From NCBI GenBank assembly GCA_017468925.1, contig JAFUHI010000016.1, positions 15,769 through 79,768 on the forward strand: a stretch of 64,000 nucleotides of DNA, given 5' to 3'. Positions 1 through 64,000 of this stretch are shown piece by piece. Numbering within the stretch: the first letter of the stretch is position 1; every line of letters starts with the position of its first letter. The translations under genes were made by a program, and so were the position numbers. Source of the stretch: Bacilli bacterium. Lineage in GTDB: Bacteria; Bacillota_I; Bacilli_A; RFN20; CAG-826. The notes below the pieces were generated by a model, which worked only from the letters and a program-made list of their open reading frames with translations, was not told where the DNA came from and ran no database searches.

Positions 1-1458
1 TCAATTAGAGGAGAATTCATCATTTCTTCCAAAAGATTAGAGGCTATTTTGGATAAGATGGAAATTCCACCTTCTTCTTCCTTGGTGGTGGAAAGAACCA
101 TTACAAAAAACAAAAACACCATAAAGATAAACGGGACAACAGTAACCTTATTCGATTTGAATAAAATCTCCCCTTTTCTAGCAGATATCCATTCGCAGTT
201 CGATTACGCAAAAATACTCAACCACGATAACTATCTTTCAATGGTAGATGGCTATGCCTATGAGAGAATCAAATCATACAAGAACGAATATTCTTTAGCC
301 TTGGAAGAATACAATCGCTCATCCAAAGAATTATCTCTATTAGAAGAGCAAAAAAGGAAATTGGATGAAAACCGCGATTTCTATCTCTTCCAATCAAAAG
401 AACTCGAAGACGCCAATCTAATCGAAGGCGAAGAAGAAAGCAACGAAAAAGAATTATCGCTTCTAAAGAATTACGACAAAGTATATTCGCTTGCAAAAGA
501 AGCGGATGAAATTATTAGAGAAGATTTCATCGATAGGCTTTATGACTTAAATAAAGACCTCTTAAAATTAAGCGAATATAACGCTTCATACGAAGAAGCA
601 TATAAGAAGCTAGATGATAAATATTACGAGATTGTCGATATATTCGATGAGCTCAAAAAGAAATTCAAATCTTTTGACTATGATCCCGAAAGACTAAATG
701 TCTTGCAGCAAAGAGAATATGATTTGAATAGTCTCAAAAGGAAATACAGGAAAAGCGTCAATGAATTAATCGCCTATCGCGAGGAATTAAAAGAATTGCT
801 TAAAATCGATAGCAATATCGATGAGCAAATCAGTGAAAAAGCAAAAGAGAAAGACGCTTTATATAAAAATCTAATCGCCAAAGGCGAAGATCTTTCGAAA
901 GTCAGGAAGCAAGTCGCAAAAGAGATCGAAGAAGCCTTGAAGAAAAACCTAAGCGATCTTCTCCTTAGAGCAGAATTCGAAATAGAATTCGTCAAAGTCG
1001 ACCCAAATGAAAACGGAATCGATGAGGTTAATTTCCTAATCGAGACAAATATCGGTGAAGGCAAGAAGAATCTAGAGAAAACAATTTCTGGAGGCGAAGC
1101 AAGCCGCATTATGCTCGCCTTTAAATCAATCTTCTTGTTCTCCAATAAAATAGAGACCGCGATATTTGATGAGATTGATGTAGGCATCTCCGGAGAAGCG
1201 GCATCCGCGGTTGGAAAGAAAATAAAAGAAATATCGCTTTTTAGACAAGTCATCGCTATTACCCACTTGCCTCAAGTCGCATCGAAAAGCGACCACCACA
1301 TCCTTATTGAAAAGATAATAAAAGACGGAAGGACATATTCGATATTAAAAGAATTGTCTCTAGAAGAAAAAATAGAGCAAATCGCAAAATTAATTTCAGG
1401 CGGCAAAGTAACAGAAAAGCAATTAGAATACGCGAAAGAAATGGTATTAGAGAACTAA
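1..1458 (+). CDS. recN: DNA repair protein RecN, C-terminal part (5' end lies upstream of window)
   Basis: The frame is open from nt 1; the track ORF 49..1458 is the internal-Met version. A long K/E-rich coiled coil is followed by the SMC/ABC signature ISGGEASRIMLAFKS and Walker B AIFDEIDVGISG. Confidence 0.85.
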   Translation, partial: SIRGEFIISSKRLEAILDKMEIPPSSSLVVERTITKNKNTIKINGTTVTLFDLNKISPFLADIHSQFDYAKILNHDNYLSMVDGYAYERIKSYKNEYSLALEEYNRSSKELSLLEEQKRKLDENRDFYLFQSKELEDANLIEGEEESNEKELSLLKNYDKVYSLAKEADEIIREDFIDRLYDLNKDLLKLSEYNASYEEAYKKLDDKYYEIVDIFDELKKKFKSFDYDPERLNVLQQREYDLNSLKRKYRKSVNELIAYREELKELLKIDSNIDEQISEKAKEKDALYKNLIAKGEDLSKVRKQVAKEIEEALKKNLSDLLLRAEFEIEFVKVDPNENGIDEVNFLIETNIGEGKKNLEKTISGGEASRIMLAFKSIFLFSNKIETAIFDEIDVGISGEAASAVGKKIKEISLFRQVIAITHLPQVASKSDHHILIEKIIKDGRTYSILKELSLEEKIEQIAKLISGGKVTEKQLEYAKEMVLEN

Positions 1459-1480
1459 ATAAGCCGCTTTTGCGGGGATT

Positions 1481-2080
1481 TTAATCAATATTTTCGTTAA
1501 TTATCTCTAAATTAAAGTCTTCTAAGGACTCTCTAGCAACGCTTATAACATATCCATCTTTGATAATCGTTTTAGTCAAATATTGTTTTCCTTTGTAGGT
1601 CTTTATTCCGTTTATCGGCAAAGCGCTTATTTCTTTTAAATCGGTGGATAATCCGTCTCCTTCCGCTTTCGATATGGCCTCTTTATTCGTCCATATCTCG
1701 TAGAAGTCTTGATCGGATTTGAGACAAGATTTTTCTTTTGAGGAACAGACAAAATCAATAAGTTTTTGTTTCGTTTCTCTTATTTTCTCCACATCTATCC
1801 CGATTTCGTTTTTTTCATCTTTTATTAGCAATACGAGACCAAACGAGTGAGAAATATTGAAGTAAGTGTTGTTGGATAAAGGCTTCCATTTCTCATTCAA
1901 ATAGTATTCGCCTATATATTTATTTTTTAAATATAGGGAGGCAATAGCCTCTTTTCTCGCTCTTTCATTTGTAATTCGGGATAATTTTTCTAGCATAGAC
2001 GAGGAAATATATTTCGATTTGATGATGTGGTCGATTTCTATCTCATTCGTGTCTATTAAATAGAGAAGCAAAGTTTCCAT
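1481..2080 (-). CDS. 4'-phosphopantetheinyl transferase (Sfp/EntD-type)
   Basis: 199 aa. PPTase motifs FNISHSFGLVLL, EIGIDVEKI and WTNKEAISKAEG are present. Confidence 0.7.
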   Translation of the reverse strand: METLLLYLIDTNEIEIDHIIKSKYISSSMLEKLSRITNERARKEAIASLYLKNKYIGEYYLNEKWKPLSNNTYFNISHSFGLVLLIKDEKNEIGIDVEKIRETKQKLIDFVCSSKEKSCLKSDQDFYEIWTNKEAISKAEGDGLSTDLKEISALPINGIKTYKGKQYLTKTIIKDGYVISVARESLEDFNLEIINENID

Positions 2081-2146
2081 AGTTAAATCTTATCCCCAAA
2101 GCAAATAAAGATTGAACAAATAATTAAAAATATTTAAATAAAAGTC

Positions 2147-2581
2147 ATGGAAATCAATATTGAACAAGTTAAGTCTATTATCGATCCTTCTCTTCCTTTA
2201 GTAAGTGTTCTTTCTAATGTCTCAAGCTTATTGAACAAGATGGAAGGCTTAAATTGGGCAGGTTTTTATCTAGTCAAAGGAGATGAGTTATATCTTGGCC
2301 CTTTTCAAGGCGAACTCGCCTGCACCATAATCAAAAAAGGGCATGGGGTTTGCGGGACCGCATTTGAAAGAAAAGAGACTATAATCGTCCCAAACGTTCT
2401 TGAATTCAAAGGGCATATCGCCTGTTCTTCCGCTTCAAGAAGCGAAATAGTCGTCCCAATAATCGTGAATGATAATGTTGTTGGGGTAATCGATATAGAT
2501 TCCCCCATATACGATAGATTTCACGATGAAGAAAAAGCATTTGTTGAACAAGTGGCAAAAGCTTTAGAAGCATGTTTCTAG
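2147..2581 (+). CDS. msrC: GAF-domain free methionine-(R)-sulfoxide reductase-like protein
   Basis: 144 aa. NWAGFYLVKGDELYLGPFQGELAC..GHGVCGTA..GHIACSSASRSEIVVPI matches the YebR/fRMsr GAF pattern, including the conserved Cys residues. Confidence 0.7.
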   Translation: MEINIEQVKSIIDPSLPLVSVLSNVSSLLNKMEGLNWAGFYLVKGDELYLGPFQGELACTIIKKGHGVCGTAFERKETIIVPNVLEFKGHIACSSASRSEIVVPIIVNDNVVGVIDIDSPIYDRFHDEEKAFVEQVAKALEACF

Positions 2582-4632
2582 GCGAATAAGGCGATTAGGC
2601 CAATAAAGCCAACGATAATATACGATGTGCCAATCGCGATGAAATATAAGAACAATGTCGTATAATCCACGACAAGATTTCTTTGACCCTTATGAGGATG
2701 ATATAAAAGTAATAATGGGGCTAAAAGCATGATGCCTTCGTATTTTCCAAGTCCAAGCTTATTGGCGAGGGGTTCGCCAGAAATGCCAATTTCCACAAAT
2801 CCAATGAGCAACACAATCAAGGCTACCAATATGTTCTTTTGCCAAATGAAACGATTACCATTGAAATATAATGCAGCATTGTTTTTCCCATATTTCTTTT
2901 CATAAAAAAGCTTTAAGAAATAATATGACACAAGATATATGATAGCCAAAACAGAGAACGGGAATTTTTCACCATTGAAGATATAGCGTTCTGCGGTGGA
3001 TAAATGCAAATCGAAAAGCACCCAATTGCATCCATTGAATATGAGCCATGAAGCGATAATCCAGCCAATAGGGATGACCGCCAAAGATCTATATACAATT
3101 AATTGCCACTTCTTCTTTAAGAACTTAGGCGTGTAGAAAAGGAACGCCATAATCATGAAATAACAGGAGATTGAGCCAAACATATTTGGAAGAACAACAA
3201 ATGTCGATGCAGTCGAAGTTGCTATAGAAGTATTCTCCAAAATACCCAAAAGCATTATTTCAAGAGAATAGAGGCAGAAGAAAACAATCATATACAGGAA
3301 AATATTCCTAAAGACTCTTTTGTCGTCAGAGAATAAATCAAAATCAATGAAATAAAGGAGGAACATGCCGACCATAAAGATGCTCATAAGAGAATCGGTC
3401 GCCCCACTTTGCATAACCGAACCCATACTAGTTATGCCAAAGAATCCTGCAGCGTATAAAACGATTCTAAACGATCCAACGAATACCAAAAAGATTCCAA
3501 TGATTTCGATAACCGTCTCTGGGATGAATGGACCTATTCTAAAGTCTGTCTTTAGAACAGAATGCCCATCTCTAACAACCTCAGTCACAGGTGGTCTATA
3601 GTCAACCATTTTGCCTTTTCGCGTGCCATAAATAAAGGAGAATATAGTGACAAATAAATTAAAGCCAAGAAGTATTATTCCAAATAAAAATCCCAAGGCC
3701 ACAAAAACATTAGATGACATGGTCTTATCACTTGCTTCTTTTTCATACTGCAATAAAGAAGAAACAGTTACATTTACTCTGGTCTTTTCTGCAATTAATG
3801 TATTAAAATCCCTGTAAAAAGAGTTCAAATATGGCTCAATTACTAAATACATAGCTTTGTATTCTGGCGAATCTTCTGCATATACTTTGCTTTCCGACAT
3901 GTAATAAATGCACTCAAAATTCATGTCTTCATCTACATCATAGGACATTTCATCAGTTCTGATTTCGTTATAATAATCGACTTTTACATTGACACCAAAT
4001 AACGCATCGGCATAAGGGCTTGACGGAGTAACGATGCATCTATACTCATTCGTCCTATATGTCGCTTTGAATTCTAGATTACCGACAGCGTTTTCATCAT
4101 ATTCGCCTTTTATTGATATGTATTTGGAAGTCCCCTCTTCTGCATCTTTTTCAATCGTATATATTTCTGGACGCACAATCGTTTTGGTCAAAGAGAATGA
4201 TGGAGTACCTACCTCCGCCAAACGATCACAGAATGAAAGATAAGTTTCGTTATAGTTTTCTCTTATGTGGTCTTCATTAAATTGATTTACCGCGGCGGCT
4301 GAAATAATTAACGCGGCGGAAGCAAGTGTTAAAGCAATAAAGGTTATTTTGAAAGCGATATGGCCAAGCACTTTGTATGCCAGCTGAACAATCTTGTGTT
4401 TTTTCTTTTCTGGCAATTCGCAGGGATATGATTGATCTCCTGTTAAAAATGAAGAAAAATCTTCGCCAATAAATTCGCTTATTTTGATAACTTCTCTTTT
4501 AAAAGGCTTGCCATAACCTGATTCAATGAAATCATACCTTGCCCAGGATAAACCGATGGCTTTTGCCATCTGTCTTCTGCTAAGTTTTCTTTTCTGCCTC
4601 TCTTCGTAAAGGCGATAGTTATATGGCTGCAT
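2578..4632 (-). CDS. XRE-type HTH domain fused to a large polytopic membrane protein
   Basis: 684 aa. The N-terminal LSRRQMAKAIGLSWARYDFIESG helix-turn-helix is followed by a TM segment, a soluble segment of about 190 aa, and about 10 hydrophobic helices. Confidence 0.6.
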   Translation of the reverse strand: MQPYNYRLYEERQKRKLSRRQMAKAIGLSWARYDFIESGYGKPFKREVIKISEFIGEDFSSFLTGDQSYPCELPEKKKHKIVQLAYKVLGHIAFKITFIALTLASAALIISAAAVNQFNEDHIRENYNETYLSFCDRLAEVGTPSFSLTKTIVRPEIYTIEKDAEEGTSKYISIKGEYDENAVGNLEFKATYRTNEYRCIVTPSSPYADALFGVNVKVDYYNEIRTDEMSYDVDEDMNFECIYYMSESKVYAEDSPEYKAMYLVIEPYLNSFYRDFNTLIAEKTRVNVTVSSLLQYEKEASDKTMSSNVFVALGFLFGIILLGFNLFVTIFSFIYGTRKGKMVDYRPPVTEVVRDGHSVLKTDFRIGPFIPETVIEIIGIFLVFVGSFRIVLYAAGFFGITSMGSVMQSGATDSLMSIFMVGMFLLYFIDFDLFSDDKRVFRNIFLYMIVFFCLYSLEIMLLGILENTSIATSTASTFVVLPNMFGSISCYFMIMAFLFYTPKFLKKKWQLIVYRSLAVIPIGWIIASWLIFNGCNWVLFDLHLSTAERYIFNGEKFPFSVLAIIYLVSYYFLKLFYEKKYGKNNAALYFNGNRFIWQKNILVALIVLLIGFVEIGISGEPLANKLGLGKYEGIMLLAPLLLLYHPHKGQRNLVVDYTTLFLYFIAIGTSYIIVGFIGLIALFA

Positions 4633-4688
4633 CGAAAAAATTATATCATTTTGAGTTAGTTTTCTTTAAAGAATGATAAAATTCCTCT

Positions 4689-6521
4689 ATGAAAAGAAAA
4701 AGCTTGCTGGTTATTGCTGTACCTCTAATCCTATCTTCCTGTACCGCAAACGAAGAAGATCGGTATACTTTCAACCACCAGCAAGGAACAGCGGATTATG
4801 AATCATACATGTATTTCAATGATTCCTTTTTCGAAAAAGAATCAACCATATACAACCCATCTTTAGCGACCGCATCAGTCTCGATGGCTATGGCGAGTTT
4901 TGCCTCCCAAAGCGAACCAGCAAACTATGACCATAGATATAAGAATATAGAGTCTTTGTTAACTGATATTGGGTTTAAAGATTTTTATGTCAATGAAAAC
5001 TATAAAAAGAAACCTGGATCCGACACAATCGGATTGGTGTTTGCGCATAAAAAAGTATTGGGCAAAGAATTGGTGGTAATGGGAGTAAGAGGCGCCAACT
5101 ATGAAGCGGAATGGGCTAGCAACTTCACACTCGGAAAAAGGGAAGATGGCTACCATGATGGGTTTAGATCCGCCGCTGATGAAGCCTGCAGAGAATTAGT
5201 TAATTATGTTGATTCACATAATTTTGACGGGGATATTAAGGTTTGGATGGCTGGATATTCTAGAGCAGGTGCAACTTGCAATATCACCGCAGGGCTTTTA
5301 GATGAAAAAATTAGCAAAGGTGATTCAATATTCAAAAATAACGTTACACTCAAAAAAGAAGATCTATATGCATATACCTTTGAAGCACCGATGGGCGCCC
5401 CTTCCACCAAAAATGACTCCGGCGATATATTAGTTAAACTTGATGACTACAATAACATTTTTAATATCGTCAATCAAAACGATTTAGTTCCTCTTGTAGC
5501 AATGAAAGAATTTGGATTCACAAGATTTGGGATTGATAAATACTTGCCCGATTCTTTTACTGATTTCGATTTCCAAAAACACCTTAATAATGTCATTTAT
5601 TTCTATGACCGCATTTCTAACCATAATGCTTTAGGAGACTATAAGATCTCTTCCTTTACAACCAAAAGCCTTTCTGGATTTAGTTTTGGAGAGGACAAAA
5701 AGTCACACGCCTGGACACAGGGTTTGCTTTTAAAGGAACTAATCTCATTATTGACCGTTGAGGGTGTTGAGACAATTGATAATTATGTTGAAACCATCCA
5801 AAAAGGGCTCAGATATTTATTCGAGCTGATATATAAATCGGGATATTTCAAAGGTTCATTAATTGATATTGGCTTATCGATGATCCAAAACATCTCCACT
5901 ATCAAAACCGTTGAGGATTTGGTGGATGATGTCCAAAGAGAACCAGGACGTTTTGTTGATGACTTAAGGCCTGTTTTGATGCGAGGATTAAGAAAACTTG
6001 GTATTGAGGTCGATACCCATGAATTTGTCAATAATCTTTTGTCTTTAGGAACCGCACTAACAAAGACAATCATCTATTCCTTAGATAATGCAAAGAATTA
6101 TTTGGTGTTTTCCTTATTTTCAAAAGACAACCTGCTATCAATCGCCTCTGGACATTACCCTGAATTATGCCAATCGCATATTAGAGCCTTAGATCCTTTA
6201 TACACAAAAGACCCATATGTCACTGACTTGAGTGAAAAATTCTATAAGTTGGAAGTAATAAAGGACGAAGGATTAGAAATCGTAATCAATAGAAATGATT
6301 ACCCCATTGTTTCAATCGGCGATAATCTAGAACCGATCGATAATGATATCGCATATAGAGATGAGGGAACGTATTACACGATTTATCTCCCCTACAACGA
6401 ATCGTATGATGTCAAATTCAATATGGAGACATTCTTCTCTTTATCTCATTATGATCAAATAAAAGGGGATTTTGTTGAAGATACAAAGCAACTGGATTCC
6501 TCATTTTCATTCGAAATATAA
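4689..6521 (+). CDS. Lipoprotein with class-3 lipase-like alpha/beta-hydrolase domain
   Basis: 610 aa. Signal peptide with lipobox LSSC. Nucleophile-elbow-like VWMAGYSRAGA (GxSxG) and a downstream NQNDLVPLV motif, as in lipase_3 proteins. Confidence 0.55.
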   Translation: MKRKSLLVIAVPLILSSCTANEEDRYTFNHQQGTADYESYMYFNDSFFEKESTIYNPSLATASVSMAMASFASQSEPANYDHRYKNIESLLTDIGFKDFYVNENYKKKPGSDTIGLVFAHKKVLGKELVVMGVRGANYEAEWASNFTLGKREDGYHDGFRSAADEACRELVNYVDSHNFDGDIKVWMAGYSRAGATCNITAGLLDEKISKGDSIFKNNVTLKKEDLYAYTFEAPMGAPSTKNDSGDILVKLDDYNNIFNIVNQNDLVPLVAMKEFGFTRFGIDKYLPDSFTDFDFQKHLNNVIYFYDRISNHNALGDYKISSFTTKSLSGFSFGEDKKSHAWTQGLLLKELISLLTVEGVETIDNYVETIQKGLRYLFELIYKSGYFKGSLIDIGLSMIQNISTIKTVEDLVDDVQREPGRFVDDLRPVLMRGLRKLGIEVDTHEFVNNLLSLGTALTKTIIYSLDNAKNYLVFSLFSKDNLLSIASGHYPELCQSHIRALDPLYTKDPYVTDLSEKFYKLEVIKDEGLEIVINRNDYPIVSIGDNLEPIDNDIAYRDEGTYYTIYLPYNESYDVKFNMETFFSLSHYDQIKGDFVEDTKQLDSSFSFEI

Positions 6522-6565
6522 CAAAATGCCTGCAAAACATGCTTATTTTGATAAAGGATTCGATT

Positions 6566-7462
6566 TTATAACTGATTAAAAATAATCGATACCGAAATCA
6601 CCGCTTCGATATCGTAAGACAAGGAAAAATAATACGTCCCCAATTTCGAGACATTTACAGTTCCTGCAATTTCTTTTGTTCTTAGGATTCTTCTGCCATC
6701 AAAATAACAGTAGAGATATCCCATATGTTCATAGGAAACGTCACCCAAAGAATATCTAAACGAGTTGACGATGGTCGCATTCGGATTGGTCTCCGCATAA
6801 AAATACGCTTTTTCATCTGCGGTTGTCTCTATCATTCCACTGCCTTCAATTTTCTTCCCGGCATAGATGCCACAAGAGCAATTGCCAATTTCATCGTATT
6901 CATGTGGACCATTGTTTTTTAGCGAGAAAGATACGTTTCCGGTTTCGGTGGGAATTATATATAGCAAATAGTCTCCACCTTTTTGGAGATATGAAGCATT
7001 AATTTCTTCATTCTTATCTAGAAGTGTGGCAAATCCATCAGAGTATTTGCAGATATAGAAATTAGAGATATTGATAGAATTCTCTATAGTAATCCAGTGC
7101 CTAGAGAATCCGCCAAATCTAAAAACCATTTTCTCATCTTTGATTCCTGCTTTTTGGATCATCGTATTAAACTCAATTTCTTCTATACTCTCGAATTCCT
7201 CGTCAGGGAAATCACAATGGAAGCATTCGGTGCAGATTCCTAGTTCATCGAATGTGTGAGGCGTAACATCGTATCGTTCCTTGCATGAAAAACAGACATG
7301 ATAATGGTTTGTTTCGTCACCGCTCCATTTAGGATTCCACATGTAATGGATATGCTCCGATGTCGATTTAAGGCTATAAGAAATATCTTCTTCAGAAGGC
7401 GAAGTGCAGCTTACAGGAAGAAGCAATAATGATGCGAAAGCAAATAGATTCCTTAAACGCAT
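6566..7462 (-). CDS. Probable lipoprotein, unknown function (Cys/His-rich segment)
   Basis: 298 aa. N-terminal signal with LLLLPVSC, and a HYHVCFSCKERYDVTPHTFDELGICTECFHC cluster. Confidence 0.45.
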   Translation of the reverse strand: MRLRNLFAFASLLLLPVSCTSPSEEDISYSLKSTSEHIHYMWNPKWSGDETNHYHVCFSCKERYDVTPHTFDELGICTECFHCDFPDEEFESIEEIEFNTMIQKAGIKDEKMVFRFGGFSRHWITIENSINISNFYICKYSDGFATLLDKNEEINASYLQKGGDYLLYIIPTETGNVSFSLKNNGPHEYDEIGNCSCGIYAGKKIEGSGMIETTADEKAYFYAETNPNATIVNSFRYSLGDVSYEHMGYLYCYFDGRRILRTKEIAGTVNVSKLGTYYFSLSYDIEAVISVSIIFNQL

Positions 7463-7504
7463 GAATAAATCATCCCATTACATTTAAGCAATGTCAAAAA
7501 TATC

Positions 7505-8182
7505 TTATTTATTTTTGATGCTTGCGATAAGTTTGAAAATCAAAACACCAATAATTGGGCCGAATGAATTAAATAAAATGCATAACGCGAGATTTATGAA
7601 AGTCTCGCCGATGAAATGATTGCCAAAGCCAAAATAAAACATATTGGCGATGCAGTGTTGGAAGCCACAGTAAACGAATACGAAAACAAACGTAACAAGG
7701 CTTAAAATCCCCACAAATCTAAGCCTATTTAAGGCAAATAGCTTCACTGCGAAATAAACGCACAAGCCACACAAGAACGATTTGATCATAAGAGAAAGAT
7801 AGTCATTGAAGGTGTTTAAATTGGTTCTAGATAAACAGGCGGCGTTTACCGTTTCCATCACGCTTGTGTCCTTAAAAATGAAATAGCAGGCGTAGCCAAG
7901 CGCAATCGCTCCGATGGCGTTTCCTATAAGCATGATTGGCAAAGAAAGATAGAACGGCAAATCTTTCTTCTCTTCATATATAAGTCCTATCTTGCCTGTG
8001 TATAAACTTAAAGAAAATGTGCAGACTGTAAATAGACCGATCGAGAAGGCCAAAGAACCAAGCGCTTTGCCCAATTCTCCATCGACATAATGCGATAAGA
8101 TGATAAATAAAAATCCTCCAACGCCTATAGCGATACCCGCCAATATGCCTTTTAAGAAGTTTAAACTCAATGTTTTTGCCAT
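7505..8182 (-). CDS. Formate/nitrite transporter (FNT) family protein
   Basis: The track ORF starts at a TTG (8209); I prefer the ATG at 8182 (MAKTLS..). About six TM helices with FNT-like GFQHCIANMFYF (compare the HSIANM motif). Confidence 0.55.
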   Translation of the reverse strand: MAKTLSLNFLKGILAGIAIGVGGFLFIILSHYVDGELGKALGSLAFSIGLFTVCTFSLSLYTGKIGLIYEEKKDLPFYLSLPIMLIGNAIGAIALGYACYFIFKDTSVMETVNAACLSRTNLNTFNDYLSLMIKSFLCGLCVYFAVKLFALNRLRFVGILSLVTFVFVFVYCGFQHCIANMFYFGFGNHFIGETFINLALCILFNSFGPIIGVLIFKLIASIKNK

Positions 8183-8241
8183 ATTGTTAATTATCAAACC
8201 AAAATACAAAAAGTAAATTTAATTAATCAAAATCAAATAAA

Positions 8242-8622
8242 CTACTTACGAGCAATCAGCCAACGAACCAAAACTATGGCAAGGAGAACCACGGTAATGC
8301 CAATAACCGCGAAGGCAATATAGTAGTCATAGAAAAAGAAAGTGAATAAAGCTCCGACAAGCATCAGCAATGAGACGATGAATGTTGATAAGGTGAATGG
8401 CGATTTTTTAATCTTTTTGACAACGAGAATTATCGCAAACGCTAAGATAGATAAATAAAATAATCCCCTAAATAGATATGTCATAAACGACATGGCAGGA
8501 GATTCCATAAGGGTAAAATCCCCTGCAAAAAGTGGTCGGATTTCAACAAAAGCAAACACAAAAGATAGAATTGAGACAAGGAACAATCCGATGTAACCGA
8601 GTATAGATAGCACCTTCTTCAT
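8242..8622 (-). CDS. Small integral membrane protein (4 TM), unknown function
   Basis: 126 aa and almost entirely hydrophobic. Its start overlaps the upstream PI-PLC-like gene stop by 4 nt. Confidence 0.5.
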   Translation of the reverse strand: MKKVLSILGYIGLFLVSILSFVFAFVEIRPLFAGDFTLMESPAMSFMTYLFRGLFYLSILAFAIILVVKKIKKSPFTLSTFIVSLLMLVGALFTFFFYDYYIAFAVIGITVVLLAIVLVRWLIARK

Positions 8623-9536
8623 AAGATTCCCTCAAAAAACGAATCCATACTCGCTTTCGTCACAAAGTCATATAAAACAATGCCTCTATCTTTGTAATTG
8701 GATATCTCATCATTTATCCAAGGATTGATATCAAGCGCTGCGCTTGGCGCATAGCTTGGAGGAAAATAATCCGTTTTATATGCGCTTAAGAAATTGATCT
8801 TTAACATATGCCCAATCTCGTTAAAGCACTTTATAATTTCCTCTTTTTTATCCTCAGATGAAGTGATTTTGTAGGTGTCTTGAACGTATATATCATGCTT
8901 GCTTAAGGTGAAGGAGCAAGAATCAGCCCAGCCATCATAGGCGTTAATACCTATGGTCGGTGAAGCGTATCTAGATAGCAACAATACCTTGCCTCTTACC
9001 TGTCCTAAGGTTAATGGCAATATGTCGTTCTTCCAATATATGTCGCTTTTTAGATATCCTTTCAAGCAATCTTCAAAACTTATCGTCGAGGATGATGGGT
9101 CATCTTCCTCTTTGACTGACATGATGATAAATTCGCTTGGATTGTCCTCAATGAATTTCTCAATTGTTTTTGTGATGCTGTCGAATTTGGCTTTTTGATC
9201 AACAAAACCATGAACCGCTTTAAGTTCGTTTTTATCTTCCTTTAACCTTATATCCAGAAACCTCACACCAAGATTAAGCTGGTCTTCTAGTGATAGACTT
9301 TGGCATTGTCCAGCTAAGTCCCCAATTGAATGCAACGCCATAGTGTCATGGCTGCCAGGCATGGCGATTGTCCTTAGCAAAGTTAAATCGCTAAGCGATT
9401 CCATCCATTTCGAATATGTCTTATCCCCGCTTTTCTGCTTTAAAGCGCCAGAGAAGCCCAAAACAGAGCAAGCCAAAACAAAAACAGATAACGAAATCGG
9501 GATTAAAAAATTCTTTAATTTGTCTTTCATATGCAT
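8619..9536 (-). CDS. Phosphatidylinositol-specific phospholipase C X-domain protein (membrane-anchored)
   Basis: 305 aa. N-terminal TM, then PI-PLC X-box motifs IAMPGSHDT and GVRFLDIRL. Confidence 0.7.
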   Translation of the reverse strand: MHMKDKLKNFLIPISLSVFVLACSVLGFSGALKQKSGDKTYSKWMESLSDLTLLRTIAMPGSHDTMALHSIGDLAGQCQSLSLEDQLNLGVRFLDIRLKEDKNELKAVHGFVDQKAKFDSITKTIEKFIEDNPSEFIIMSVKEEDDPSSSTISFEDCLKGYLKSDIYWKNDILPLTLGQVRGKVLLLSRYASPTIGINAYDGWADSCSFTLSKHDIYVQDTYKITSSEDKKEEIIKCFNEIGHMLKINFLSAYKTDYFPPSYAPSAALDINPWINDEISNYKDRGIVLYDFVTKASMDSFFEGIL

Positions 9537-9612
9537 TCGATTATAACATAGAAAGCATTTTCATATGCATATCTATTGTTTTATAAAACAAAATGCCTAA
9601 AATATCTATCTC

Positions 9613-11013
9613 GTGGAAAATATAATCAAAAGATTTTTCAATAGAAACACCGATATGACTTCTGGAAATCTATTCTGGAAGCTGATTTTATTTGCCTTGC
9701 CTGCGATGTTAACCACCGCAATGCAGCTTTTGTACGTCACAATTGATTTAACTACCGTCCACTATGGAGATTCAGCAGAATCAATGGGGGCCATCGCTTC
9801 TAATTCCGCCTTAATCAATCTCATTGTTACCGTATTCGTTGGAATATCTTTAGGTGCTAATGTCATTCTTTCGGAAGCAAAAGGGGCTGGCAACATTGAA
9901 AAAGCATCTAAAGTGCTCCACACATCTTTAGTGTTCTCATTGTTTGTTGGAATCGCCGTTGGCTTACTTGGCTTTTTCATCTCAGATAACCTTCTTGTTA
10001 TGATGGGAACGGAGGAACATTATCTAGCCAAAGCAACGTTATACCTAAAAATCTATTTTCTAGGTCTGCCTTTTTTGATGGTGTATAACTACTGCGCCCA
10101 ATTGCTCAGAGCCCAAGGAGATTCTAGAACCCCTTTCTTTGCCTTATTCATTTCAGGGCTATTGAACGTAGGGTTTGATTGCTTATTTGTCTTCCCTCTC
10201 CAGATGGGCGTGGCAGGCGTAGGATTCGCCACAATAATCGCTGAGGCAATCTCCGCCTTCATATGCTTTTTGGTGTTACATAGAGGCAAACATAATTATG
10301 TTTCATTCTCCTTTAAAAAGATAAAAACCGAATGGAGTTTTCCTGTTCTATGGGAAGTAATTAGAGTGGGTTTGCCTGCGGGTTTGCAGGGATTTTTCTT
10401 CTCTTTGCCAAATGTTTTCATCCAAGCAAACCTTTACACGATCGACCCAGGAAACGTGAATCTTGAGAATGGGGCGAATGGAGCTTCTAACATCGAAGGA
10501 TACTTCTATGCCGTGGTCGAGGCCATCGCCACTTCCACGATGACTTTTATTGCCGCCAACGTAGGGGCGAAGAAAAAAGAAAACATTCCTAAATGTATTT
10601 TGTATGGAGGAATATGGGGGACTGCTCTATGTGGCATCCTTATCATCATTCTTCTTTTCGCACACAACAATTTACTTTCGCTTTTTGTCGATAATGAAGA
10701 AGCAATTGAAGCTGGATGGAACCGTCTTTCGGTGACTGGGCTATTCTATATATTCGATTTCACGATGATTTTCACTGCCGGCATCTTAAGAGGATTTAAG
10801 AGATCAACATATCCTATGGTTACGACATTAATGTGCTGCACCGTCTTAAGGATTGTGCTTTTATACACCGTTTTCCCACTGGAACAATTCCATACTGTTT
10901 TCTATCTATATGCAGTTATGCCACTCACATGGATAGTCGCGACTTTAAGCAACGTTGTTGCGATATTAATATTTTTGCCAAAAGACATGAAAAGAATAGA
11001 GAAGGCATCCTAA
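9613..11013 (+). CDS. MATE family efflux transporter
   Basis: 466 aa, 12 TM. Typical MATE N-terminus (LFWKLILFALPAMLTTAMQLLY) and duplicated 6-TM halves. Confidence 0.75.
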   Translation: MENIIKRFFNRNTDMTSGNLFWKLILFALPAMLTTAMQLLYVTIDLTTVHYGDSAESMGAIASNSALINLIVTVFVGISLGANVILSEAKGAGNIEKASKVLHTSLVFSLFVGIAVGLLGFFISDNLLVMMGTEEHYLAKATLYLKIYFLGLPFLMVYNYCAQLLRAQGDSRTPFFALFISGLLNVGFDCLFVFPLQMGVAGVGFATIIAEAISAFICFLVLHRGKHNYVSFSFKKIKTEWSFPVLWEVIRVGLPAGLQGFFFSLPNVFIQANLYTIDPGNVNLENGANGASNIEGYFYAVVEAIATSTMTFIAANVGAKKKENIPKCILYGGIWGTALCGILIIILLFAHNNLLSLFVDNEEAIEAGWNRLSVTGLFYIFDFTMIFTAGILRGFKRSTYPMVTTLMCCTVLRIVLLYTVFPLEQFHTVFYLYAVMPLTWIVATLSNVVAILIFLPKDMKRIEKAS

Positions 11014-12269
11014 ACAACTCTTTTCTGGATATCTCTATCCGCTTTAGCTTCGGCTTTATCTAACAATTTATTTGAAAGCATATCGAAAATTTTGGCAATT
11101 GATAAAGAAACCATCACCGGCAAAACAGAGAATTTGAATGTTGAATTGAAAATCAAGGCAAATGATGTCAAGAAATTGCCAGATACAGAGGCAAAAACCG
11201 ATAACATTCCAACAAATCTAATAATCGAAGCATATTCTGCGATCCCGGGCATAATTTCAGCGAACAACGACACAATAAGGTCACTTAAGACAGCCCCCAT
11301 TGCCAAAGCCGGCACAACCACGTCTCCTGACAAAGAAGCTTCGAAGGACAATGAAGTGTTTAATATTCTAAACAATAGAATTCCTAATATCGCAAACCAC
11401 GCGAAATCAAGCAAACCACTTTCAAAAAGAGATGAACCATCCCCAACCAAGAAAGGATAGAATCTCCTCAACACCATGTAGCCAATCGCAATGATGAAAG
11501 TGATTATATCCATATATCTCATCATTGTTTTGGACCTCGCTATCAATTTATAGCCGATGAAAAACATTTTAGCCACGAGAACAGATAAGAAGCCAATTAA
11601 CAAAAGCAAAGGGTAATATCGGAACGGCAGAAACGAATCAAACACCATATATACAGAATGAAAATGATATACATAATGTCGAAACAAAAAGGCTATGAGA
11701 AATGAAAGAGCGATTGTAGGCAAACCAAGCAATATCAATTTGAAGCTCAGGTGCTTTTTGTTTTCTTCAATTAGATGGCATAAGCCCGCGATAGGTGACA
11801 TATAGGCCACGGCGAATCCGGCGGAACCAGCACACTTAACCACATCTTTATCATTGTCTTTAGCGATTCTCGAAGCGATAAGCCCGCAAGAAGAACCCAT
11901 CATGACGCTTGGCACTTCGCTTCCTAACAAGAAACCAGAAAAGAAAGCCATAAGCGAATTGGTAAATACGAAAAATATATGTTTGAAGGGATCCCATTCC
12001 CCTTCTCCTTCATAATATCCTTCGATAAGCAATCTACCATTGTCGTACCATCTTTTCCCATAATGAGCATTCAATAAAAGCAAAAGAATAATCAAAATAG
12101 ACGCCACGACAAGCCCTCTAACAAAATCCAATAAGTCGCCTCTTAATACTTTATTCGAGAAATCAATCACAAGCCCCGCTATAGTCAAATATAAGCAAAT
12201 TAAAATGCCAACAAAAACAGAAACAAGGAGGATTTGCAAAGATTTTTTGGCGATATAAGCGTATTTCAT
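11010..12269 (-). CDS. ClC-type chloride channel family protein
   Basis: 419 aa, polytopic. GSEVPSVMMGSSCG resembles the ClC GxEGP selectivity motif. Confidence 0.5.
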   Translation of the reverse strand: MKYAYIAKKSLQILLVSVFVGILICLYLTIAGLVIDFSNKVLRGDLLDFVRGLVVASILIILLLLLNAHYGKRWYDNGRLLIEGYYEGEGEWDPFKHIFFVFTNSLMAFFSGFLLGSEVPSVMMGSSCGLIASRIAKDNDKDVVKCAGSAGFAVAYMSPIAGLCHLIEENKKHLSFKLILLGLPTIALSFLIAFLFRHYVYHFHSVYMVFDSFLPFRYYPLLLLIGFLSVLVAKMFFIGYKLIARSKTMMRYMDIITFIIAIGYMVLRRFYPFLVGDGSSLFESGLLDFAWFAILGILLFRILNTSLSFEASLSGDVVVPALAMGAVLSDLIVSLFAEIMPGIAEYASIIRFVGMLSVFASVSGNFLTSFALIFNSTFKFSVLPVMVSLSIAKIFDMLSNKLLDKAEAKADRDIQKRVV

Positions 12270-12271
12270 GG

Positions 12272-12814
12272 TTAATTTTCAATAAAAATAACCTCGTTTG
12301 TTTCAATGTCGTATAAAGCCGATTCAATCTTTCCATCAAATTCAGGAAAAAGGCTTTTGATATAATTTGCTTGAAACAATGCGTTAGCCTTCGATGCTTC
12401 GACCTCATCTTCCAAACAATTTATTGCAGCATGAATCTTGTCCAAAACAGGATCTAGAAATCTGCCTTTTTCATTATGCATTGCAGCGTGGACCGCTCCA
12501 CAATGCGTATGACCAAGCACTAAAACATATTTGATATTGAGATGCTCTATCCCATATTCAATCGAAGCAAGCTCGCCTTCATTTACGGAATTGCCAGCGG
12601 TTCTTATTACAAACAATTCACCCAATGAGCAAGAGAATATTTCTTCTGGGATCACTCTAGAATCAGAACAAGTTATAACCAATGCATAAGGCGATTGGTG
12701 GGAGATTAAATCCTTTGCTAATTTGGTTTTTGTCTCATTATTTTTAATGGAAGCAACGTAATTCTTATTGCCTTCAATAAGCCTATCTTTTTCACGCATG
12801 GTTTTATTATACAA
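12272..12814 (-). CDS. Beta-class carbonic anhydrase
   Basis: 180 aa. Zinc-ligand motifs CSDSRV and HTHCGAV are present. Confidence 0.85.
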   Translation of the reverse strand: MYNKTMREKDRLIEGNKNYVASIKNNETKTKLAKDLISHQSPYALVITCSDSRVIPEEIFSCSLGELFVIRTAGNSVNEGELASIEYGIEHLNIKYVLVLGHTHCGAVHAAMHNEKGRFLDPVLDKIHAAINCLEDEVEASKANALFQANYIKSLFPEFDGKIESALYDIETNEVIFIEN

Positions 12815-12843
12815 ATAAAAAAGGATTGAGTTTAACCCAATCC
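12815..12843 (-). terminator. Intrinsic terminator after the GPH transporter gene
   Basis: Minus strand: GGATTG-9 nt loop-CAATCC followed by TTTTTT, 18 nt downstream of the stop at 12861. Confidence 0.55.
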
Positions 12844-12860
12844 TAATATTTTTTTCTTAA

Positions 12861-14321
12861 TTATTCTTCGGAGGCCGGCTCTTTTTCTTTCTCAATCGCA
12901 TCCATGAATTCTTTATCGCTTTCTTTAGCGATTGTCTTCATGATCTTTTTCTCGCGGTATAGCAAGAGAATTGCTGCACCAGCCAAACAGAATCCGACAG
13001 CGACGCAGGCAACCACCAATAAGCCCGTTATTGATGGGGTGATTTCATTGGCTTCTGCATTCTGAGCGACACCGATGATAGCGAGTGAGGTAAACACCAA
13101 CATCGCTAAAGATTGGCCGAATTTCATCGAGAATGTTCTAGCAGCGAAGAACATGCCTTCTCTATTTTCTCCAGTCACAACCGCTTCCGCTTCCGCAACA
13201 TCCGCGACCATTGATTGAGGAATGATTCCTAATAACGCCATCGGGAAGGCGGCGACAATGCAGATTACAAAACCAAATACGTATGAGAGGATGCCGCCTG
13301 GCTCTGCAATAATGCCAGGGATATTGGTCAAGGCTGTAATCGCATAAGCGATAGCCAATCCGACAAAGCCCGCTATAACGAGTTTCTTTTTGCCGAACTT
13401 CTTAACGAATTTGGTGACAAAAGGATAGCAAACCGCAGATAAAACAGTCATTGTTCCCATCAAGACCATTACCCATAATTCGTCCAATCCCATCGAGACT
13501 TTGACGAAGAAAGGAAGACCAGTTTGGAACAAAGTTAAACCAACCCAGTACATGATATCCGAACCAACAAAGGTGCGGAAATCTTTGTTCTTGAATGTCG
13601 CAGTAAGCGATTTGAGCATATTTGATTCGCTTGGTTTTGAATCGACGAATTCTTTCTCTTTCAATAAGAATGTCGGCAATAACATGGCGACAAGCGCGAC
13701 AACCGCCAAAACAATGAAGCAAACACGATAGCTCCAGGCGAAACCAACCGCATCTTTTAATAACCCGGCGAAAAGGAATGGGGTGTAGGCAAGAAGAGTA
13801 CCGGCAAAATAAGTAAGGGAGATGAATGTGGAAATATTCATTCTGTCTTCCTGTGTTTTTCCAAATTCAGAAATCAACGCGTTGTATGGGGTGCAATACA
13901 TCGTCATGAATAAATAGAACAAAACGATGAATATCGAGATCCAAGCAACATTGATGCCGCTTGTTTCCTCAATTGGGGCGCAGAATAGCAAAACAGTGAT
14001 AACTGCAAATGGAACGGCGCTCCACTGCATGAATGGAATTCTTCTTCCACGCTTTGATTTGCATCTGTCGCTCAAAGAAGCGATTAGAGGATCAGTTACA
14101 GCGTCAAATATCCTTGATAGAGCTGTGATAAGACCCAAGATGGTCAAGAAACCACCGATGATAAGGCCTGGGGCGATATATTGGATGGCACCACCATCAA
14201 TATCAGTCTTGGTTGGCAAATAAAAAGTCACAAGCCAAGTATTGATGATTCCACCTAATATTGACCAACCCAATTGGCCAACAGCAAATATCCACATTTG
14301 CTTTTTGGTTAATCTTTTCAT
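12861..14321 (-). CDS. Glycoside-pentoside-hexuronide (GPH):cation symporter family MFS transporter
   Basis: 486 aa. The GPH hallmark DAVTDPLIASLSDRCKSKRGRRIPF follows TM2; 12 TM. Confidence 0.75.
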   Translation of the reverse strand: MKRLTKKQMWIFAVGQLGWSILGGIINTWLVTFYLPTKTDIDGGAIQYIAPGLIIGGFLTILGLITALSRIFDAVTDPLIASLSDRCKSKRGRRIPFMQWSAVPFAVITVLLFCAPIEETSGINVAWISIFIVLFYLFMTMYCTPYNALISEFGKTQEDRMNISTFISLTYFAGTLLAYTPFLFAGLLKDAVGFAWSYRVCFIVLAVVALVAMLLPTFLLKEKEFVDSKPSESNMLKSLTATFKNKDFRTFVGSDIMYWVGLTLFQTGLPFFVKVSMGLDELWVMVLMGTMTVLSAVCYPFVTKFVKKFGKKKLVIAGFVGLAIAYAITALTNIPGIIAEPGGILSYVFGFVICIVAAFPMALLGIIPQSMVADVAEAEAVVTGENREGMFFAARTFSMKFGQSLAMLVFTSLAIIGVAQNAEANEITPSITGLLVVACVAVGFCLAGAAILLLYREKKIMKTIAKESDKEFMDAIEKEKEPASEE

Positions 14322-14465
14322 ACTTTTTCCTTTCTTGAATAACCAGCGAAATCAACTATAGACAACAAAAAAGTCTAAGTATTTATCCACCGGCAATTAT
14401 TGTAAGGGGTTTCATACCATTAATCAACAAGAATGATTTTCTATAGAAAAATCAAAATTTAATGC

Positions 14466-15140
14466 CTAATTTGCACTGTTTTTCCAGACGAATGTGCAGT
14501 TCAAATCGTTTTCGCCATTATCTATAAGCACGTCTTGCCCGGACATTGATTTGTTTTCAATCAAGAGGAAATAAACCCATTTGCAGACTTCTTCCAAATC
14601 CATCCATTTCTTTAATGGCGTGACTTTCATTATCTGTTTCCAACATTCTTCATCTTCCATCACTAGAGAATTGCTGTCAGTCAAAACACCACCCAAAGAT
14701 ATGGAATTGACTGTGACTCCATTCTTCGCCAGGCGAGAGGCTACGTTTTTCATATATCCGACCACCCCTGCTTTGCTGGCCGCATATTTCGGGAATTCGA
14801 ATCCACTTCTTGCTGAGGCAGAAGCATTGAATAAAATCGACTTAATTCCATCATTGAATCCGTATTTCTCTATTATATTTATCGTGCCTTTGAGGTTTGT
14901 GTCTATATCGTCAACGCCATTTTGAGTGCCTGCGTTTGAGAAAATATAATCAAGATTAGTGAGATTAGGCAATGACTTTTCATCAGTGACATCGCAAATG
15001 AAATGAGAATATTTAGCATCATTTATCTTTGATGGCTCTTTGTCTATTCCGATCACTTCGAATCCCAAAGACAAAAAATGCTTAGATACGGCCAAACCTA
15101 TTCCGTTACTGCTTCCCGTTATGAGTATTTTCATAATCAT
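14466..15140 (-). CDS. Short-chain dehydrogenase/reductase (SDR)
   Basis: 224 aa. TGSSNGIG dinucleotide motif and catalytic YAASKAG (YxxxK). Confidence 0.8.
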   Translation of the reverse strand: MIMKILITGSSNGIGLAVSKHFLSLGFEVIGIDKEPSKINDAKYSHFICDVTDEKSLPNLTNLDYIFSNAGTQNGVDDIDTNLKGTINIIEKYGFNDGIKSILFNASASARSGFEFPKYAASKAGVVGYMKNVASRLAKNGVTVNSISLGGVLTDSNSLVMEDEECWKQIMKVTPLKKWMDLEEVCKWVYFLLIENKSMSGQDVLIDNGENDLNCTFVWKNSAN

Positions 15141-15885
15141 TCCCCTCTATATAATCGAAATAGGCTCTTCCGATATCATTCTTTTTCCAGTTTTTGCAGA
15201 CGAAATATCCAATCGGGGAGAATACGACCTCCATCACCAACTCTAAAGCGGCGCCGATAAGAGAGCAAGTCACACACTGGATGAATGTCCAATGGAATCC
15301 ATCCCAGAATATCGGGGCGAATAACATAAAGGTCAAAACCGCGAAAATCAAATTATCAAAGAATTGGCCAATGAAAGTAGAAACATAACTTCTGACTACA
15401 TAGGCCAATCTTCCATCGGGATTCTTTTTGAACAATTTCCCGATGAGGTAATTCAAAAAATTATTTAATATGGCCGAGGCAAGGAAGGCAATCGATGAAG
15501 AAAGGAGGATAAACCATGTTCCCCCGAATATTTCATTGAATTTTGAATAATCATCCGCTTGGCTGGGGATAATGCTCACGATATAGAATATGCCACAGGC
15601 GAGAAGATTAACCAGCATTGCGAATATGGATAATTTTGTCGCGGCTTTCGGGCCAAAATGCTTGGTCACGATGTCCATGCATAGAAATGAGAGCCACGAG
15701 ACGAGAAATCCCCCATCGAGGGCGAGATATTCGGTTTGGACCAAAGTCTTATTGGCGAGAAGATTCATCGTGATGACCGATAATACAAAAAGAGCCACCG
15801 TTACGGATGGAATCGTTCTAAGCAATAAAATGGTTTCCTTTAGTCCTCTAGCCAACCGACTTGGCTTGGGATTGGTTTTAGACAT
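15106..15885 (-). CDS. yhhQ: VUT/YhhQ family queuosine-precursor transporter
   Basis: 259 aa, polytopic. DGGFLVSWLSFLCMDIVTKHFGPKAA and the overall pattern are typical of DUF165/YhhQ. Confidence 0.65.
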   Translation of the reverse strand: MSKTNPKPSRLARGLKETILLLRTIPSVTVALFVLSVITMNLLANKTLVQTEYLALDGGFLVSWLSFLCMDIVTKHFGPKAATKLSIFAMLVNLLACGIFYIVSIIPSQADDYSKFNEIFGGTWFILLSSSIAFLASAILNNFLNYLIGKLFKKNPDGRLAYVVRSYVSTFIGQFFDNLIFAVLTFMLFAPIFWDGFHWTFIQCVTCSLIGAALELVMEVVFSPIGYFVCKNWKKNDIGRAYFDYIEGNDYENTHNGKQ

Positions 15886-15895
15886 AAAATTTTTT

Positions 15896-15944
15896 CTCCT
15901 TGGTTTTATTTTATATAGCGAAGGATTTAGAGGCCGAACTCCGC
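15896..15944 (-). promoter_or_regulatory. Candidate preQ1-I-like riboswitch overlapping the yhhQ Shine-Dalgarno
   Basis: The minus strand reads GCGGAG-UUCGGCCUCUAAAUC-CUUCGC-UAUAUAAAAUAAAACCAAGGAG. That is a 6-bp P1 stem, UUC immediately 3' of P1, and an A-rich tail ending in the SD. Loop CCU can pair with tail AGG. Confidence 0.35.
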
Positions 15945-16012
15945 AATGAGTATCTTATCACTAAACGAAAATAAGGCAATAACATTATTTTTAAGCGAGT
16001 TTTGCGAGGATT

Positions 16013-18061
16013 TTATTGCTTTTTAAAGGTAAATGAAGCGTATTTTTTGAATTTGCCTTTGTATATTCCGTTTTTGGTCTTGCAAGGTTTTTTGGTTAAT
16101 AAATCCATTCCACACATATCAGAATTTAGCTTCAAAACGAATTTCCTTTCATTTATCTCATCGGCAAAATTCAAATCAAATAGATTTATCTGTATTTCAT
16201 TATCATCCTCGAAGACAATCATCTCTACATATTTGGACGCTTTCAATTCAAAACGAGGTGATACGTTGGATAATATGATGTTTCTAAATATATTTTTGAA
16301 TCCATCTCTTCTATCGTTCTCTATTAATGTGGATGAATAAATTACTTTGCCTTTGCCATAGCTTTCTTCGACTATCGCAGGCCCAGCCTTTTTATGGCTT
16401 GGAGGGTTGGAATGGATTGAAGCGAATTCATGATTATTATCCGGATCGGTGTAAGGAAGGATTATAGAGGCTTTTTCCTCTCCTTTCTTATAAGAGAATA
16501 ATGGAAGCTTGTAAGTTACCGGCAATGGGTTTCTATGGCCAAAGCCATCGAATATCTTTTTATATCCTTTTTCTATTGGTTCGACATAGCATTGGACCTC
16601 ATCATATCCTTTATAGATATGGCGGTACTCACTGTTGCCAAAAGTCTCTCCAACTACCTCCCCATCAAAGAATTCTTTTAATAGCCTTGGTGATGAATCA
16701 CTTGATAGATATAAAGTCCCACCTTCTTTTACATATTCGATGAATTTATCTATTGATGCATCATCGCAATCTAACTTCGATGGGGCGATTATCATTTTGA
16801 ATTCGTTTAGGTTATCCAAACTGCCATTCGCTTTAACCCTGAATGGGATATGGTTTTCTATCAAAGTCCTGCTGGCGTTGATCGCGCATGCTTTATTATC
16901 TGCCCTAGAATGATATTTGTATTGCGAGGAGGAATCGAAAAACACCGCCACATCTCCATACATCTTGCCAACATTCATATATGGCTCGAATCTCTTTTCA
17001 TATTCAAAGGCTTTACCAATTCTTTTCGCCGCATTTTTATCAAGTGTGCCATCGGGGTTTATGGCGTCTATCACCAAAGACGCTCCATGATGGAATGAAG
17101 AAAGCATTATCTCGCTTTCTAAGGTCAAAAGACTTTTGCTAATCGTATGTTCCCTTAAGTTTCTATCACAACGGCAAACCATATACTCGAAAGGCTGGTT
17201 TTTGCTTATCTCGTAATAATATTTGGCGGTAAACGAATGATTATACAAATCGCCATATAAATCGCCTCCGGTGAATTCCGAAGAGGCATTTATCCCTTCG
17301 GTGGATCCTGCTTTCCAATCGCAGCCTATCACCGCAGCGAAATTAAACTCAACTGTGATATCAGGCCTTATTTTATTAGTCTCTTTTTTAATGAATTCAG
17401 CGAATTCCACCATATCGCGTTGCCTTGAAGCGGCATATTTCTTCCATTCATCGTTATCCCAGTCAACTACTTTAGGCATTTCTTCTTCGCTTATTTTCTT
17501 CCACTTCTTCTGGCAAGATGGGCAGTGACAAGTCACCTCCCAATATGGCATATCATAGAAAATCGCATCAATATCCCTATAAAACTCAAGCATTTCTTTG
17601 ATTTGCCTTATCAAGAATAATCTATATTCCTCGTTGTTTGGGCAGCATAATCCATACCTTTGGCCATTCTCTCTCCAGGTCTTCCCGTTTTCATCTACCA
17701 TCTCCCATTCAGGATGGGCGTAGACTGCTTCATTGTTGAAGATGAGAGAATAATATCCCACCACTTTCATGTCTGAATCTTTGCATAAGGAGATGAGTTT
17801 CTTTATTTCATCTGGGTTGCTTTTGAAGAATTCATGCGTCTTCCCTTCTTTGGTGGGGAAATTGCATAAGCCAGTGTGCGATTGCAGATATATCATCGGC
17901 GAGACAATATTTGCGTCCACTAAATATTTAAAATACGCTTCGGCGGAGAATTTCGAAAGATATTCTTTTTTATCATCGTTGATATGCATATCCACCAATG
18001 AGCGGCGGTAGATATTCTTATACCATTTATCCATAGAAATATTATGCTTCTTTTTTCGCAT
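16013..18061 (-). CDS. Glycoside-hydrolase-like protein (GHL6-type TIM barrel plus GH42-type trimerisation-like domain)
   Basis: 682 aa, no signal peptide. WYKNIYRRSLVDMHIND.., HPEWEMVDENG.., YGLCCPNNEEYRLFL.. and DAIFYDMPYW resemble the 'hypothetical glycosyl hydrolase 6' pattern. Confidence 0.45.
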   Translation of the reverse strand: MRKKKHNISMDKWYKNIYRRSLVDMHINDDKKEYLSKFSAEAYFKYLVDANIVSPMIYLQSHTGLCNFPTKEGKTHEFFKSNPDEIKKLISLCKDSDMKVVGYYSLIFNNEAVYAHPEWEMVDENGKTWRENGQRYGLCCPNNEEYRLFLIRQIKEMLEFYRDIDAIFYDMPYWEVTCHCPSCQKKWKKISEEEMPKVVDWDNDEWKKYAASRQRDMVEFAEFIKKETNKIRPDITVEFNFAAVIGCDWKAGSTEGINASSEFTGGDLYGDLYNHSFTAKYYYEISKNQPFEYMVCRCDRNLREHTISKSLLTLESEIMLSSFHHGASLVIDAINPDGTLDKNAAKRIGKAFEYEKRFEPYMNVGKMYGDVAVFFDSSSQYKYHSRADNKACAINASRTLIENHIPFRVKANGSLDNLNEFKMIIAPSKLDCDDASIDKFIEYVKEGGTLYLSSDSSPRLLKEFFDGEVVGETFGNSEYRHIYKGYDEVQCYVEPIEKGYKKIFDGFGHRNPLPVTYKLPLFSYKKGEEKASIILPYTDPDNNHEFASIHSNPPSHKKAGPAIVEESYGKGKVIYSSTLIENDRRDGFKNIFRNIILSNVSPRFELKASKYVEMIVFEDDNEIQINLFDLNFADEINERKFVLKLNSDMCGMDLLTKKPCKTKNGIYKGKFKKYASFTFKKQ

Positions 18062-18063
18062 AT

Positions 18064-18091
18064 AAAAAAGGCTGGAACTTTCATTCCAACC
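18064..18091 (-). terminator. Probable intrinsic terminator after the 817-aa surface protein gene
   Basis: Minus strand: GGTTGGAA-tgaaag-TTCCAGCC (7 of 8 bp paired) followed by TTTTTT. Confidence 0.45.
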
Positions 18092-18112
18092 TTTATCTAT
18101 AATCTTTGATTA

Positions 18113-20566
18113 TTAGTGTTGTCTTTTCTTTCTCAAGAAGAAGAATCCGCCCAACGCCAAAGCCGAGATAGACAAAATGATGATGAGTCCAGTATAGGAA
18201 GTCTCTTCTGCAAAAGGCATAATCTTATGGCCTAATGAGGAGATTCCAGCTGAAGTGACGTTATCGCCATTGATCGTTGCCCAAGCTTGAAGTCTAGCAT
18301 AAGCATCGGCGAATTCGCTTTCGCTCACAAACCTTTCTCTAGCTGTGGCGGTCATGCCATTGAATTTGGCTTTTGCATTTGCGTAATATGCGTGCTCTGC
18401 ATCGCTGCAATAGCCAAGGTTCTCGTTGTAATCGCTCATATGGAGATAATTGTTCACGAGATCGTTTAGATGGAAGTCGTCGGTTGTTCCTGAGAGCGAA
18501 TTGAGGAATCTAGCATAACGATTGTCGTCGGAGTACGCTCTGATGCCTAATTCCGCTTCAACAGTTAAATTCTGTGTCTTTAGAGTGGCCCAGAGTTTTG
18601 GATGGACCATGATTCTTACGGCTTTTCCGCTGGCGTGGATTATCATAGCCTTGGTCAAACGAGAGGCATTTGGAACGCCGTCGGTGTAGCCATAAGCATC
18701 GAAATAACTAATCGCATATTCGCTTTGGGCGATTTCTACGCCCGGGTTGTTTCTCCAATCGTCAACGGTTCTGCCGTTAACTGTAAATAAATGAAGCATG
18801 TAATCAAGCCCGACCTTATCGGTCAAACCATATCCTACGGCGGATACATCGACATCGGTGTTCAATTCAAGAAGCCCGGTTCCATTAGGGAACTCGCTGA
18901 CGCTTAGTGATGTGAAATTCGCATCGATTTGCTCGCCATTAAATTTGACGAAATCGTGTCTAGTTGTGTTGCGGGCAATGATTGGATTGTCGTCCGCGTC
19001 AAGAGATTGCCAGCAGGCACCTTCACGGATTGAGAATGTTGGGAATTCCATTCCATAGTCATAGAAGAATTGATATGGGATCCTAATGAAGAATTGATAA
19101 TACGCTTGGTCGGTGATTAGCGAAGGCATGATAGCATTATCGTAATTACGATTGGTGGATCCAGTCGGATGCTCAATCTCATATAGAGGATTTTGGGCCC
19201 AATCAGCGTCGAAATCTTTATAATTTCCTCTCGCCCAGCACAAATAATGAATCATTGGCTTGCCATCTAGCAAAATGTCATCAAACAAATAACGATAATG
19301 ATCAGCCCACCAAGCTTCTGTTGTGATTGCGCTTGGGCGCTTTACATTGGTCCTGACATAAAGCCACTTAAATGGAGCGCCTGACGAATTATATCGATCA
19401 TCCCAAATATCGATCCCTTCAATCTGGAATGCAACTGGCGTTTCGTTTAAGTTCTCAACCCTCACAAATGTGCGGTTGTAATATTCGGCTGTGTCAGTTG
19501 AAGGGAAGGTTGATTTGAATGCAACATCCTCGCTCAACTCATATGTGACTCCTTCATTATAACCTCTGAATATGCCGGCTTTGAATGTGATGGTTGTATC
19601 AAGAATCGGGAAATATTCAATGTTCAACTTGAATGCAAGTGTGTTGGCCAAATATTCAATCGCAACGGGATTGAACGCATAACCAACATTTGTCGGGAAT
19701 GAATGCACGCCTTCAGAACGTGAATACAAGGAAGATGATGCATCATAATCAATCCAATAGCCAAGTGTTTTTCCGTTAATGACGATACCGTTTCTTAAGT
19801 CAATTTGATTACCATCGGCATCAATGAACTCCGCCATATGATCGTTAAGGTATGCTTTAGCGGTGAAAATATCATAACCAAAGGTGAAATTGACGAAATC
19901 ATCGCCAATGTTATTCCAATCCCAAGAGGCCGAGCCAAAAGCGATTGAGTCTTTGATATCGACATTAGCAACATTTAGTTCGATATTGGCGACAGTCAAC
20001 GTCCCGTTCATATCGCCCATCTTGATGATGAAGCCACAGAATTTTTCAACATAGTCGGATGTGACAGTCATTAGCCATGGATGCCATTCGCCATCATTCA
20101 CAGGGGTGAAAGAGTGCAATGGGTATTGTCCATCGCTTCCCAAAACCTGCAATAAATATGGCCAAGAGCCATCTGCGACATTCTTCTCTGGTGCTTGGTT
20201 ATCAAGCTTGTACCAGAAATGGACATTGGTTACTGAAGCTAGTGGCGTTAATGTGTATGGATTTGTTGTGGTTTGGGTGTTTTCATCGACAAACCTAACT
20301 TCTGGATTGACGCTGGTATTACCCTCTGCGCCGAACACATAAGCAGTTACTTCATTTCCATCATGTCCTTGCATCGTCTCGAAATGATGAGATGTGTAGC
20401 CTTTAATCTTAGTTTCCTCTAGATGAAGCGTTCCAGCTGGTTCTTCTTCAACCACCGCAGCACCGACGGCATGCGGGGATGAAACTCTAGAAACAGTCAA
20501 AACTGCTGCGCTAGCGCCCACTAAAGCAAAAAGGCCAGATAACAATAAAAGTTTTTTTGCTTTCAT
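18113..20566 (-). CDS. Large surface protein, unknown family (signal peptide plus C-terminal TM anchor); paralogue of 38379..40793
   Basis: 817 aa. N-terminal MKAKKLLLLSGLFALVGASAA and C-terminal GLIIILSISALALGGFFFLRKKRQH. Collinear similarity with the 804-aa protein along the whole length. Confidence 0.6.
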   Translation of the reverse strand: MKAKKLLLLSGLFALVGASAAVLTVSRVSSPHAVGAAVVEEEPAGTLHLEETKIKGYTSHHFETMQGHDGNEVTAYVFGAEGNTSVNPEVRFVDENTQTTTNPYTLTPLASVTNVHFWYKLDNQAPEKNVADGSWPYLLQVLGSDGQYPLHSFTPVNDGEWHPWLMTVTSDYVEKFCGFIIKMGDMNGTLTVANIELNVANVDIKDSIAFGSASWDWNNIGDDFVNFTFGYDIFTAKAYLNDHMAEFIDADGNQIDLRNGIVINGKTLGYWIDYDASSSLYSRSEGVHSFPTNVGYAFNPVAIEYLANTLAFKLNIEYFPILDTTITFKAGIFRGYNEGVTYELSEDVAFKSTFPSTDTAEYYNRTFVRVENLNETPVAFQIEGIDIWDDRYNSSGAPFKWLYVRTNVKRPSAITTEAWWADHYRYLFDDILLDGKPMIHYLCWARGNYKDFDADWAQNPLYEIEHPTGSTNRNYDNAIMPSLITDQAYYQFFIRIPYQFFYDYGMEFPTFSIREGACWQSLDADDNPIIARNTTRHDFVKFNGEQIDANFTSLSVSEFPNGTGLLELNTDVDVSAVGYGLTDKVGLDYMLHLFTVNGRTVDDWRNNPGVEIAQSEYAISYFDAYGYTDGVPNASRLTKAMIIHASGKAVRIMVHPKLWATLKTQNLTVEAELGIRAYSDDNRYARFLNSLSGTTDDFHLNDLVNNYLHMSDYNENLGYCSDAEHAYYANAKAKFNGMTATARERFVSESEFADAYARLQAWATINGDNVTSAGISSLGHKIMPFAEETSYTGLIIILSISALALGGFFFLRKKRQH

Positions 20567-20804
20567 TCTTTTCTCCTTTTTTAATGTAATTAAATTATAG
20601 TCAAGGAAGCGGTTACATCGCTACTTTGAATCAAAAATATTAATATTTAGCATTGAGCGGATAAAAAATGAGACAAAAAGAGATCCTTCGAGCTATATCC
20701 AAATAAATTAAGTTTGTGCTTCCAAATGCAAAACCTAAAAAATGAAAGAATTATGGCGTTTATTATTTTATGTATAATAAATATAGATTAGGAGATAAAA
20801 GACA

Positions 20805-21710
20805 ATGAAAAACATGCGCATTCCTTTATATGTCTCTTTGGGGGTGATGATTCTAGGCATCATATTAGGCTCATTCTTTGATTACCAATTATCGAGTGCA
20901 ATAGCGTCTTCCACGAATGGTTTTGCTTTGACCATATCGGCGATTGCGCCAACAATCGGCTTTGCGGGGCTGACTTTCCTTGCTGGCGGCTTTGTTGGAT
21001 TGGCTCTTCAAAAAGAAAGCAAAACATGGATGAAAATCCTTTTCTTCATTTTAGCTGCGGCCGGATTGTTCGCCGGGGTTTATTATTCGGGTCCAGAATA
21101 TTTTGGGGTAAATGGTTTCTATGAAGCCGCTCCAAAATTCGTCGGATATTTAATCGCTTTATTGCCATTAAGTGGAGCATGCGTAGGAGGCTATTTCGTT
21201 TTCCGCAAATGCGAAAACAAAACATTCTGGATAATCCTTGTCATTGCCTATGCTGTAATGATATTGGCTTTACTCGGCTCGGTTGTTGTCCTAAAAGACA
21301 TCATGCATCGCCCGAGATTCCGCACCGTCTCCACAACAGATGTGCCTTTCCATAATTGGTGGGAGCCAACAAAAGATTACAAAGAATATATGAATTCGCT
21401 TGGAATCGCAAAAGAAGAATTCAAATCATATCCAAGCGGGCACACATGTGAAGCGAGTGTCCTATTAGTTGCAGTTACCCTTGCCCCATTAGGGAACGAG
21501 AAACTTAAAAAATACCAATTGCCCGCCTATATTGCATCATTCTTATTCGTTATTTTAACGGGATTTGCAAGGATTTTGGCTGCCGCTCATTATTTAAGCG
21601 ATGTATCAACCGGAGGCGCTGCCATGATTATATTCTTGATTGTGGCCAATGAGATAATAATCAAAGTCAAAGCGCTTCAGCCGGCAAACGAAGAAATAGC
21701 AAAAGAATAA
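20805..21710 (+). CDS. PAP2-family (type 2 phosphatidic acid phosphatase) membrane protein
   Basis: 301 aa. The three PAP2 motifs are KDIMHRPRF, PSGH and ARILAAAHYLSDV. Confidence 0.75.
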   Translation: MKNMRIPLYVSLGVMILGIILGSFFDYQLSSAIASSTNGFALTISAIAPTIGFAGLTFLAGGFVGLALQKESKTWMKILFFILAAAGLFAGVYYSGPEYFGVNGFYEAAPKFVGYLIALLPLSGACVGGYFVFRKCENKTFWIILVIAYAVMILALLGSVVVLKDIMHRPRFRTVSTTDVPFHNWWEPTKDYKEYMNSLGIAKEEFKSYPSGHTCEASVLLVAVTLAPLGNEKLKKYQLPAYIASFLFVILTGFARILAAAHYLSDVSTGGAAMIIFLIVANEIIIKVKALQPANEEIAKE

Positions 21711-21824
21711 TTCATTTAAAAGGCTAATGATTGCTCATTTATGATTTTTAACGTAATTTATTCTTTTATTGAACATCCTTGCAACAATGCATTTAATGTA
21801 AATCCTTTAAGTCATGACCTATAT

Positions 21825-21849
21825 CAAAAACCCCTCTACTTATGAGGGG
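21825..21849 (-). terminator. Intrinsic terminator after degV-like gene
   Basis: Minus strand: CCCCTC-ataagta-GAGGGG followed by TTTTTG, 17 nt after the stop. Confidence 0.6.
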
Positions 21850-21865
21850 CAAATGATGATTGATT

Positions 21866-22759
21866 TTATTTTTCTGGGCTCGTGATTGTCACTTTTTTGC
21901 CTTTGCAGGCCAGATGGATAACACCTGGGCCACAAGAAACGCCAATGATTGGCCCAACCCAATATTCAACTATTTCGGCATTCAATTCTTCGCTGAGCCT
22001 CTTTTTTAAATAATCAGAAGCTTCTTGTGCCATGCCTTGCCCGACGTAAACGACTGGTTTTTCTATGCCTTCCACCGCTTCTTTCACTATATCGAATAGC
22101 CTTGCCAAAGCTTTTTTAGAGCCTTGGACTTTTGCCACGGCGTAATTATGCCCCAATGTATCTCCGATAATAATCGGCTTAATGCCAAATAAATTCCCAA
22201 AGAAAGCGGATGATCCAGAGACCCTGCCGGCGTTCTTTAAATAAGTTAGAGTTTCCACCGTGCCACACAAATTGTATGTGAGCTTTTCTTTATCGACCCA
22301 TTCGATTATTTCTTCCATAGATTTGCCTTCTTCTTGCAAATCGCCTGCATCCATTGCAAGCAAGCCTAAAGCCATCCCAGCGCGGCAAGTATCGATTCCG
22401 ATGATTTTTCTATCTGGATATTCCTTTTTCAAATCTTCCACAGTCAAACGGAAGACATTTAAAGACCCGCTTAAAACAGTCGCGCAGGCAAGATACAAAA
22501 TATCGATGCCTTGGTCTAATAAAGGCTTCATTTTTTCTACGAATTCACCCATTTGAATAAGGCTTGTCTTCACTTTCTTCTCTGGATCTTTGATCCATTC
22601 ATATAATTGCTCAGGCGTGTATTCTATGAAATCCAAATCAGCATGATATTCCTCATCGTTGACGTTTATCCCCATGCGGAAATATTCAAGATGATGTTTG
22701 CTTCTTTGCTCCGTTGTTAAATCACTTGAAGAATCTGTAAATATTTGAAATTTAGCCAT
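21866..22759 (-). CDS. DegV family fatty-acid-binding protein
   Basis: 297 aa. IFTDSSSDL N-terminus and the overall DegV pattern. Confidence 0.8.
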   Translation of the reverse strand: MAKFQIFTDSSSDLTTEQRSKHHLEYFRMGINVNDEEYHADLDFIEYTPEQLYEWIKDPEKKVKTSLIQMGEFVEKMKPLLDQGIDILYLACATVLSGSLNVFRLTVEDLKKEYPDRKIIGIDTCRAGMALGLLAMDAGDLQEEGKSMEEIIEWVDKEKLTYNLCGTVETLTYLKNAGRVSGSSAFFGNLFGIKPIIIGDTLGHNYAVAKVQGSKKALARLFDIVKEAVEGIEKPVVYVGQGMAQEASDYLKKRLSEELNAEIVEYWVGPIIGVSCGPGVIHLACKGKKVTITSPEK

Positions 22760-23187
22760 AATTGTTTCCTTTCGAATTACTAGTATCGCACAGTAATTAT
22801 ATTTTGAAAAAAGATTTTAATGTGGATCCGCTAAATGCTATAGTAAAGGTCGCTATTTTGGAAATTACATCGACTACGCTCCAGATGATGGAGAATATGT
22901 TTTTATTATCACCAGGCAAAGATCAAAAAGCCAGGTATGTGGTATTTCTTTTACCCCGCCAACAAAGGGATATTGCCTTATTCTGAATTAACAATGAATG
23001 TGGAAAGAAAAATTGTTGAAGAAACAAGTTTATCAAGGCATACATACATTGGTTCAATCACGAACGTCCAGCATATGCATTGCAATATAAAACCCCACAT
23101 CAATATAAACATGACATGGGGTATTAAGACTTTTTTTGAACTGTCTACCTAATTCATTAAAAGTTGATTCTCTTTAATTAGAAACAA

Positions 23188-23880
23188 TTAGTCATTAGAC
23201 GAATCTATCGCCTTTATTATCCTTTCGGCGATTCTTTCCATCCCCAAATCACCAGGGTGTGAAGAATAGATTGTCTCGCCATATTGGTCGAACGCCATAT
23301 TACTTCTATCTTCACCTAAATCGTCTAGTTTTATATATCTGATATCCAATTGATCCGAGACTTCTTTTATCGCAGAGTCAATTAGGTCATGATGCCAAAA
23401 AAGCGAGGTGATATACACTTTATCGCATATCCTTTTTAGGCCAGTGGCCAAAGGAATGAAGCCTCTTAGAGGGCTCGTGGTCTTAAGGCATTCTCTATTA
23501 AAATTCTCCCCAATCCTCACTATAACGATATCAGGTTTGAATTCTTTAGCGGTGCTTAGAATCGAATTAAGTTTCGCTTCATTCGTATAGTCCTTTTCCC
23601 AATTGCCTCCGTTAAAAACCAAGATAGATGTTTTAGGATGCTTTTCTAAAATATGGCGATAAACAATATGGACATAATCATGATCGATGTCGCTTGCGGC
23701 CATGCCGCACTTCTTATTCCATCCTATTTCTTCTTTTGGTTCATGGATGGTGATGGAATTGCCAATGAACATCACCTTGAAATCCGCTTTATCTTTGTCC
23801 GCTCCATCAAAATAATATGGAAAAGCGACCTGGTTTTCAGCATCAACGCCATTTTTAAGAAACTCTAGATTGATTGCCAT
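23188..23880 (-). CDS. SGNH/GDSL-type hydrolase
   Basis: 230 aa. Block I FIGNSIT and C-terminal SSHPGDLG (DxxH-like block V). Confidence 0.6.
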   Translation of the reverse strand: MAINLEFLKNGVDAENQVAFPYYFDGADKDKADFKVMFIGNSITIHEPKEEIGWNKKCGMAASDIDHDYVHIVYRHILEKHPKTSILVFNGGNWEKDYTNEAKLNSILSTAKEFKPDIVIVRIGENFNRECLKTTSPLRGFIPLATGLKRICDKVYITSLFWHHDLIDSAIKEVSDQLDIRYIKLDDLGEDRSNMAFDQYGETIYSSHPGDLGMERIAERIIKAIDSSND

Positions 23881-23957
23881 ACGTTTATTATAGATAACAT
23901 CTTGATTTTTTGAATTTAAATTGCTGTTTTTGAAAATTTCAGAAACACGAAAACATC

Positions 23958-24062
23958 GCGATATTTGGTGGAAACTCGATTTTTTTATGACTTTCCACCA
24001 GCTATCTCAACATTTTGGGGCGATAATTGGTGGAAACTCGAATTTTTTATGACTTTCCACCA
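23958..24062. repeat. Two 43-bp direct repeats (period 62 bp), each containing a 9-bp inverted repeat TGGTGGAAA-N17-TTTCCACCA
   Basis: Copies at 23958-24000 and 24020-24062 differ at two positions. They lie between the stop of 24122..25633 and the start of 23188..23880. Confidence 0.8.
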
Positions 24063-24121
24063 ATTATTGATTTCCAGGTGCTTCCATTATGAAAAATGAT
24101 GATTTTTAAGAAAAAATTGCT

Positions 24122-25633
24122 CTAAAAATAAAGTTCGATGTCTCTTGAGGAAACAAACTCTAATTGATTGCCTTTTTTAATGATTTCTGCGTTTGTGGCA
24201 AGACTATACATAAAATTCCTATGAGAATAATTAATCATATTGTTTTTAATCGACACGATATCTGTTTTTGTAGGTTCACCCAAGGTGAATATGAGGTTGC
24301 CACATCCAATGAATTTTATCCTCTTTTCGAAGAAGATGATTTTCCCTTTTTTGCCATTTGAGAAGGTCACATCCACTTCCAAATTATCACCATCTACTTT
24401 TGTAGATACGTCTTTGGCATTATTTTCTATTTTCAACGCGCATTCATTTCCGTTTTCAGACCATATCCTAGAATCCACAACAGGGAGATTGTCATATGTT
24501 GCGTCCCATTTTTTGAGTCTTCTATTGATATATCTTTCCTTATATTGATCATTGAATAAATTGATATCCCTAAAATACAGCGATTTCCCATTCAAAAATA
24601 AGTTTGACCTATAAAACTTAGAGTTATACCAGATGGATTTGTGATCCCTTTTTGCCCAAGACGATAAGGCCATGAGGGTTTGAGGAGGCGTGGACTTATA
24701 TGCAGAAGCAAAATTAATCGATGTCTCAAGAAGAGTTTCGAACACAATATGGCCTTTGTCCGCTAATTTCTTTAGCTTCTCAATCTGCATCCTATATCCT
24801 TTTTCCATATTCGGCCAGAAGAAAGAATTTTCTTGACCTGTGGTAAGATGAGAAAACGATAAACAATCCCTAGAGAAATATTCCTTTAGATACCAATCAA
24901 CGATATCGTTATTTTGCCCGCTATACCAAGCTGGCTCCAATGTGAAACACCCTTCATGCGGCGCTTCATCCCCAAGATATTTCCATTCATCATATCCATA
25001 GATCGGATCAATCCCTAGCATCCTGAAAATAGGCGCATTAATTTGATTCTCTTTGCTTTGAGCGGGGCAAAGCATGTTGTTTTTGCTAGGATAATATACT
25101 CCGTTATAGAATCCGCCCCACAAGGTATATGCATCGACCGCATATTGTTCCCTGCAGATGCAAAATCCTTTGACATCATACTTTTCGACCATGTATTTGA
25201 TTGAAGAGACGTCTAGAATCCATGAACCAACCACCCGAGGATAATATCCAAAGATGGAAAAGAAATACCCAAACACCTCATCGATTATCTTTTTTCTTTG
25301 AGATGTAGTATATCCTTCCAGAAAGCCAACATTCGCATACCAATCCCAATCGTATCCCGGCCTTCCGTTCCATTTAAGGCCTATTTTCTCAATCAATTCG
25401 CGGCAGTTTTCTAGCCACACTCCGATTTCTATATAAGGCGCTTTTTCTTTTAGGAACAATGACCTAAAGTCATCCCTAAGCATCGCATCATATTGCAGCA
25501 AAAAAGTCGTCGGGATACGTTCTGCTTTCGCTATCTCCATCTGCATTTTTGTTGGCAAAAACAAATCTGAAGTCGGATCACGAGGCTCTATCCCGCGGAC
25601 GAAGTTAACGATATTGACGATTCTTTTATTCAT
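24122..25633 (-). CDS. Hypothetical cytoplasmic protein (possibly carbohydrate-active; family not recognised)
   Basis: 503-aa intact ORF, no signal peptide, no motif I can name with confidence. Confidence 0.4.
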   Translation of the reverse strand: MNKRIVNIVNFVRGIEPRDPTSDLFLPTKMQMEIAKAERIPTTFLLQYDAMLRDDFRSLFLKEKAPYIEIGVWLENCRELIEKIGLKWNGRPGYDWDWYANVGFLEGYTTSQRKKIIDEVFGYFFSIFGYYPRVVGSWILDVSSIKYMVEKYDVKGFCICREQYAVDAYTLWGGFYNGVYYPSKNNMLCPAQSKENQINAPIFRMLGIDPIYGYDEWKYLGDEAPHEGCFTLEPAWYSGQNNDIVDWYLKEYFSRDCLSFSHLTTGQENSFFWPNMEKGYRMQIEKLKKLADKGHIVFETLLETSINFASAYKSTPPQTLMALSSWAKRDHKSIWYNSKFYRSNLFLNGKSLYFRDINLFNDQYKERYINRRLKKWDATYDNLPVVDSRIWSENGNECALKIENNAKDVSTKVDGDNLEVDVTFSNGKKGKIIFFEKRIKFIGCGNLIFTLGEPTKTDIVSIKNNMINYSHRNFMYSLATNAEIIKKGNQLEFVSSRDIELYF

Positions 25634-25645
25634 AATCAGTTAATT

Positions 25646-25909
25646 CTAGTTTAAGGAACCATGTTTAAAAACCGATCCTTCTTCTTTTCCAATAAGAGTG
25701 ATACTTTTACTGATTGTTATTCTTTCTAACTCGGAATATAGTCCGTCTGTGCCACTAGTGAAATCAACATCATCCACATAGATTACGTCCCCGTCTTCCG
25801 ATTGATTAATCGCCGATTTCAACGTGAACCACTCGGAAATATAGCTTCGATTTATTGGATTTAACTGAAACGGGGTGAGAAAAGGGATTAGCAAAAGAAG
25901 AAACAACAT
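25646..25909 (-). CDS. Small exported protein or N-terminal fragment of a larger secreted protein
   Basis: 87 aa. Hydrophobic N-terminus. ITISKSITLIGKEEG resembles the start of beta-helix proteins, but the ORF ends abruptly. Confidence 0.3.
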   Translation of the reverse strand: MLFLLLLIPFLTPFQLNPINRSYISEWFTLKSAINQSEDGDVIYVDDVDFTSGTDGLYSELERITISKSITLIGKEEGSVFKHGSLN

Positions 25910-26141
25910 AAATATATTTTATAGCCATTTAATCAAAACTTTGCAAATAGATAAATTATGGCGATAGTTAATAACTTTTATTTGTTATTAAAAATAATCA
26001 CTTCGACAATATCTAACTATTTTACCCGTATTAAAACAGCCTTTCACATATTTTATGTTTGCAAAACTGTTTAAGTTAGTTTTAAATACTAGATAGATTA
26101 TTCAACCAGTTTTAGGCAGTGAACAAATAGAGGCAACACAA

Positions 26142-27008
26142 ATGAAAATAGCAATATCCGCAGAGAGTCAATGCGACATCAACATCGAAGAATTAAAAAG
26201 AAGAAACATCCATATCATCAATATGCAAATAGAGCAAGATGGTGTTTCCTATTTGGATAACAAGAAAACTTTAGAGGAATTATTCAAATGGACAAAGGAA
26301 ACGAATAAATTCTGCCATACAGCCGCTTGCAACATAAATGCATTGAAAGACTACTTCCACAAATTGCTTGATGAATATGATGAGATAGTCCATGTATCAA
26401 TCTCTTCAGCGATGTCCAGCGGATATCAAAACGCCGTAATCGCTTCTGAAGACAATCCCCGTATCCACGTCATTGATTCGCTAAATGCATCTGGAGGGAC
26501 AGCGATATATGTTTTATACGCTGCGGATTTGCGCGATGCTGGGAAAGATGCTAAAGAAATAGGAGCTAAATTACTAGAAAGGCGCGGACATATCGAATGC
26601 TCCTTCCAAATCGATACACTTGAATATCTTCATCGAGGAGGGAGATGCAGCAAAATAACGATGCTTGGAGCAAACGTTCTCCGCATTAAACCGGAGATTG
26701 TCTGTGGGAAAGATGGCAAATTGACATTAGGTAAACTGCATAGAGGGCCGCAAAAGAAAGTGGTCAAAGAATATTTCGATCACATACTTTCTCAAAAGAA
26801 CATTGATAAAAGACGCTGCGTAATCGAATACTCTACCCTTGATGAAAACGGAATGAACATCTTCAACGAATGCATTAAAAGGCTAAAAGACTTCGGTTTT
26901 GAGGAGATAATCGCAGGTCAATGCGCCTCCCCTATTTCCGCATATCATGCCGGTCCTAATATCATTGGTGCGCAATTCTACACCGATGGGTCACATCCTA
27001 TATCGTAA
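26142..27008 (+). CDS. DegV family fatty-acid-binding protein (second copy)
   Basis: 288 aa with the DegV pattern (IAISAESQCDI.., LHRGGR). Confidence 0.75.
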   Translation: MKIAISAESQCDINIEELKRRNIHIINMQIEQDGVSYLDNKKTLEELFKWTKETNKFCHTAACNINALKDYFHKLLDEYDEIVHVSISSAMSSGYQNAVIASEDNPRIHVIDSLNASGGTAIYVLYAADLRDAGKDAKEIGAKLLERRGHIECSFQIDTLEYLHRGGRCSKITMLGANVLRIKPEIVCGKDGKLTLGKLHRGPQKKVVKEYFDHILSQKNIDKRRCVIEYSTLDENGMNIFNECIKRLKDFGFEEIIAGQCASPISAYHAGPNIIGAQFYTDGSHPIS

Positions 27009-27061
27009 TCAGCGTATTTATATCATTAGTTGATAAGGCAATATTTTAGAGAATATAAATG

Positions 27062-27235
27062 TTATTTGATAATCTCCCAATGGCTGCCTTTATCGCCGCC
27101 AACTCGCTTCAAAATGTCTTTTTTTCTTTAATTGATCTAAATGATATTTGGCGCCATCTTCTGTGATTTTAAGCATGACAGCCAAGTCCTTTCTCGTAAG
27201 TGTCAAATTTGCGGACATCAATTCAACAATTCTTT
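27062..27235 (-). pseudogene. Remnant of a winged-helix/HTH C-terminal domain (frameshifted in an A/T run)
   Basis: The minus strand reads ERIVELMSANLTLTRKDLAVMLKITEDGAKYHLDQLKKK. After a 1-nt shift it continues ILKRVGGDKGSHWEIIK*. An in-frame stop lies immediately upstream and there is no full-length ORF. Confidence 0.35.
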
Positions 27236-27455
27236 CTTAGGTAGTTTTCTGGGCAGCATTGCCACCTGCAATCCCAAATCCCGTTTTGTCGAAAGGAATT
27301 ATAAGACTGATAATTCCGCAAATCCGCACATTTTGGAATTTGATTAACGTTAAGAACTTTGTTTATCTACTCAAATAAATGAAGGAAAAGGCCACTTTTT
27401 CTCAAAAAAGGGTAATGAGAATCATTATGATTATATTTGTTTGATAATGGCATCG

Positions 27456-27968
27456 TTAAGCGCCACTTGCTGCTCTCACTGTTTCTACAAAAGCATTACC
27501 CAAACCCCAGCACGCCAGGAAAGTTATGATGATGGCCCCAAAAAGAATCAATAAACGCCAAATATGCTTATTGGCGAAGGCGGAGAAGAAAATGGCAAGA
27601 AAAGAAAGAGCGGCACTAATGCCACCGCCAATCGCCCCACCGATATAATAAAAACCAAGCTCAGCCAAAGCGCCAATATTGCCCAAAACCATAGTCATTA
27701 CAAATGGCAAAAGGCCAAGGACATAAACATACCATGGGGCTTTTTTCGTAACCACAAATCTCTTTTTGGAGCATACAAAAGTTATGCCGGCAAAGACATT
27801 TCCATAGATAAAGATTAGATATACTTTCTCGCCATCCACAACTTTTAGAGTTCTTTTATCGGCTCTAGTGGCTTGAATTCCATTGATCCTTGCGTTGAAT
27901 CTACCTGTCCAAGCATTGTAGGCAAATTCGATCTTTCCGATATCCGCATCGTTAAATGTCTTAGTCAT
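27456..27968 (-). CDS. Membrane protein, unknown function
   Basis: 170 aa. A soluble N-terminal part of about 60 aa is followed by 3-4 TM helices. Confidence 0.45.
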   Translation of the reverse strand: MTKTFNDADIGKIEFAYNAWTGRFNARINGIQATRADKRTLKVVDGEKVYLIFIYGNVFAGITFVCSKKRFVVTKKAPWYVYVLGLLPFVMTMVLGNIGALAELGFYYIGGAIGGGISAALSFLAIFFSAFANKHIWRLLILFGAIIITFLACWGLGNAFVETVRAASGA

Positions 27969-28339
27969 ATTGTTCTTCTCCTATTATTTGGTTATTAAAC
28001 AATAGTAGCCTAATGTGATTTAATTAACAATTCTTTGTCTTGAAAATACATCAAAAAATATATTTTGATTCAAACCATTCTTGCGTTTTATGTTAGGGCA
28101 AATATGCGCGTTTCGTTTCTCACGCTAACCTTCTTCTTTTATTCTAAAAATAGAGAGAGTCAAGCACTTGCCTATGCAAATCGCTAAATATCAGCGTTCG
28201 TAAGCGCTATTTTCAAACCAATGCAAATTTTCGGATGGAATTCTTTTAACGCTACTTTGGGTTTCTTTTGGTTGCTCAACTGTTAGTTGCTTGCGTACTT
28301 TTTATATATCCTATAAATAATTAACAAAGGTAAATCAGG

Positions 28340-29641
28340 ATGGAAAAAGAAGCAAAAGTTAAAAACGTATTCACAAATAAGAATTTCGTCTTGGCGTTCC
28401 TTGGCGCGCTTGTGTCTAATATGGGCGGAATCCTATATAGCTTTGCTGTTAGCTTTTATATTCTTTCCCTGACTGGCAATGACGCCTTTATCCAGGGCTT
28501 ATATTTAGCGACTGGTGGCCTTACTTACACTATCGTTGTTTTGTTTGGCGGAGTTATCTCCGATCGTTTTCATAAAGGAAAAATAATGTATATATGCGAC
28601 TACGCTAGAGGCGCATCAATCATTATATTAACAGTATTATTAATGACGGTTATTACGGGCAACACGGGTAAAATCGTTGCCTTATTCATCTTAGCGGTCA
28701 TCGGCAACTTTATAGGCGGCATATTCTCCCCTGCTTCTGGCAGCTTACTCCCACATATCGTGCCCGAAGAATCATTCCAACAAGCGCAGTCTTACTACGC
28801 CACGATGAATAGCTTTCAATCTATTTTAGGCATTGTTTTAGCAGGTATCCTATATAGCGCCGTTCCAATCAATGTATTGTTCCTAATAGTCGGTGGTTGT
28901 TATTTACTCTCTGGTGTTTCTGAGATGTTTATTAAATACGACCACGTCAAGTCAGAGGAAAAACTCACAGTCAAAGCAGCGTTTAATGATATTGGTACCG
29001 CTTTTAAATATGTAACGGGGTTTAAACCAATTCTATATTTGATCATCGCTATCTTGTTTGTTAATTTCTTCTTCTCGCCAGTAGGAAGCAATTTCTTGCC
29101 ATATTTTATATCCACCGATGTTGCTAGTAACGATTACATATTCAAAGACATCATGGAACCAGAGATGTGGAACTCCATTCTTTCTGTTGCAGTGTCAATT
29201 GGTTCAATTATATTCGCGGTGGTTATGTCAAACCTAAAGCCAAAAGAACATATCTCCAAAGGCTTAGGTATATCATTCATCATTCTTTCTTTTGTATTTG
29301 CCGCTTTAACTATCCTTTATGTGTTATTTGTTAAGAACATCATCGACATTAATTCATTCCTAATTTCAACAGTAGTGATTTGTTTCACGCTTGGCGTATT
29401 GCTTGTCACGATCAACATACCTTCAAGCACCAAACTGATGTCAATGGTTGATAAAGATAAACTTGGCAAAGTCATGAGTTTAACTGATATAGGCAGCCAA
29501 GGCTTGATTCCTTTATCCAATTTCTTAGGGGGCTTGGTTATTTCCTTATTAGGAGGAAGTGCTTTATTAATCGCCTGCACTGTTGGTTTCGCCTTAACGA
29601 CAGCATTCATTGTCTTCAACAAATACATCAAACAATTATAA
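28340..29641 (+). CDS. MFS transporter (MFS_3 / macrolide-efflux-like)
   Basis: 433 aa, 12 TM, with GGVISDRFHKGKIM after TM2. Confidence 0.7.
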   Translation: MEKEAKVKNVFTNKNFVLAFLGALVSNMGGILYSFAVSFYILSLTGNDAFIQGLYLATGGLTYTIVVLFGGVISDRFHKGKIMYICDYARGASIIILTVLLMTVITGNTGKIVALFILAVIGNFIGGIFSPASGSLLPHIVPEESFQQAQSYYATMNSFQSILGIVLAGILYSAVPINVLFLIVGGCYLLSGVSEMFIKYDHVKSEEKLTVKAAFNDIGTAFKYVTGFKPILYLIIAILFVNFFFSPVGSNFLPYFISTDVASNDYIFKDIMEPEMWNSILSVAVSIGSIIFAVVMSNLKPKEHISKGLGISFIILSFVFAALTILYVLFVKNIIDINSFLISTVVICFTLGVLLVTINIPSSTKLMSMVDKDKLGKVMSLTDIGSQGLIPLSNFLGGLVISLLGGSALLIACTVGFALTTAFIVFNKYIKQL

Positions 29642-29862
29642 AAAGCCGCTGAATGAAAAAAGTGGGAACAACCTCCCACATCCCGATGGACCCCAGTCTC
29701 CTGTGCCCAAAACCATATTATCATAACTACCCTATTTTGTTCTCTAATAATCTAATGCTACAAAATCAATTTAGATTTTGAAATATAATCGCAACAAACA
29801 AAATTAGTAAACCACGAGATGTACTCGTGCTTTTTCAAACATTTTAAGAAGATTTAACTATC

Positions 29863-29892
29863 AAAAAAGGTGATACATATTCGTGTACCACC
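29863..29892 (-). terminator. Intrinsic terminator after LRR lipoprotein gene
   Basis: Minus strand: GGTGGTACA-cgaata-TGTATCACC (9 bp including one G-U) followed by TTTTTT. Confidence 0.65.
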
Positions 29893-29913
29893 TTCAATGC
29901 TAATTATTAATCA

Positions 29914-32193
29914 TTAAACACCATAAGAATAATTGATCGTGAAATATTTATAAGTATCAAGATGATCGAACCCTGATGCCCAACCCGGTTGATTTTCCGC
30001 GAATGGCGTAAAGAAATAGATAGAACGAGATCCAAAGAAAGCATCTGCTTCAATAATTCTTAAATTCTCTTTCGTGTAAAAATATAAAGAATTTTGCGGA
30101 TAATTGGAATTGTTGAAATTTTTGAAAGCACTATATCCAATCTTTTCTAAAGATCTAGGGAGTTCCACTTTTGTTTCGGGAATAATGGCATCATGGAATG
30201 TATTAGCGGAGATGGTTTTGACGCCTTCATCAATCACCAAGGAATTGAGATGTTGATAAGCAAAGGCGGAATTATAGGTAATTTCTCCACCGACATAGGC
30301 ATCGGTTTCCACATCATTGAAGAAAGCATTAACGACATTGCCATAAATATCTCTTAAAACATTGTTATCGACGACAAATGCTTTATTATTTTTATCCAAA
30401 GCAATCTTAGAAGAAGCAGTTTTATTAGCGAAAGCATTAATATCGATGCCTAAGATATTCGCGCTGATATTAGTGGTGCCAGTCGCACCTTGTAACAAAT
30501 AGAAGGCCTTACCACTACTCTTGTCATTCACAGAAGTATTACCGCTGAATAATTGTGTACAACCACTGAAAGCATCATAAGGAATGTAATCAACATTATC
30601 TAAACCACCGTTATCCATATCGAAATAGAGGTTTTGTAATTTCCTACAATTCATGAATGCTTGGGCACCGATAGCACTTAATTTATTACCTAATAAGTTG
30701 ACGGTTTTTAATTCTGTACAATCTTTGAAAAGGCCAGAATTTAACGCCACGATGTTTTGGGAAATATTCGCTTCGGTAATCGATTTAGAAGTTGGTTCCA
30801 TAGCGATAATGTCTTTACAAACACTATTGCCTAAAGTACGAATGCCAGAATAGTCATCATATGTTCTCACATTTGGTAAATCTTGGAAAGCATCTTTACC
30901 GACATGAGATAATTGGACATTCTCAGAAGTGCCGATATTGAGCGAAGTCATTTGTGTACAACCCATAAAGGCTTCATCACCAATGAATTGAATTTCATCG
31001 GAGAAAGATAAGGATCTCAAAGCGGTACAATTCTTGAAAGCACGATCCCCCACTCTTGTCACCGGAGAATAGGCATCAGTATGTAATAAAGAAATGGATT
31101 CAAGATAAGAACAATCCATAAATTGTTCATCGTTAATGTTACCGCCTTTAATGATTAAACTCTTAAGAGCGGATGGCATATGAGCAGCATCAACCGCGAA
31201 TAATTCTGGAAGAGTATCGAAGGAATCAGCAGAGATATTCAAAGTATTAATACCGCTGCAGGAGAAAGCGCCGGATAAAACATGAACATATCTATTATTC
31301 ACTTCATAAGAACCTTTATGACTTGGCAAAGTATAAACTAAAGTGTTCATACTACCTAAATCGCCATTTTCATCTATATGATATGTTGTATTGCCTTCAC
31401 CGACAGTGAGGTGAGTGATAGAAGGACAATTATCGAAAGCGTGCTCTTCAATATAATTGATGGTGCTAGGAATGAAGATGGTTTCTAACTTATCATGGCC
31501 AGAGAAAGCACCGGCTTTGATACCTTTCACAGGAACGCCATCAAAGACTTGAGGAATAGCGACATTGACATCGTTACCGAAATAACCGATAACGGAATAA
31601 TATTCGTTATAGCCATGGATTTGATAGACTAAACCAGTTGTACGATAAGTAGGAGAATAACTTGGGTTATAAACAGCAGTATAAACGGCATCCGCTTTAA
31701 CATAAGTGATTTCGGGATCCCAACCCGCAAAAGTATAATCCGCAACCGCGTCGGATGGTTTAGTTGGTGTCACACCATGATAAGTGGGCATCGAGCCATA
31801 ATCTTCTCTCGTATTTTGTAATACTGTGCCATCATAATTCTTGAAAGTAACAGTATATTTACGAGCGATTTGATTGTATTGGGCATAGGTTGTAAATGAT
31901 TCGGTAACATTGGTTAAATCACGATCCCAACCCGAGAAGACGAATTCATTCATGGCTGTGGCGGGTTTAGTTGGAACATCACCTTGATAGACAGCGGTTT
32001 CTCCCTTTTCCACTTCGGCGGCGTATAAAACCAATTCATCAAAGTTTTTAAATGTAACAGTAAATTTTCCTGTGACACTAGATTCGCTTGTGGGGGTTTC
32101 AGCAGAACCACCGCCTTCTTTATTGTCGCAACCGAATAATGAGGTAACTGATAAGACAGCGATCGATAAAATTACATAAAATCTGTTTTTCAT
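29914..32193 (-). CDS. Surface lipoprotein with Listeria-Bacteroides repeats and BspA-type leucine-rich repeats
   Basis: 759 aa. Lipobox SLFGC. Two FTVTFKN..FVFSGWD / YTVTFKN..YTFAGWD repeats, then repeated IPSTINYIEEHAFDNC..L-type LRR_5 units. Confidence 0.75.
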   Translation of the reverse strand: MKNRFYVILSIAVLSVTSLFGCDNKEGGGSAETPTSESSVTGKFTVTFKNFDELVLYAAEVEKGETAVYQGDVPTKPATAMNEFVFSGWDRDLTNVTESFTTYAQYNQIARKYTVTFKNYDGTVLQNTREDYGSMPTYHGVTPTKPSDAVADYTFAGWDPEITYVKADAVYTAVYNPSYSPTYRTTGLVYQIHGYNEYYSVIGYFGNDVNVAIPQVFDGVPVKGIKAGAFSGHDKLETIFIPSTINYIEEHAFDNCPSITHLTVGEGNTTYHIDENGDLGSMNTLVYTLPSHKGSYEVNNRYVHVLSGAFSCSGINTLNISADSFDTLPELFAVDAAHMPSALKSLIIKGGNINDEQFMDCSYLESISLLHTDAYSPVTRVGDRAFKNCTALRSLSFSDEIQFIGDEAFMGCTQMTSLNIGTSENVQLSHVGKDAFQDLPNVRTYDDYSGIRTLGNSVCKDIIAMEPTSKSITEANISQNIVALNSGLFKDCTELKTVNLLGNKLSAIGAQAFMNCRKLQNLYFDMDNGGLDNVDYIPYDAFSGCTQLFSGNTSVNDKSSGKAFYLLQGATGTTNISANILGIDINAFANKTASSKIALDKNNKAFVVDNNVLRDIYGNVVNAFFNDVETDAYVGGEITYNSAFAYQHLNSLVIDEGVKTISANTFHDAIIPETKVELPRSLEKIGYSAFKNFNNSNYPQNSLYFYTKENLRIIEADAFFGSRSIYFFTPFAENQPGWASGFDHLDTYKYFTINYSYGV

Positions 32194-32204
32194 AATGCCA
32201 CCTC

Positions 32205-34529
32205 CTACATAGTTTGGTTAAACAGGTAGGTATTGCTAGTATTTTCCCCCTGTTTGCCATCAAAGTTTTTATCCCATGTTTCGGGAATTTGACTACCTTG
32301 GAATTTTAAAGTGAAACGATAATCACCCACAAAAGCGCAATCGCCAGTATAAGCCAACTTATTATGAATTTTCAAAGTGACACTTGCGTAGATGCCATTA
32401 AAGAAAGCTTTTTCACCAATATATTCCAAATTATTATTAAATTTCAAAGTGTTGTCTAAGTGGCAATAAGAGAAAGCGTATTCACCGATATAACTAATGA
32501 AATAATCTCTACTTTCATTAGAAGATAATAAACCAAAACTAGTTAACGGGACGTTATAGCAACAATATGGTTCAACATCTGCTAAGTAAGGATAGTTGCC
32601 TAAATTAAAACTGTTTGTGTTAACAATAGTTACATCTCTTGCGACTCGCACAATGTGATAGCTATAAGCTAAAATTTTGCTTTTATATACATCATATTTG
32701 CTATTGCCTTCACTGCCGATCGAAATGGTATCAAAACCATTTCTTAAAGCATATGGATCAATAAATTTACATAGTTTGCCTAAAGTGAAACCACCGCAGT
32801 TCTTCAATAAATTGACGCAACAATATTTATAATCATCACCACTATCTCTAACCCATAACCAAGAAGAATCACTAGCTTCAGGATCGTATTTCGTACCAGC
32901 AAAAGCTTTATAGCCAACATCTTCTAAAGTCGCTGGAAGATAATGTTTTTCTGTATATAAATCCAAAACCGAACATTGATAGAAAGCTTTTTCACCGATG
33001 GAAATTAAACGTTCGCATTGTTCAAAGTTAACATCAGTCAATGTTTGGTTCTTTTCGAATAAATAATCAGGAATGGTTAATGTGTCTGCAGGAACAACAA
33101 ACTCTTGCTCCAAATCAGCAGTCACTCTCACAGGAATTTGATATTTGTGAGTTTCGTTACCTAAGAAGACAACGCCTTGATGCAAATAACCTCTAAGGTT
33201 TTCACAACCCGTAAAGCAGTCCTTACCAATTCTATTGATAACTAAATCGCCAAAACTTAAGGTCACATCTTCCAAAGAAGAACAACCCATAAAAGCTTCC
33301 GCACCAAGAGAGGTAATTTGTGAAGGGATGGAAATACCTCTTAAATTGGTACAGCCTTTAAAAGCGGCGTTTCCAATATAATCGCCAAATTTATTTTCTT
33401 CAGCATCTTCTGGTTCGGCATAGATAGTAACGGAATATAGATTGGTCATATTTTCACATTTTTTATCTGCGATATAACCGGAGGTAAAAATTAATTGCTT
33501 GACATTGTTATTGTTATTTTCACCAAAAATATAATCACAATACAAGAAGGCGCTTGCTGATACTTTTAAGATTGTCGCATTAGTGTGATCTAAAGCACCA
33601 TCTTCGATAGAGAAATAATTCTCGCTAATCTCTAATAAGTCAACTTTTCCACTTGGAACGTATAAAAGGTGAGGATAAATCTCTTCATCTTCTTGTCCTT
33701 GATGCCAATATTCATTGTAATAAATAGCGCCTGTGGAATCTAAAGCATAAACCGTATTGCCTTCTTCAAGGATAAAGGATTCAAATGATTCCATACCGCG
33801 GAAAGCATAAGGTTCTATATGAGTAATAGAATTAGGGATGGCAATTGTTTTAACGTGTGGAGCATTAATGAAGGCATCCGCAGCAATAGTAGTCACAGGA
33901 AGACCACTATAAATAGAGGGAATATCGACATGTTCATCTTCACCATAATAATTGATAACGGCGAATTCACTCTTACCATCTAAAACTTCGAAGATTAAAC
34001 CATCGGTGTAAACACTACCACCTCTAGTCATCGCTTTTTGACGATATGTAGTATTTTGGAATACTTCTTTCACTTTTTCATTTGCGATAAACCCTTCTGG
34101 AACAACAGGTTTTTGACCATATTTAACCATTTGAGTATTAATCACTTCGCCATCGCTATTCATAAAGCGAACTTCGTATTCTCTTAAAGTTTTCTCATAT
34201 TTTGCTTTAGCGATTGTGGCTTTTTCTTTAGCGCTATAAGTGACATCCCAACCAGCGAAATCATAGTTAAAACGATCATCGCTATGTTTGGCAGGAATTT
34301 CGCCATCATAAGAATAAGATTCTTTTGCATTGATAGTTTTTAATACTTGACCATCGAATGTTTTATAAACTATCTTTTCTCCCTCATCATAAGGAACAAC
34401 TTTTTTCTTCGCTAAAGAGATCATAGCGTCTTCTTTAGTTTGAAAATCTTCTTTTTCTTGTTTTTTGCATCCGGCAATAGCGGTGACCGCTAATGTAGCA
34501 AAAAGAAAATATAATAATGTTCTTTTCAT
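32205..34529 (-). CDS. Surface lipoprotein with Listeria-Bacteroides repeats and BspA-type leucine-rich repeats (paralogous architecture)
   Basis: Start moved to the ATG at 34529 (MKRTLLYF..), which has a GGAG SD. Lipobox IAGC. NYDFAGWD repeat and IPNSITHIEPYAFRG..-type LRR units. Confidence 0.75.
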   Translation of the reverse strand: MKRTLLYFLFATLAVTAIAGCKKQEKEDFQTKEDAMISLAKKKVVPYDEGEKIVYKTFDGQVLKTINAKESYSYDGEIPAKHSDDRFNYDFAGWDVTYSAKEKATIAKAKYEKTLREYEVRFMNSDGEVINTQMVKYGQKPVVPEGFIANEKVKEVFQNTTYRQKAMTRGGSVYTDGLIFEVLDGKSEFAVINYYGEDEHVDIPSIYSGLPVTTIAADAFINAPHVKTIAIPNSITHIEPYAFRGMESFESFILEEGNTVYALDSTGAIYYNEYWHQGQEDEEIYPHLLYVPSGKVDLLEISENYFSIEDGALDHTNATILKVSASAFLYCDYIFGENNNNNVKQLIFTSGYIADKKCENMTNLYSVTIYAEPEDAEENKFGDYIGNAAFKGCTNLRGISIPSQITSLGAEAFMGCSSLEDVTLSFGDLVINRIGKDCFTGCENLRGYLHQGVVFLGNETHKYQIPVRVTADLEQEFVVPADTLTIPDYLFEKNQTLTDVNFEQCERLISIGEKAFYQCSVLDLYTEKHYLPATLEDVGYKAFAGTKYDPEASDSSWLWVRDSGDDYKYCCVNLLKNCGGFTLGKLCKFIDPYALRNGFDTISIGSEGNSKYDVYKSKILAYSYHIVRVARDVTIVNTNSFNLGNYPYLADVEPYCCYNVPLTSFGLLSSNESRDYFISYIGEYAFSYCHLDNTLKFNNNLEYIGEKAFFNGIYASVTLKIHNKLAYTGDCAFVGDYRFTLKFQGSQIPETWDKNFDGKQGENTSNTYLFNQTM

Positions 34530-34619
34530 AGGAGGAACTCCTTTTATCCTATTAAATTTTAATAATTTAAAGGAGTGCTTTATATCCACCAAACGGATGA
34601 TTTTATATAAATATTGATA

Positions 34620-35246
34620 TTATTTATCGTTTATAACGATACCTAAACCACGTGCTTCTGCGACTAATTCAGTTCTTGTTTTAAAGCCAGTCTTTTCCAT
34701 TAGATGTTGAATATGACTTTTAACAGTGGCAGGAGATATAAATAATCTTTCTGCAATCTCGCTATTAGTGTCCCCGGTAGCGAGTTCTTTTAAGACATCT
34801 AATTCCCTTTCAATAAAATCATGATTTGTCGCGTTACCAATCTTAATAAGTGGGGTGGTATCTGGATAGATATGTTCTCCATTCATTGTTCTTTTCATGA
34901 CGTCGATAAGGCTATCTTTTTGTCCATCTTTATACCAGAAAGAATCCACGCCTATCGCTCTTGCTCTAGAAAGCCAAGAATATTCAGGCATTGAAGTAAC
35001 AATGATTATCTTTATTTCAGGGAATTCTTTTTTGATTTCTTCTGCGGCTTGGAGCCCACTATGGCCAAGATCAGTCATAACATCCATAAGGATTAAGTCA
35101 ACTTTATTGTTTTGACAAATTGATAAAGCCGTTGAAGCATTAGAAATAGATAAAACATGTTCAAATTCTTCACTTGAATCAATATAAATTCTAAATAGTT
35201 CACGAGGAATGTTTTGATCCTCAACAATTAATACTTTATACGCCAT
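34620..35246 (-). CDS. NarL/FixJ-type response regulator (REC plus LuxR HTH)
   Basis: Start at MAYKVLIVEDQ. Phospho-acceptor region DLILMDV. HTH TNSEIAERLFISPATVKSHIQHLMEKTG. Confidence 0.85.
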   Translation of the reverse strand: MAYKVLIVEDQNIPRELFRIYIDSSEEFEHVLSISNASTALSICQNNKVDLILMDVMTDLGHSGLQAAEEIKKEFPEIKIIIVTSMPEYSWLSRARAIGVDSFWYKDGQKDSLIDVMKRTMNGEHIYPDTTPLIKIGNATNHDFIERELDVLKELATGDTNSEIAERLFISPATVKSHIQHLMEKTGFKTRTELVAEARGLGIVINDK

Positions 35247-35297
35247 AACTATTATGATGTTACCACTCAAAAGGGTTATTTAATATCCGCCAAATGG

Positions 35298-36518
35298 CTA
35301 GTTTTCCTTCTTAAATGTAACAATCAAAGTGAACTTATCACTTACTAAATGAGATAAGGAGGCACCACTATTTTCTAAGATTCTTTTTAAGTTAGATAAC
35401 CCGCCAGAATATGAGATATCTTTTTGTGGAATATCTCCATCGTTAGTGAAATAACATTCAATTTTATCTGCATTTTCTTTAAATGAAATCAACATGGTCG
35501 TTGTGGATGCGTGTTTAGATGCATTAGTGAGAGCCTCATTAAAAGCAAAATGGAATAATTCTTGTTCTGTTTTATTTAATTTATCTAATAGATTATTTTC
35601 CCATATTAATTTGATATTTAACGCTTTTGCGAGCTCCTCAAAATCATCATGTTCTTCATTAGATTTATTCAACAATAAAGCGTTTTCTTGCCACTCTGAA
35701 AATATCTTATCTATTCCTTCTTCATCATTGACGTCTATCGCCACTGCAGAAAGCATTAATCTATTCATTTCGTTATGAACATTGATTTTGGTTTGTAATA
35801 TTTCTTTATGTCTAACGATATCATCAATCGCTAAGTTATAGGCTTTAAGTTCTTCGTTTAATTTAGACAGTCTTATCTTATCTTTTTCTAATAGCTCAGT
35901 CTTTTGATAAATGTTTGTGATATCAAAGGCGATTATCTCATGAAGTTTTTCTTTTTTAATCTCAATATCTCTAAAAGAGAATCTATAAACCTTATCATCG
36001 ATTCTGATAATATCTTCAGTTAATTTGGAAGCAAATATATCGCCGTTTAATAATTGCGATCCAGTTAACGAAATTGATATATCATTCATCAAAACATTAT
36101 AGAATTCCACTCTTCCGTTATCTTTATAGCAACATATGCCGCAAGGGATATTATCTAAACAAACCTTAATAGAGTTAGGGGTGATATTCTTCTTTTCTTG
36201 TCTAATATTGAATACAAGCAAGAATGTGCTCACTGATAGCAATGCAAGAGAAACAACGAGCCACCACACCCAAGAGATACTAGTAAGAGATAACGTTAAT
36301 GATGATATTGTGTCTGCTTCTTTGTTTATCAATAAATCAAAGATGACTTGCCACATTAAATACGATGGGATTAATGAAATAAATGAAACAATCGATAAAA
36401 CATATCTTCTTTTGCCTATGAACAAAACAATATTAGTTAAATAGATAATACAAAGTATTAAAGATAACAACGAGAAGAAAGAAACCATCAAGGGAGATAA
36501 ATCATAAATATTCATCAT
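35298..36518 (-). CDS. Membrane histidine kinase (HisKA_3-like H-box plus HATPase_c)
   Basis: 406 aa. About 3 N-terminal TM helices, a coiled coil, KINVHNEMNRLM, N-box FNEALTNASKHA and G-box GGLSNLKRILE. Confidence 0.7.
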   Translation of the reverse strand: MMNIYDLSPLMVSFFSLLSLILCIIYLTNIVLFIGKRRYVLSIVSFISLIPSYLMWQVIFDLLINKEADTISSLTLSLTSISWVWWLVVSLALLSVSTFLLVFNIRQEKKNITPNSIKVCLDNIPCGICCYKDNGRVEFYNVLMNDISISLTGSQLLNGDIFASKLTEDIIRIDDKVYRFSFRDIEIKKEKLHEIIAFDITNIYQKTELLEKDKIRLSKLNEELKAYNLAIDDIVRHKEILQTKINVHNEMNRLMLSAVAIDVNDEEGIDKIFSEWQENALLLNKSNEEHDDFEELAKALNIKLIWENNLLDKLNKTEQELFHFAFNEALTNASKHASTTTMLISFKENADKIECYFTNDGDIPQKDISYSGGLSNLKRILENSGASLSHLVSDKFTLIVTFKKEN

Positions 36519-38185
36519 TTAATGTCTCCTTTTTTCACGTTGAAATAGATGTATGAAACATCATCTTCTTGTTTGACATCCACTTTAATATCATTATTTT
36601 CTAAAATAGATAATTCTTCTTTAGATAATAATGTCTTCAGATTCTCAATAATCAATTTGATAGTGATTTGCTCATTTGCCGAGATATTTACAAACACGCC
36701 TTTAGCGGATGATAAATTATTTTCAATAACACTAAAGAATGACTCAAATACTGAAATTGCGTCTTTAGTTTTAATTAAAGCCTTTGATTCGCCAACAAAT
36801 TCTCCTGGAATTTTACAGATATTTAGATAACGTAAAACTTCCGCGATTGATATTCCTAGCTCACCCACTTCGATATATTCATTCTCTTGAGACAATATTG
36901 TGAGGTTTGCGTACCTCTTAATATATGAGCCCAATAAAGTAATGTGATTTCTATTCTTATCTTTTAAAGACAAATCATTGGATTTCTTCGCTTCTTCAGC
37001 GAGATTATATATCTCTTGTGACTGTTTTTGAGTGTTTTTAGCGATGATGTCATAGAGTAAAGCTCTTTGCTCAATCTTAGTTTCTTTTTCTTTATTGTCG
37101 TTTTGCAATTTGATGATTTGACTTTCTTCTTCAAGACCTTCATTTACTTCTTCGAGCTGTTCATTAAGAAAATCTAGTTCACTAACATCACTTTGGAAAA
37201 AACCATATCCTCCAGGTATTTTCATTTTATGAAGGATGATGTGCTCACTTGTTCTAGCCCCATCATCTAATAAAAATTGTTCTTTATTTAATTTTTTCGC
37301 GGACTCTGATAAATAAATAGCGTCACCACTTTCGTTGGTAATTTGGATGTTTATCGGCAAATTGTTAAATATTTCTTTATATGCATTATTCGTAGGGATA
37401 AGTCCTAATTGAATGCAACATTCTAAAATTAGCGCGATTGTAAATACATGGGCTTCAGGGAATTCAATAATCGCGGATCCGCCTATTTTTGGCATTGTCC
37501 CTGTTAACAACAAGATGTACATAACAATACCAAAGATGATTGGAATAAGAAATACCCACACATTTCTTTTTGAAGCACTGATACGACACTTGATAATTAA
37601 AATTACTATGGAGGCCACTAATAAGGAGAATTGGAATGCGTATAAAACATAGAAAAGCCAACCATGACTATAGTCATCATTCCAATTTTCAAAATTTGGA
37701 TTAAATCTAAAGATTTGCTGATGTAAATCATTTGTTAAAACCAGGATTATTAATATCGATGTGATACCTAAAAAGACGTACCACAGTGTTGATAAAACTT
37801 TATTCGATTTTGGAGAAATTGAAATTGAAATATTGAACAAGAATAAAGGTATTAAAAGAATTGGAATGTAATATAAATACCAACTATACCTCGCTAAAAC
37901 ATCGACTTGGGAGAAAACACTATATTTGATGCCTCTAAGCAGAACTAAAGAAAAAGCCATCCATGATAATAACTTCATCATTAATGATGTCTTGTTATTG
38001 GGAACGACACGATGGGAATAATAAAGTATTAAAACGATTGAAAGAAGTAACAAAAATATAACTGTTATATTTCGTGTTGGAAAGTTATTAATAATGGGTC
38101 CAATCGAAAGAAGTATATTTATTCCTAAAAGAGTAAAATATATCAAAAATCTTGCAATAATCTTTTTAATATCATTCATAGTCAA
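36515..38185 (-). CDS. Polytopic (about 7 TM) sensor-like protein with coiled coil and degenerate kinase-like C-terminus
   Basis: 556 aa. Its stop overlaps the HK start (ATGA). The H-box position reads RALLYD, with no His. VIENNLSS is N-box-like, but I see no G1/G2 boxes. Confidence 0.5.
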   Translation of the reverse strand: MTMNDIKKIIARFLIYFTLLGINILLSIGPIINNFPTRNITVIFLLLLSIVLILYYSHRVVPNNKTSLMMKLLSWMAFSLVLLRGIKYSVFSQVDVLARYSWYLYYIPILLIPLFLFNISISISPKSNKVLSTLWYVFLGITSILIILVLTNDLHQQIFRFNPNFENWNDDYSHGWLFYVLYAFQFSLLVASIVILIIKCRISASKRNVWVFLIPIIFGIVMYILLLTGTMPKIGGSAIIEFPEAHVFTIALILECCIQLGLIPTNNAYKEIFNNLPINIQITNESGDAIYLSESAKKLNKEQFLLDDGARTSEHIILHKMKIPGGYGFFQSDVSELDFLNEQLEEVNEGLEEESQIIKLQNDNKEKETKIEQRALLYDIIAKNTQKQSQEIYNLAEEAKKSNDLSLKDKNRNHITLLGSYIKRYANLTILSQENEYIEVGELGISIAEVLRYLNICKIPGEFVGESKALIKTKDAISVFESFFSVIENNLSSAKGVFVNISANEQITIKLIIENLKTLLSKEELSILENNDIKVDVKQEDDVSYIYFNVKKGDIK

Positions 38186-38324
38186 AATTTTACTAATTAT
38201 TTCCCTATTATTCCAATATAAATGATGCGACTAATAAGTGGCCAAAAGCACCATGGCCTCCACCACTATAAACGTTCTTTATTTTTGTCTAGAAGTGTTG
38301 CACTTGAGCGGTAAATTCGCCTAT

Positions 38325-38356
38325 ATAACAAAAGGGCTGGGGATAACCCCCAACCC
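38325..38356 (-). terminator. Strong intrinsic terminator after the 804-aa surface protein gene
   Basis: Minus strand: GGGTTGGGG-GTTAT-CCCCAGCCC (9 bp) followed by TTTTGTTATAT. Confidence 0.7.
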
Positions 38357-38378
38357 TTCATGTTTTAATCAAAGAGGA

Positions 38379-40793
38379 TTAGCGATGCTTCCTTCTTCTT
38401 ATCATCATCACACCGGCGATTGTGGTTAAGGCAATCAAGCCAGCGATGGCATAGAGAGCAACCATGTTGCTTGAGGTTGGTGAAGCAAGGAACCTATTGA
38501 CGCCGAGGGAAGAAATACCAGCCGAGGTGACCGTATCACCATTGATGGTGGCCCAGGCTTGGAGCCTCAAGTAGGCATCGGCGAATTCAGCGTCGGCGAC
38601 GAATCTCGCCCTGGCTGTTTCGGTCAAGGCGTTATATTTGGCCTTGGCAATGCCATAATAGGTGTAGCATAGACCTTCATTCGCCGTGTAATCCATGTGC
38701 ATATTGTTGACTAAATCGTCTAGGAAATAGTCATCGGTTGTGGCGGAGAAGTTATTGGTCACCGTGAATAGCCTTGCGTTATCAGAACGTGTCTGGGCGC
38801 CAGAAGTGACAGCAACAATGATGTTGGATGTCTTTAATGAAGCCCAATAGGTCGGATGGACCATCAATCTGATGGAATCACCGGAGCAATGAACGATGAC
38901 TGGGACGGTGAGCCTGCTCTGATTTGGAACGCCATCTGTGTAGCCATAGGCATCGAAATAACCGATGGCATAATCAGCTAGCGGAATCTCCACTGGTGGG
39001 TTGGCGGCGATATCGGCGATGGAAGTTCCATTGAGCGTGAAATGCTCAAGGCAGGAGATGAATGGGGCCTTGTCGCTGAATGAATACGCAATATCGCCAA
39101 CGGCGACATCGGTGTGGAGGATCAATAAGCCAGTGCCGTTTTCAAATTCGCCGACTTCGAGCGATTCGATTGTGACATCGACTTCCTCGCTGATGTAGCT
39201 GCCAATGACTTCGGCGGTGTTCTTGACTCTCGTCTCGACACCATCGACGACTGAATACCAGATGGCACCTTCCCTGATAGAGAAGGAATTTGGGATAGAC
39301 CTTTCGCCAAGGTCGATCATGAGCTGCTTTGGAACACGGATTATGAAGACATAATTCGGCTGGTCTGTGGCGATATTTGGCTGAACGGTCGTGGAATAAT
39401 TCCTGTTGTTTACCGGGGCGTAGGTATAATAAGCATCAACTCTATTCCAATCTGCATCCCAGTCCTTGTAATTGCCGCGGCCCCAGTTGTTGTACCAGGC
39501 AAGCGGTTTGCCATCCATTAAGATGTCATCGAACATATACCTGTAGTTGTCATGCGGCCAGGCCTGATTGATGTAGCTGCTCCTTGGGACACCGGTCCAA
39601 AGCTGGAATTCGTAAAATGTGGGCGTTCCATCGTCTGTCCTAACGACATTGTCAATCGAGAAAGCCAAATCGGTCTCGACATCACCAAGGACGTATTGGA
39701 CGCCGGTGAAATGGGCGCTGCTATCACCAAGGGTTGAATGGAAATCGAGATCCCTACTCAACTCATATGTGATGCCTGTATCGGCATTATAAGCGCGGAA
39801 GGCGCCAGCCTTGAAGACGATGTGGTTATCGACCATCGGGATGTAGTCAAGGTTCATCTTGAATTCGCAGTAATTGCCAAGGAATTCAATGGCGACCGGG
39901 TTATATTGCCCGCCGGCATTTGTCGGGAAGGAATGGACGCCTTCGTTTCTTGCATAGAGGCTGTTAGAGGCATCGAGATCCCTCCAATACTGGAATGTGT
40001 GCCCATTGATTTCAATGGCTTGGGCAAGATCGATCAGATGCCCATCGGCATCGACGAATTTGCTGGCGTTCCCGTTATCAAAATAGGCTGTTTCTTTCCA
40101 CATGTTATCTGGATATGAGAACTGGACGAAATGATCACCGATATAATCGTAAGACCAGGTGAAACTCTTGAATGAGATAGAGTCAGCCAAGTCAACAACC
40201 GCGGTGTTGACCTCGATGTTGGCGATGGTCAATGAGCCGTTGATGTCGCCGGCCTTGACGATGAATCCGGCGAATTTATCGACATAATCAGTCTTAATCG
40301 TCATGAGCCACGGATGCCACTCACCATCTTTGATGGGGTTGAATTCGTGGATTGGGTAGCTGCCATCGCTGGCGAGCTCCTGCAGGATGTAGGGCTTTGC
40401 CACATCCGCTACATTCTTCTCGCTCGTGTTGGTGAGCTTATACCAGAAATGGACGTTTGTGACGCTCTCGGCCACCAGGTCATAGGGGCTTGAGACTGTC
40501 TGCGTCCCTGTGGTGACGAATCTCACTTCTGGGTTCTTGGCGGTGTCGCCTTCTGCTTCGAAGACATAGGCCGTGACCTCGGTTGAGCCATCGTGCCCAG
40601 TCATCGTCTCATAATGGTTGCTCGTGTAGCCTTTGATCTTGCCTGTCTCTAGATGAAGATGGCCTGTTGGCTCATCAGGTACCACCGCAGCGCTGACGGC
40701 ATGCGGATGGGAGACGAAAGCAGAGACGGCGGCTAGGCTTGCGCCAAGCATGCCCAATAGAGCGGAAGCAAGGATGATTCTTTTAGCTTTCAT
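38379..40793 (-). CDS. Large surface protein, unknown family (paralogue of 18113..20566), located in GC-rich island
   Basis: 804 aa. MKAKRIILASALLGMLGAS.. signal and C-terminal TM plus RRRKHR. Shared blocks with the 817-aa protein include GHLHLE..KIKGYTS.H.ETM.GHDG, EWHPWLMT and LQAWATINGD.VTSAGISSLG. Confidence 0.6.
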   Translation of the reverse strand: MKAKRIILASALLGMLGASLAAVSAFVSHPHAVSAAVVPDEPTGHLHLETGKIKGYTSNHYETMTGHDGSTEVTAYVFEAEGDTAKNPEVRFVTTGTQTVSSPYDLVAESVTNVHFWYKLTNTSEKNVADVAKPYILQELASDGSYPIHEFNPIKDGEWHPWLMTIKTDYVDKFAGFIVKAGDINGSLTIANIEVNTAVVDLADSISFKSFTWSYDYIGDHFVQFSYPDNMWKETAYFDNGNASKFVDADGHLIDLAQAIEINGHTFQYWRDLDASNSLYARNEGVHSFPTNAGGQYNPVAIEFLGNYCEFKMNLDYIPMVDNHIVFKAGAFRAYNADTGITYELSRDLDFHSTLGDSSAHFTGVQYVLGDVETDLAFSIDNVVRTDDGTPTFYEFQLWTGVPRSSYINQAWPHDNYRYMFDDILMDGKPLAWYNNWGRGNYKDWDADWNRVDAYYTYAPVNNRNYSTTVQPNIATDQPNYVFIIRVPKQLMIDLGERSIPNSFSIREGAIWYSVVDGVETRVKNTAEVIGSYISEEVDVTIESLEVGEFENGTGLLILHTDVAVGDIAYSFSDKAPFISCLEHFTLNGTSIADIAANPPVEIPLADYAIGYFDAYGYTDGVPNQSRLTVPVIVHCSGDSIRLMVHPTYWASLKTSNIIVAVTSGAQTRSDNARLFTVTNNFSATTDDYFLDDLVNNMHMDYTANEGLCYTYYGIAKAKYNALTETARARFVADAEFADAYLRLQAWATINGDTVTSAGISSLGVNRFLASPTSSNMVALYAIAGLIALTTIAGVMMIRRRKHR

Positions 40794-40941
40794 GCTTCAA
40801 TTGGTCATTTAAATGAATAAATGACTACTCCTTTCTATAATTGTCTTTATTAGATTGTTATTCAAAAATTGGTTATTTGCATCTACTTTTTTATTTGCCT
40901 GATGAAAATGCAAATTATTGATAAGGATAAACTATAATCCG

Positions 40942-41871
40942 CTACTCCTTTACCGCGCCAAATGTAAGGCCGTTGATTAGCTGCTTCTGGAAGAAGATGA
41001 ATATGATAAGCATCGGGATCATCATGATGACGCCGAATACCATCTGGACGTTTGGTCTAGCAGTGACATATGAGCTCTCCGATAGATATTCGTAATAGAT
41101 GTATAGGTTCAACGTGAAGGCCTCAGAGGCATTGCTCTTGATATACATTAGAGGCCCGGAGAAATCATTCCACGCGCCAAAGAAGGCAGTGACCATCATA
41201 TAAATGATGATTGGCTTAATAAGAGGCAGCGTCAATTTGAACATCCTCGTGGGCAAGGAGGCCCCATCAAGAATAGCCGCCTCATCAATCTCCTTTGGTA
41301 TTGAGCGGATGAACTGCATTATCATGAAGATGTTGAGGATGCCGCCTCCGAAGAAGCAAGGTATCGTTATCGGGAGGAGGGTGTTGGTCCAACCCATCTT
41401 CCAGAACATCTGATATACAGGAATCATGAGCAGTATGCCAGGGATCATGATTGTGCCCAAGGCCACGGTAAATATCACTTTGCGGAACTTGAATTTGATT
41501 TTGGTGAAGGCATAGGCCGCCATAAAGGCGGTCAAAGGCACGCCGATGACGTTGCACGCCACCACTATCATCGTGTTCTTGAAACCATTGAGGAAGCCAT
41601 TCCTTATCTCCTCATTGGAGAAAGCCTCGATATATGATTCGATGGTCCAATCCTTGGGGAAGAGGCCAAGCCCCTCCGTGTAGCCGACCGATTCATTGAA
41701 TGAGAAAAAACTTCTTGATATCAAGACAACGAAAGGGAAGGCGAAGAATATGACCGGGAGGCAATAGAGGAAATATTTGAGGATATTGCCAAAGACTATC
41801 CTCTCCCTTGGCGAGAAGGCGGACTTATGCCTTGATTTTGGCTGATATGCGGGATTGGATATGTAACGCAT
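40942..41871 (-). CDS. ABC sugar transporter permease (MalG/binding-protein-dependent type)
   Basis: Start moved to the ATG at 41871, 1 nt after the upstream stop. EAA loop IDEAAILDGASLPTRMFKLTLPLIKP. Confidence 0.8.
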   Translation of the reverse strand: MRYISNPAYQPKSRHKSAFSPRERIVFGNILKYFLYCLPVIFFAFPFVVLISRSFFSFNESVGYTEGLGLFPKDWTIESYIEAFSNEEIRNGFLNGFKNTMIVVACNVIGVPLTAFMAAYAFTKIKFKFRKVIFTVALGTIMIPGILLMIPVYQMFWKMGWTNTLLPITIPCFFGGGILNIFMIMQFIRSIPKEIDEAAILDGASLPTRMFKLTLPLIKPIIIYMMVTAFFGAWNDFSGPLMYIKSNASEAFTLNLYIYYEYLSESSYVTARPNVQMVFGVIMMIPMLIIFIFFQKQLINGLTFGAVKE

Positions 41872-41872
41872 G

Positions 41873-42814
41873 TCAGTTGTCCCCCTCGTAATAGACAAAT
41901 TTGTTGTATTTGAACAATATGATGGTGAGGCCACCTATGATGACGAAAAGGATATAGGAAAGTGCCGAGGCGTAGCCGATGTTGGGACTGCCAAAATTCG
42001 CCTCCGCGGTGTTATAGATGACCAAACCAAGGAAATTGAGGTTCCCATTGCCCGCGGTCTGGGTGTATTGGAGGACGCCTTGGCCAATCTGGAAGGCCCC
42101 AATGAAGGCGGATATGACCTGATAGAAGATGTATTTGGACATCATCGGTATCGTTATCTTGAAGAAGATGCGAGGCTTGGAGATGCCATCGAGCTCCGCC
42201 GCCTCATAGTAGCTGCGCGGTATCGCCTTGAAACCCGCTATCCAGAAGGGTGAGGAGCCGCCGATGCCGAATAGCCCCATCGAGATGAAGGAAGTCATTG
42301 CCACAACCTCCAATTCATTGTCGAAAAACACTATGGCGTCTTCGCTCAAAAAGTCCCGGATATGCAGCGAATAAAGAAGTGAATTTATGAAGCCGTAAGC
42401 CTCGCCGGCGTATATGTAGGAATAGATGATCGCGGAGACAATGCCAGGAATAAGGCAAGGCAGATAATATAGAACCCTGAAGACGCGGGCCCCTTTGAAA
42501 TCCTTGCTCAAGGCATAAGAGGCAAGGAAAGAAAGGGTCAGCATCAACGGAACCGTTATCCCGGCGTATGTGAAGGTGAGCCGCAAAGAATGCCAGAAGC
42601 CCTCATCCTGGAAGGCATTGATGTAATTCTGGAAGCCGAATGTCGACCAGTCATAATTCATGTACCTTTTGATGGTCAGATCGGTGAAAAAGCTCTGGAA
42701 AAGGGCGAGCCCAAGCGGGTAGATGGTGAATACGGTAAGAGATACGAGCAAAGGCAAAATCAAAAGGTAACCGACGAGGTTCTCCTTGATTTTGTTCTTT
42801 ATCCGCAGTGTCAT
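41873..42814 (-). CDS. ABC sugar transporter permease (MalF type)
   Basis: Start moved to the ATG at 42814 (MTLRIKNK..). EAA loop YYEAAELDGISKPRIFFKITIPMMS. Confidence 0.8.
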   Translation of the reverse strand: MTLRIKNKIKENLVGYLLILPLLVSLTVFTIYPLGLALFQSFFTDLTIKRYMNYDWSTFGFQNYINAFQDEGFWHSLRLTFTYAGITVPLMLTLSFLASYALSKDFKGARVFRVLYYLPCLIPGIVSAIIYSYIYAGEAYGFINSLLYSLHIRDFLSEDAIVFFDNELEVVAMTSFISMGLFGIGGSSPFWIAGFKAIPRSYYEAAELDGISKPRIFFKITIPMMSKYIFYQVISAFIGAFQIGQGVLQYTQTAGNGNLNFLGLVIYNTAEANFGSPNIGYASALSYILFVIIGGLTIILFKYNKFVYYEGDN

Positions 42815-42815
42815 A

Positions 42816-44186
42816 TTATTTCTTCCAGATCTTCTCCATCTCGGTCTTATACGTTTTGTAATAAGCATCCCTATCGGTGGATGTTACGAAGCTATTCAAG
42901 GTCCTGTCCTTGATGTATTTGTCGATGGAAAGCTGCTTGTCGGTATGGAATCCCCTCATGAAATTCATCGGGATGTCCCTATCGGCATTGGCGACGAAGG
43001 CGTCGTGGTTTGGATGATAGTCATCTGTCACCTTATACTTCTTGAATGATGCGTTCTCATCGAGGGCGAGGCTCTTCAATGAGGGGATGCCGCTGCCAGC
43101 CTCGGAGAAGGCGTTCTGCCCCTCTTCCGAGACGATGTATTTGAGGAAGCTCCAAGCCGTCTCTTTCCTCGAGTCGGGGCATGATGTGGTGATGCCGTAT
43201 CCCGAGCAGCCCATGCCGATATAGGAGGTCGCTCCAGATGGCAAATCGTCATATGTCGGCAAGGATACGAAATCAATCGCCTCATCGCCCAAGCCCTTGA
43301 CGTATGTCGGCAGATTAGGCCTCACGATGAACATCATCGCCGCCTGCTTATTGGTGAATGGAATCTTCTGGGCTATCGGGGCGGCTAATTTGCTATCGAC
43401 CAATGACAATAGTTTGCCCCACGCCCCCTTGGCCTTATCGACTGCCGCCTCGGTGGAGCCAAAGCAGGTATCGGTCTCCTTATCGATGAGCTCGGCCCCA
43501 TAGCTTTTCAATATCGGGTAATAGACTGCGGGAAAGGTCAGGTTGAGGTCGACTGGGTAGAAGGCGGCGCTATGGGAATATTGCGACTTGATGATGGCCT
43601 CCTTGCTTTTTAAGGCGTTCAGAGTCGCGAGGAATTCGCTCCAAGTCCAGCCTTCACTTGGATATTCAATCTCCGCCAAGTCGAACATGTCTTTGTTATA
43701 GGCGCAGACCACTTTGTTGTAGTCCCTCGGGAGCCAATACATATCATTGTTTTGGTTATGGCATTTGGTCATCTCGACAATCGAAGGGAAGAAAGCGCCC
43801 TCCTCGATGCCATCCCTATCCATCAAAGATGAGATTGGCTGGAGGAGCGAGGTCCCGTTGCCCGATAAATCCTCATTCGTGTAATATTCGCAGTTGTAGT
43901 CATAGACCTGGATGATATCCGGCAATTCGTCGTAGAGAAAGGCCTTCGAGATATTGTTGTTGTATTCGTTGTATTTCTCGATTTTGAATTTGACGTTGCT
44001 ATTCTCCGGCAAGGCCCTGAAGCCCCTGATGAAAGTGTTGATGGTCGTCTCCTCGGCGGTATCCGAGACGATGGCGATGGAAATCACGTCGCTTGATTCC
44101 TCGCCTGAGGCCCCGCATCCGCTTAAGGTGGCTAGGCTCAAGCCCCCTAGCATAATCAGCAATGGCTTGCTCATTCTCTTGCTCAT
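42816..44186 (-). CDS. ABC transporter extracellular solute-binding lipoprotein (family 1, sugar)
   Basis: 456 aa, lipobox LSGC, size and pattern typical of a sugar SBP. Confidence 0.75.
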   Translation of the reverse strand: MSKRMSKPLLIMLGGLSLATLSGCGASGEESSDVISIAIVSDTAEETTINTFIRGFRALPENSNVKFKIEKYNEYNNNISKAFLYDELPDIIQVYDYNCEYYTNEDLSGNGTSLLQPISSLMDRDGIEEGAFFPSIVEMTKCHNQNNDMYWLPRDYNKVVCAYNKDMFDLAEIEYPSEGWTWSEFLATLNALKSKEAIIKSQYSHSAAFYPVDLNLTFPAVYYPILKSYGAELIDKETDTCFGSTEAAVDKAKGAWGKLLSLVDSKLAAPIAQKIPFTNKQAAMMFIVRPNLPTYVKGLGDEAIDFVSLPTYDDLPSGATSYIGMGCSGYGITTSCPDSRKETAWSFLKYIVSEEGQNAFSEAGSGIPSLKSLALDENASFKKYKVTDDYHPNHDAFVANADRDIPMNFMRGFHTDKQLSIDKYIKDRTLNSFVTSTDRDAYYKTYKTEMEKIWKK

Positions 44187-44198
44187 TTTCTTTTCCTC

Positions 44199-46721
44199 CT
44201 ATCCGAATATTATCCTGACGTTATCGAATGGCACCTTGATTGTCAGATACCCATCCTCATACGTCTTATCTTCGACTGCTTTGCCGTTGGCCAGCACGGC
44301 GATATCCGCATTATCCGTCTTATAACGGAATGTCAAGACGTGCTCCCTTGAGACGATGCCGCTGATATTGAATATCTCCATCGCATCCTTCTCCTGGCGG
44401 ATCGAATAGACCGTGTCGCCGTATTTCATGTTGTATATCTCAAAGAAATCATCCTGGCCCGTGAATCCATAGGTGAATGATAAATCATTATAGCCATTAG
44501 CATCCATTCCGAATAAGGCGTCTGGTATGGCTTTGATGAGGATGACGCTCTCGATGAATTCGGCATCGAGGCCCAGCGCCCCACCGCCCCGATTGACTGC
44601 ATCCTGGATTGAATAAATCATGTAATTGTCAGGGTCATCGATGGTCGCCTCAAAATCGAGCAAATCATAATAGTCGTCATAGAAATAATATGAATTGCCG
44701 GCGCCCTCCTTGACCTTGAGATACCAATCCCTTATCTCACCCAATCTCTTGTATGCGTTCTCCGGTCCTAGCACCTTGGCCCTTGCCACAAGGTCATAAT
44801 AGCTCCAAGCGATGACCGCTCCGCCATTCTGGACCTGGCGCGACCAGGTGTCATAGCCCCTTGAATAGAACCTGTCATCGAAGTTCTCGTCCTCGAAGAA
44901 GCCATAGCATACCCTGGCATCCTTTGTGTTGTGACGTGGGGCGAATTCATAGAAATAGATGTCATCCCCCGTTGATTTATCGCCATCGACCACCCTATCG
45001 CCATCGACCCAGCGCATTATGGATAGCCTCTGCTCATCCGTCCCAATCCCAGCCGCCACGGCCTCAAGGTTGAGATAGAGGTGCCCGCAATCAAGTATCT
45101 CACCGGTATATTCGTTGATGCCGAGGGCGAATCTCCCTGTGCTGGGGTTATAGAATCCGCCTTTGTTCTGGAAGCGGTAATCGCCGGCGTTATAGGAGTA
45201 ATCGAAAGACTCCGCCACCGGCAAAATCGGCTTCTCCATGTTCGTTTTTACCTCTTTGGCGAGGGAATCAAGCGAGGAGGCATCGTATTCATAAGGCACA
45301 TCATCACCATGAGGCATCCTGTTTTTGACGCTTTCGGTGATATCCTGATTGATGCCTTCTTTCTTCGCGGCGTCCTCCAAGATGGATGCGGCTTTCAAAG
45401 CCTGGTAGAAATATGTGTTTGCCTCCAAGCAATACATCGGGGTGACGGTTAAATCGAAATAGCCGTTGCCGATACCATGGTATGGATGGCGCATATCCTT
45501 ATCGATTGTGTGGGCCCCGATGCCATCATGGCCATACATATAACCCGTATTGAGAAGCCCTTTCTCGCCCTCCAAGGCATGGGTGAGGAATAATATCGCC
45601 TTTCTCACCTTTGGCATCAGTTTCTCCAAAGTCACATAATCCCTGGTGTAGGAGAAATAGTTATAGACTGCGAGGATGAATTGGTAGGTGGCGTTAGATT
45701 GCCTCGTGTCATAGCCAGGGCGGATATAGTTTATCCTTCCGCCTGATAATGACATGGCTGCCCCTTCCTTCCCCTCGAATTCGATGCCGATCGAGGTAAC
45801 GATATTATGGTTCCAGTCGGGATTGAGGTACATATCGAAATAGCGGCGGTACCTATGATATCCGTTCTTGTTCTCATCCCTGATTGAGGAATATACCTTC
45901 TGCGGGGCCTTATGCCACGAGTCATCGCCCTCCACCTTGAAGATGAGACTATAGTCATCAAGGTTCTCCGCGGCAAATTCGATATCGACCTCCACCATCG
46001 GGGCGCATCTAGTGTCGATGCCGCCTCGATATGGCAATAATTCATCCAAATCGTCCTTATGGAAGAGGAATGATGATTCCCCCTCGCAGGAGAAAGTCGC
46101 ATAGCCAACAATCTCATCGTCATGGTCTGGGGAATGGAAATCGCCATTCTCACCAACCCACGAGGCACATTGGGGGTCGTAGCCATCATTGAATTCGAAG
46201 GTCGTGAAATAGGATGCCTCAAGGAGGCCATAATCCGCGTAATTCTCAACCGCGTTCTTCCAGATTGGGAAAGGCCAGCCCTGGGGGACGGAGAAGGTGG
46301 TCTCGCTGCCGCCTTGCTCGGAGAGATACGATTCGTAGACCAGATTCGTGTTATAGATGAGGCCCATGTCATCCTGATCGGCGTTCAATAAATATGTCGC
46401 AATATTAGCAATCTTATCCTCGCGGTAGACCTGGGCGCTGGAATTCTGGAAGGCGACTGCCATGGTCTCCCAGTTTTTGGCGAAACCCGTTCCGCCCGTG
46501 ACCTTGAATTCGCCGACGGAATCGCTGTCGTAGCGCATATTCCTATGGGTGAAGTCATTGAGGAAATCATTCATCTTGGCTTCGCCTGTGCGGTAATGGA
46601 GGTTGATGCCTTCGTATCCACCTCTTTTGGTGCTTTCATCATGCTCTACGGCTGAGCAAGAGGATAAGGCCATGGCGGATAGCGATATAAGCGATAAAGA
46701 AAAAATCAGGCTCTTTTTCAT
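44199..46721 (-). CDS. Large lipoprotein, possible (alpha/alpha)6-barrel glycoside hydrolase
   Basis: 840 aa, lipobox LSSC. The central region (YNYFSYTRDYVTLEKLMPKVRKAILFL.., CLEANTYFYQALKAASILED) resembles six-hairpin glycosidases. No catalytic motif was identified. Confidence 0.4.
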   Translation of the reverse strand: MKKSLIFSLSLISLSAMALSSCSAVEHDESTKRGGYEGINLHYRTGEAKMNDFLNDFTHRNMRYDSDSVGEFKVTGGTGFAKNWETMAVAFQNSSAQVYREDKIANIATYLLNADQDDMGLIYNTNLVYESYLSEQGGSETTFSVPQGWPFPIWKNAVENYADYGLLEASYFTTFEFNDGYDPQCASWVGENGDFHSPDHDDEIVGYATFSCEGESSFLFHKDDLDELLPYRGGIDTRCAPMVEVDIEFAAENLDDYSLIFKVEGDDSWHKAPQKVYSSIRDENKNGYHRYRRYFDMYLNPDWNHNIVTSIGIEFEGKEGAAMSLSGGRINYIRPGYDTRQSNATYQFILAVYNYFSYTRDYVTLEKLMPKVRKAILFLTHALEGEKGLLNTGYMYGHDGIGAHTIDKDMRHPYHGIGNGYFDLTVTPMYCLEANTYFYQALKAASILEDAAKKEGINQDITESVKNRMPHGDDVPYEYDASSLDSLAKEVKTNMEKPILPVAESFDYSYNAGDYRFQNKGGFYNPSTGRFALGINEYTGEILDCGHLYLNLEAVAAGIGTDEQRLSIMRWVDGDRVVDGDKSTGDDIYFYEFAPRHNTKDARVCYGFFEDENFDDRFYSRGYDTWSRQVQNGGAVIAWSYYDLVARAKVLGPENAYKRLGEIRDWYLKVKEGAGNSYYFYDDYYDLLDFEATIDDPDNYMIYSIQDAVNRGGGALGLDAEFIESVILIKAIPDALFGMDANGYNDLSFTYGFTGQDDFFEIYNMKYGDTVYSIRQEKDAMEIFNISGIVSREHVLTFRYKTDNADIAVLANGKAVEDKTYEDGYLTIKVPFDNVRIIFG

Positions 46722-46722
46722 C

Positions 46723-49002
46723 TTATTCGCCCTCCTTCCTGGCTTTAAGCAACGCCAAAGCGGCGCCTAGCGCGGCAAAGGTCAATATGGATGAGGCGAT
46801 TAAAGAGCCAGAGCATCCATTACTATGCTTAGCCTCTTCCTCATCCTTTTTCTCGCTTTCCGTATAGGTCAATATGTATTCTACGAAACGGGACACCCCG
46901 ATGATGTTCTGGTAGACCTTATCGCCCTCCGATGTGGTGACAGTTAGGTCATAGCCATCCACCGCAAAACGGGAAAGGGAGACGAATTCGCCTGGCTTTA
47001 TCATCATGTCTGGGAATGAGAGCCCCTCGATCCCAACAACTTGGAATGAGGCGAAATAGGCAAGCGACCAGCTGAGGTTCCATTCCTCATAGAGCCTGTT
47101 ATTGCCGTATTCGTCATATACATCGGGTATCTCGCCGCGAAGGCCATATTCGTCATTGAGCAAGAAAGTCTTCTCCTCGACCGTCCTATAGCCGAGCTCA
47201 CCTCCCTCGTTGGAAGGAATCTCAGTCCCCTTCTCAATCGTTATCTTATACATCGAGGCCCCATCGTATCTATGGTGGTCGCCATCCATCTCGTCGCTTA
47301 TAGTGATGCCAAGCATGTTGGCCTCGCCGAATTGCCTCATCGTGATGGCGTCCCCTGTATATATATCCCTTAATGGATAGGTGTCGCTTCCATCCTCGGA
47401 TGATGAAATCTTGACATTATCGAGGAAATTCAATTCATCGATGAAGGTATTCGCGACAATCGTGTTCTCAAAGACGAATGATGAGAATAGGAGCATCAGC
47501 CATCTAGTGCCTGATTCCCTATGCTCGCGGTTATGGACACCCATTAGCTCAATCGAACCGAATGATTTGAGCTCATCGGCCTCGGGGACAAAATTGAAGG
47601 CCTCGTATTTGGCGTCCTCGTTGCCATAATCCCCGTTGACGAAACGATAGTCCGCATTGACTCGTATGATGCGCCCATCGAGGTAGAGCTCGCAGCCCTC
47701 ATCAATCTCAATTTTGTAAACGGTCGTGCCATTATAGGTGTCATAAGCCTCTTCGCCTAATTCAAACAATAAGGCAGTCGATGTCCATAGATTCTGGACG
47801 GCCTTCCTATACGAGGTTATCTCCCCCAAGGTCTTGCCCTCATCCTCTGGCGATAGATAGACCCTGATTGATGAATAGGTGTTCAGGAATGAGGCCATCG
47901 TGTATTCCTGCACCTCGGTCTCGAAATAGACCCCGCTGACGATGGATAGATAGAATAGCCCTCCTGGCTGATCACCCCTCACTTGGACGGTCGCCACTTC
48001 CAGGGTCTCGCCTAAATCTAGTGGCCTAGGCACGAAATTGAAGGCCTCGTATATGGCTGATTCATCGCCATAATCGGCGTTGACAAAGGAATAATCCTTG
48101 TCGATTTCATAGATATTGCCGTTGAGATAGACCTCGCATCCTTCCTCAACGTCGATGCGATACACGCTTGCCCCGTTATACGTCTTATACGCCTCATAAC
48201 CGAGCGTGAGCATGAAGGCGCGAGATACCCATTTGTTCTGGATGGCGCTTCTATAATGGGTTATCTCCCCTAGTGTCTTGCCCTCATCCTCGCTTGATAG
48301 ATAGACCTTTATCTTCGAGAAGGTGTTCATTTCCTCGAATTCGGTGTATTCGATGGGACTCACATCTGTATAGGAGAGACTGCTGAGAGATAGATACGTC
48401 TCATCGCCTCCCTCAACCCCCCTGACCTCGACCGTGAATAGGGATATCTTCTCCTCCATGCGGCGTGGCGTTCTCTTGAAGGTGAAATGGAATGATTGCT
48501 CTTTTGCGCTATCAACTCCAAAGCCTTGGTTGTAGCCAGTCAGGGTGAAATCTATCATGGCCTTCCCGCTTGGTGTGGGGAAATAAGCCGTGGGGTTGAT
48601 GACGACTCTCTCGATGGTCGTCCCGTTGTATCTAGCGAAATAATCCTCGCTCAATTTATACATAAGGCCCTCAGAGCCCCATTTGTTCATGGTTAGATTT
48701 CTTGATTCCAAAGCGGATGATAAGGGTATCCCCTCCTCATCGCCACCTAGAAAAAGATAGATGTTATCTGCCGAATCGAATTCATCCGCGATGGCTGTCT
48801 CGGGGACTGAGGTGTAGACGGTTGATTGAATCACGAAATAATGGCCGCTGCCCGAATCGCCTCTTATCTGCATGCCAAACACCTCAAGCGTGGGGATGGA
48901 TTCGGCTTTGGCCTCTATGGCTGGAGGATGGATTATCGACATGGCCAAAGAGAAAGGCAAAAACATCATCGCCAGCAGCCTAAGATGCTTATTTCCCTTC
49001 AT
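46723..49002 (-). CDS. Surface protein with four tandem repeats of about 145 aa and a C-terminal TM anchor
   Basis: 759 aa. Repeats 2 and 3 are nearly superimposable: VYLS.EDEGKTLGEIT.YR.A.QN.W.S.A....LG.EAY.TYNG..VY.I...EGCE.YL.G.I......Y.FVN.DYG.E.A.YEAFNFVP. Confidence 0.6.
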   Translation of the reverse strand: MKGNKHLRLLAMMFLPFSLAMSIIHPPAIEAKAESIPTLEVFGMQIRGDSGSGHYFVIQSTVYTSVPETAIADEFDSADNIYLFLGGDEEGIPLSSALESRNLTMNKWGSEGLMYKLSEDYFARYNGTTIERVVINPTAYFPTPSGKAMIDFTLTGYNQGFGVDSAKEQSFHFTFKRTPRRMEEKISLFTVEVRGVEGGDETYLSLSSLSYTDVSPIEYTEFEEMNTFSKIKVYLSSEDEGKTLGEITHYRSAIQNKWVSRAFMLTLGYEAYKTYNGASVYRIDVEEGCEVYLNGNIYEIDKDYSFVNADYGDESAIYEAFNFVPRPLDLGETLEVATVQVRGDQPGGLFYLSIVSGVYFETEVQEYTMASFLNTYSSIRVYLSPEDEGKTLGEITSYRKAVQNLWTSTALLFELGEEAYDTYNGTTVYKIEIDEGCELYLDGRIIRVNADYRFVNGDYGNEDAKYEAFNFVPEADELKSFGSIELMGVHNREHRESGTRWLMLLFSSFVFENTIVANTFIDELNFLDNVKISSSEDGSDTYPLRDIYTGDAITMRQFGEANMLGITISDEMDGDHHRYDGASMYKITIEKGTEIPSNEGGELGYRTVEEKTFLLNDEYGLRGEIPDVYDEYGNNRLYEEWNLSWSLAYFASFQVVGIEGLSFPDMMIKPGEFVSLSRFAVDGYDLTVTTSEGDKVYQNIIGVSRFVEYILTYTESEKKDEEEAKHSNGCSGSLIASSILTFAALGAALALLKARKEGE

Positions 49003-49248
49003 ACCAGCCTCCTATCCATGCCTTTCCTTGAAAGTACTTGCTTTCCTAAATTATATTATCTAAAAAGATAATCGTTAACCAAATGGGTCAAATCATGCCA
49101 AGTCATTACAAAATAAAAATGAAAAACTAAAAAATGATATTTGTTTTTTGTTGATGCTTTTCAACTAAAATATGCGAATTTATCTAGCATTTATTTGTGT
49201 TGTTCCCAGCAATAAATCAACTTCAACGAAAAAAGACAACATAAAAAA

Positions 49249-50073
49249 ATGATAAAGATAATATATAATAATCGCATGATGATAGAATACGAATCGCAGG
49301 CCGATAGCAGCTTCTATTGCTATTTCGTCAAGTCGGGGACTGTCTTCCGCGATAGCATCCTCTACACGATAAAATGCACGCCTCATTTCCATAGGAACGT
49401 CGAATTCCTTTTCATCACGGATGGCACCCAGACAGTCAACGTCAATGGTGAGAAGATGACATTAGGGAAAGGCGACATCCTCTTCGTCGATTCCTACACC
49501 CCGCATAGCTATGACGATTGCGAGGCGGAAGCCTATATCCTTGTCTTATCCACCACATTCTTCGACCCCTTCAAGACATTCTTCGATGGAGGCGTCTTCC
49601 CAGAGATCATGGATGATAAAGAGAGAAACAAGGAGATATTCGCCTTCATTGAGAAGTGGCATCTGGAAAGAGGGAAGAAAGAGGACAAATATTCGACCTT
49701 CCTCAAATGCAATGAGCTTTTCCGCCTCATGGTGGACGTCTATGGAGTGAGGATGGCTGTCCATTCGAGGCAGAATGGCCTAGTGATAGACGCGTTGATA
49801 TACATCGAGGAGAATTATTGCGGCCCCATCACCCTCGAATCATGTTCCAAGGCCATCGGTTATTCAAAAGAATACGTGTCAAAGCAATTCAATTCCGTCA
49901 TGGGCATATCGTTCAAATCCTACGTCAATAGCCTCCGCATCAAAAGATTCAGGTCCCTTGAGCAGACGGAGAAAGGCTCAAAGCAGGACTTGGCCGCCAA
50001 ATGCGGATTTAGCAGCGTCACCACCTTCTATCGGGCCTTGAGCCACAGCGATGAGGGCGAGACCCCTAATTGA
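49249..50073 (+). CDS. AraC-family transcriptional regulator (cupin sensor plus AraC HTH)
   Basis: 274 aa. C-terminal ITLESCSKAIGYSKEYVSKQFNSVMGISFKSYVNSLRIKRF. Divergent from the sugar operon. Confidence 0.8.
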   Translation: MIKIIYNNRMMIEYESQADSSFYCYFVKSGTVFRDSILYTIKCTPHFHRNVEFLFITDGTQTVNVNGEKMTLGKGDILFVDSYTPHSYDDCEAEAYILVLSTTFFDPFKTFFDGGVFPEIMDDKERNKEIFAFIEKWHLERGKKEDKYSTFLKCNELFRLMVDVYGVRMAVHSRQNGLVIDALIYIEENYCGPITLESCSKAIGYSKEYVSKQFNSVMGISFKSYVNSLRIKRFRSLEQTEKGSKQDLAAKCGFSSVTTFYRALSHSDEGETPN

Positions 50074-50407
50074 TGTAGGTTTTGAGGAGATTTCCGTATT
50101 CTTCCATCAAATGCTTAAGCATCTTCCTGGTGCGGCCCCTCTTGTTTTTGCCATAGACCATCATATTCATGACGGTCTTGTTGCCCCGTATCCTCTGGCT
50201 GAAGGAGATTGTCACCTCAAAGCCGAGGTACCAGTAATATATCTCATAATAGGCGTTATTGGTCTTGAGCCCGTAATAACCTTTATCCTCGATATGCTTC
50301 TTGACAAGATGAAAAGCCCTTTCGCATGAGGAGGTTATCTCAAGGGGTTTGACTGGCGCCCCCTTCTCCTCGCTGGTGAATGAGCAATTCTCGAATAACG
50401 CTATCAT
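50066..50407 (-). CDS. Hypothetical protein co-transcribed with the ABC ATPase
   Basis: 113 aa. Its start overlaps the ATPase stop by 4 nt. No recognisable motif. Confidence 0.4.
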   Translation of the reverse strand: MIALFENCSFTSEEKGAPVKPLEITSSCERAFHLVKKHIEDKGYYGLKTNNAYYEIYYWYLGFEVTISFSQRIRGNKTVMNMMVYGKNKRGRTRKMLKHLMEEYGNLLKTYIN

Positions 50408-51846
50408 ACGATCCTTTTTGTGCTCTCCGCGTCAAAGAAATGGATGCGGTCCATATCAAGGCAATATTCCTTGGCCTCGCCCATCTCAATCGAGTCGATG
50501 GCGCTTGTCTTGACCACAACCTTCGTATCTCCGATGTAATTGTAGATAATTAGCTCCTGACCCAATAATTCCGACAGATCGCAGGTCATTTTGAACGAGG
50601 AGGAGAGATTCGTCTTGGTTTTATCTCCCTTTAACATGATATTCTCTGGGCGGACACCAAGGACGACATCCTTGCCTTCATATCCCTTCAATGCCTCGGC
50701 GTGGCTCTTATCTAGTTCAATCGATATGCCTCCCTCATCGGCAATGAAGCGGGATGAAACGACCTTGCCTTTGATGAAATTCATCGCCGGTGAGCCAATA
50801 AACCCGGCGACAAAGAGATTATTCGGGGAATTGTATAATTCTTTTGGCGAGCCAATCTGCTGGATATAGCCATCTTTCATGCAGACAATCCTAGTCGCCA
50901 TGGTCATGGCCTCGGTCTGGTCATGGGTGACATATATCATCGTGACGCCTAAGGCCTTATGAATCTTGGAAATCTCAGTCCTCATCTGGACCCTAAGTTT
51001 CGCATCGAGGTTGCTCAAAGGTTCATCCATGAGGAACACTTTCGGGTTCCTGACGATGGCTCTGCCTAACGCCACCCTCTGTCTCTGGCCGCCTGATAAG
51101 GCGGCAGGCTTCCTTTTGAGATATGGCTCAAGGCCGATGGTCTCGGCGGCCGAGTTGACCTTCTCCATTATTTCCTCTTTCTTGTAGCGTCTATATTCGA
51201 ATGCCGGCTTATCAAGCGTCGCCTTGACCTTATCCATCTCCTCTTTGATTGATGGGTCTTTGGATGAGGCATATTGCTTTTTCAATTCCTCATACCTCTC
51301 ATGGTCATAGGTCAAGACCCTCTTCTGGTGGGCTTTCTTGACTTTATTGATCTCCATGTCCCTATCGAGTTCGCAGTGGTAGATATAATCCTTTATCTCT
51401 TCTTTGATGGCCTTTTTGCCTTTCAATTCTTTGATGCCTTCCTTCTTCTTATCATCATATTTTCTGCGGATTTCCTTTATCTCCGTGGATAAGGCCTCCT
51501 TACCATCCAGCTCATAGGCTGGGAAGAGGTCTTTCCTCTGCTGCAGGGAGAAAGCCATGTTCTCATAAACCGTGAGATGGGGATATAGGGCGTAATTCTG
51601 GAACACCATCGCGATATTCCTATCCTTTGGGGGGACATCGTTGATCAATGTGTCATCGATATATATCTCGCCTGAGCTTATCTCCTCGAGGCCGGCGACC
51701 ATTCTCAAAGTCGTGGATTTGCCGCATCCGGACGGCCCGACGAAGACGATGAATTCCTTGTCATCGACATCCAGGTTGAAATCGAACACGGCCTGGACGT
51801 TATTCGGATAAATCTTGTTTACGTTGCGGAAATGAAGCTTTGCCAT
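50404..51846 (-). CDS. ABC sugar-transport ATPase (MsmK/MalK/UgpC-like) with a K/E-rich insertion of about 115 aa
   Basis: 480 aa. Walker A GPSGCGKST, Q-loop FQNYALYPHLT, signature LSGGQRQR, Walker B FLMDEPLS, and a C-terminal TOBE-like domain. Confidence 0.85.
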   Translation of the reverse strand: MAKLHFRNVNKIYPNNVQAVFDFNLDVDDKEFIVFVGPSGCGKSTTLRMVAGLEEISSGEIYIDDTLINDVPPKDRNIAMVFQNYALYPHLTVYENMAFSLQQRKDLFPAYELDGKEALSTEIKEIRRKYDDKKKEGIKELKGKKAIKEEIKDYIYHCELDRDMEINKVKKAHQKRVLTYDHERYEELKKQYASSKDPSIKEEMDKVKATLDKPAFEYRRYKKEEIMEKVNSAAETIGLEPYLKRKPAALSGGQRQRVALGRAIVRNPKVFLMDEPLSNLDAKLRVQMRTEISKIHKALGVTMIYVTHDQTEAMTMATRIVCMKDGYIQQIGSPKELYNSPNNLFVAGFIGSPAMNFIKGKVVSSRFIADEGGISIELDKSHAEALKGYEGKDVVLGVRPENIMLKGDKTKTNLSSSFKMTCDLSELLGQELIIYNYIGDTKVVVKTSAIDSIEMGEAKEYCLDMDRIHFFDAESTKRIV

Positions 51847-52254
51847 AAAGACTCCCTCCTAATCATTAAAACATTATCACCTAGGTTTCTGTCAATAAAT
51901 AACATTTCGATGGTTAAGGCGAACATGCAACATTTTGTTAGATGTATCCTAAAAAATGAACGCGGCATGGCTATTTGAAGGAGAAATTGCACTTCTTGCA
52001 TCGATGGCCATCCTTGTCTTTGATGATGGATGAGCCACACCACGGGCACTTGCCTGTCTTCAAGGCGTATTCCCAAGCCAGGGGTGGTAGGAATCGAGTT
52101 TTGTACGTGGCGCATGGGGAATCGATTCCTTCCTACCCTGGATTTTTGGGTTGATTTGAATGAATTGGGGCCCATTTTTCTCATCGTGACAAATATCCTC
52201 GATAATACCAATTTGGGTCAAAAATGCCGATGTTTATTATAATTATATAATAAA

Positions 52255-52281
52255 ACGACCGTGACAGGTCGTCTCATTTTT
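52255..52281. terminator. Hairpin with flanking A/T runs (possible bidirectional terminator) at the right edge of the GC-rich island
   Basis: aaaACGACC-gtgaca-GGTCGTctcattttt. Confidence 0.4.
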
Positions 52282-52303
52282 AGCTGTGGCATTGTAGAAC
52301 TAT

Positions 52304-52360
52304 TTTGATACAAAATCTTTAGTTTCATACCCTTAGGGTTTTCTTCATACCCCTTACTTT
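52304..52360. repeat. 20-bp-phased direct repeats, locus A (core CATACCC(C)TT)
   Basis: TTGATACAAAATCTTTAGTT / TCATACCCTTAGGGTTTTCT / TCATACCCCTTAC. The core starts at 52326 and 52346. Confidence 0.7.
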
Positions 52361-52674
52361 TTATAGATGCTCATCTTGTCGGCGGATTCACTTTTTAAAA
52401 CTCCGACTAATGCAATAATCCCATGTTCTGTATATACAAAAGGCAATTTTTGTTTTCCGCCTCTGCCAATATTTGAGGTCGCATTTTGCGACTTCAAAGT
52501 TTTAAATTCTATAGAATTTAGTTGAAAGCAAAAGTCTTTTGGAACGCTAATTTTTATATCACAGTTATTATGTTCATAAATAAAAAAGTTAAGGCCTTAA
52601 ACCCTAACTTCTCTACCATTATAGAATTTAAATGGTATCGTTTTATCCTTATAGACCACAACTGACTCCACCAT
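52354..52674 (-). pseudogene. ORF6N-domain (KilA-N/Bro-N-like antirepressor) gene with an in-frame stop
   Basis: The minus strand reads MVESVVVYKDKTIPFKFYNGREVRV*GLNFF..VPKDFCFQLNSIEFKTLKSQNATSNIGRGGKQKLPFVYTEHGIIALVGVLKSESADKMSIYKK*. There is a TAA at 52597-52599. The second half matches the ORF6N pattern FP.DF.FQLT..E...L.SQ..TS...GG.R.LPY.FTE.G..ML..VL.S..A. Confidence 0.5.
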
Positions 52675-52839
52675 CAATCGCCACGTTGATTCATTCCACA
52701 CTATTAGAATTTTAGGAACACCATTAGAACCACTAATATGGATAAAACGGTATTTTTCCCTATCTTAGGCGTTTTTACAGATACAATATTCAATGCAATC
52801 AAAGAAAAAGAACTGATACATTTTGTAGCTGATTGGTAA

Positions 52840-54327
52840 TTAACTAATAATTCTACAAGCTGGTCTCACACCTAACCATGCAGCGTAAGAAGCAGCGTAA
52901 GAAGCACCGGTTAAGAATAATTGACCATCTTCTACGACGTGGTAAATATTGCCTCCACTAAAACTTCTGGTCCAATAATACATGGAGATGTTTCCGTTGT
53001 CTTCTGCGTATCCACTTAATGGTAAATCATAGCTGTTACATCTAGCGTAGTCGGTGGAGTAAGCAACTCTACCACTAGTGTAATGGAAGCCATAATTGCT
53101 GTTTTTATCGTAAAGAGTTGAATAGGAAAGCGGGAACATTTTCGCATACATATCGTTTTCTGGCGCACCACTTAAATTGCCAGAATATAATCTTGAATCT
53201 CGATTGCTAGGAAGCATCTTGTTATATAAAGCATTCATGAAAACCCCTAAAGCAGTCGAGGTTGTATAACTAGTAGGATTGTTACCAGCAGTATCAAAGA
53301 TTGATGTATCAAGAATCTTTTCGCTTGTTACTACATAACATAATCTTTTAAGTGTTGCAGAATCATATTTGGCATCAATATATCTCCATGTCACTGGTTC
53401 AACTTTAAACCAATAATATTCATCTTTGACATATTCGTTGTTATATCCGGTTCCTTTAGCTTGAGCCCTTTTAAAGAAGTCTCCATCTAATAAATAATAT
53501 CCATTATCAAGCGGTAAAAACGATTCTGGATTTTCTTGATACAACGCCTCATAAACTTCTGAAATATCACTTAATGTTTGTGGATAATAACCATATGTCC
53601 AATCATTTCCGACCTTTATAGGTTCTACATCAAATTGATCGGAGAATAAATCTTCTCTAACAGCAGCGTCAGTTCTTAAACTATCGCAGGAATAGCAAAT
53701 CTTAATTGATTTGATGTTTATTCGGCCGTTTGTGTATTCGGTTTTAAAATCTTTTGAACCAGTGATTTTAAAATACCTTGGTTCTAAGTCGCTCATATCA
53801 TATGGAGTGTCTGGAGATAAATCATGTGAAGTCGTTTCATATAGAAGACTTCCTTGCGAATCAACATATCCAAACAAGATTTTCAAATCACCAACTTCTC
53901 CACCAGATGTATCTGTTGGATTATCAACATAATTAGTTTGACGACAATAATCGACGGTGATAGATGTAATCCCGGAAATTCCATGACCAGATGCATTATT
54001 TAGATATGAGTAAGAATCATTATCTCTAAAAGATAAAAACGCTTCACCTCCACCGTAAAATGGGAAGCTGCCATACGAAACTCTAGCATCTCCAGTTTTA
54101 TAAAAATTAAATGACCAACTTCCAGAATCTGTTGAACTTCTTAATAAATTACTTGTCACTTTGGTGCAATTTGTAGCACTCATCGTAATTGAATATTCAC
54201 TAGCTGGAACTCCACGATTAAGAGCAAAAGCATTTATTCCAAGATTATTGGAGGCAAAAAGCGTTGTCGCAACTACCGCAGCACAAAATGTTGCTGTTAA
54301 CATTAGAAGCAAGCTTTTTTTATTCAT
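52840..54327 (-). CDS. Exported protein with C-terminal DUF6273-like domain
   Basis: 495 aa with an N-terminal signal/anchor. The C-terminal half has VTWRYID.., YYWTRSF.. and LGVRPACRI, the W-R-V-L / YWWLRS / GVRPA pattern I associate with DUF6273. Confidence 0.5.
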   Translation of the reverse strand: MNKKSLLLMLTATFCAAVVATTLFASNNLGINAFALNRGVPASEYSITMSATNCTKVTSNLLRSSTDSGSWSFNFYKTGDARVSYGSFPFYGGGEAFLSFRDNDSYSYLNNASGHGISGITSITVDYCRQTNYVDNPTDTSGGEVGDLKILFGYVDSQGSLLYETTSHDLSPDTPYDMSDLEPRYFKITGSKDFKTEYTNGRINIKSIKICYSCDSLRTDAAVREDLFSDQFDVEPIKVGNDWTYGYYPQTLSDISEVYEALYQENPESFLPLDNGYYLLDGDFFKRAQAKGTGYNNEYVKDEYYWFKVEPVTWRYIDAKYDSATLKRLCYVVTSEKILDTSIFDTAGNNPTSYTTSTALGVFMNALYNKMLPSNRDSRLYSGNLSGAPENDMYAKMFPLSYSTLYDKNSNYGFHYTSGRVAYSTDYARCNSYDLPLSGYAEDNGNISMYYWTRSFSGGNIYHVVEDGQLFLTGASYAASYAAWLGVRPACRIIS

Positions 54328-54384
54328 ATTGTCATACCTTCCTTAATCATTTCACAACCGTATAAACATTCATTGGTTTGCACA

Positions 54385-55074
54385 TTAAACAGCTGGTGCG
54401 TTAACTTGGCTTCCGGTCTTGAATGAAGAAACCTTGAATGTCGCAGAACCACTTTCGCCTTCATAGGTTTTACCATTTGCATCCCAGAATAATGTGATGC
54501 CAATTTCTTTATCGATAACGGTAGTTAAATGAACCTCACCCGCATATACAGTTAAATCATAACGATATTCTGTCGCGCTTCTTCCTGCGAAAGTCAAATC
54601 CTTAACTTTGTGGTATCCTTCCATGCCATCATATGCGTTAGCCATGAAAAACACTGCAGTGTAACTAGTTACATACGAGTTATACACTTCAACAGCATCA
54701 GATTCTGAATATGTATAAGTTTGTACATAGCTTTGTGTTTCTGAATCATATTCAAAAATATCTAAGCCACTATCAGTCCTTTTAATGGCTTCTATATCTG
54801 CACCATCATCTTGCCAAGCAATATTGTCTTTCATACCGAAGGTATAATTGACAATCTCTTCATCATCATCGTCATAAGCTTGATAGGTAATTTCAAAGCC
54901 ACTTGTCTCACCAAGCTGCAATAATTTGTTTTTAGCTTGTTCTTGGGTATATGGCAGGTTTTCTCCTGTCTCATCATCTCCTGGATTAACGATGTTTTCG
55001 ATCACACCGCACCCAGCCAATGAAAAAATTGATAAAACAGATAAAACTAACAAGCTCTTGATTTGTGTTTTCAT
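54385..55074 (-). CDS. Lipoprotein, unknown function
   Basis: Start at the ATG at 55074, with a GGAGG SD 9 nt upstream. Lipobox SLAGC. Confidence 0.55.
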   Translation of the reverse strand: MKTQIKSLLVLSVLSIFSLAGCGVIENIVNPGDDETGENLPYTQEQAKNKLLQLGETSGFEITYQAYDDDDEEIVNYTFGMKDNIAWQDDGADIEAIKRTDSGLDIFEYDSETQSYVQTYTYSESDAVEVYNSYVTSYTAVFFMANAYDGMEGYHKVKDLTFAGRSATEYRYDLTVYAGEVHLTTVIDKEIGITLFWDANGKTYEGESGSATFKVSSFKTGSQVNAPAV

Positions 55075-55186
55075 AATTAAATTTCCTCCCAAACAAAATA
55101 AAATTTTTATTTATCAATTTGAGAATATAGAAAAAATTAGCACAATAAACCAGTGCCATAAGTCATTCCAAAAGTCACTATTTATT

Positions 55187-55825
55187 CTATTTGTTTGTTT
55201 TGACCAAATGATTGTCTAAAGCAAAACGCGTTAAAGCGGCGCGGCTCACGCAATATGATTTAGAAAGCATTAAGGAAACAATGTTTTTCACTGTCCCTAC
55301 TTGTAGAGATAATTTAGCAGCAATTTCTTTATTGGAATCACCATTGCAGATATATTCGAGTATCTGTAATTCTCTTTCCGAAAATTTGCATTCTTTTTCA
55401 ATTTTTTCTTTATTTTTTAAGATTTCTAACGCGGCTTTATCAACAACATTAATGCCGTCCATCACGCTGAGCAACGCTTGTCTTAATTGATTGGATTCAA
55501 TGACCTTTAAAAGAAAACCATCACATCCAGCTTCTATAGAACGAGATATTGTATCGACATCATCAAAAGTGGATAAAGCAACTGTACGGACATTTGGATA
55601 TTTATTTTTAATAATTCTAATGGTTTCAATACCATCTAATACCGGCATTCTTATATCGATAAGAGCGATATCTACAGGTGTGTTTTCTAATATCGATAAT
55701 AATTCTTGTCCATTATTCGCAGTATTAATGACAACAAAATCATCCCATTTTTCAATAGTAACTTTTAATCCTTCAATTGTGATTGGGTGATCATCTGCGA
55801 TAATTATTTTTATTTTGTCCATCAT
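55187..55825 (-). CDS. NarL/FixJ-type response regulator (REC plus LuxR HTH)
   Basis: 212 aa. IIIADDHP, DIALIDIRMP, and HTH SNKEIAAKLSLQVGTVKNIVSLMLSKS. Confidence 0.85.
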   Translation of the reverse strand: MMDKIKIIIADDHPITIEGLKVTIEKWDDFVVINTANNGQELLSILENTPVDIALIDIRMPVLDGIETIRIIKNKYPNVRTVALSTFDDVDTISRSIEAGCDGFLLKVIESNQLRQALLSVMDGINVVDKAALEILKNKEKIEKECKFSERELQILEYICNGDSNKEIAAKLSLQVGTVKNIVSLMLSKSYCVSRAALTRFALDNHLVKTNK

Positions 55826-56764
55826 TTATTTACTCCACTTTACTATTATTTTAAACCCTTGTCCTTCTTGATGCACAAAGTCTATTTTCCCTTTGGAAGC
55901 AACGACATTATCTTCCATTGAGGCAAGTCCGAAACCTTTTTCAAATTCTCCATGCCACTTCCCATCATCATAGATTTCCAAAAATACATCTTTCTCATTC
56001 ATTGTTAAATTAATAAACATTTGGTTGCCCAAAGAATGGTCTAATGTATTGTGATAAGCTTCTTTACAAATTTTTTTAATTAATTTGTATTGTGTCTTAA
56101 TAAAGTCAGGTTCTTCGCCAATTATAGTAATCACAATTGGGAATTCAGAAATCTTAGATAAAGAAGTCAAAAGTTCTTTCAAAGAACCGGCTTCAAATTG
56201 GTCAGGAGATAAAATCTTGTCAATGATCTTCTCACCTTCAATAATTAATTGTTTATAGGTTTTCGGATTATTGTTTTTGGACTCTAAACACATATTAGAA
56301 ATCATAAATAAGTCCGTTATTGCGTGGCCGTAATTATCATGGATGACTCTTGCTAATCTTATTTGTTCAGCATAATCAGATAATGACTTGATTTCTTCTA
56401 AAAGATTTTCTAATTCTTGATTAGACTCTCTTAAACTATTGGCAAGAACTTGAAGTTCCTTTTGTTTTTCTTGTTTTCGATTGTTAATTGACTCTTTTTC
56501 TGTAATATCAATTAAAACAACAGCATAATTAATTAGTAGCTCATCGTCATATATTTCTTTAGTAATGCGTTTAAAAAAGATGTTGTTATAAACAAATTTA
56601 CCTTCTTTATTTTGCAAACAATCAGGTATTAAATCAGTTAACTTTTTCCCTTTTTTAATGCCTTTGAAACCAACACGTTTGTTGTATTTCAAAATATAAC
56701 CAAAAGAATCTAGGATGAAAAATGGTGAAGGGAAACTATCGAATATAGTCTTATAATTATTCAT
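55826..56764 (-). CDS. Soluble histidine kinase (PAS-like plus HisKA_3 plus HATPase_c)
   Basis: 312 aa, no TM. H-box RLARVIHDNYGHAITDL, N-box KEAYHNTLDHS, G-box GFGLASMEDN. Confidence 0.8.
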   Translation of the reverse strand: MNNYKTIFDSFPSPFFILDSFGYILKYNKRVGFKGIKKGKKLTDLIPDCLQNKEGKFVYNNIFFKRITKEIYDDELLINYAVVLIDITEKESINNRKQEKQKELQVLANSLRESNQELENLLEEIKSLSDYAEQIRLARVIHDNYGHAITDLFMISNMCLESKNNNPKTYKQLIIEGEKIIDKILSPDQFEAGSLKELLTSLSKISEFPIVITIIGEEPDFIKTQYKLIKKICKEAYHNTLDHSLGNQMFINLTMNEKDVFLEIYDDGKWHGEFEKGFGLASMEDNVVASKGKIDFVHQEGQGFKIIVKWSK

Positions 56765-58022
56765 TAGCGCTTACCCCACTTAATTTATTAACTGCTTTTC
56801 TAATGATCATAATTGTTTCTTGACATAAAGTAGCGGTTTCCTTAAGTAATGCTTTGCTATTTTTTGGATTATTCTTAAGGGCGATAAAATGTTCTTTAAT
56901 TATTGCTATATTCGATAACACTATTTTTTGAGCATTAGTCAAGCTAGTAACCTTTTCTTTTAAATCTGGTAAATCATACAAAGCATTAATATAGGTTTGT
57001 ATTGTATTCTTTTTCTCATTTAAATCGTTGATGAGTTTTTCTGCTTCAACAATACTTTCTTCGATTGCTTTTCTTTCTAAATAAACATCATCAATATTGT
57101 TGATAATGATTAATTCATTGTCGTCATCTTTATTTATTTCAATATAGAAATGACTATCATAAAAAACAAGTTCAAATGACTTGACATTATTTTGCTTATT
57201 AACCTCTTCTATCGCTTTATCAACCAGCTCTTTCTTTTCTTTATTGTTTTGATAAAGAATGCCTTTTTGCGGATTGTATAGAACCACTATATTTGGAATT
57301 TCTTCTAAAACACTTTCAATTGATTTGCTAATCAAACTAAGTGAATTAAATTTAAAGACGATGATATACAGGCAGAAGACAGCGACAAACATAATGATTG
57401 GTGTAAAATCAAGCTCATCAACTCCAGTAATAGACCTCACCAACGCTGTAACGGCCGGCAAAAGCGGATATAAGGAGAAAACGATTATCTTAATAGCCTT
57501 GTTCTTTTCTTTTCTAATGATATGAATGATAGATATGATATAGCCTATGAACAAGGCGGCATAAACCAATACCAAGCATAGATAAAATAGTTTTCCGTGC
57601 TGAACCTGTTCTCCCATCACTAATTTCTCATAAAAGAGATGATGCAGTGAATTTGTACAAACAAAAATAGAGATAATAGCAGCAACAGAAAATAAAACTA
57701 TTCTAAAAATCGCTTTATTTGCTAGTTTATCGCATCTTGCTAAATATAGGTTCCAAAGCAAGAAAGCAAACGATGCAAATGTGGTTCCGACAAGTTGGTA
57801 ATAAACGGCAAAAACGTAAAAATCGTTATTTGGATAAAAGATATAAGCGATGGTCTCTAAAAACCTACCAGAAACCATAATCCATAAGCCAATAACAACC
57901 ACAATAAAAAAGTGCCATATAGGTGTTGGTTTTCTATTTTTAATTAAAGAAACGATAAAAACCAGATGAATAGGTAAGTATATACCTTGCAAAACAAAAT
58001 TAAGAATTCTATACCATTCCAT
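56757..58022 (-). CDS. 7-TM membrane protein with cytoplasmic coiled-coil domain (candidate sensor partner of the soluble kinase)
   Basis: 421 aa. About 7 TM helices, then a soluble region of about 190 aa with no kinase motifs. It overlaps the HK start by 8 nt. Confidence 0.5.
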   Translation of the reverse strand: MEWYRILNFVLQGIYLPIHLVFIVSLIKNRKPTPIWHFFIVVVIGLWIMVSGRFLETIAYIFYPNNDFYVFAVYYQLVGTTFASFAFLLWNLYLARCDKLANKAIFRIVLFSVAAIISIFVCTNSLHHLFYEKLVMGEQVQHGKLFYLCLVLVYAALFIGYIISIIHIIRKEKNKAIKIIVFSLYPLLPAVTALVRSITGVDELDFTPIIMFVAVFCLYIIVFKFNSLSLISKSIESVLEEIPNIVVLYNPQKGILYQNNKEKKELVDKAIEEVNKQNNVKSFELVFYDSHFYIEINKDDDNELIIINNIDDVYLERKAIEESIVEAEKLINDLNEKKNTIQTYINALYDLPDLKEKVTSLTNAQKIVLSNIAIIKEHFIALKNNPKNSKALLKETATLCQETIMIIRKAVNKLSGVSANE

Positions 58023-58270
58023 ATTCTAATTTTATAGGACAATAATCATTTTGATTATGCCGAATTATAGAGTCTTTTTCCATAAAGGCATATATTTTTA
58101 ACCAGTATTGAGAATATGATTTTTTGATTCAAATCAAAAAATGGCCCGTTTTAGAACGAACCATAAAAGCCATATTTATAAAAAGCTAAATTATATCTAA
58201 GAAAAAAGAACTGACACTATTGTATCAAACCCGTTGTTCTTTAATGGGTTGAGTATATCTTTTTAATACA

Positions 58271-58332
58271 ATGCATACACCCCAGCCATTTTGCATACAG
58301 CGAGGTGAATTTGCATACACCCCTTAAGTTTT
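58271..58332. repeat. 20-bp-phased direct repeats, locus B (core TGCATACACCCC)
   Basis: TGCATACACCCC at 58273, TGCATACAGCGA at 58293 and TGCATACACCCC at 58313. They lie immediately 3' of the ToxN-like ORF and about 250 bp upstream of 56757..58022. Confidence 0.75.
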
Positions 58333-58344
58333 AAAGAAAAATAG

Positions 58345-58761
58345 TTAAATTAATTTATTATCAATTAAATATTTCTCTATTTCCTTGAATGGTAAAATTG
58401 CGTCATACACCTTAGCATTTTCCTCACTTCTCAAAAACGCCTCATTGTTTTTGAAATTGTATAACTGTTTTGCTTTCTTGGTGATTTTTCCTTGATTTTC
58501 ACTAACCCATTTAAATTCATCGGAAACAATATCTTTGTATGCAGAATCAGGTTCGTTTTCAATTGAATAACCTTCAACATATTTCATTGGAATTGGAATC
58601 ATGTTAATCAATTTAATTGTGCCTAATAGTACGCGAATTCCATTTTCACCATCTTTAGTCATGTAGATGGAGAATATGGAATTCTTCTTAATTGATCCAT
58701 CTGTTTTTAAATCTTTTATTTTCGGAGAGGAAAATGGAGCATAGTAGTTAAAATTTCCCAC
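58345..58761 (-). CDS. ToxN/AbiQ-family type III toxin-like endoribonuclease (N-terminus apparently truncated or frameshifted)
   Basis: YYAPFSSPK, GTIKLINMIPIP and YKDIVSDEFKWVSENQGKITKKAKQLYN parallel ToxN YLAPLTSPK, INLKFMIPI and YKRMLYKQLQFIRANSDKIASKSDTL. The frame stays open upstream of the GTG to 58851 (..FFYENRFHRSHTRKYVGVIFTV..) with no in-frame ATG. Confidence 0.6.
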   Translation of the reverse strand: MGNFNYYAPFSSPKIKDLKTDGSIKKNSIFSIYMTKDGENGIRVLLGTIKLINMIPIPMKYVEGYSIENEPDSAYKDIVSDEFKWVSENQGKITKKAKQLYNFKNNEAFLRSEENAKVYDAILPFKEIEKYLIDNKLI

Positions 58762-58810
58762 AGTGAAAATAACACCAACATATTTTCTTGTATGAGAGCG
58801 ATGAAAACGA

Positions 58811-58886
58811 TTCTCATAAAAAAATGCTCCATTATGGCGGAGCGCACCTAGTCATAAAGCTCCTGCATTTACGGCTGAGGGTCACC
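58811..58886 (-). ncRNA. Two degenerate 38-nt tandem repeats in the ToxN-like leader (candidate ToxI-like antitoxin RNA)
   Basis: Minus strand U1 (58886-58849) is GGTGACCCTCAGCCGTAAATGCAGGAGCTTTATGACTA. U2 (58848-58811) is GGTGCGCTCCGCCATAATGGAGCATTTTTTTATGAGAA. About 27 positions align once small gaps are allowed. Confidence 0.4.
58818..58843 (-). terminator. Hairpin plus U7 between leader repeats and ToxN-like coding region
   Basis: Minus strand: GCTCC-gccataat-GGAGC-A-TTTTTTT. The upstream GGAGC in U1 could form an alternative pairing with the same GCTCC. Confidence 0.4.
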
Positions 58887-58907
58887 GGCTTATTTCTAAG
58901 CATCTAT

Positions 58908-58937
58908 ATTATCACTTGTGGCCACAGGCTATGTCAA
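58908..58937 (-). promoter_or_regulatory. Sigma-70-type promoter for the ToxN-like locus
   Basis: Minus strand: TTGACA, 18-nt spacer, GATAAT (also readable as an extended TGATAATAT). Confidence 0.5.
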
Positions 58938-59016
58938 AAAGAATATCTTTGATATTAGAAGGATTTATTAGTAAAAAGTAAGGTCTTAACTTATCTTTCG
59001 AATCTTATTTTATATT

Positions 59017-59520
59017 TTAACTATTGATTAGAAACACAAAATCAATGATAAAACATGTAACTAATAAAACAAATAAAACAAACGATAAAGCGGCTTTGAA
59101 ATAAATTTGCCTCTTTATTGTTTTAATCGCTCTAACCAAAGACATAACGCCAAGGAAACCACTTAGAAACATGAATATAAGTAGAGGCATGATTCTGGTA
59201 ATGCCAGAAGTATTTCCAACCGCGTTTATTATCCAAAGTGCAATAGAACAGCCGATTAACGCTAATGGGACTGGCAAAAACTGTTTGACTGGTTGCTCAT
59301 GAATAGGAACTCTAGCCCCTTTAATTTTAGCGTTAGCATTAGTTTTAGGAGACTCTTGATTAGCAACCGGTTTTTCTTGTTTTGGCTGTTCAGTTGGCTT
59401 TTCTTCAGCTGGTTGAGGAGCTGGTTTTTCTATAACCACTTCTTCCACTTTAGTTCCACATTTTGGGCAGAATAAGGCGTCATCACCCATAGGAGCGCCA
59501 CATTTAGTACAGTATTTCAT
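59017..59520 (-). CDS. Zinc-ribbon domain membrane protein
   Basis: 167 aa. MKYCTKCGAPMGDDALFCPKCGTKV, a P/E/Q-rich linker, then 3 TM helices. Confidence 0.65.
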   Translation of the reverse strand: MKYCTKCGAPMGDDALFCPKCGTKVEEVVIEKPAPQPAEEKPTEQPKQEKPVANQESPKTNANAKIKGARVPIHEQPVKQFLPVPLALIGCSIALWIINAVGNTSGITRIMPLLIFMFLSGFLGVMSLVRAIKTIKRQIYFKAALSFVLFVLLVTCFIIDFVFLINS

Positions 59521-59523
59521 AAA

Positions 59524-61014
59524 CTATTCTCCTCTCACCCAATGATAGGCACCATCACTATTTTGGAAATTTCCACAGCTTTTAATTGTGTAAGTATAAG
59601 TTCCTCCCAAAGTACCAAAGTTTTTAATCTCGTGCTTTGGTATTTCAATAATTAGCTTGGAACCTTGAATTTTATAAGTGCCTGACATATAGTTATCAGG
59701 GGCAAAATCACTGGCTGAAACATTATCATTGACGCGGCTAGAATAACAGGCCGTGCCATCAGATTTAACTAACCATGCAGTATAGACCACTTGGACAACC
59801 CCGCCACCACTGCGTAGTCCATCTTCTACATAATAACCATATTTGAAACAGCTAGCGCCACCGGCTCCACCAGTCATTCCACCCGCAAGACAACCTAATC
59901 CAACAACAGAAATGACCAAGGTTCCCGCTAGAGAAGCGATAATCCAAATAGGAGGTTTGCCAGATGGATGTTTTTTGGACCAAAGAATAAAGAAAGCGAT
60001 TAATCCACCAGCACCTAATACTGTAAATGTAATTCCTAAGCCAAGAGTGACATTGCCACTGTTAGTGGTAGAAGACTTAGATGGTGTTGTACTTCCTCCG
60101 CCACCGCCACCTTGATTCTCTTTATAGTTTACTTGAATAACTGGTCTGACGCCGATTTTCGGATCATCCATTAAGCACTGCGAATAAGCAACTTTTGCCC
60201 AACAAACTTGAATTCTATCGGTTTCGCTAGAAAGAGTGTTTAACCAATAACCAGCGTTAAGATAAGGAAGGCCAATGCCATGATTATAAGAACTATGACT
60301 GGTGAGATTTTTTAAAATAGCATAATCGCTGGCTTGTTTTAGATTCTTGTCTTCATAACCATCTAAATCGACATCATCTTTTTCTGGAATATCAATATGA
60401 AATTTTGTCAACCCTCCAGAACCATATGCAAGATATTTGAGATCGTCGTTAGAAAAAGACATTTCCTTGAAATTATTATTTAAATAATTAAATAAAGAGG
60501 AATGGTAATAATCGACATGTTCAGCGAGACTTTGATTATATATTTCTCTATCTAAAATATTTGTGGAAATGAGATAAGCTTTATCCGTATCATTTTTATC
60601 TATCTTTAAAAGCTGCCATTCAATAGTATTAAATTCAATGACAACGTTACTTTGACCATTATAATTGTTTATTGCTTCACCGTTAGATAATATACGACCG
60701 CTTGAACCTTCGGTATCCACTACGGCATTTTCAATGATTGCATATTTTTTATTGTGATAGGTGTAATATTTATTACCACCCGTTGTTGTCGTTACAGTTC
60801 CATTGGTTTTTATGTCATCCGCAGAAACGGTTGTCACAATATTTTGCGGATATTCACCTAATCTAACGATGCCTTCATCATCGAATTTAACATAAGAGAT
60901 ATCACTTGCCGCTTCTACTTTTTGGGCGCTATGTTTAAGTGAAGAAGATAAAAAACCTATCCCTAAAGCGGTGGTGAATATTCCAAAAAAGAATAATCCT
61001 AAACTCTTTTTCAT
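59524..61014 (-). CDS. Membrane protein with extracellular DUF6273-like domain, Gly-run linker, TM segments and a C-terminal beta-rich domain
   Basis: Start moved to the ATG at 61014 (MKKSLGLFFFG..), which has an AAAGGAGA SD. Motifs IEWQLLKIDKNDTDKAYLIS, AGYWLNTLS and IGVRPVIQV, then GGGGGGS, then 2-3 TM helices. Confidence 0.55.
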   Translation of the reverse strand: MKKSLGLFFFGIFTTALGIGFLSSSLKHSAQKVEAASDISYVKFDDEGIVRLGEYPQNIVTTVSADDIKTNGTVTTTTGGNKYYTYHNKKYAIIENAVVDTEGSSGRILSNGEAINNYNGQSNVVIEFNTIEWQLLKIDKNDTDKAYLISTNILDREIYNQSLAEHVDYYHSSLFNYLNNNFKEMSFSNDDLKYLAYGSGGLTKFHIDIPEKDDVDLDGYEDKNLKQASDYAILKNLTSHSSYNHGIGLPYLNAGYWLNTLSSETDRIQVCWAKVAYSQCLMDDPKIGVRPVIQVNYKENQGGGGGGSTTPSKSSTTNSGNVTLGLGITFTVLGAGGLIAFFILWSKKHPSGKPPIWIIASLAGTLVISVVGLGCLAGGMTGGAGGASCFKYGYYVEDGLRSGGGVVQVVYTAWLVKSDGTACYSSRVNDNVSASDFAPDNYMSGTYKIQGSKLIIEIPKHEIKNFGTLGGTYTYTIKSCGNFQNSDGAYHWVRGE

Positions 61015-61094
61015 AACTGCATATCTCCTTTCATTAAAGAAATATCTGGGCAACGATTTACCCAGACCTAAGAAGATATAATAGTTTTCTATTA

Positions 61095-61103
61095 CCCCCC
61101 CCC
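61095..61103 (-). repeat. Homopolymeric G9 (C9 on the plus strand) tract about 80 nt upstream of the start codon at 61014
   Basis: attaCCCCCCCCCgaag. It is the only G/C homopolymer of this length I noticed in the window, and it sits in an AT-rich intergenic region. Confidence 0.9.
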
Positions 61104-61309
61104 GAAGTTTTTGAATCGAGAGAGGCAAGGTAGTTGCTTATTAGTATTTTATCATAAAGATATGGACTTAATACAGGTTTTAGAAGATAAGAAAAAAGGC
61201 TGTTATAGCAATTATCTTTTAATACTTTGTATTAGTTACTTTCTATGACACATAACAAGAATTATGTGCACTTAAAATTTTACGTTATTTTAACTCGATG
61301 TTATAGATA

Positions 61310-62974
61310 TTATGCATCTTGGTAAAATCCTAAGTTCTGTTCATAGATATTTGTAACATTGTCGCTAAGAACACCATATTTGTCGGTATCATTTGAAACA
61401 TCTTCCTTTGTTGCCGTGCTTACTTCCATCACATGCAACTTTGAATCATTCGTATAGCAAACTGTCTTATACCAGAAGCCCGCTCCATAGGTTAAATCAT
61501 CTCCCAGTGAAGTTGTTTCATATGCAAACAAAACATCTGCATCGCTTCCAACTTTTGCTAAAAGATTATTTGTTCTTGATAATACATCGCTAATATCTAT
61601 AGATGTATCAATACTAATTATTTGAGTGACATTGAAGCATTGAGCATCGATATTGTATAAAGCAGAAGCAAGTTGCGTTTGTGTAGAAATTGTTTGATTC
61701 TTTATATTTGAAATGATTGTAGGACATGTAATTTCAAAAGTCTTGAATTGAGGTGTGTTAGGCATTTCTCTATTTTTGGCAAAGATGTAAAAAGTCATTT
61801 TTTCTTCGCTAATATCAATTAATTTTGTACTTCCATAAGACATTCTCGCTGAGAGCATTCCGGTAACAAGATCAACTTGATATGTGTTATTGCCTTTGAC
61901 ATAGTCTTCCCAAACGGGAAGGATGGCTGACAAATTGTATATACCATCTTGATAGATTACTTCACTATCATCGATTAAAGAAAAGACCACTTTCACATTA
62001 TCATAAGTGCAATCTGTTTTTACGCGGACTCGAACGTCATATTTGGCGTCTTTTTTAAATTCATAGACAGTTGTTGTTGTGTCAGGATAGAGCAAACTAG
62101 GTGTATGAATCACTTCAACCCAAGGTTCATTGTTAACGATTGGCCATTCGTTTTCGCACATAATTCCAAAATAATCACCGGGGTTATAATCCCATGCATA
62201 GGATAAAAACAATTTTTGTCCAGCTGTCACTTCGATATTATTGGCCTCATAATAGTCAAGTGTTCCATCAGATGTTCCTTTGGTGAAGGAAGCAAAAACA
62301 TCCCCCGCATCGTTATCACTTAAAAAATTAATGACCCACTCATCATATCGGATAAAACGCAGACTTATACCGTTTTCATAAAGCAAAAGGTCGTAATAAC
62401 CTCTGCCATATTCTTCGGAGTCGTCAAGATTGTAAATTTTCTCGTTGCCATCGCTTCCAAAACGAATAACATGGATTTCATCATCTGGCATAAAATGGAA
62501 GTTATAAATAGCTTTGATAGCATCAGAATCATCTTCGTGTGGTGTGCTTAAACGATATTGTTCTTGTTTATAATCATCAGGAAGAAAGACATCAACATCG
62601 TTCAAACGACCGTACAAATAATATTCGTATGTGATTTTATCCCATTTGGCATAGATGGTTTGGTCAGTTGCATAAGAAACATCGAAATTAAAAAGGGATG
62701 AATAACTATCATCAGTGAACCAACCACCAAAGGTGTATTCTTCTTTTTCTGGATCGTGAGGCTTTATAAATTTTTCTCCCACAACAACAGTTTGGGGAGC
62801 AATCTGGTCAACGCCTTCTCCTACTATAAATGTCGCAGTGACATAAGTTGGTATATTATCAGTACCACTTCCTGAACCATCGGGAACCATCGGATTGGTT
62901 GAGTTTTGCGCAGATGAGGTTGTGCAGCCAGCTAGAACCATTACGCTAAAGAATAATGTAATAATTTTCTTCAA
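61310..62974 (-). CDS. Surface lipoprotein with a Listeria-Bacteroides repeat
   Basis: 554 aa. TTG start with an AAAGGAGA SD. Lipobox LAGC. YTFGGWFTDDSYSSLFNFD..TIYAKW. Confidence 0.6.
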   Translation of the reverse strand: MKKIITLFFSVMVLAGCTTSSAQNSTNPMVPDGSGSGTDNIPTYVTATFIVGEGVDQIAPQTVVVGEKFIKPHDPEKEEYTFGGWFTDDSYSSLFNFDVSYATDQTIYAKWDKITYEYYLYGRLNDVDVFLPDDYKQEQYRLSTPHEDDSDAIKAIYNFHFMPDDEIHVIRFGSDGNEKIYNLDDSEEYGRGYYDLLLYENGISLRFIRYDEWVINFLSDNDAGDVFASFTKGTSDGTLDYYEANNIEVTAGQKLFLSYAWDYNPGDYFGIMCENEWPIVNNEPWVEVIHTPSLLYPDTTTTVYEFKKDAKYDVRVRVKTDCTYDNVKVVFSLIDDSEVIYQDGIYNLSAILPVWEDYVKGNNTYQVDLVTGMLSARMSYGSTKLIDISEEKMTFYIFAKNREMPNTPQFKTFEITCPTIISNIKNQTISTQTQLASALYNIDAQCFNVTQIISIDTSIDISDVLSRTNNLLAKVGSDADVLFAYETTSLGDDLTYGAGFWYKTVCYTNDSKLHVMEVSTATKEDVSNDTDKYGVLSDNVTNIYEQNLGFYQDA

Positions 62975-63370
62975 AATCGATATCTCCTTTAATATTCAAT
63001 ATTAACTCTTGTTCTATACACATAACAAGGATTATTCCTCATTGAATTAATTGTTATTAAATGAGCCATTAAGTAATGATTTAGATGCTTCATAATCATC
63101 GATGAATATGAACATTAAGCACGTTGTTAAAAACAAAAAGCGAACAAAATTAATGATTGTAGCCTATATGGAAACACATACTGTTTCACCAGAGGTTTTT
63201 CAAATAACAGGAATTATACCCTGATTTTAAGATGTCGTTATAACCACTACTATATTGAAACAGTTGAAATTAAAGAAAAAATGAGCATTTTAGCCCATTT
63301 TCTGCAACAACCCTCTATCTGTACTTTGTGTCAAAGCAATAATACTTTGGTGGCTCCATTGACCATCTAT

Positions 63371-63437
63371 GATACAAATTCGCACCCCTACAAAATTATT
63401 TGTACCCTTGCAAATTTATTCGCACCCCTGCTCTCGA
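63371..63437. repeat. 20-bp-phased direct repeats, locus C (core ATTCGCACCCCT / ATTTGTACCCTT)
   Basis: Cores start at 63381, 63401 and 63421 and are preceded by GATACAAA, as at locus A. About 400 bp upstream of 61310..62974. Confidence 0.75.
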
Positions 63438-63503
63438 AGAAAGAATTGTTTTTATTTTATAAAAGATACACTTATGATAAAGTAAAGTTGCTCGTATATT
63501 TAG

Positions 63504-63820
63504 ACCACAGGCGCTATGAACTAGCTAATAGCAAAGTCGACCATACGCAGGCACACTGTGGTAAATGAGTATGTGGGCTATCACACTACGTGTTAGGGTG
63601 TGGTGATAGGGAAAGTATTGCCCAGTAGTGATATGAGTCCTAAGGGAGGAGGTCGTAGGTAAAAGACGTCCTTAGGCACGAGAAGATCATCGCGCTCCCT
63701 ACAGTTATTTCATTTAATAATTGAGCATGTGGCCATCACAAGGATGATGTAACACCAGTAGTTACGGGACTTAGTCGATAACTACAAAAGGTGTTTTCAT
63801 TATGGTGATGGCTTTTATTA
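63504..63820 (+). ncRNA. Candidate structured RNA or 5' leader of unknown class
   Basis: No ORF on either strand. Perfect stems are ACCACAG/CTGTGGT (63504/63556), CTATCAC/GTGATAG (63578/63603) and CCTAAGG/CCTTAGG (63639/63670). A three-tier hairpin follows: GCCATCAC/GTGATGGC (63732/63805) enclosing AACACC/GGTGTT and GTAGTTA/TAACTAC. TTTTATTAT comes after it. Confidence 0.4.
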
Positions 63821-63867
63821 TCTCCTTCTGAAGGCACCACTAACGTTTATAGAAAGGAGGAATCAAT

Positions 63868-64000
63868 ATGTCTTTTAAAAACTATAATGGTCCAGATAAG
63901 TATCATTTTAGAGTTTATAAGAAAGGGAAAGGACATCCGTTTATTGTTGCAGTAGTCGAAGAAACAGAAATTGACGGAAAAATGTATATCTCTGGATACA
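63868..64000 (+). CDS. Hypothetical protein, N-terminal 44 codons (continues beyond window)
   Basis: ATG preceded by AAAGGAGG. Reads MSFKNYNGPDKYHFRVYKKGKGHPFIVAVVEETEIDGKMYISGY. Family not recognised. Confidence 0.5.
   Translation, partial: MSFKNYNGPDKYHFRVYKKGKGHPFIVAVVEETEIDGKMYISGY

Follow-up and report, generated by a model that had tools for sequence, protein, structure and literature searches.

Three loci of short direct repeats, A, B and C, lie in the window (the whole stretch of DNA that was analysed, 64,000 nucleotides). On sequence comparison, they are apparently decayed copies of a widespread and seemingly undescribed module of Acholeplasma-like bacteria and phages. The reading we prefer, at a probability of roughly 60%, is that this module is a composite of a 52-bp recombination site and phased arm-type repeats, situated at the junctions of mobile cassettes.

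Phased repeats and dyad sites in the window

Phased RYACCCY[T/A] cores were confined to loci A, B and C in the 64-kb window. Five pairs of these cores were found 20 or 40 bp apart, whereas 300 composition-preserving shuffles averaged 0.01 such pairs and never gave more than 1, and the three phased loci described in the initial annotation are thus real. Since the hexamer ACCCYT was not enriched in the window (34 observed versus 37.7 expected), the repeat signal lies in phasing and clustering. When self-similarity at an offset of 20 was scored over 40 bp, the maxima of the whole 64 kb were loci C (28/40), B (24/40) and A (23/40), with locus C alone exceeding the maxima at other offsets. A dyad scan located exactly three TG-centred sites in the window, all on the + strand. 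The features of the three loci are as follows.

52262..52313, + strand: putative recombination site of locus A, hybrid type (dyad scan); right (P') half with TG at 52287-52288, inner 15 nt at 52289-52303 and right inverted repeat (IR-R) TTTGATACAA at 52304-52313
52314..52360, + strand: repeat array of locus A; unit 1 degenerate, cores CATACCCTT (52326) and CATACCCCTT (52346), 20 bp apart
52354..52497, - strand: C-terminal remnant (47 aa) of an ORF6N-domain protein; the stop codon directly borders array A
58200..58232, - strand: intrinsic-terminator-like hairpin at site B, in gene sense, GGGTTTGATAC-AATA-GTGTCAGTTC followed by T6
58220..58271, + strand: full 52-bp dyad site of locus B (dyad scan); left inverted repeat (IR-L) TTGTATCAAA at 58220-58229 (0 mismatches), TG at 58245-58246, IR-R TTTAATACAA at 58262-58271 (1 mismatch)
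58272..58326, + strand: repeat array of locus B, variant unit type; TGCATACACCCC (58272), TGCATACAGCGA (58292, degenerate), TGCATACACCCC (58312)
58345..58761, - strand: ToxN-family toxin remnant, 5'-truncated; Pfam ToxN_toxin E = 1.2e-18, profile positions 41-156 of 159
63326..63377, + strand: full 52-bp dyad site of locus C (dyad scan); IR-L TTGTGTCAAA at 63326-63335, TG at 63351-63352, IR-R TATGATACAA at 63368-63377
63371..63430, + strand: repeat array of locus C, 20-bp units; cores GCACCCCT (63382), GTACCCTT (63402), GCACCCCT (63422)

The shared orientation of the loci and the (G/A)ATACAA flank preceding the repeats were confirmed at A, B and C, and the distances given earlier from the loci to the minus-strand gene starts were correct. 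Three copies at exact 20-bp intervals had been described for every locus. All three were good units at locus C; at locus B the spacing of 20 and 20 bp held, with a degenerate middle copy. At locus A it held for the units at 52326 and 52346, while the supposed first copy, GATACAAAATC, proved to be conserved flank and not a repeat unit.

The family profile matched locus A at 52282-52360 (E = 2e-5), locus B at 58218-58272 (E = 7e-5) and locus C at 63326-63428 (E = 1.2e-14). Locus A retains the right half alone; in place of a left arm it has unrelated sequence, at the margin of a GC-rich island. The 5' arm of the hairpin at site B is the left inverted repeat of that site, and in two other copies, L154 and L071, the same site is followed by TGCGTACACC and TTGCACACA units similar to those of locus B. 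In one metagenome contig, 40 bp (two units) are missing from the locus C array.

The loci are more tightly related to the remnants of ORF6N and ToxN, both on the minus strand, at their 3' ends. The ORF6N remnant, which matched Pfam ORF6N at profile positions 55-86 of 86 with E = 0.0011 (under the curated cut-off), is cargo of the cassette ending at site A, and the ToxN remnant is cargo of the cassette ending at site B. With no recombinase gene anywhere in the 64-kb window, the partner half of site A lost, and decay under way in arrays A and B, the loci look like relics of past cassette accretion beside these remnants.

The module family and its putative exchange point

A pattern scan of reference genomes gave at least 120 loci, of which about 115 were true, versus about 17 estimated by chance. 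Nearly all listed loci were labelled Acholeplasma, Mariniplasma, Izemoplasmatales, Tenericutes or unclassified Bacilli/Bacillota; some were on short contigs binned into unrelated phyla, and the module was also present on six viral contigs. The family profile was built from about 110 related copies chosen by pattern, so ATACA and the first two cores owe part of their conservation to the selection itself.

The module has the layout TTGTATCAAA-N15-TG-N15-TTTGATACAA, followed by 2-5 units of about 20 bp (AaTTACGCACCCcT). The site is dyad-symmetric (10 + 15 + TG + 15 + 10 = 52 bp), and 65 full sites were found over all listed loci, those of B and C included. Each repeat unit pairs a conserved core of 13 bp with a spacer rich in A/T, and GCACCCCT is the family consensus core. 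Of 244 unit pairs, 194 were spaced by 20 bp and 42 by 21 bp, and the units share one helix face. The arrays begin at a fixed distance of 31 bp from the presumed crossover. A terminator-like left arm in the locus B layout was recognised by eye in most of 45 full sites inspected out of the 65; an automated criterion flagged only 8 of the 65.

The central TG was nearly invariant (1.6-1.8 bits) and exceeded every other position to the left of the inverted repeat in conservation, although the search pattern did not include it. Among pairs with right halves at least 90% identical, similarity stopped at the TG in 159 of 205 and no more than 3 nt from it in 180 of 205. The reverse case, different right halves joined to identical left arms, was also seen. 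Contigs of several independent metagenomes and metatranscriptomes matched the array and right half of one A. laidlawii copy; beyond the TG they parted company, with at least six distinct left arms among them. The flank comparison proposed in the initial annotation thus places the divergence of related copies at one fixed dinucleotide. These alignments support the central TG as the putative point of exchange in a 52-bp site-specific recombination site, but a boundary this sharp would also be expected if the TG were the mere terminus of a transposable unit.

The modules were co-oriented, spaced 1-7 kb apart, and separated accessory genes that share one orientation and come from very many families. 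Plasmid CP017949, a 93-kb replicon, carried five or six copies, and the window has three arrays within 11 kb. The neighbours of the approximately 115 listed copies belonged to more than 60 unrelated Pfam families per side, with restriction-modification, toxin-antitoxin, aminoglycoside-modifying and Fic genes among them. Copies bounded strain-variable accessory segments, and tandem cassettes, some of them without recombinase genes, were separated by att-like sites in the manner of SCC-type elements. The modules therefore came close to one suggestion made earlier, that of mobile-segment ends, as flanks diverge at the TG and variable segments are bounded; they probably mark the borders of swappable accessory-gene cassettes.

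Candidate enzyme and alternative readings

Large serine recombinases were the only recurrent recombinases near modules, at 11 of the approximately 115 listed loci; they were also found near the modules of L013, L015/L022 and L023, and a recombinase gene lay near the module in 4 viral contigs. They were often paired (~435 + ~525 aa). Among 11 low-GC relatives of these recombinases, six were followed at 0.1-3.8 kb by a right half plus array, oriented as expected, and five had no module within the flanking sequence examined. Most cassettes encode no recombinase, and none was found beside the modules in the cassette region of plasmid CP017949. The gene association suggests that a large serine recombinase most likely performs the exchange. 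Serine integrases need identical central dinucleotides in both partner sites (PMC5737554).

The closest competing explanations concern the nature of the TG boundary and the level at which the module acts. The TG could be the terminus of a transposable unit, with the repeats as subterminal transposase sites for an IS607-like or unknown transposase supplied in trans and the large serine recombinases as hotspot bystanders. The architecture does resemble the IS1535 left end, where phased direct repeats lie 20-60 bp from the terminus (PMC6188088); recombinases are absent from most cassettes, and modules often occur at real contig ends and beside IS elements. We nevertheless regard this as improbable: no segment carried an inverted or second array at its opposite end, no IS607-type TnpA recurred among 640 neighbouring ORFs, and the 10-mers are placed with exact symmetry on either side of the TG (15 + 15 nt), pointing to a dimer that spans a joined site. 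It is likewise doubtful that the array and the inverted repeats beside it work at the RNA level, either as a small C-rich RNA from the TGATACAAT -10-like box or as a 3'-UTR/attenuator with G-rich AGGGGUG repeats upstream of an antiterminator/terminator pair (three 10-mer copies), in both cases controlling read-through into the next cassette. The left arm is a canonical gene-sense terminator with G-U-compatible changes, IR-R' could pair with its 5' arm, and TGATACAAT is similar to an extended -10 box, but the terminator would greatly exceed a 10-bp antiterminator in strength. The module was over-represented in metatranscriptome contigs, and its depth was 6-20x that of its flanks in metatranscriptome runs versus 1-5x in likely DNA runs, although these contig depths combine both strands and are confounded by copy number. 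Terminators after the array were not enriched (motif sense 13%, gene sense 11%, shuffles 8%), no Rfam family matched, and action in RNA would leave the swapping of flanks at the TG unexplained.

The other two readings in the initial annotation fared poorly. A replication origin whose iterons bind Rep, within an integrated plasmid- or phage-like element, would account for tandem ~20-bp repeats with a conserved core (within the 17-22 bp iteron range), for unit sequences that vary between elements and for copies on phage contigs. This is very unlikely given diverse neighbour genes, no associated rep gene, 5-6 arrays on one 93-kb replicon and three in 11 kb of the window where one or two clusters per replicon are expected, and arrays always fixed 31 bp from the crossover site. 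Operator arrays for the window's NarL/LuxR-type response regulators can be virtually dismissed. Heptamers of the form TACYYMT, mostly placed 7-2-7 or close to the promoter, characterise NarL/LuxR operators. TACCCCT agrees with this heptamer, and the repeats run in direct orientation along one side of the helix, at coordinates upstream of minus-strand units, but the family core GCACCCCT contains CACCCCT, outside the consensus, and the units are direct at 20 bp. Furthermore, strains represented by L002, L005 and L009 have the identical regulator operon and no locus B, the window's first signalling operon is without such an array, and the genes beside copies are functionally unrelated.

Two further identities were rejected. 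Arrays of one contig share an orientation and no inverted array was found, contrary to a MITE or terminal-inverted-repeat transposon. The ToxI repeats of a type III toxin-antitoxin system would lie upstream of toxN and be followed by a terminator; array B is downstream of the truncated toxN, and genes of more than 60 other, unrelated families precede the module elsewhere.

Proposed mechanism and known systems

In the recombination-site model, exchange would take place at the central TG of the 52-bp dyad site, performed by a large serine recombinase, often one of a pair. The repeat-side arm would move together with the genes on the repeat side, and the other arm would also be the intrinsic terminator opening the next cassette. 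The 20-bp repeats are most likely accessory protein-binding sites for the recombination complex; as helically phased, arm-type sites they would assemble or regulate it.

Known systems share parts of this design. Like the module, attP-type sites (Bxb1, phiC31, A118) are imperfect dyads of about 50 bp with their strongest inverted repeats distal, and att sites of large serine recombinases have an invariant central dinucleotide at which exchange occurs; in the module's phage-like relatives, a recombinase gene is near the site as well. The module differs in its accessory repeats, which to our knowledge no known att site of this class needs, and in a left arm doubling as a transcription terminator. 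Known integrases recombine attP only with attB, while many chromosomal junctions of the module look P|P', and attP x attP exchange is, as far as we know, abnormal for these enzymes.

SCC and pseudo-SCC islands with CcrAB have a serine recombinase pair of similar sizes (~440 + ~530 aa), co-oriented cassettes accreted in tandem with att sites between them, many cassettes without recombinase genes, and a cargo of resistance, restriction and defence genes. Module-associated recombinases are not Ccr equivalogs (106-149 bits against NCBIfam CcrB, cut-off 900), no rlmH target was seen for module cassettes, the att sequences are unrelated, and we know of no phased 20-bp arrays at SCC ends. One-sided recombinase-binding repeats beside a crossover site are found in Tn3/gamma-delta res, Sin resH and the Tn4430 TnpI IRS, where they give the reaction directionality or topological selectivity. 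The role of those systems is to resolve cointegrates inside a single transposon or plasmid; they bound no cassette arrays and differ in subsite geometry.

In the IS607 family, the serine transposase binds to four direct repeats in helical phase that lie at 20-60 bp from the end of the element, and at the IS1535 left end the enzyme nucleates on such repeats ~20 bp from the junction; the IS1535 repeats are 9 bp with a phase of ~10-11 bp, versus the module's ~20-bp units (PMC6188088). The protein that binds IS607 repeats is a small TnpA whose N terminus carries an HTH domain; no such TnpA was found near modules, and IS607 ends have no dyad site across the junction.

Integrons, like the modules, have co-oriented cassettes of very diverse accessory genes, each ended by a recombination site with the exchange point inside it. 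No recurrent tyrosine recombinase (IntI) was found among the 640 neighbouring ORFs or beside the CP017949 array. Unlike the folded attC palindrome, the module consensus has inner 15-mers that are not self-complementary, and module cassettes differ from integron cassettes in holding 1-7 genes with a terminator at the start.

More tentatively, wall-less Bacilli (Acholeplasmatales, Izemoplasmatales and relatives) may possess an integron-like form of gene capture by serine recombinases. Terminator-first, array-last cassettes would be cut out, swapped and stacked, always at the TG-centred 52-bp sites, by large serine recombinases acting in trans from phages or other cassettes, and the 20-bp arrays would license recombination between like sites. 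If so, these arrays would represent a new class of accessory site.

Repeats and dyad sites at loci A, B and C

A self-similarity scan of the whole window (offsets 15-25) placed the three best offset-20 positions at loci A, B and C, with locus C alone exceeding the self-similarity reached at other offsets. Pairs of RYACCCY[T/A] cores 20 or 40 bp apart were found five times, all on the + strand and all within the three loci, versus a mean of 0.01 and a maximum of 1 in 300 shuffles of the window; the bare hexamer (ACCCYT) was not enriched in the window. The shuffle control thus confirms the non-random phased repeats reported by the initial annotation. Its count of three phased copies per locus held for the phasing but not for the "first copy" of locus A, which is the conserved flank GATACAA and not a unit. 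A profile built from family copies matched locus C with E = 1e-14, locus A with 2e-5 and locus B with 7e-5. The three loci are genuine, being real, non-random and mutually related. One contig was without two of the units at locus C.

Sites and repeat units at the three loci. Gene sense is opposite to the sense of the array of repeats.
52262-52313, + strand: site A, right half only, joined to unrelated DNA
52326 and 52346, + strand: locus A, two good units, CATACCCTT and CATACCCCTT, read directly
58200-58232, gene sense: left-arm terminator of site B, from the sequence read
58220-58271, + strand: site B, full dyad
58272 and 58312, + strand: locus B, TGCATACACCCC at both, with a degenerate copy between, read directly and stacked in 20-mers
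63326-63377, + strand: site C, full dyad
63382, 63402 and 63422, + strand: locus C, cores GCACCCCT, GTACCCTT and GCACCCCT, three clean 20-bp units, read directly

The consensus of the site and its array (together, the module), in the + orientation of the window, is tTGTATCAAA-cctatgctttcaata-TG-tgttgcatgacctat-TTTGATACAA-TTAC, after which come 2-5 units AaTTACGCACCCcTannaaa. The two 10-mers are symmetrically arranged inverted repeats, each 15 nt from the central TG. Although the TG lay outside the search pattern, no position to the left of the right-hand repeat is more strongly conserved in the family profile. Of 244 unit spacings, 194 were 20 bp and 42 were 21 bp. No further convincing site was found in a dyad scan of the window.

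Read in gene sense, the left arm forms an intrinsic terminator of canonical form (AGGTTTGATAC-loop-GTATCAAACC, then T6-7), a layout recognised in most of the full sites that were inspected visually, the automatic flag being too strict (8/65). Each segment between modules therefore opens with a terminator and closes with an array and right half-site. A small hairpin, CATGCAGAAAGGG-N7-CCCTATCT, is conserved at the start of many such cassettes, ~25-30 nt past the left-arm terminator (e.g. the related loci L041, L043, L065, L067 and L074). A sigma-70 promoter at the site was rejected on direct reading, there being no -35 box at 16-18 nt and the TACAAT belonging to the inverted repeat. Integration targeted to tRNA genes was likewise set aside, since ARAGORN placed no tRNA directly abutting the modules in ~115 listed loci; the left arms of L133, L131, L105 and L034 resemble tRNA 3' fragments (e.g. 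GAGTTCAAATCTCATTATCTCCG), where ARAGORN calls none.

Distribution and gene context of the module

Scanning viral contigs with a three-unit pattern returned 14 loci, five of which (L013, L015, L022, L018 and L023) carry T(G/A)ATACA, five bases and then at least three phased RYACCCYT cores. Another, L012, has phased cores without the ATACA flank: three TTGCACACCCYT repeats in 20-nt phase (3378-3525, - strand) lie between a promoter-like TGTTATAAT box and the ribosome-binding site of a HAD hydrolase. No dyad site was present at these repeats, which may be a chance occurrence or a similar type of repeat put to use independently. The genome scan, with a two-unit pattern plus the ATACA flank and one genome per species, gave at least 120 loci, with ~17 chance matches estimated; ~115 of the matches listed were true modules. 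Carriers among the matches listed were mostly labelled Acholeplasmataceae, Mariniplasma, Izemoplasmatales, Tenericutes/Mycoplasmatota or unclassified Bacilli/Bacillota, and some listed modules were on short contigs whose bins are assigned to unrelated phyla. Some carriers are in culture, among them A. laidlawii 8195, A. granularum, A. equifetale, Peloplasma aerotolerans and strain MO-XQ. Many copies lie ~100-200 bp or less from true contig ends, as repeated DNA would give. In several genomes (L062, L104, L105) an IS-like end sequence, GGTAATATAAAAGTAGACACCCCC, directly follows the array, which suggests an insertion sequence with a preference for these modules.

By blastn, GenBank phages gave no module match and plasmids a single one, where the module is unannotated. 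Literature searches with the literal sequence returned unrelated papers only, two array-core strings gave no informative result, and keyword searching for integron-like systems of Acholeplasma retrieved nothing relevant. By such literal-sequence and keyword searching we found no description of the module.

The array-side nearest ORF is on the opposite strand in ~90% of copies, with its stop 60-300 bp from the module, and that same opposite strand carries the first ORF on the other side in 72%. Neighbours are diverse: 91 on the array side fall in 61 Pfam families (including restriction enzymes, AAA_14/DUF4143, aminoglycoside-modifying enzymes, GGDEF and transposases), and 91 on the other side in 73 (including MazE, HsdM, Fic, Schlafen/AlbA_2, PadR and GNAT). 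Many loci hold two to four co-oriented modules at 1-5 kb spacing, and on the 93-kb plasmid CP017949 five or six modules within 17 kb bound groups of one to seven genes. This gene context is the organisation of a cassette array, not of a regulon.

Exchange point, candidate recombinase and proposed role of the repeats

Among 205 pairs of copies with right halves at least 90% identical, contiguous similarity stopped at the TG in 159, and no more than 3 nt from it in 180. Identical left arms (up to ~60 nt) were joined to differing right halves and arrays, and the same break at the TG was seen between L015 and L022, between L002 and L009, and between two copies in L071. When contigs of eight public runs were compared with one A. 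laidlawii module copy, those of several runs matched its array and right half as far as the TG, where they split into six or more different left arms. The flanks of related copies thus part at a fixed TG, as expected of the ends of mobile segments, a reading listed in the initial annotation, and it is well supported that loci A-C are mobile junctions.

The attP sites of serine integrases, e.g. that of Bxb1, are ~50 bp long with distal inverted repeats. Large serine recombinases were the only recurrent recombinase family near modules (16 ORFs at 11 loci, among 640 neighbouring ORFs), often as an adjacent pair of ~435 and ~525 aa reading toward the module, an arrangement repeated in four viral contigs. 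In L013 the site lies between the integrase side and the phage replication genes, as for an intact attP. These proteins are generic large serine recombinases and not Ccr equivalogs; their nearest solved catalytic domain is that of a clostridial conjugative-transposon recombinase. We compared 80 viral relatives of the larger recombinase, of which 11 are low-GC. A right half-site and array were found 0.1-3.8 kb downstream, in the expected orientation, in six of these 11, with varying unit cores (TTCGCACCC, TGCGTACACC, TGTGCGG, GCACCCCT and ATACCCCT); the higher-GC clostridial relatives had no module. Serine integrases require identical central dinucleotides in their partner sites (PMC5737554).

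Against this enzyme, most cassettes are without a recombinase, and none was found in any window cassette or beside the CP017949 cassette array, where only IS3-type transposases, HTH and APH genes and GmrSD fragments were seen. That replicon encodes two large serine recombinases, both in a prophage that adjoins a tRNA and has no module. Junctions that join a left half-site to an array-side right half-site, of the P|P' type, imply exchange between like sites. To our knowledge classical phage integrases do not exchange like sites; SCC-type Ccr recombinases are more permissive in this respect. A large serine recombinase is moderately supported as the enzyme of the module.

As for the 20-bp repeats, we infer that they would have an accessory role in recombination at the DNA level. 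Several features argue for this: the array starts at a fixed 31 bp from the crossover and stands on one side of the site only, its units are helically phased, each having a conserved core of 13 bp plus an A/T-rich spacer, their number varies from 2 to 5 across copies, and the architecture is kept while unit types differ between elements. A direct precedent within the serine-recombinase superfamily is IS1535 TnpA, for which four phased direct repeats, 20-60 bp from the end of the element, serve as the nucleation site (PMC6188088). An RNA-level role for the array or module appears unlikely. In metatranscriptome contigs the module was 6-20 times as deep as its flanks, versus 1-5 times in likely DNA runs, as such a role might give, but these depths do not distinguish the strands and copy number confounds them. 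The idea of a small RNA ending in a terminator of its own was rejected, as the frequency of terminators after the array was not raised over that in the opposite sense or in shuffles, and a known RNA family was rejected as Rfam was blank at the modules of the window and of CP017949.

Standing of the window loci

The genes flanking loci A-C are all on the minus strand. Array A starts where a 47-aa ORF6N remnant has its stop codon, and array B lies 13 bp beyond the stop of a ToxN-family ORF (58345-59016) without the N-terminal ~40 residues of the domain. Because this ORF is truncated and no ToxI-like tandem repeats were found in the 256 bp upstream of it, the locus is the remnant of a type III toxin-antitoxin system.

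The leading proposal of the initial annotation, that the repeats are response-regulator operators, did not survive strain comparison. By exact-protein look-ups the response-regulator operon is present on 21 metagenome contigs. Three of them (L002, L005 and L009) keep an operon identical to that of the window and yet have neither locus B nor the ToxN remnant, so that locus B is part of strain-variable DNA rather than a conserved operator. L002 has DUF3800, TIR and zeta-toxin-like genes, among others, in their place. We conclude that loci A-C are very unlikely to be regulatory sites of the adjoining two-component signalling operon or of the lipoprotein gene. At the position of locus B, both L009 (240-300) and L002 (7480-7560) have a site of the locus B type with other contents: two CAACCGAAC-type repeats at a 21-bp distance in L009, and a degenerate right half with no repeats in L002.

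A GC-rich block (38379-52250, GC ~0.48 versus ~0.35) has its right end just left of locus A. This island, which abuts site A, looks recently acquired. It carries sugar-ABC and very large genes, and its DNA is 70-76% identical to 18230-20476; its ABC ATPase was on only 3 contigs versus 21 for the response regulator. The left border was rejected as a partner site, being just an ordinary terminator at 38.3 kb. No alternative strain arrangement was found at site A in the three contigs with the ABC ATPase, all of which have the same layout.

Other elements were observed in the window. An Rfam COG3943 RNA (RF02941; 63691-63794, + strand; 75.7 bits versus a gathering score of 71.8) is located 260 bp to the right of locus C; the 117-aa ORF downstream of it (63868 to beyond the window; full length at L001:1605-1958) had no family match. 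Stretches 63493-63633 and 63728-63821 are GC-rich and structured-looking. In gut metagenomes (goat, sheep and others) their contig depth is 5-20 times the flanking depth, implying a conserved element present in multiple copies; 63493-63633 had no Rfam match. Two 48-nt direct repeats (23958-24005 and 24020-24067; 92% identical, 62 bp apart) each hold an inverted GGTGGAAA...TTTCCACC motif.

Compared with known systems, the module appears to work like a serine-recombinase att site, its setting resembles an SCC accretion island, and its accessory repeats resemble those of res or IS607. It lacks one or more defining features of a NarL operator, iteron, MITE, ToxI repeat, integron attC site or Ccr element. 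Loci A-C look like relics, the borders of past cassette insertions. The module accounts for assembly breaks and mis-binned short contigs, and in practice can serve as a sequence tag locating cassette borders in metagenomes. If it works as inferred, it would define a trade of defence, resistance and surface genes across a small-genome lineage and its phages. Phased accessory repeats beside the crossover would, if true, be an unusual addition to serine-recombinase biology and would bear on the control of directionality and partner choice in enzymes widely used for genome engineering.

Follow-up and report, generated by a model that had tools for sequence, protein, structure and literature searches.

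A ToxN/AbiQ-family toxin pseudogene behind a compact two-part, ToxI-like leader in an uncultured gut bacterium

Introduction

Type III toxin-antitoxin loci have been defined, and searched for, by means of tandem repeat arrays (PMC3401426, PMC5086642, PMC8860590). The window (the whole stretch of DNA that was analysed, 64,000 nucleotides) contains a ToxN-like reading frame on the minus strand, in the region 58345-58937, that has an abnormal N terminus and lies behind a leader with two short, diverged repeat-like units. The question raised by this locus is whether the toxin gene is functional, switched or dead, and what kind of RNA precedes it. A preliminary description had named three possible readings, namely a new repeat family, a toxin switched by a T-tract and a pseudogene. 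The host is an uncultured low-GC gut bacterium, for which the nearest MAGs carry the labels Erysipelotrichaceae and Bacilli.

Results

The gene belongs to the ToxN/AbiQ family

It was found that the gene is a member of the ToxN/AbiQ family, as had been proposed from its sequence blocks. Searched with its upstream in-frame extension, the window frame matched Pfam ToxN_toxin (PF13958) with 89.4 bits (E 3.6e-25), relative to a curated cut-off of 25 bits, and the 138-aa ORF beginning with GTG (58761-58345, minus strand) matched with 68 bits without the extension. The PADLOC AbiQ model gave 64 bits for the GTG ORF and 103 bits for an intact orthologue, P0001. A sequence search of the PDB with the window frame returned the ToxN and AbiQ chains 7D8O, 2XD0, 4ATO and 4GLK (E 4e-9 to 7e-5) and none named CptN or TenpN; ToxN_toxin was the sole significant Pfam match, with no other family passing its cut-off at E <= 1.

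An AlphaFold model of P0001 (pLDDT 89.7) contained the ToxN fold, a twisted antiparallel beta core with helices around it, as evaluated by Foldseek, and the best four matches were 4ATO, 2XD0, 7D8O and 4GLK (TM 0.65-0.74). Residues K34, S52, S53 and K55 were invariant across 28 clade proteins and are the counterparts of K33, T52, S53 and K55 in the active site of E. coli ToxN (PMC8860590). Phage and plasmid collections contained no DNA similar to the locus, and the protein-level matches in them were at most 37% identical.

The toxin gene is interrupted by a 67-nt deletion

Syntenic contigs encode an intact 179-aa toxin (MRIVQISDDYIELLRNQFPRIMDEKRFHRSH...), whereas no intact, translatable toxin ORF is present in the window. 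The positions of the native start codon, the lesion and its products are as follows:

58815..58817, minus strand: true toxN start codon, the ATG of MRIV... (alignment to intact orthologues)
58806..58809, minus strand: junction of the 67-nt deletion, with CGTT microhomology (alignment to the syntenic intact alleles L001, L002 and L004)
58716..58817, minus strand: reading frame from the native start, out of frame with the toxin, 33 codons (MRIVFIALIQENML...) and then a stop (sequence)
58345..58809, minus strand: toxN remnant, residues 26-179 of the intact 179-aa toxin with the stop codon included, severed from any start (alignment)

In the intact gene, the deleted segment is bounded by two 12-nt near-repeats, ATG[A/C]GAATCGTT and ATGAGAAGCGTT. 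The loss lies directly after codon 4; with residues 5-26 gone and the frame shifted, translation from the native start gives a 33-aa nonsense peptide. The active-site codons are retained in the window, but none is translated from the native start. The window toxin is a pseudogene of the ToxN/AbiQ family, killed by this frameshifting deletion, and of the earlier readings that of a decaying locus was correct for the toxin.

An artefact of assembly or sequencing, with the real gene intact, would also produce a 67-nt gap, and it is in keeping with this reading that the source is probably a metagenome assembly and that intact alleles co-occur in the same project. We consider it highly improbable, because the identical junction, the T7 tract and linked substitutions are found in L167, a contig independently assembled from another sample, and because the near-identical 12-nt direct repeats that flank the deletion are a standard deletion substrate.

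The GTG ORF corresponds to residues 42-179 of the intact toxin, and its 138-codon open frame retains the S-S-P-K active-site motif and the C-terminal helices, so that it might be expressed as a functional, N-terminally shortened toxin. This is very hard to credit: in the structure model, strand b1, helix a1 and strand b2 are missing from the GTG ORF, as are the conserved K34 and G37 (residue roles from PMC8860590); there is no recognisable ribosome-binding site ahead of the GTG; and the toxins of intact relatives are all 177 to 185 aa long.

The preliminary description had instead attributed the odd N terminus to the T-tract. It was right that the homologous extension upstream of the GTG has no in-frame start codon and that a single additional T would bring the ATG of MEHFF (58832) into the toxin frame; the run U UUU UUU is also a slippery heptamer, so that T7 to T8 slippage or a -1 frameshift might turn the toxin on and off. 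The probability of such a switch is close to nil in our judgement. Intact orthologues start at an ATG past the T-run (MRIVQ...), and this ATG is kept in the window, at 58817, downstream of the run. The T-run is T6 in the intact syntenic alleles and T6, T7, T5AT4 or T3CT4 among intact relatives clade-wide, with the frame unaffected. The MEHFF ATG sits in the terminator loop without a ribosome-binding site and is missing in L014, L175 and L088, and the fused product would still be without residues 1-26, including strand b1 and helix a1. The abnormal N terminus is caused by the deletion inside the gene and not by the T-tract.

A promoter and two ToxI-like units precede the toxin gene

The promoter, the GCTTA-GAAA-TAAGC hairpin, the two units and the GCTCC/GGAGC stem with its U7 tract were all recovered on the minus strand where they had been placed originally, and their order (promoter, ToxI-like units, terminator and toxin) is the canonical type III layout:

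58932..58937, minus strand: -35 hexamer TTGACA (sequence; TTGACA or TTTACA equally spaced in clade relatives)
58908..58913, minus strand: -10 hexamer GATAAT (sequence; fixed distance to GCTTAG in relatives)
58888..58901, minus strand: 5'-terminal hairpin P0, GCUUA-GAAA-UAAGC (covariation)
58849..58887, minus strand: unit 1, a ToxI-like H-type pseudoknot, then the U-rich linker AGCUUUAUGACUA (covariation; homology to tandem repeats)
58826..58848, minus strand: unit 2, a second, diverged ToxI-like unit (covariation of the terminator stem; similarity to unit 1)
58827..58830, minus strand: putative toxN ribosome-binding site GGAG, in the 3' arm of the terminator stem (sequence)
58818..58824, minus strand: U7 tract, the terminator tail and the spacer from the ribosome-binding site to the ATG (sequence)

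The promoter has an 18-nt spacer and matches the consensus at 11 of 12 positions, and transcription would start about 7 nt past the -10 hexamer, at the first base of the 5' hairpin. In unit 1, stem 1 is formed by CGGU (58887-58884) and GCCG (58875-58872) with 4 bp, and stem 2 by CCU (58880-58878) and AGG (58864-58862) with 3 bp, the loops of the pseudoknot being 2-3, 2 and 7 nt. Stem 2 of unit 2 is the intrinsic terminator stem (GCUCC 58843-58839 paired with GGAGC 58830-58826), which was flagged as terminator-like; a putative stem 1 of this unit (GGU 58848-58846 with GCC 58838-58836) showed zero covariation. In most clade members, the purine-rich 3' arm is located 7-10 nt ahead of the start codon.

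The leader had been described as two 38-nt tandem repeats, 58887-58850 and 58849-58812, the second of which also carries the toxin ribosome-binding site and has the toxin start codon as its final bases. The similarity of the two was borne out, with 26 of 38 identical positions (68%), three gaps and a z of 4.4, a value reached by 1 of 5000 shuffles and 11 of 25,586 genomic 38-mers; this suggests a resemblance above chance but weak. The designation as tandem repeats fared less well, in that Tandem Repeats Finder reported no repeat in the window, even at score 30, and the unit 1 covariance model failed to recognise unit 2.

The locus was also compared with the criteria that Blower 2012 and Goeders 2016 give for type III loci. 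Directly upstream of the toxin is a Rho-independent terminator (hairpin 58843-58826 and U7), and unit 1 has the two interleaved 3-4 bp stems and short 2a-1b loop of a ToxI-type pseudoknot, its stem and loop spacing fitting the published Group I template (PMC3401426). In place of an array detectable by Tandem Repeats Finder, there are two diverged adjacent units only. The program found no array in the clade loci with lenient 2/3/5 scoring either, and therefore the published type III criteria would miss the clade.

Leader conservation exceeds that of the toxin gene, with covariation for a pseudoknot and hairpins

The leader is conserved more than the toxin gene, being 73-100% identical to that of L001 compared to 61-86% for the coding sequence, with unrelated flanks; it is intact in the window and kept in related gut bacteria. 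The covariation check on homologous loci that had been suggested at the outset supported P0, the unit 1 pseudoknot and the terminator stem. In an alignment that was itself fitted to three of the five helices, 94% of the P0 cells were paired and four of its five pairs had compensatory changes (variants GCUUA/UAAGC, GCC/GGC, ACC/GGU and GCAAG/CUUGC), unit 1 stem 1 was 98-100% paired and had changes from C-G to U-A and from G-C to A-U, the closing pair of unit 1 stem 2 was found as U-A, U-G, C-G and G-C, and the terminator stem was 100% paired with covariation at 5/5 pairs. For the pseudoknot and hairpins together, 91.8% of cells were paired and 13 pairs had double changes in this alignment, and the covariation score was 0.336, relative to 0.185 in shuffles (0/500 of which reached 0.336) and no more than 0.128 in slid controls. 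The leader had an unremarkable folding energy (z -0.66), and no Rfam family matched it, even at E <= 10.

Several other candidates in this region were rejected. A nested minimum-energy fold of unit 1 had zero covariation support. The small ORF ATGACTAGGTGCGCTCCGCCATAA (MTRCAPP) was discarded as a leader peptide because its ATG is missing in L010, L012, L014 and L175, and a plus-strand gene, the 54-aa ORF 58788-58952 that overlaps the leader, because only an RNA from the minus strand accounts for the invariant U-G pairs and the pattern of covariation. The P0 loop GAAAU was rejected as a conserved ToxN cleavage site, its sequence not being conserved across the clade. The leader core pattern was not matched in viral contigs, and therefore there is no evidence for a phage-borne mimic.

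Toxin loss in related lineages

At least five further lineages have different toxin-killing lesions. The leader is retained in L168-171 (1-nt deletion in the toxin), L172 (frameshift), L173/174 (two nonsense codons), L011 (stop codon and frameshift) and L012 (TGA at codon 2). In L013 the 3' end of the toxin is replaced, and this is not a leader-retained case; L015 has a 5'-truncated toxin remnant without a leader.

Unit 1 is homologous to ToxI tandem repeats

ToxN genes that are 30-47% identical to those of the clade carry true 36-39-nt tandem repeats in 2 to 4.5 copies. Unit 1 was found to be homologous to the tandem repeats of L089 (z 7.1), L059 (z 6.5) and L063 (z 4.9). Unit 2 gave a z of 4.2 with a 39-nt Lachnospiraceae repeat and 4.8 with the L067 repeat, and the full-module model placed two L063 repeats on unit 1 and unit 2. 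The ToxI sequence of P. atrosepticum gave a z of 2.3 with unit 1, which is a lead and not evidence. The ToxI form of the units is uncatalogued in the literature compared, leaving aside the Blower 2012 supplementary ToxI tables (e.g., Clostridium sp. HGF2). The idea of a new repeat family was thus sound in that the units are a form of ToxI uncatalogued in that literature, of which unit 1 is homologous to the true repeats of relatives. Bacillales UBA1719 has the complete module, including a promoter and a terminator of its own, downstream of an intact toxN, and in L019 the module occurs twice.

The leader might be a cis-acting 5' UTR only, that is, a transcription attenuator and translation throttle for toxN, with any neutralisation coming from elsewhere. 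The fusion of terminator and ribosome-binding site in unit 2 would suit this role, as would the lack of a visible A-rich cleavage site and the presence of only two diverged units, given that antiQ requires at least 1.8 repeats (PMC5086642). We regard it as unlikely, because unit 1 shares homology with genuine ToxI tandem repeats and forms a ToxI-type pseudoknot, and because the leader is intact in several lineages in which the toxin is already dead. Furthermore, the UBA1719 module stands apart, downstream of toxN, with its own promoter and terminator, and therefore it cannot be a 5' UTR there.

Discussion

Most probably, the locus is a chromosomal ToxIN-family (ToxN/AbiQ) type III module in which the toxin is dead by a 67-nt deletion and the compact two-part leader is untouched. 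The window thus holds a toxin pseudogene in a compact, previously undescribed variant of a known system, with a putative antitoxin RNA. The toxin is a plain deletion pseudogene, neither phase-variable nor frameshift-controlled, and for the window the result is mostly corrective.

For the intact relatives, we infer antitoxin activity, a choice between termination and read-through, occlusion of the ribosome-binding site and possibly RNA processing, as follows. A sigma-70-type promoter would drive an RNA that starts with the 5' hairpin, followed by the ToxI-like pseudoknot of unit 1. Stem 2 of unit 2 would have been lengthened into an intrinsic terminator that also houses the toxN ribosome-binding site. 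Most transcripts would stop at unit 2, giving an antitoxin RNA of about 85 nt in excess, and those that read through would yield toxN mRNA in which the ribosome-binding site is partly sequestered. As in ToxIN and AbiQ, the pseudoknot RNA would bind the ToxN endoribonuclease and hold it inactive. Known ToxN/AbiQ cleavage sites are AA/AU, A/AAAA and A/AAA (PMC5086642). No A-rich run resembling these sites is present in the inter-unit linker; processing, if any, must use another site.

With slightly less than even confidence, we propose that the ToxI array in this clade may have become one antitoxin gene, bipartite and about 85 nt long, that behaves as an autonomous module. Such a gene may consist of a protective 5' hairpin, one inhibitor pseudoknot and a repurposed second repeat, which may serve as terminator, as a mask of the ribosome-binding site and possibly as a second toxin-binding site. 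The module may be placed upstream of toxN (the window clade), downstream of it as one or two promoter-to-terminator copies (UBA1719) or as an orphan that outlives its toxin.

These results describe a ToxI-derived RNA, supported by covariation and invisible to repeat finders, in which the second unit is fused to the terminator and ribosome-binding site, and the same module can also stand alone as a small-RNA gene downstream of the toxin. If the antitoxin is bipartite, type III systems need no repeat arrays, repeat-based surveys systematically miss some ToxN loci, and toxin loss with retention of the antitoxin would be a common fate of such loci. The covariance model is a concrete search tool for missed loci. 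The clade also offers a natural test of the number and identity of the ToxI units that inhibition requires, and the independent toxin-loss events are a set for studying module decay.

Of the known systems, ToxIN (Pectobacterium atrosepticum, E. coli and Bacillus thuringiensis; 2XD0/2XDD, 7D8O and 4ATO) has the toxin family and fold in common with the window clade, the same order of promoter, RNA units, terminator and toxin, and an RNA unit, about 36-38 nt long, that folds into an H-type pseudoknot whose stems have the order and spacing seen in unit 1. Toxin identity is only about 21-23%, however, and the ToxIN antitoxins have 5.5 x 36 nt or 2.9 x 34 nt near-identical repeats, whereas the window has two non-identical units. 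The window also differs in its second unit, which doubles as terminator and ribosome-binding site, in its extra 5' hairpin, in the absence of an A-rich inter-unit cleavage motif and in that its toxin is a pseudogene.

AbiQ of Lactococcus lactis (4GLK) is the best PADLOC model for the window toxin and is likewise from a Firmicute host, and antiQ resembles the window leader as a short array, 2.8 x 35 nt, near the toxin (PMC5086642). In contrast to the window, the antiQ repeats are near-identical, are detectable by Tandem Repeats Finder and have a separate terminator, and AbiQ is about 22% identical to the window-clade toxin, or 28.5% by tblastn to lactococcal plasmids.

Closer relatives are the ToxIN loci of Lachnospiraceae, Treponema and Erysipelotrichaceae (L021-L166, L059, L063 and L089), with toxins 30-47% identical to those of the clade and repeats that recognisably belong to the unit 1 sequence family (compare L089 CGGTGATCCCAGCCATAAGTGAGGAAG with window CGGTGACCCTCAGCCGTAAATGCAGGAG). 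In these loci there are 2-4.5 near-identical copies, and the terminator hairpin and ribosome-binding site are separate elements, whereas the window clade has two specialised units, each present once.

AbiF/RCd22 of Clostridioides difficile is an analogy only; its protein family (Abi_2/AbiD/F) and RNA motif are unrelated to those of the window. According to PMC12373285, an upstream ncRNA neutralises this Abi toxin by binding the protein directly, in cis as well as in trans, and RCd22 is described there as two conserved motif copies, with no long array, a likeness to the window leader.

Layout of the locus and toxin family

The locus (58345-58937) lies on the chromosome, and all the details of the preliminary description were confirmed on the minus strand, namely the promoter, hairpins, two units, U7 and ORF:

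58937-58932 and 58913-58908, minus strand: near-consensus promoter, TTGACA, 18-nt spacer, GATAAT (11/12 consensus matches)
58901-58888, minus strand: 5′ hairpin P0, GCTTA-GAAA-TAAGC, read from the sequence
From 58887 and from 58849, minus strand: two adjoining stretches of ~38 nt, CGGTG... (unit 1) and AGGTG... (unit 2), read from the sequence
58843-58826 and 58824-58818, minus strand: GCTCC/GGAGC hairpin and then T7, flagged as terminator-like
58851 to the stop at 58345, minus strand: open toxin frame, with GTG 58761 as the sole listed start (138 aa)

The proposed type III layout of promoter, repeat-like units, terminator and toxin is borne out by the window sequence. It was found that Pfam ToxN_toxin (PF13958) matched the GTG ORF with 68 bits and the ORF plus its upstream extension with 89 bits (E 3.6e-25), and that the frame is also matched by PADLOC AbiQ. 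These matches agree with the family membership suggested previously, and by homology the frame is that of a ToxN/AbiQ toxin, although its Pfam alignment begins no earlier than profile position 27 of 159.

The abnormal N-terminus of the toxin

The N-terminus is indeed abnormal, as had been described, and the T-run had been proposed as the cause, with a T7/T8 switch giving access to an 'MEHFF' start. The nearest database proteins are 179 aa long, start with MRIVQISDDYIELLRNQFPRIMDEKRFHRSHTRKYVGVIF and are 97% identical, and the contigs encoding them share the gene neighbourhood of the window. In a DNA alignment, the window was nearly identical to the intact allele from the promoter through ATG-AGA-ATC-GTT (MRIV, 58817-58806), after which it lacks 67 nt (CAAATT...GAGAAGCGTT) and picks up again at TTTCATCGC. 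The lost segment is flanked in the intact gene by the 12-nt near-repeats ATG[C/A]GAATCGTT and ATGAGAAGCGTT, offset by exactly 67 nt, and near-repeats at such an offset are a standard substrate for slipped deletion. As a result of the deletion, residues 5-26 are gone and the frame is shifted, with the native start leading into a 33-aa nonsense peptide (58817-58716). The same deletion, T7 and linked substitutions were found in L167, a contig from a different sample, and therefore the deletion is a genuine allele rather than an artefact of assembly.

The T-run is located upstream of the true ATG and varies: the intact allele has T6, and other intact relatives have T7, T5AT4 or T3CT4. The MEHFF ATG, which is not conserved, sits within the terminator loop. 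The T-tract switch is ruled out by the 67-nt deletion and by the position of the true ATG 3′ of the run, which is a terminator tail and also acts as the spacer that separates this ATG from the ribosome-binding site. The pseudogene reading, in contrast to the switch, holds for the toxin: by comparison with syntenic intact alleles, the window holds an ordinary deletion pseudogene.

When the intact protein was modelled with AlphaFold (pLDDT 89.7), residues 3-6 formed strand b1, 8-17 helix a1 and 36-42 strand b2, and the best structural matches of the model were the four solved ToxN/AbiQ proteins (TM 0.65-0.74). Because the GTG ORF begins at residue 42, b1, a1 and b2 are missing from it, as are the conserved residues K34 and G37, the equivalents of E. 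coli ToxN K33 and G37, to which catalytic or fold roles have been assigned (PMC8860590). Judging from the model, it is very unlikely that the 138-aa product would be active.

Toxin loss in related loci

We compared about 20 distinct lineages with toxins at least ~50% identical to that of the window. Intact toxin ORFs of 177-185 aa were present in twelve, and the remainder carry differing lesions.

Toxin lesions in the window and in related loci
Window, L167: 67-nt deletion
L168-L171: 1-nt deletion within the YYAPF codons
L172: frameshift past codon 41
L173, L174: Tyr-to-TAA nonsense changes at two codons
L011: stop at codon 117 and a frameshift further on
L015: 5′ truncation and frameshift
L012 (less certain): TGA at codon 2, rest of the toxin intact
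L013 (less certain): 3′ end of the toxin replaced

The lesions point to recurrent toxin decay in the clade, and the leader was kept in every damaged locus whose 5′ region survives.

The L173 and L174 nonsense codons hit conserved tyrosines (codon 9 and Y74 of the intact orthologue P0001). The L012 TGA, in an otherwise complete 178-codon frame, is either a very recent knockout or read as sense by the host; translation tables 4 and 11 were not discriminated on this short contig.

Conservation and covariation of the leader RNA

Homologous loci were compared, as the preliminary description had advised, and the ~83-nt leader was 73-100% identical to that of L001 (a syntenic contig with the intact 179-aa toxin) across loci with unrelated flanking DNA, whereas the toxin coding sequences of the same loci were only 61-86% identical. 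Covariation was counted in a MAFFT alignment of 19 sequences and recounted after 22 distinct sequences, including four loci absent from model building, had been aligned to the model. Hairpin P0 was 94% paired, with compensatory changes in 4/5 pairs. Stem 1 of unit 1 (CGGU/GCCG) was 98-100% paired and showed both C-G to U-A and G-C to A-U replacements, and the closing pair of stem 2 (CCU/AGG) was seen as U-A, U-G, C-G and G-C; because stem 2 interleaves with stem 1, unit 1 is an H-type pseudoknot. Stem 2 of unit 2, which is the terminator, was 100% paired with 5/5 pairs covarying, and no covariation was seen in the putative stem 1 of unit 2 (GGU/GCC) in the alignments of 19 and 22 sequences. 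For the whole leader, 91.8% of alignment cells were paired, and the covariation score was 0.336, compared to 0.185 ± 0.013 in shuffles (0/500 reached 0.336) and at most 0.128 with slid partners. For the region of unit 1, ViennaRNA favours a nested fold, which was rejected, as comparative support for it was absent.

The elements of unit 1 are ordered and spaced as 1a, 2-3 nt, 2a, 2 nt, 1b, 7 nt, 2b, which agrees with the ToxI template in the literature and with its 'Group I' loop class (PMC3401426). On these comparative grounds, we regard the leader as a structured RNA that is conserved and descends from ToxI repeats. With its toxin dead, the window leader is an orphan; set against the ~3% divergence of the coding sequence, its 0 substitutions in 83 nt relative to the intact allele are not significant as a sign of continued selection.

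Relation to ToxI repeat arrays

When TRF (Tandem Repeats Finder) was applied to the upstream regions of 166 related loci, ordinary 36-39-nt tandem repeats (2-4.5 copies) were found upstream of ToxN genes at 30-47% identity, in Lachnospiraceae, Treponema, Butyrivibrio and one Erysipelotrichaceae MAG. Compared with true repeats, unit 1 of the window gave z values of 7.1 (L089), 6.5 (L059) and 4.9 (L063), and by sequence it clearly belongs to the family of several true tandem repeats. The kinship of unit 2 with ToxI repeats is less clear: it matches unit 1 at 26/38 positions (z 4.4), the common 39-nt Lachnospiraceae repeat (GCTCC-GCC--ATAA-TGGAGCATTTT) with z 4.2 and the L067 repeat with z 4.8. 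In a full-module model (P0, unit 1 and unit 2/terminator), the two true L063 repeats align on unit 1 and unit 2, and the second repeat has its stem 2 placed on the terminator stem.

The simplest course of events would be that an array of two ToxI repeats diverged, in which copy 1 would have remained an inhibitor pseudoknot and copy 2 would have lengthened its stem 2 into a terminator and taken in the ribosome-binding site (GGAG 58830-58827). With regard to the new repeat family offered as one reading in the preliminary description, unit 1 is homologous to ToxI repeats, TRF found zero repeats in the window or in its clade, and unit 2 was not recognised by the unit 1 covariance model. Published type III criteria demand a TRF-detectable array (PMC3401426; PMC5086642; PMC8860590), and therefore loci of this clade would have been discarded in surveys. 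We class the leader as a new and compact form of a known type of antitoxin, one that does not look repetitive; it is moderately interesting for specialists and open to direct tests.

Paired units that differ from each other are met a second time in L017:1887-2038 (uncultured Firmicutes MAG; toxin 45% identical), where a 73-nt period with 2.1 repeats consists of two unlike ToxI-like sub-units, GCGGTGATCCCCTCCATAAGTGGGAGC... and GTTGACCACTACTTCAGTGTGGAGC..., duplicated as a pair. Three more distant loci with toxN at ~40% identity (L016:360-453, L018:1486-1579 and L101:374-468) contain the module with an extra 10-13-nt hairpin, which occupies the long unit 1 loop in L016 and L018 and is placed by the model before stem 1b in L101; it recalls the 12-nt hairpin insertion in ToxI of Clostridium sp. 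HGF2 (PMC3401426).

Stand-alone modules and proposed mechanism

In the Bacillales MAG UBA1719, two intact toxN genes (L019 and L040) lack a module upstream, and complete P0 + unit 1 + unit 2/terminator copies are found downstream of toxN:

L019:3520-3725: two copies in tandem, each with its own TTGCTA-N16-TAATAAT promoter-like box
L040:3532-3611: one copy

These downstream copies argue for a separate small-RNA gene and against a module that serves only as a 5′ UTR. A tRNA-like sequence follows the L019 copies.

The most likely mechanism in intact relatives is that constitutive transcription would begin at about the first base of P0 and that the majority of transcripts would stop at the unit 2 terminator, so that an ~85-nt RNA would be made in excess. 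Transcripts that read through would be toxN mRNAs with a partly masked ribosome-binding site, and the pseudoknot RNA, by analogy with ToxIN and AbiQ, would bind and inactivate the toxin. The RNA might also be processed; the inter-unit linker (AGCUUUAUGACUA) contains a semi-conserved UUUAU and lacks A-rich cut sites such as those of characterised ToxN and AbiQ.

Genomic context and other observations

The window locus is flanked by the following genes:

59520-59017: zinc-ribbon membrane protein
58022-56757, 56764-55826 and 55825-55187: sensor operon of a 7TM sensor, HisKA_3 kinase and LuxR-type response regulator

The same ~750-bp module is found in unrelated neighbourhoods of other genomes, which is consistent with its horizontal movement; a DNA-level search of phage and plasmid collections gave zero copies. 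In L168, L175 and L181, KilA-N, SMEK_N-domain and Schlafen/AlbA_2-HATPase proteins are found next to the module, which suggests that some hosts carry it within mobile or defence-rich parts of the genome. Several contigs with this low-GC Firmicutes-type locus fall in Escherichia coli, Coriobacteriaceae or Odoribacter splanchnicus bins (L010, L009, L076 and others); they are probably binning contaminants, and therefore the organism names on such records are not trustworthy.

Between the toxN stop and the sensor operon (58274-58331, minus strand), a (GG)GGTGTATGCA-like motif occurs three times in the same orientation, ~20 nt apart, with a promoter-like site (58217-58190) downstream of these copies and before the operon. 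The motif is kept in syntenic contigs and may be a response-regulator binding site. Near the window end (63691-63794, plus strand), the COG3943 RNA motif (RF02941) was found with 75.7 bits, compared to a gathering score of 71.8, and is the sole Rfam family found within the 64 kb.
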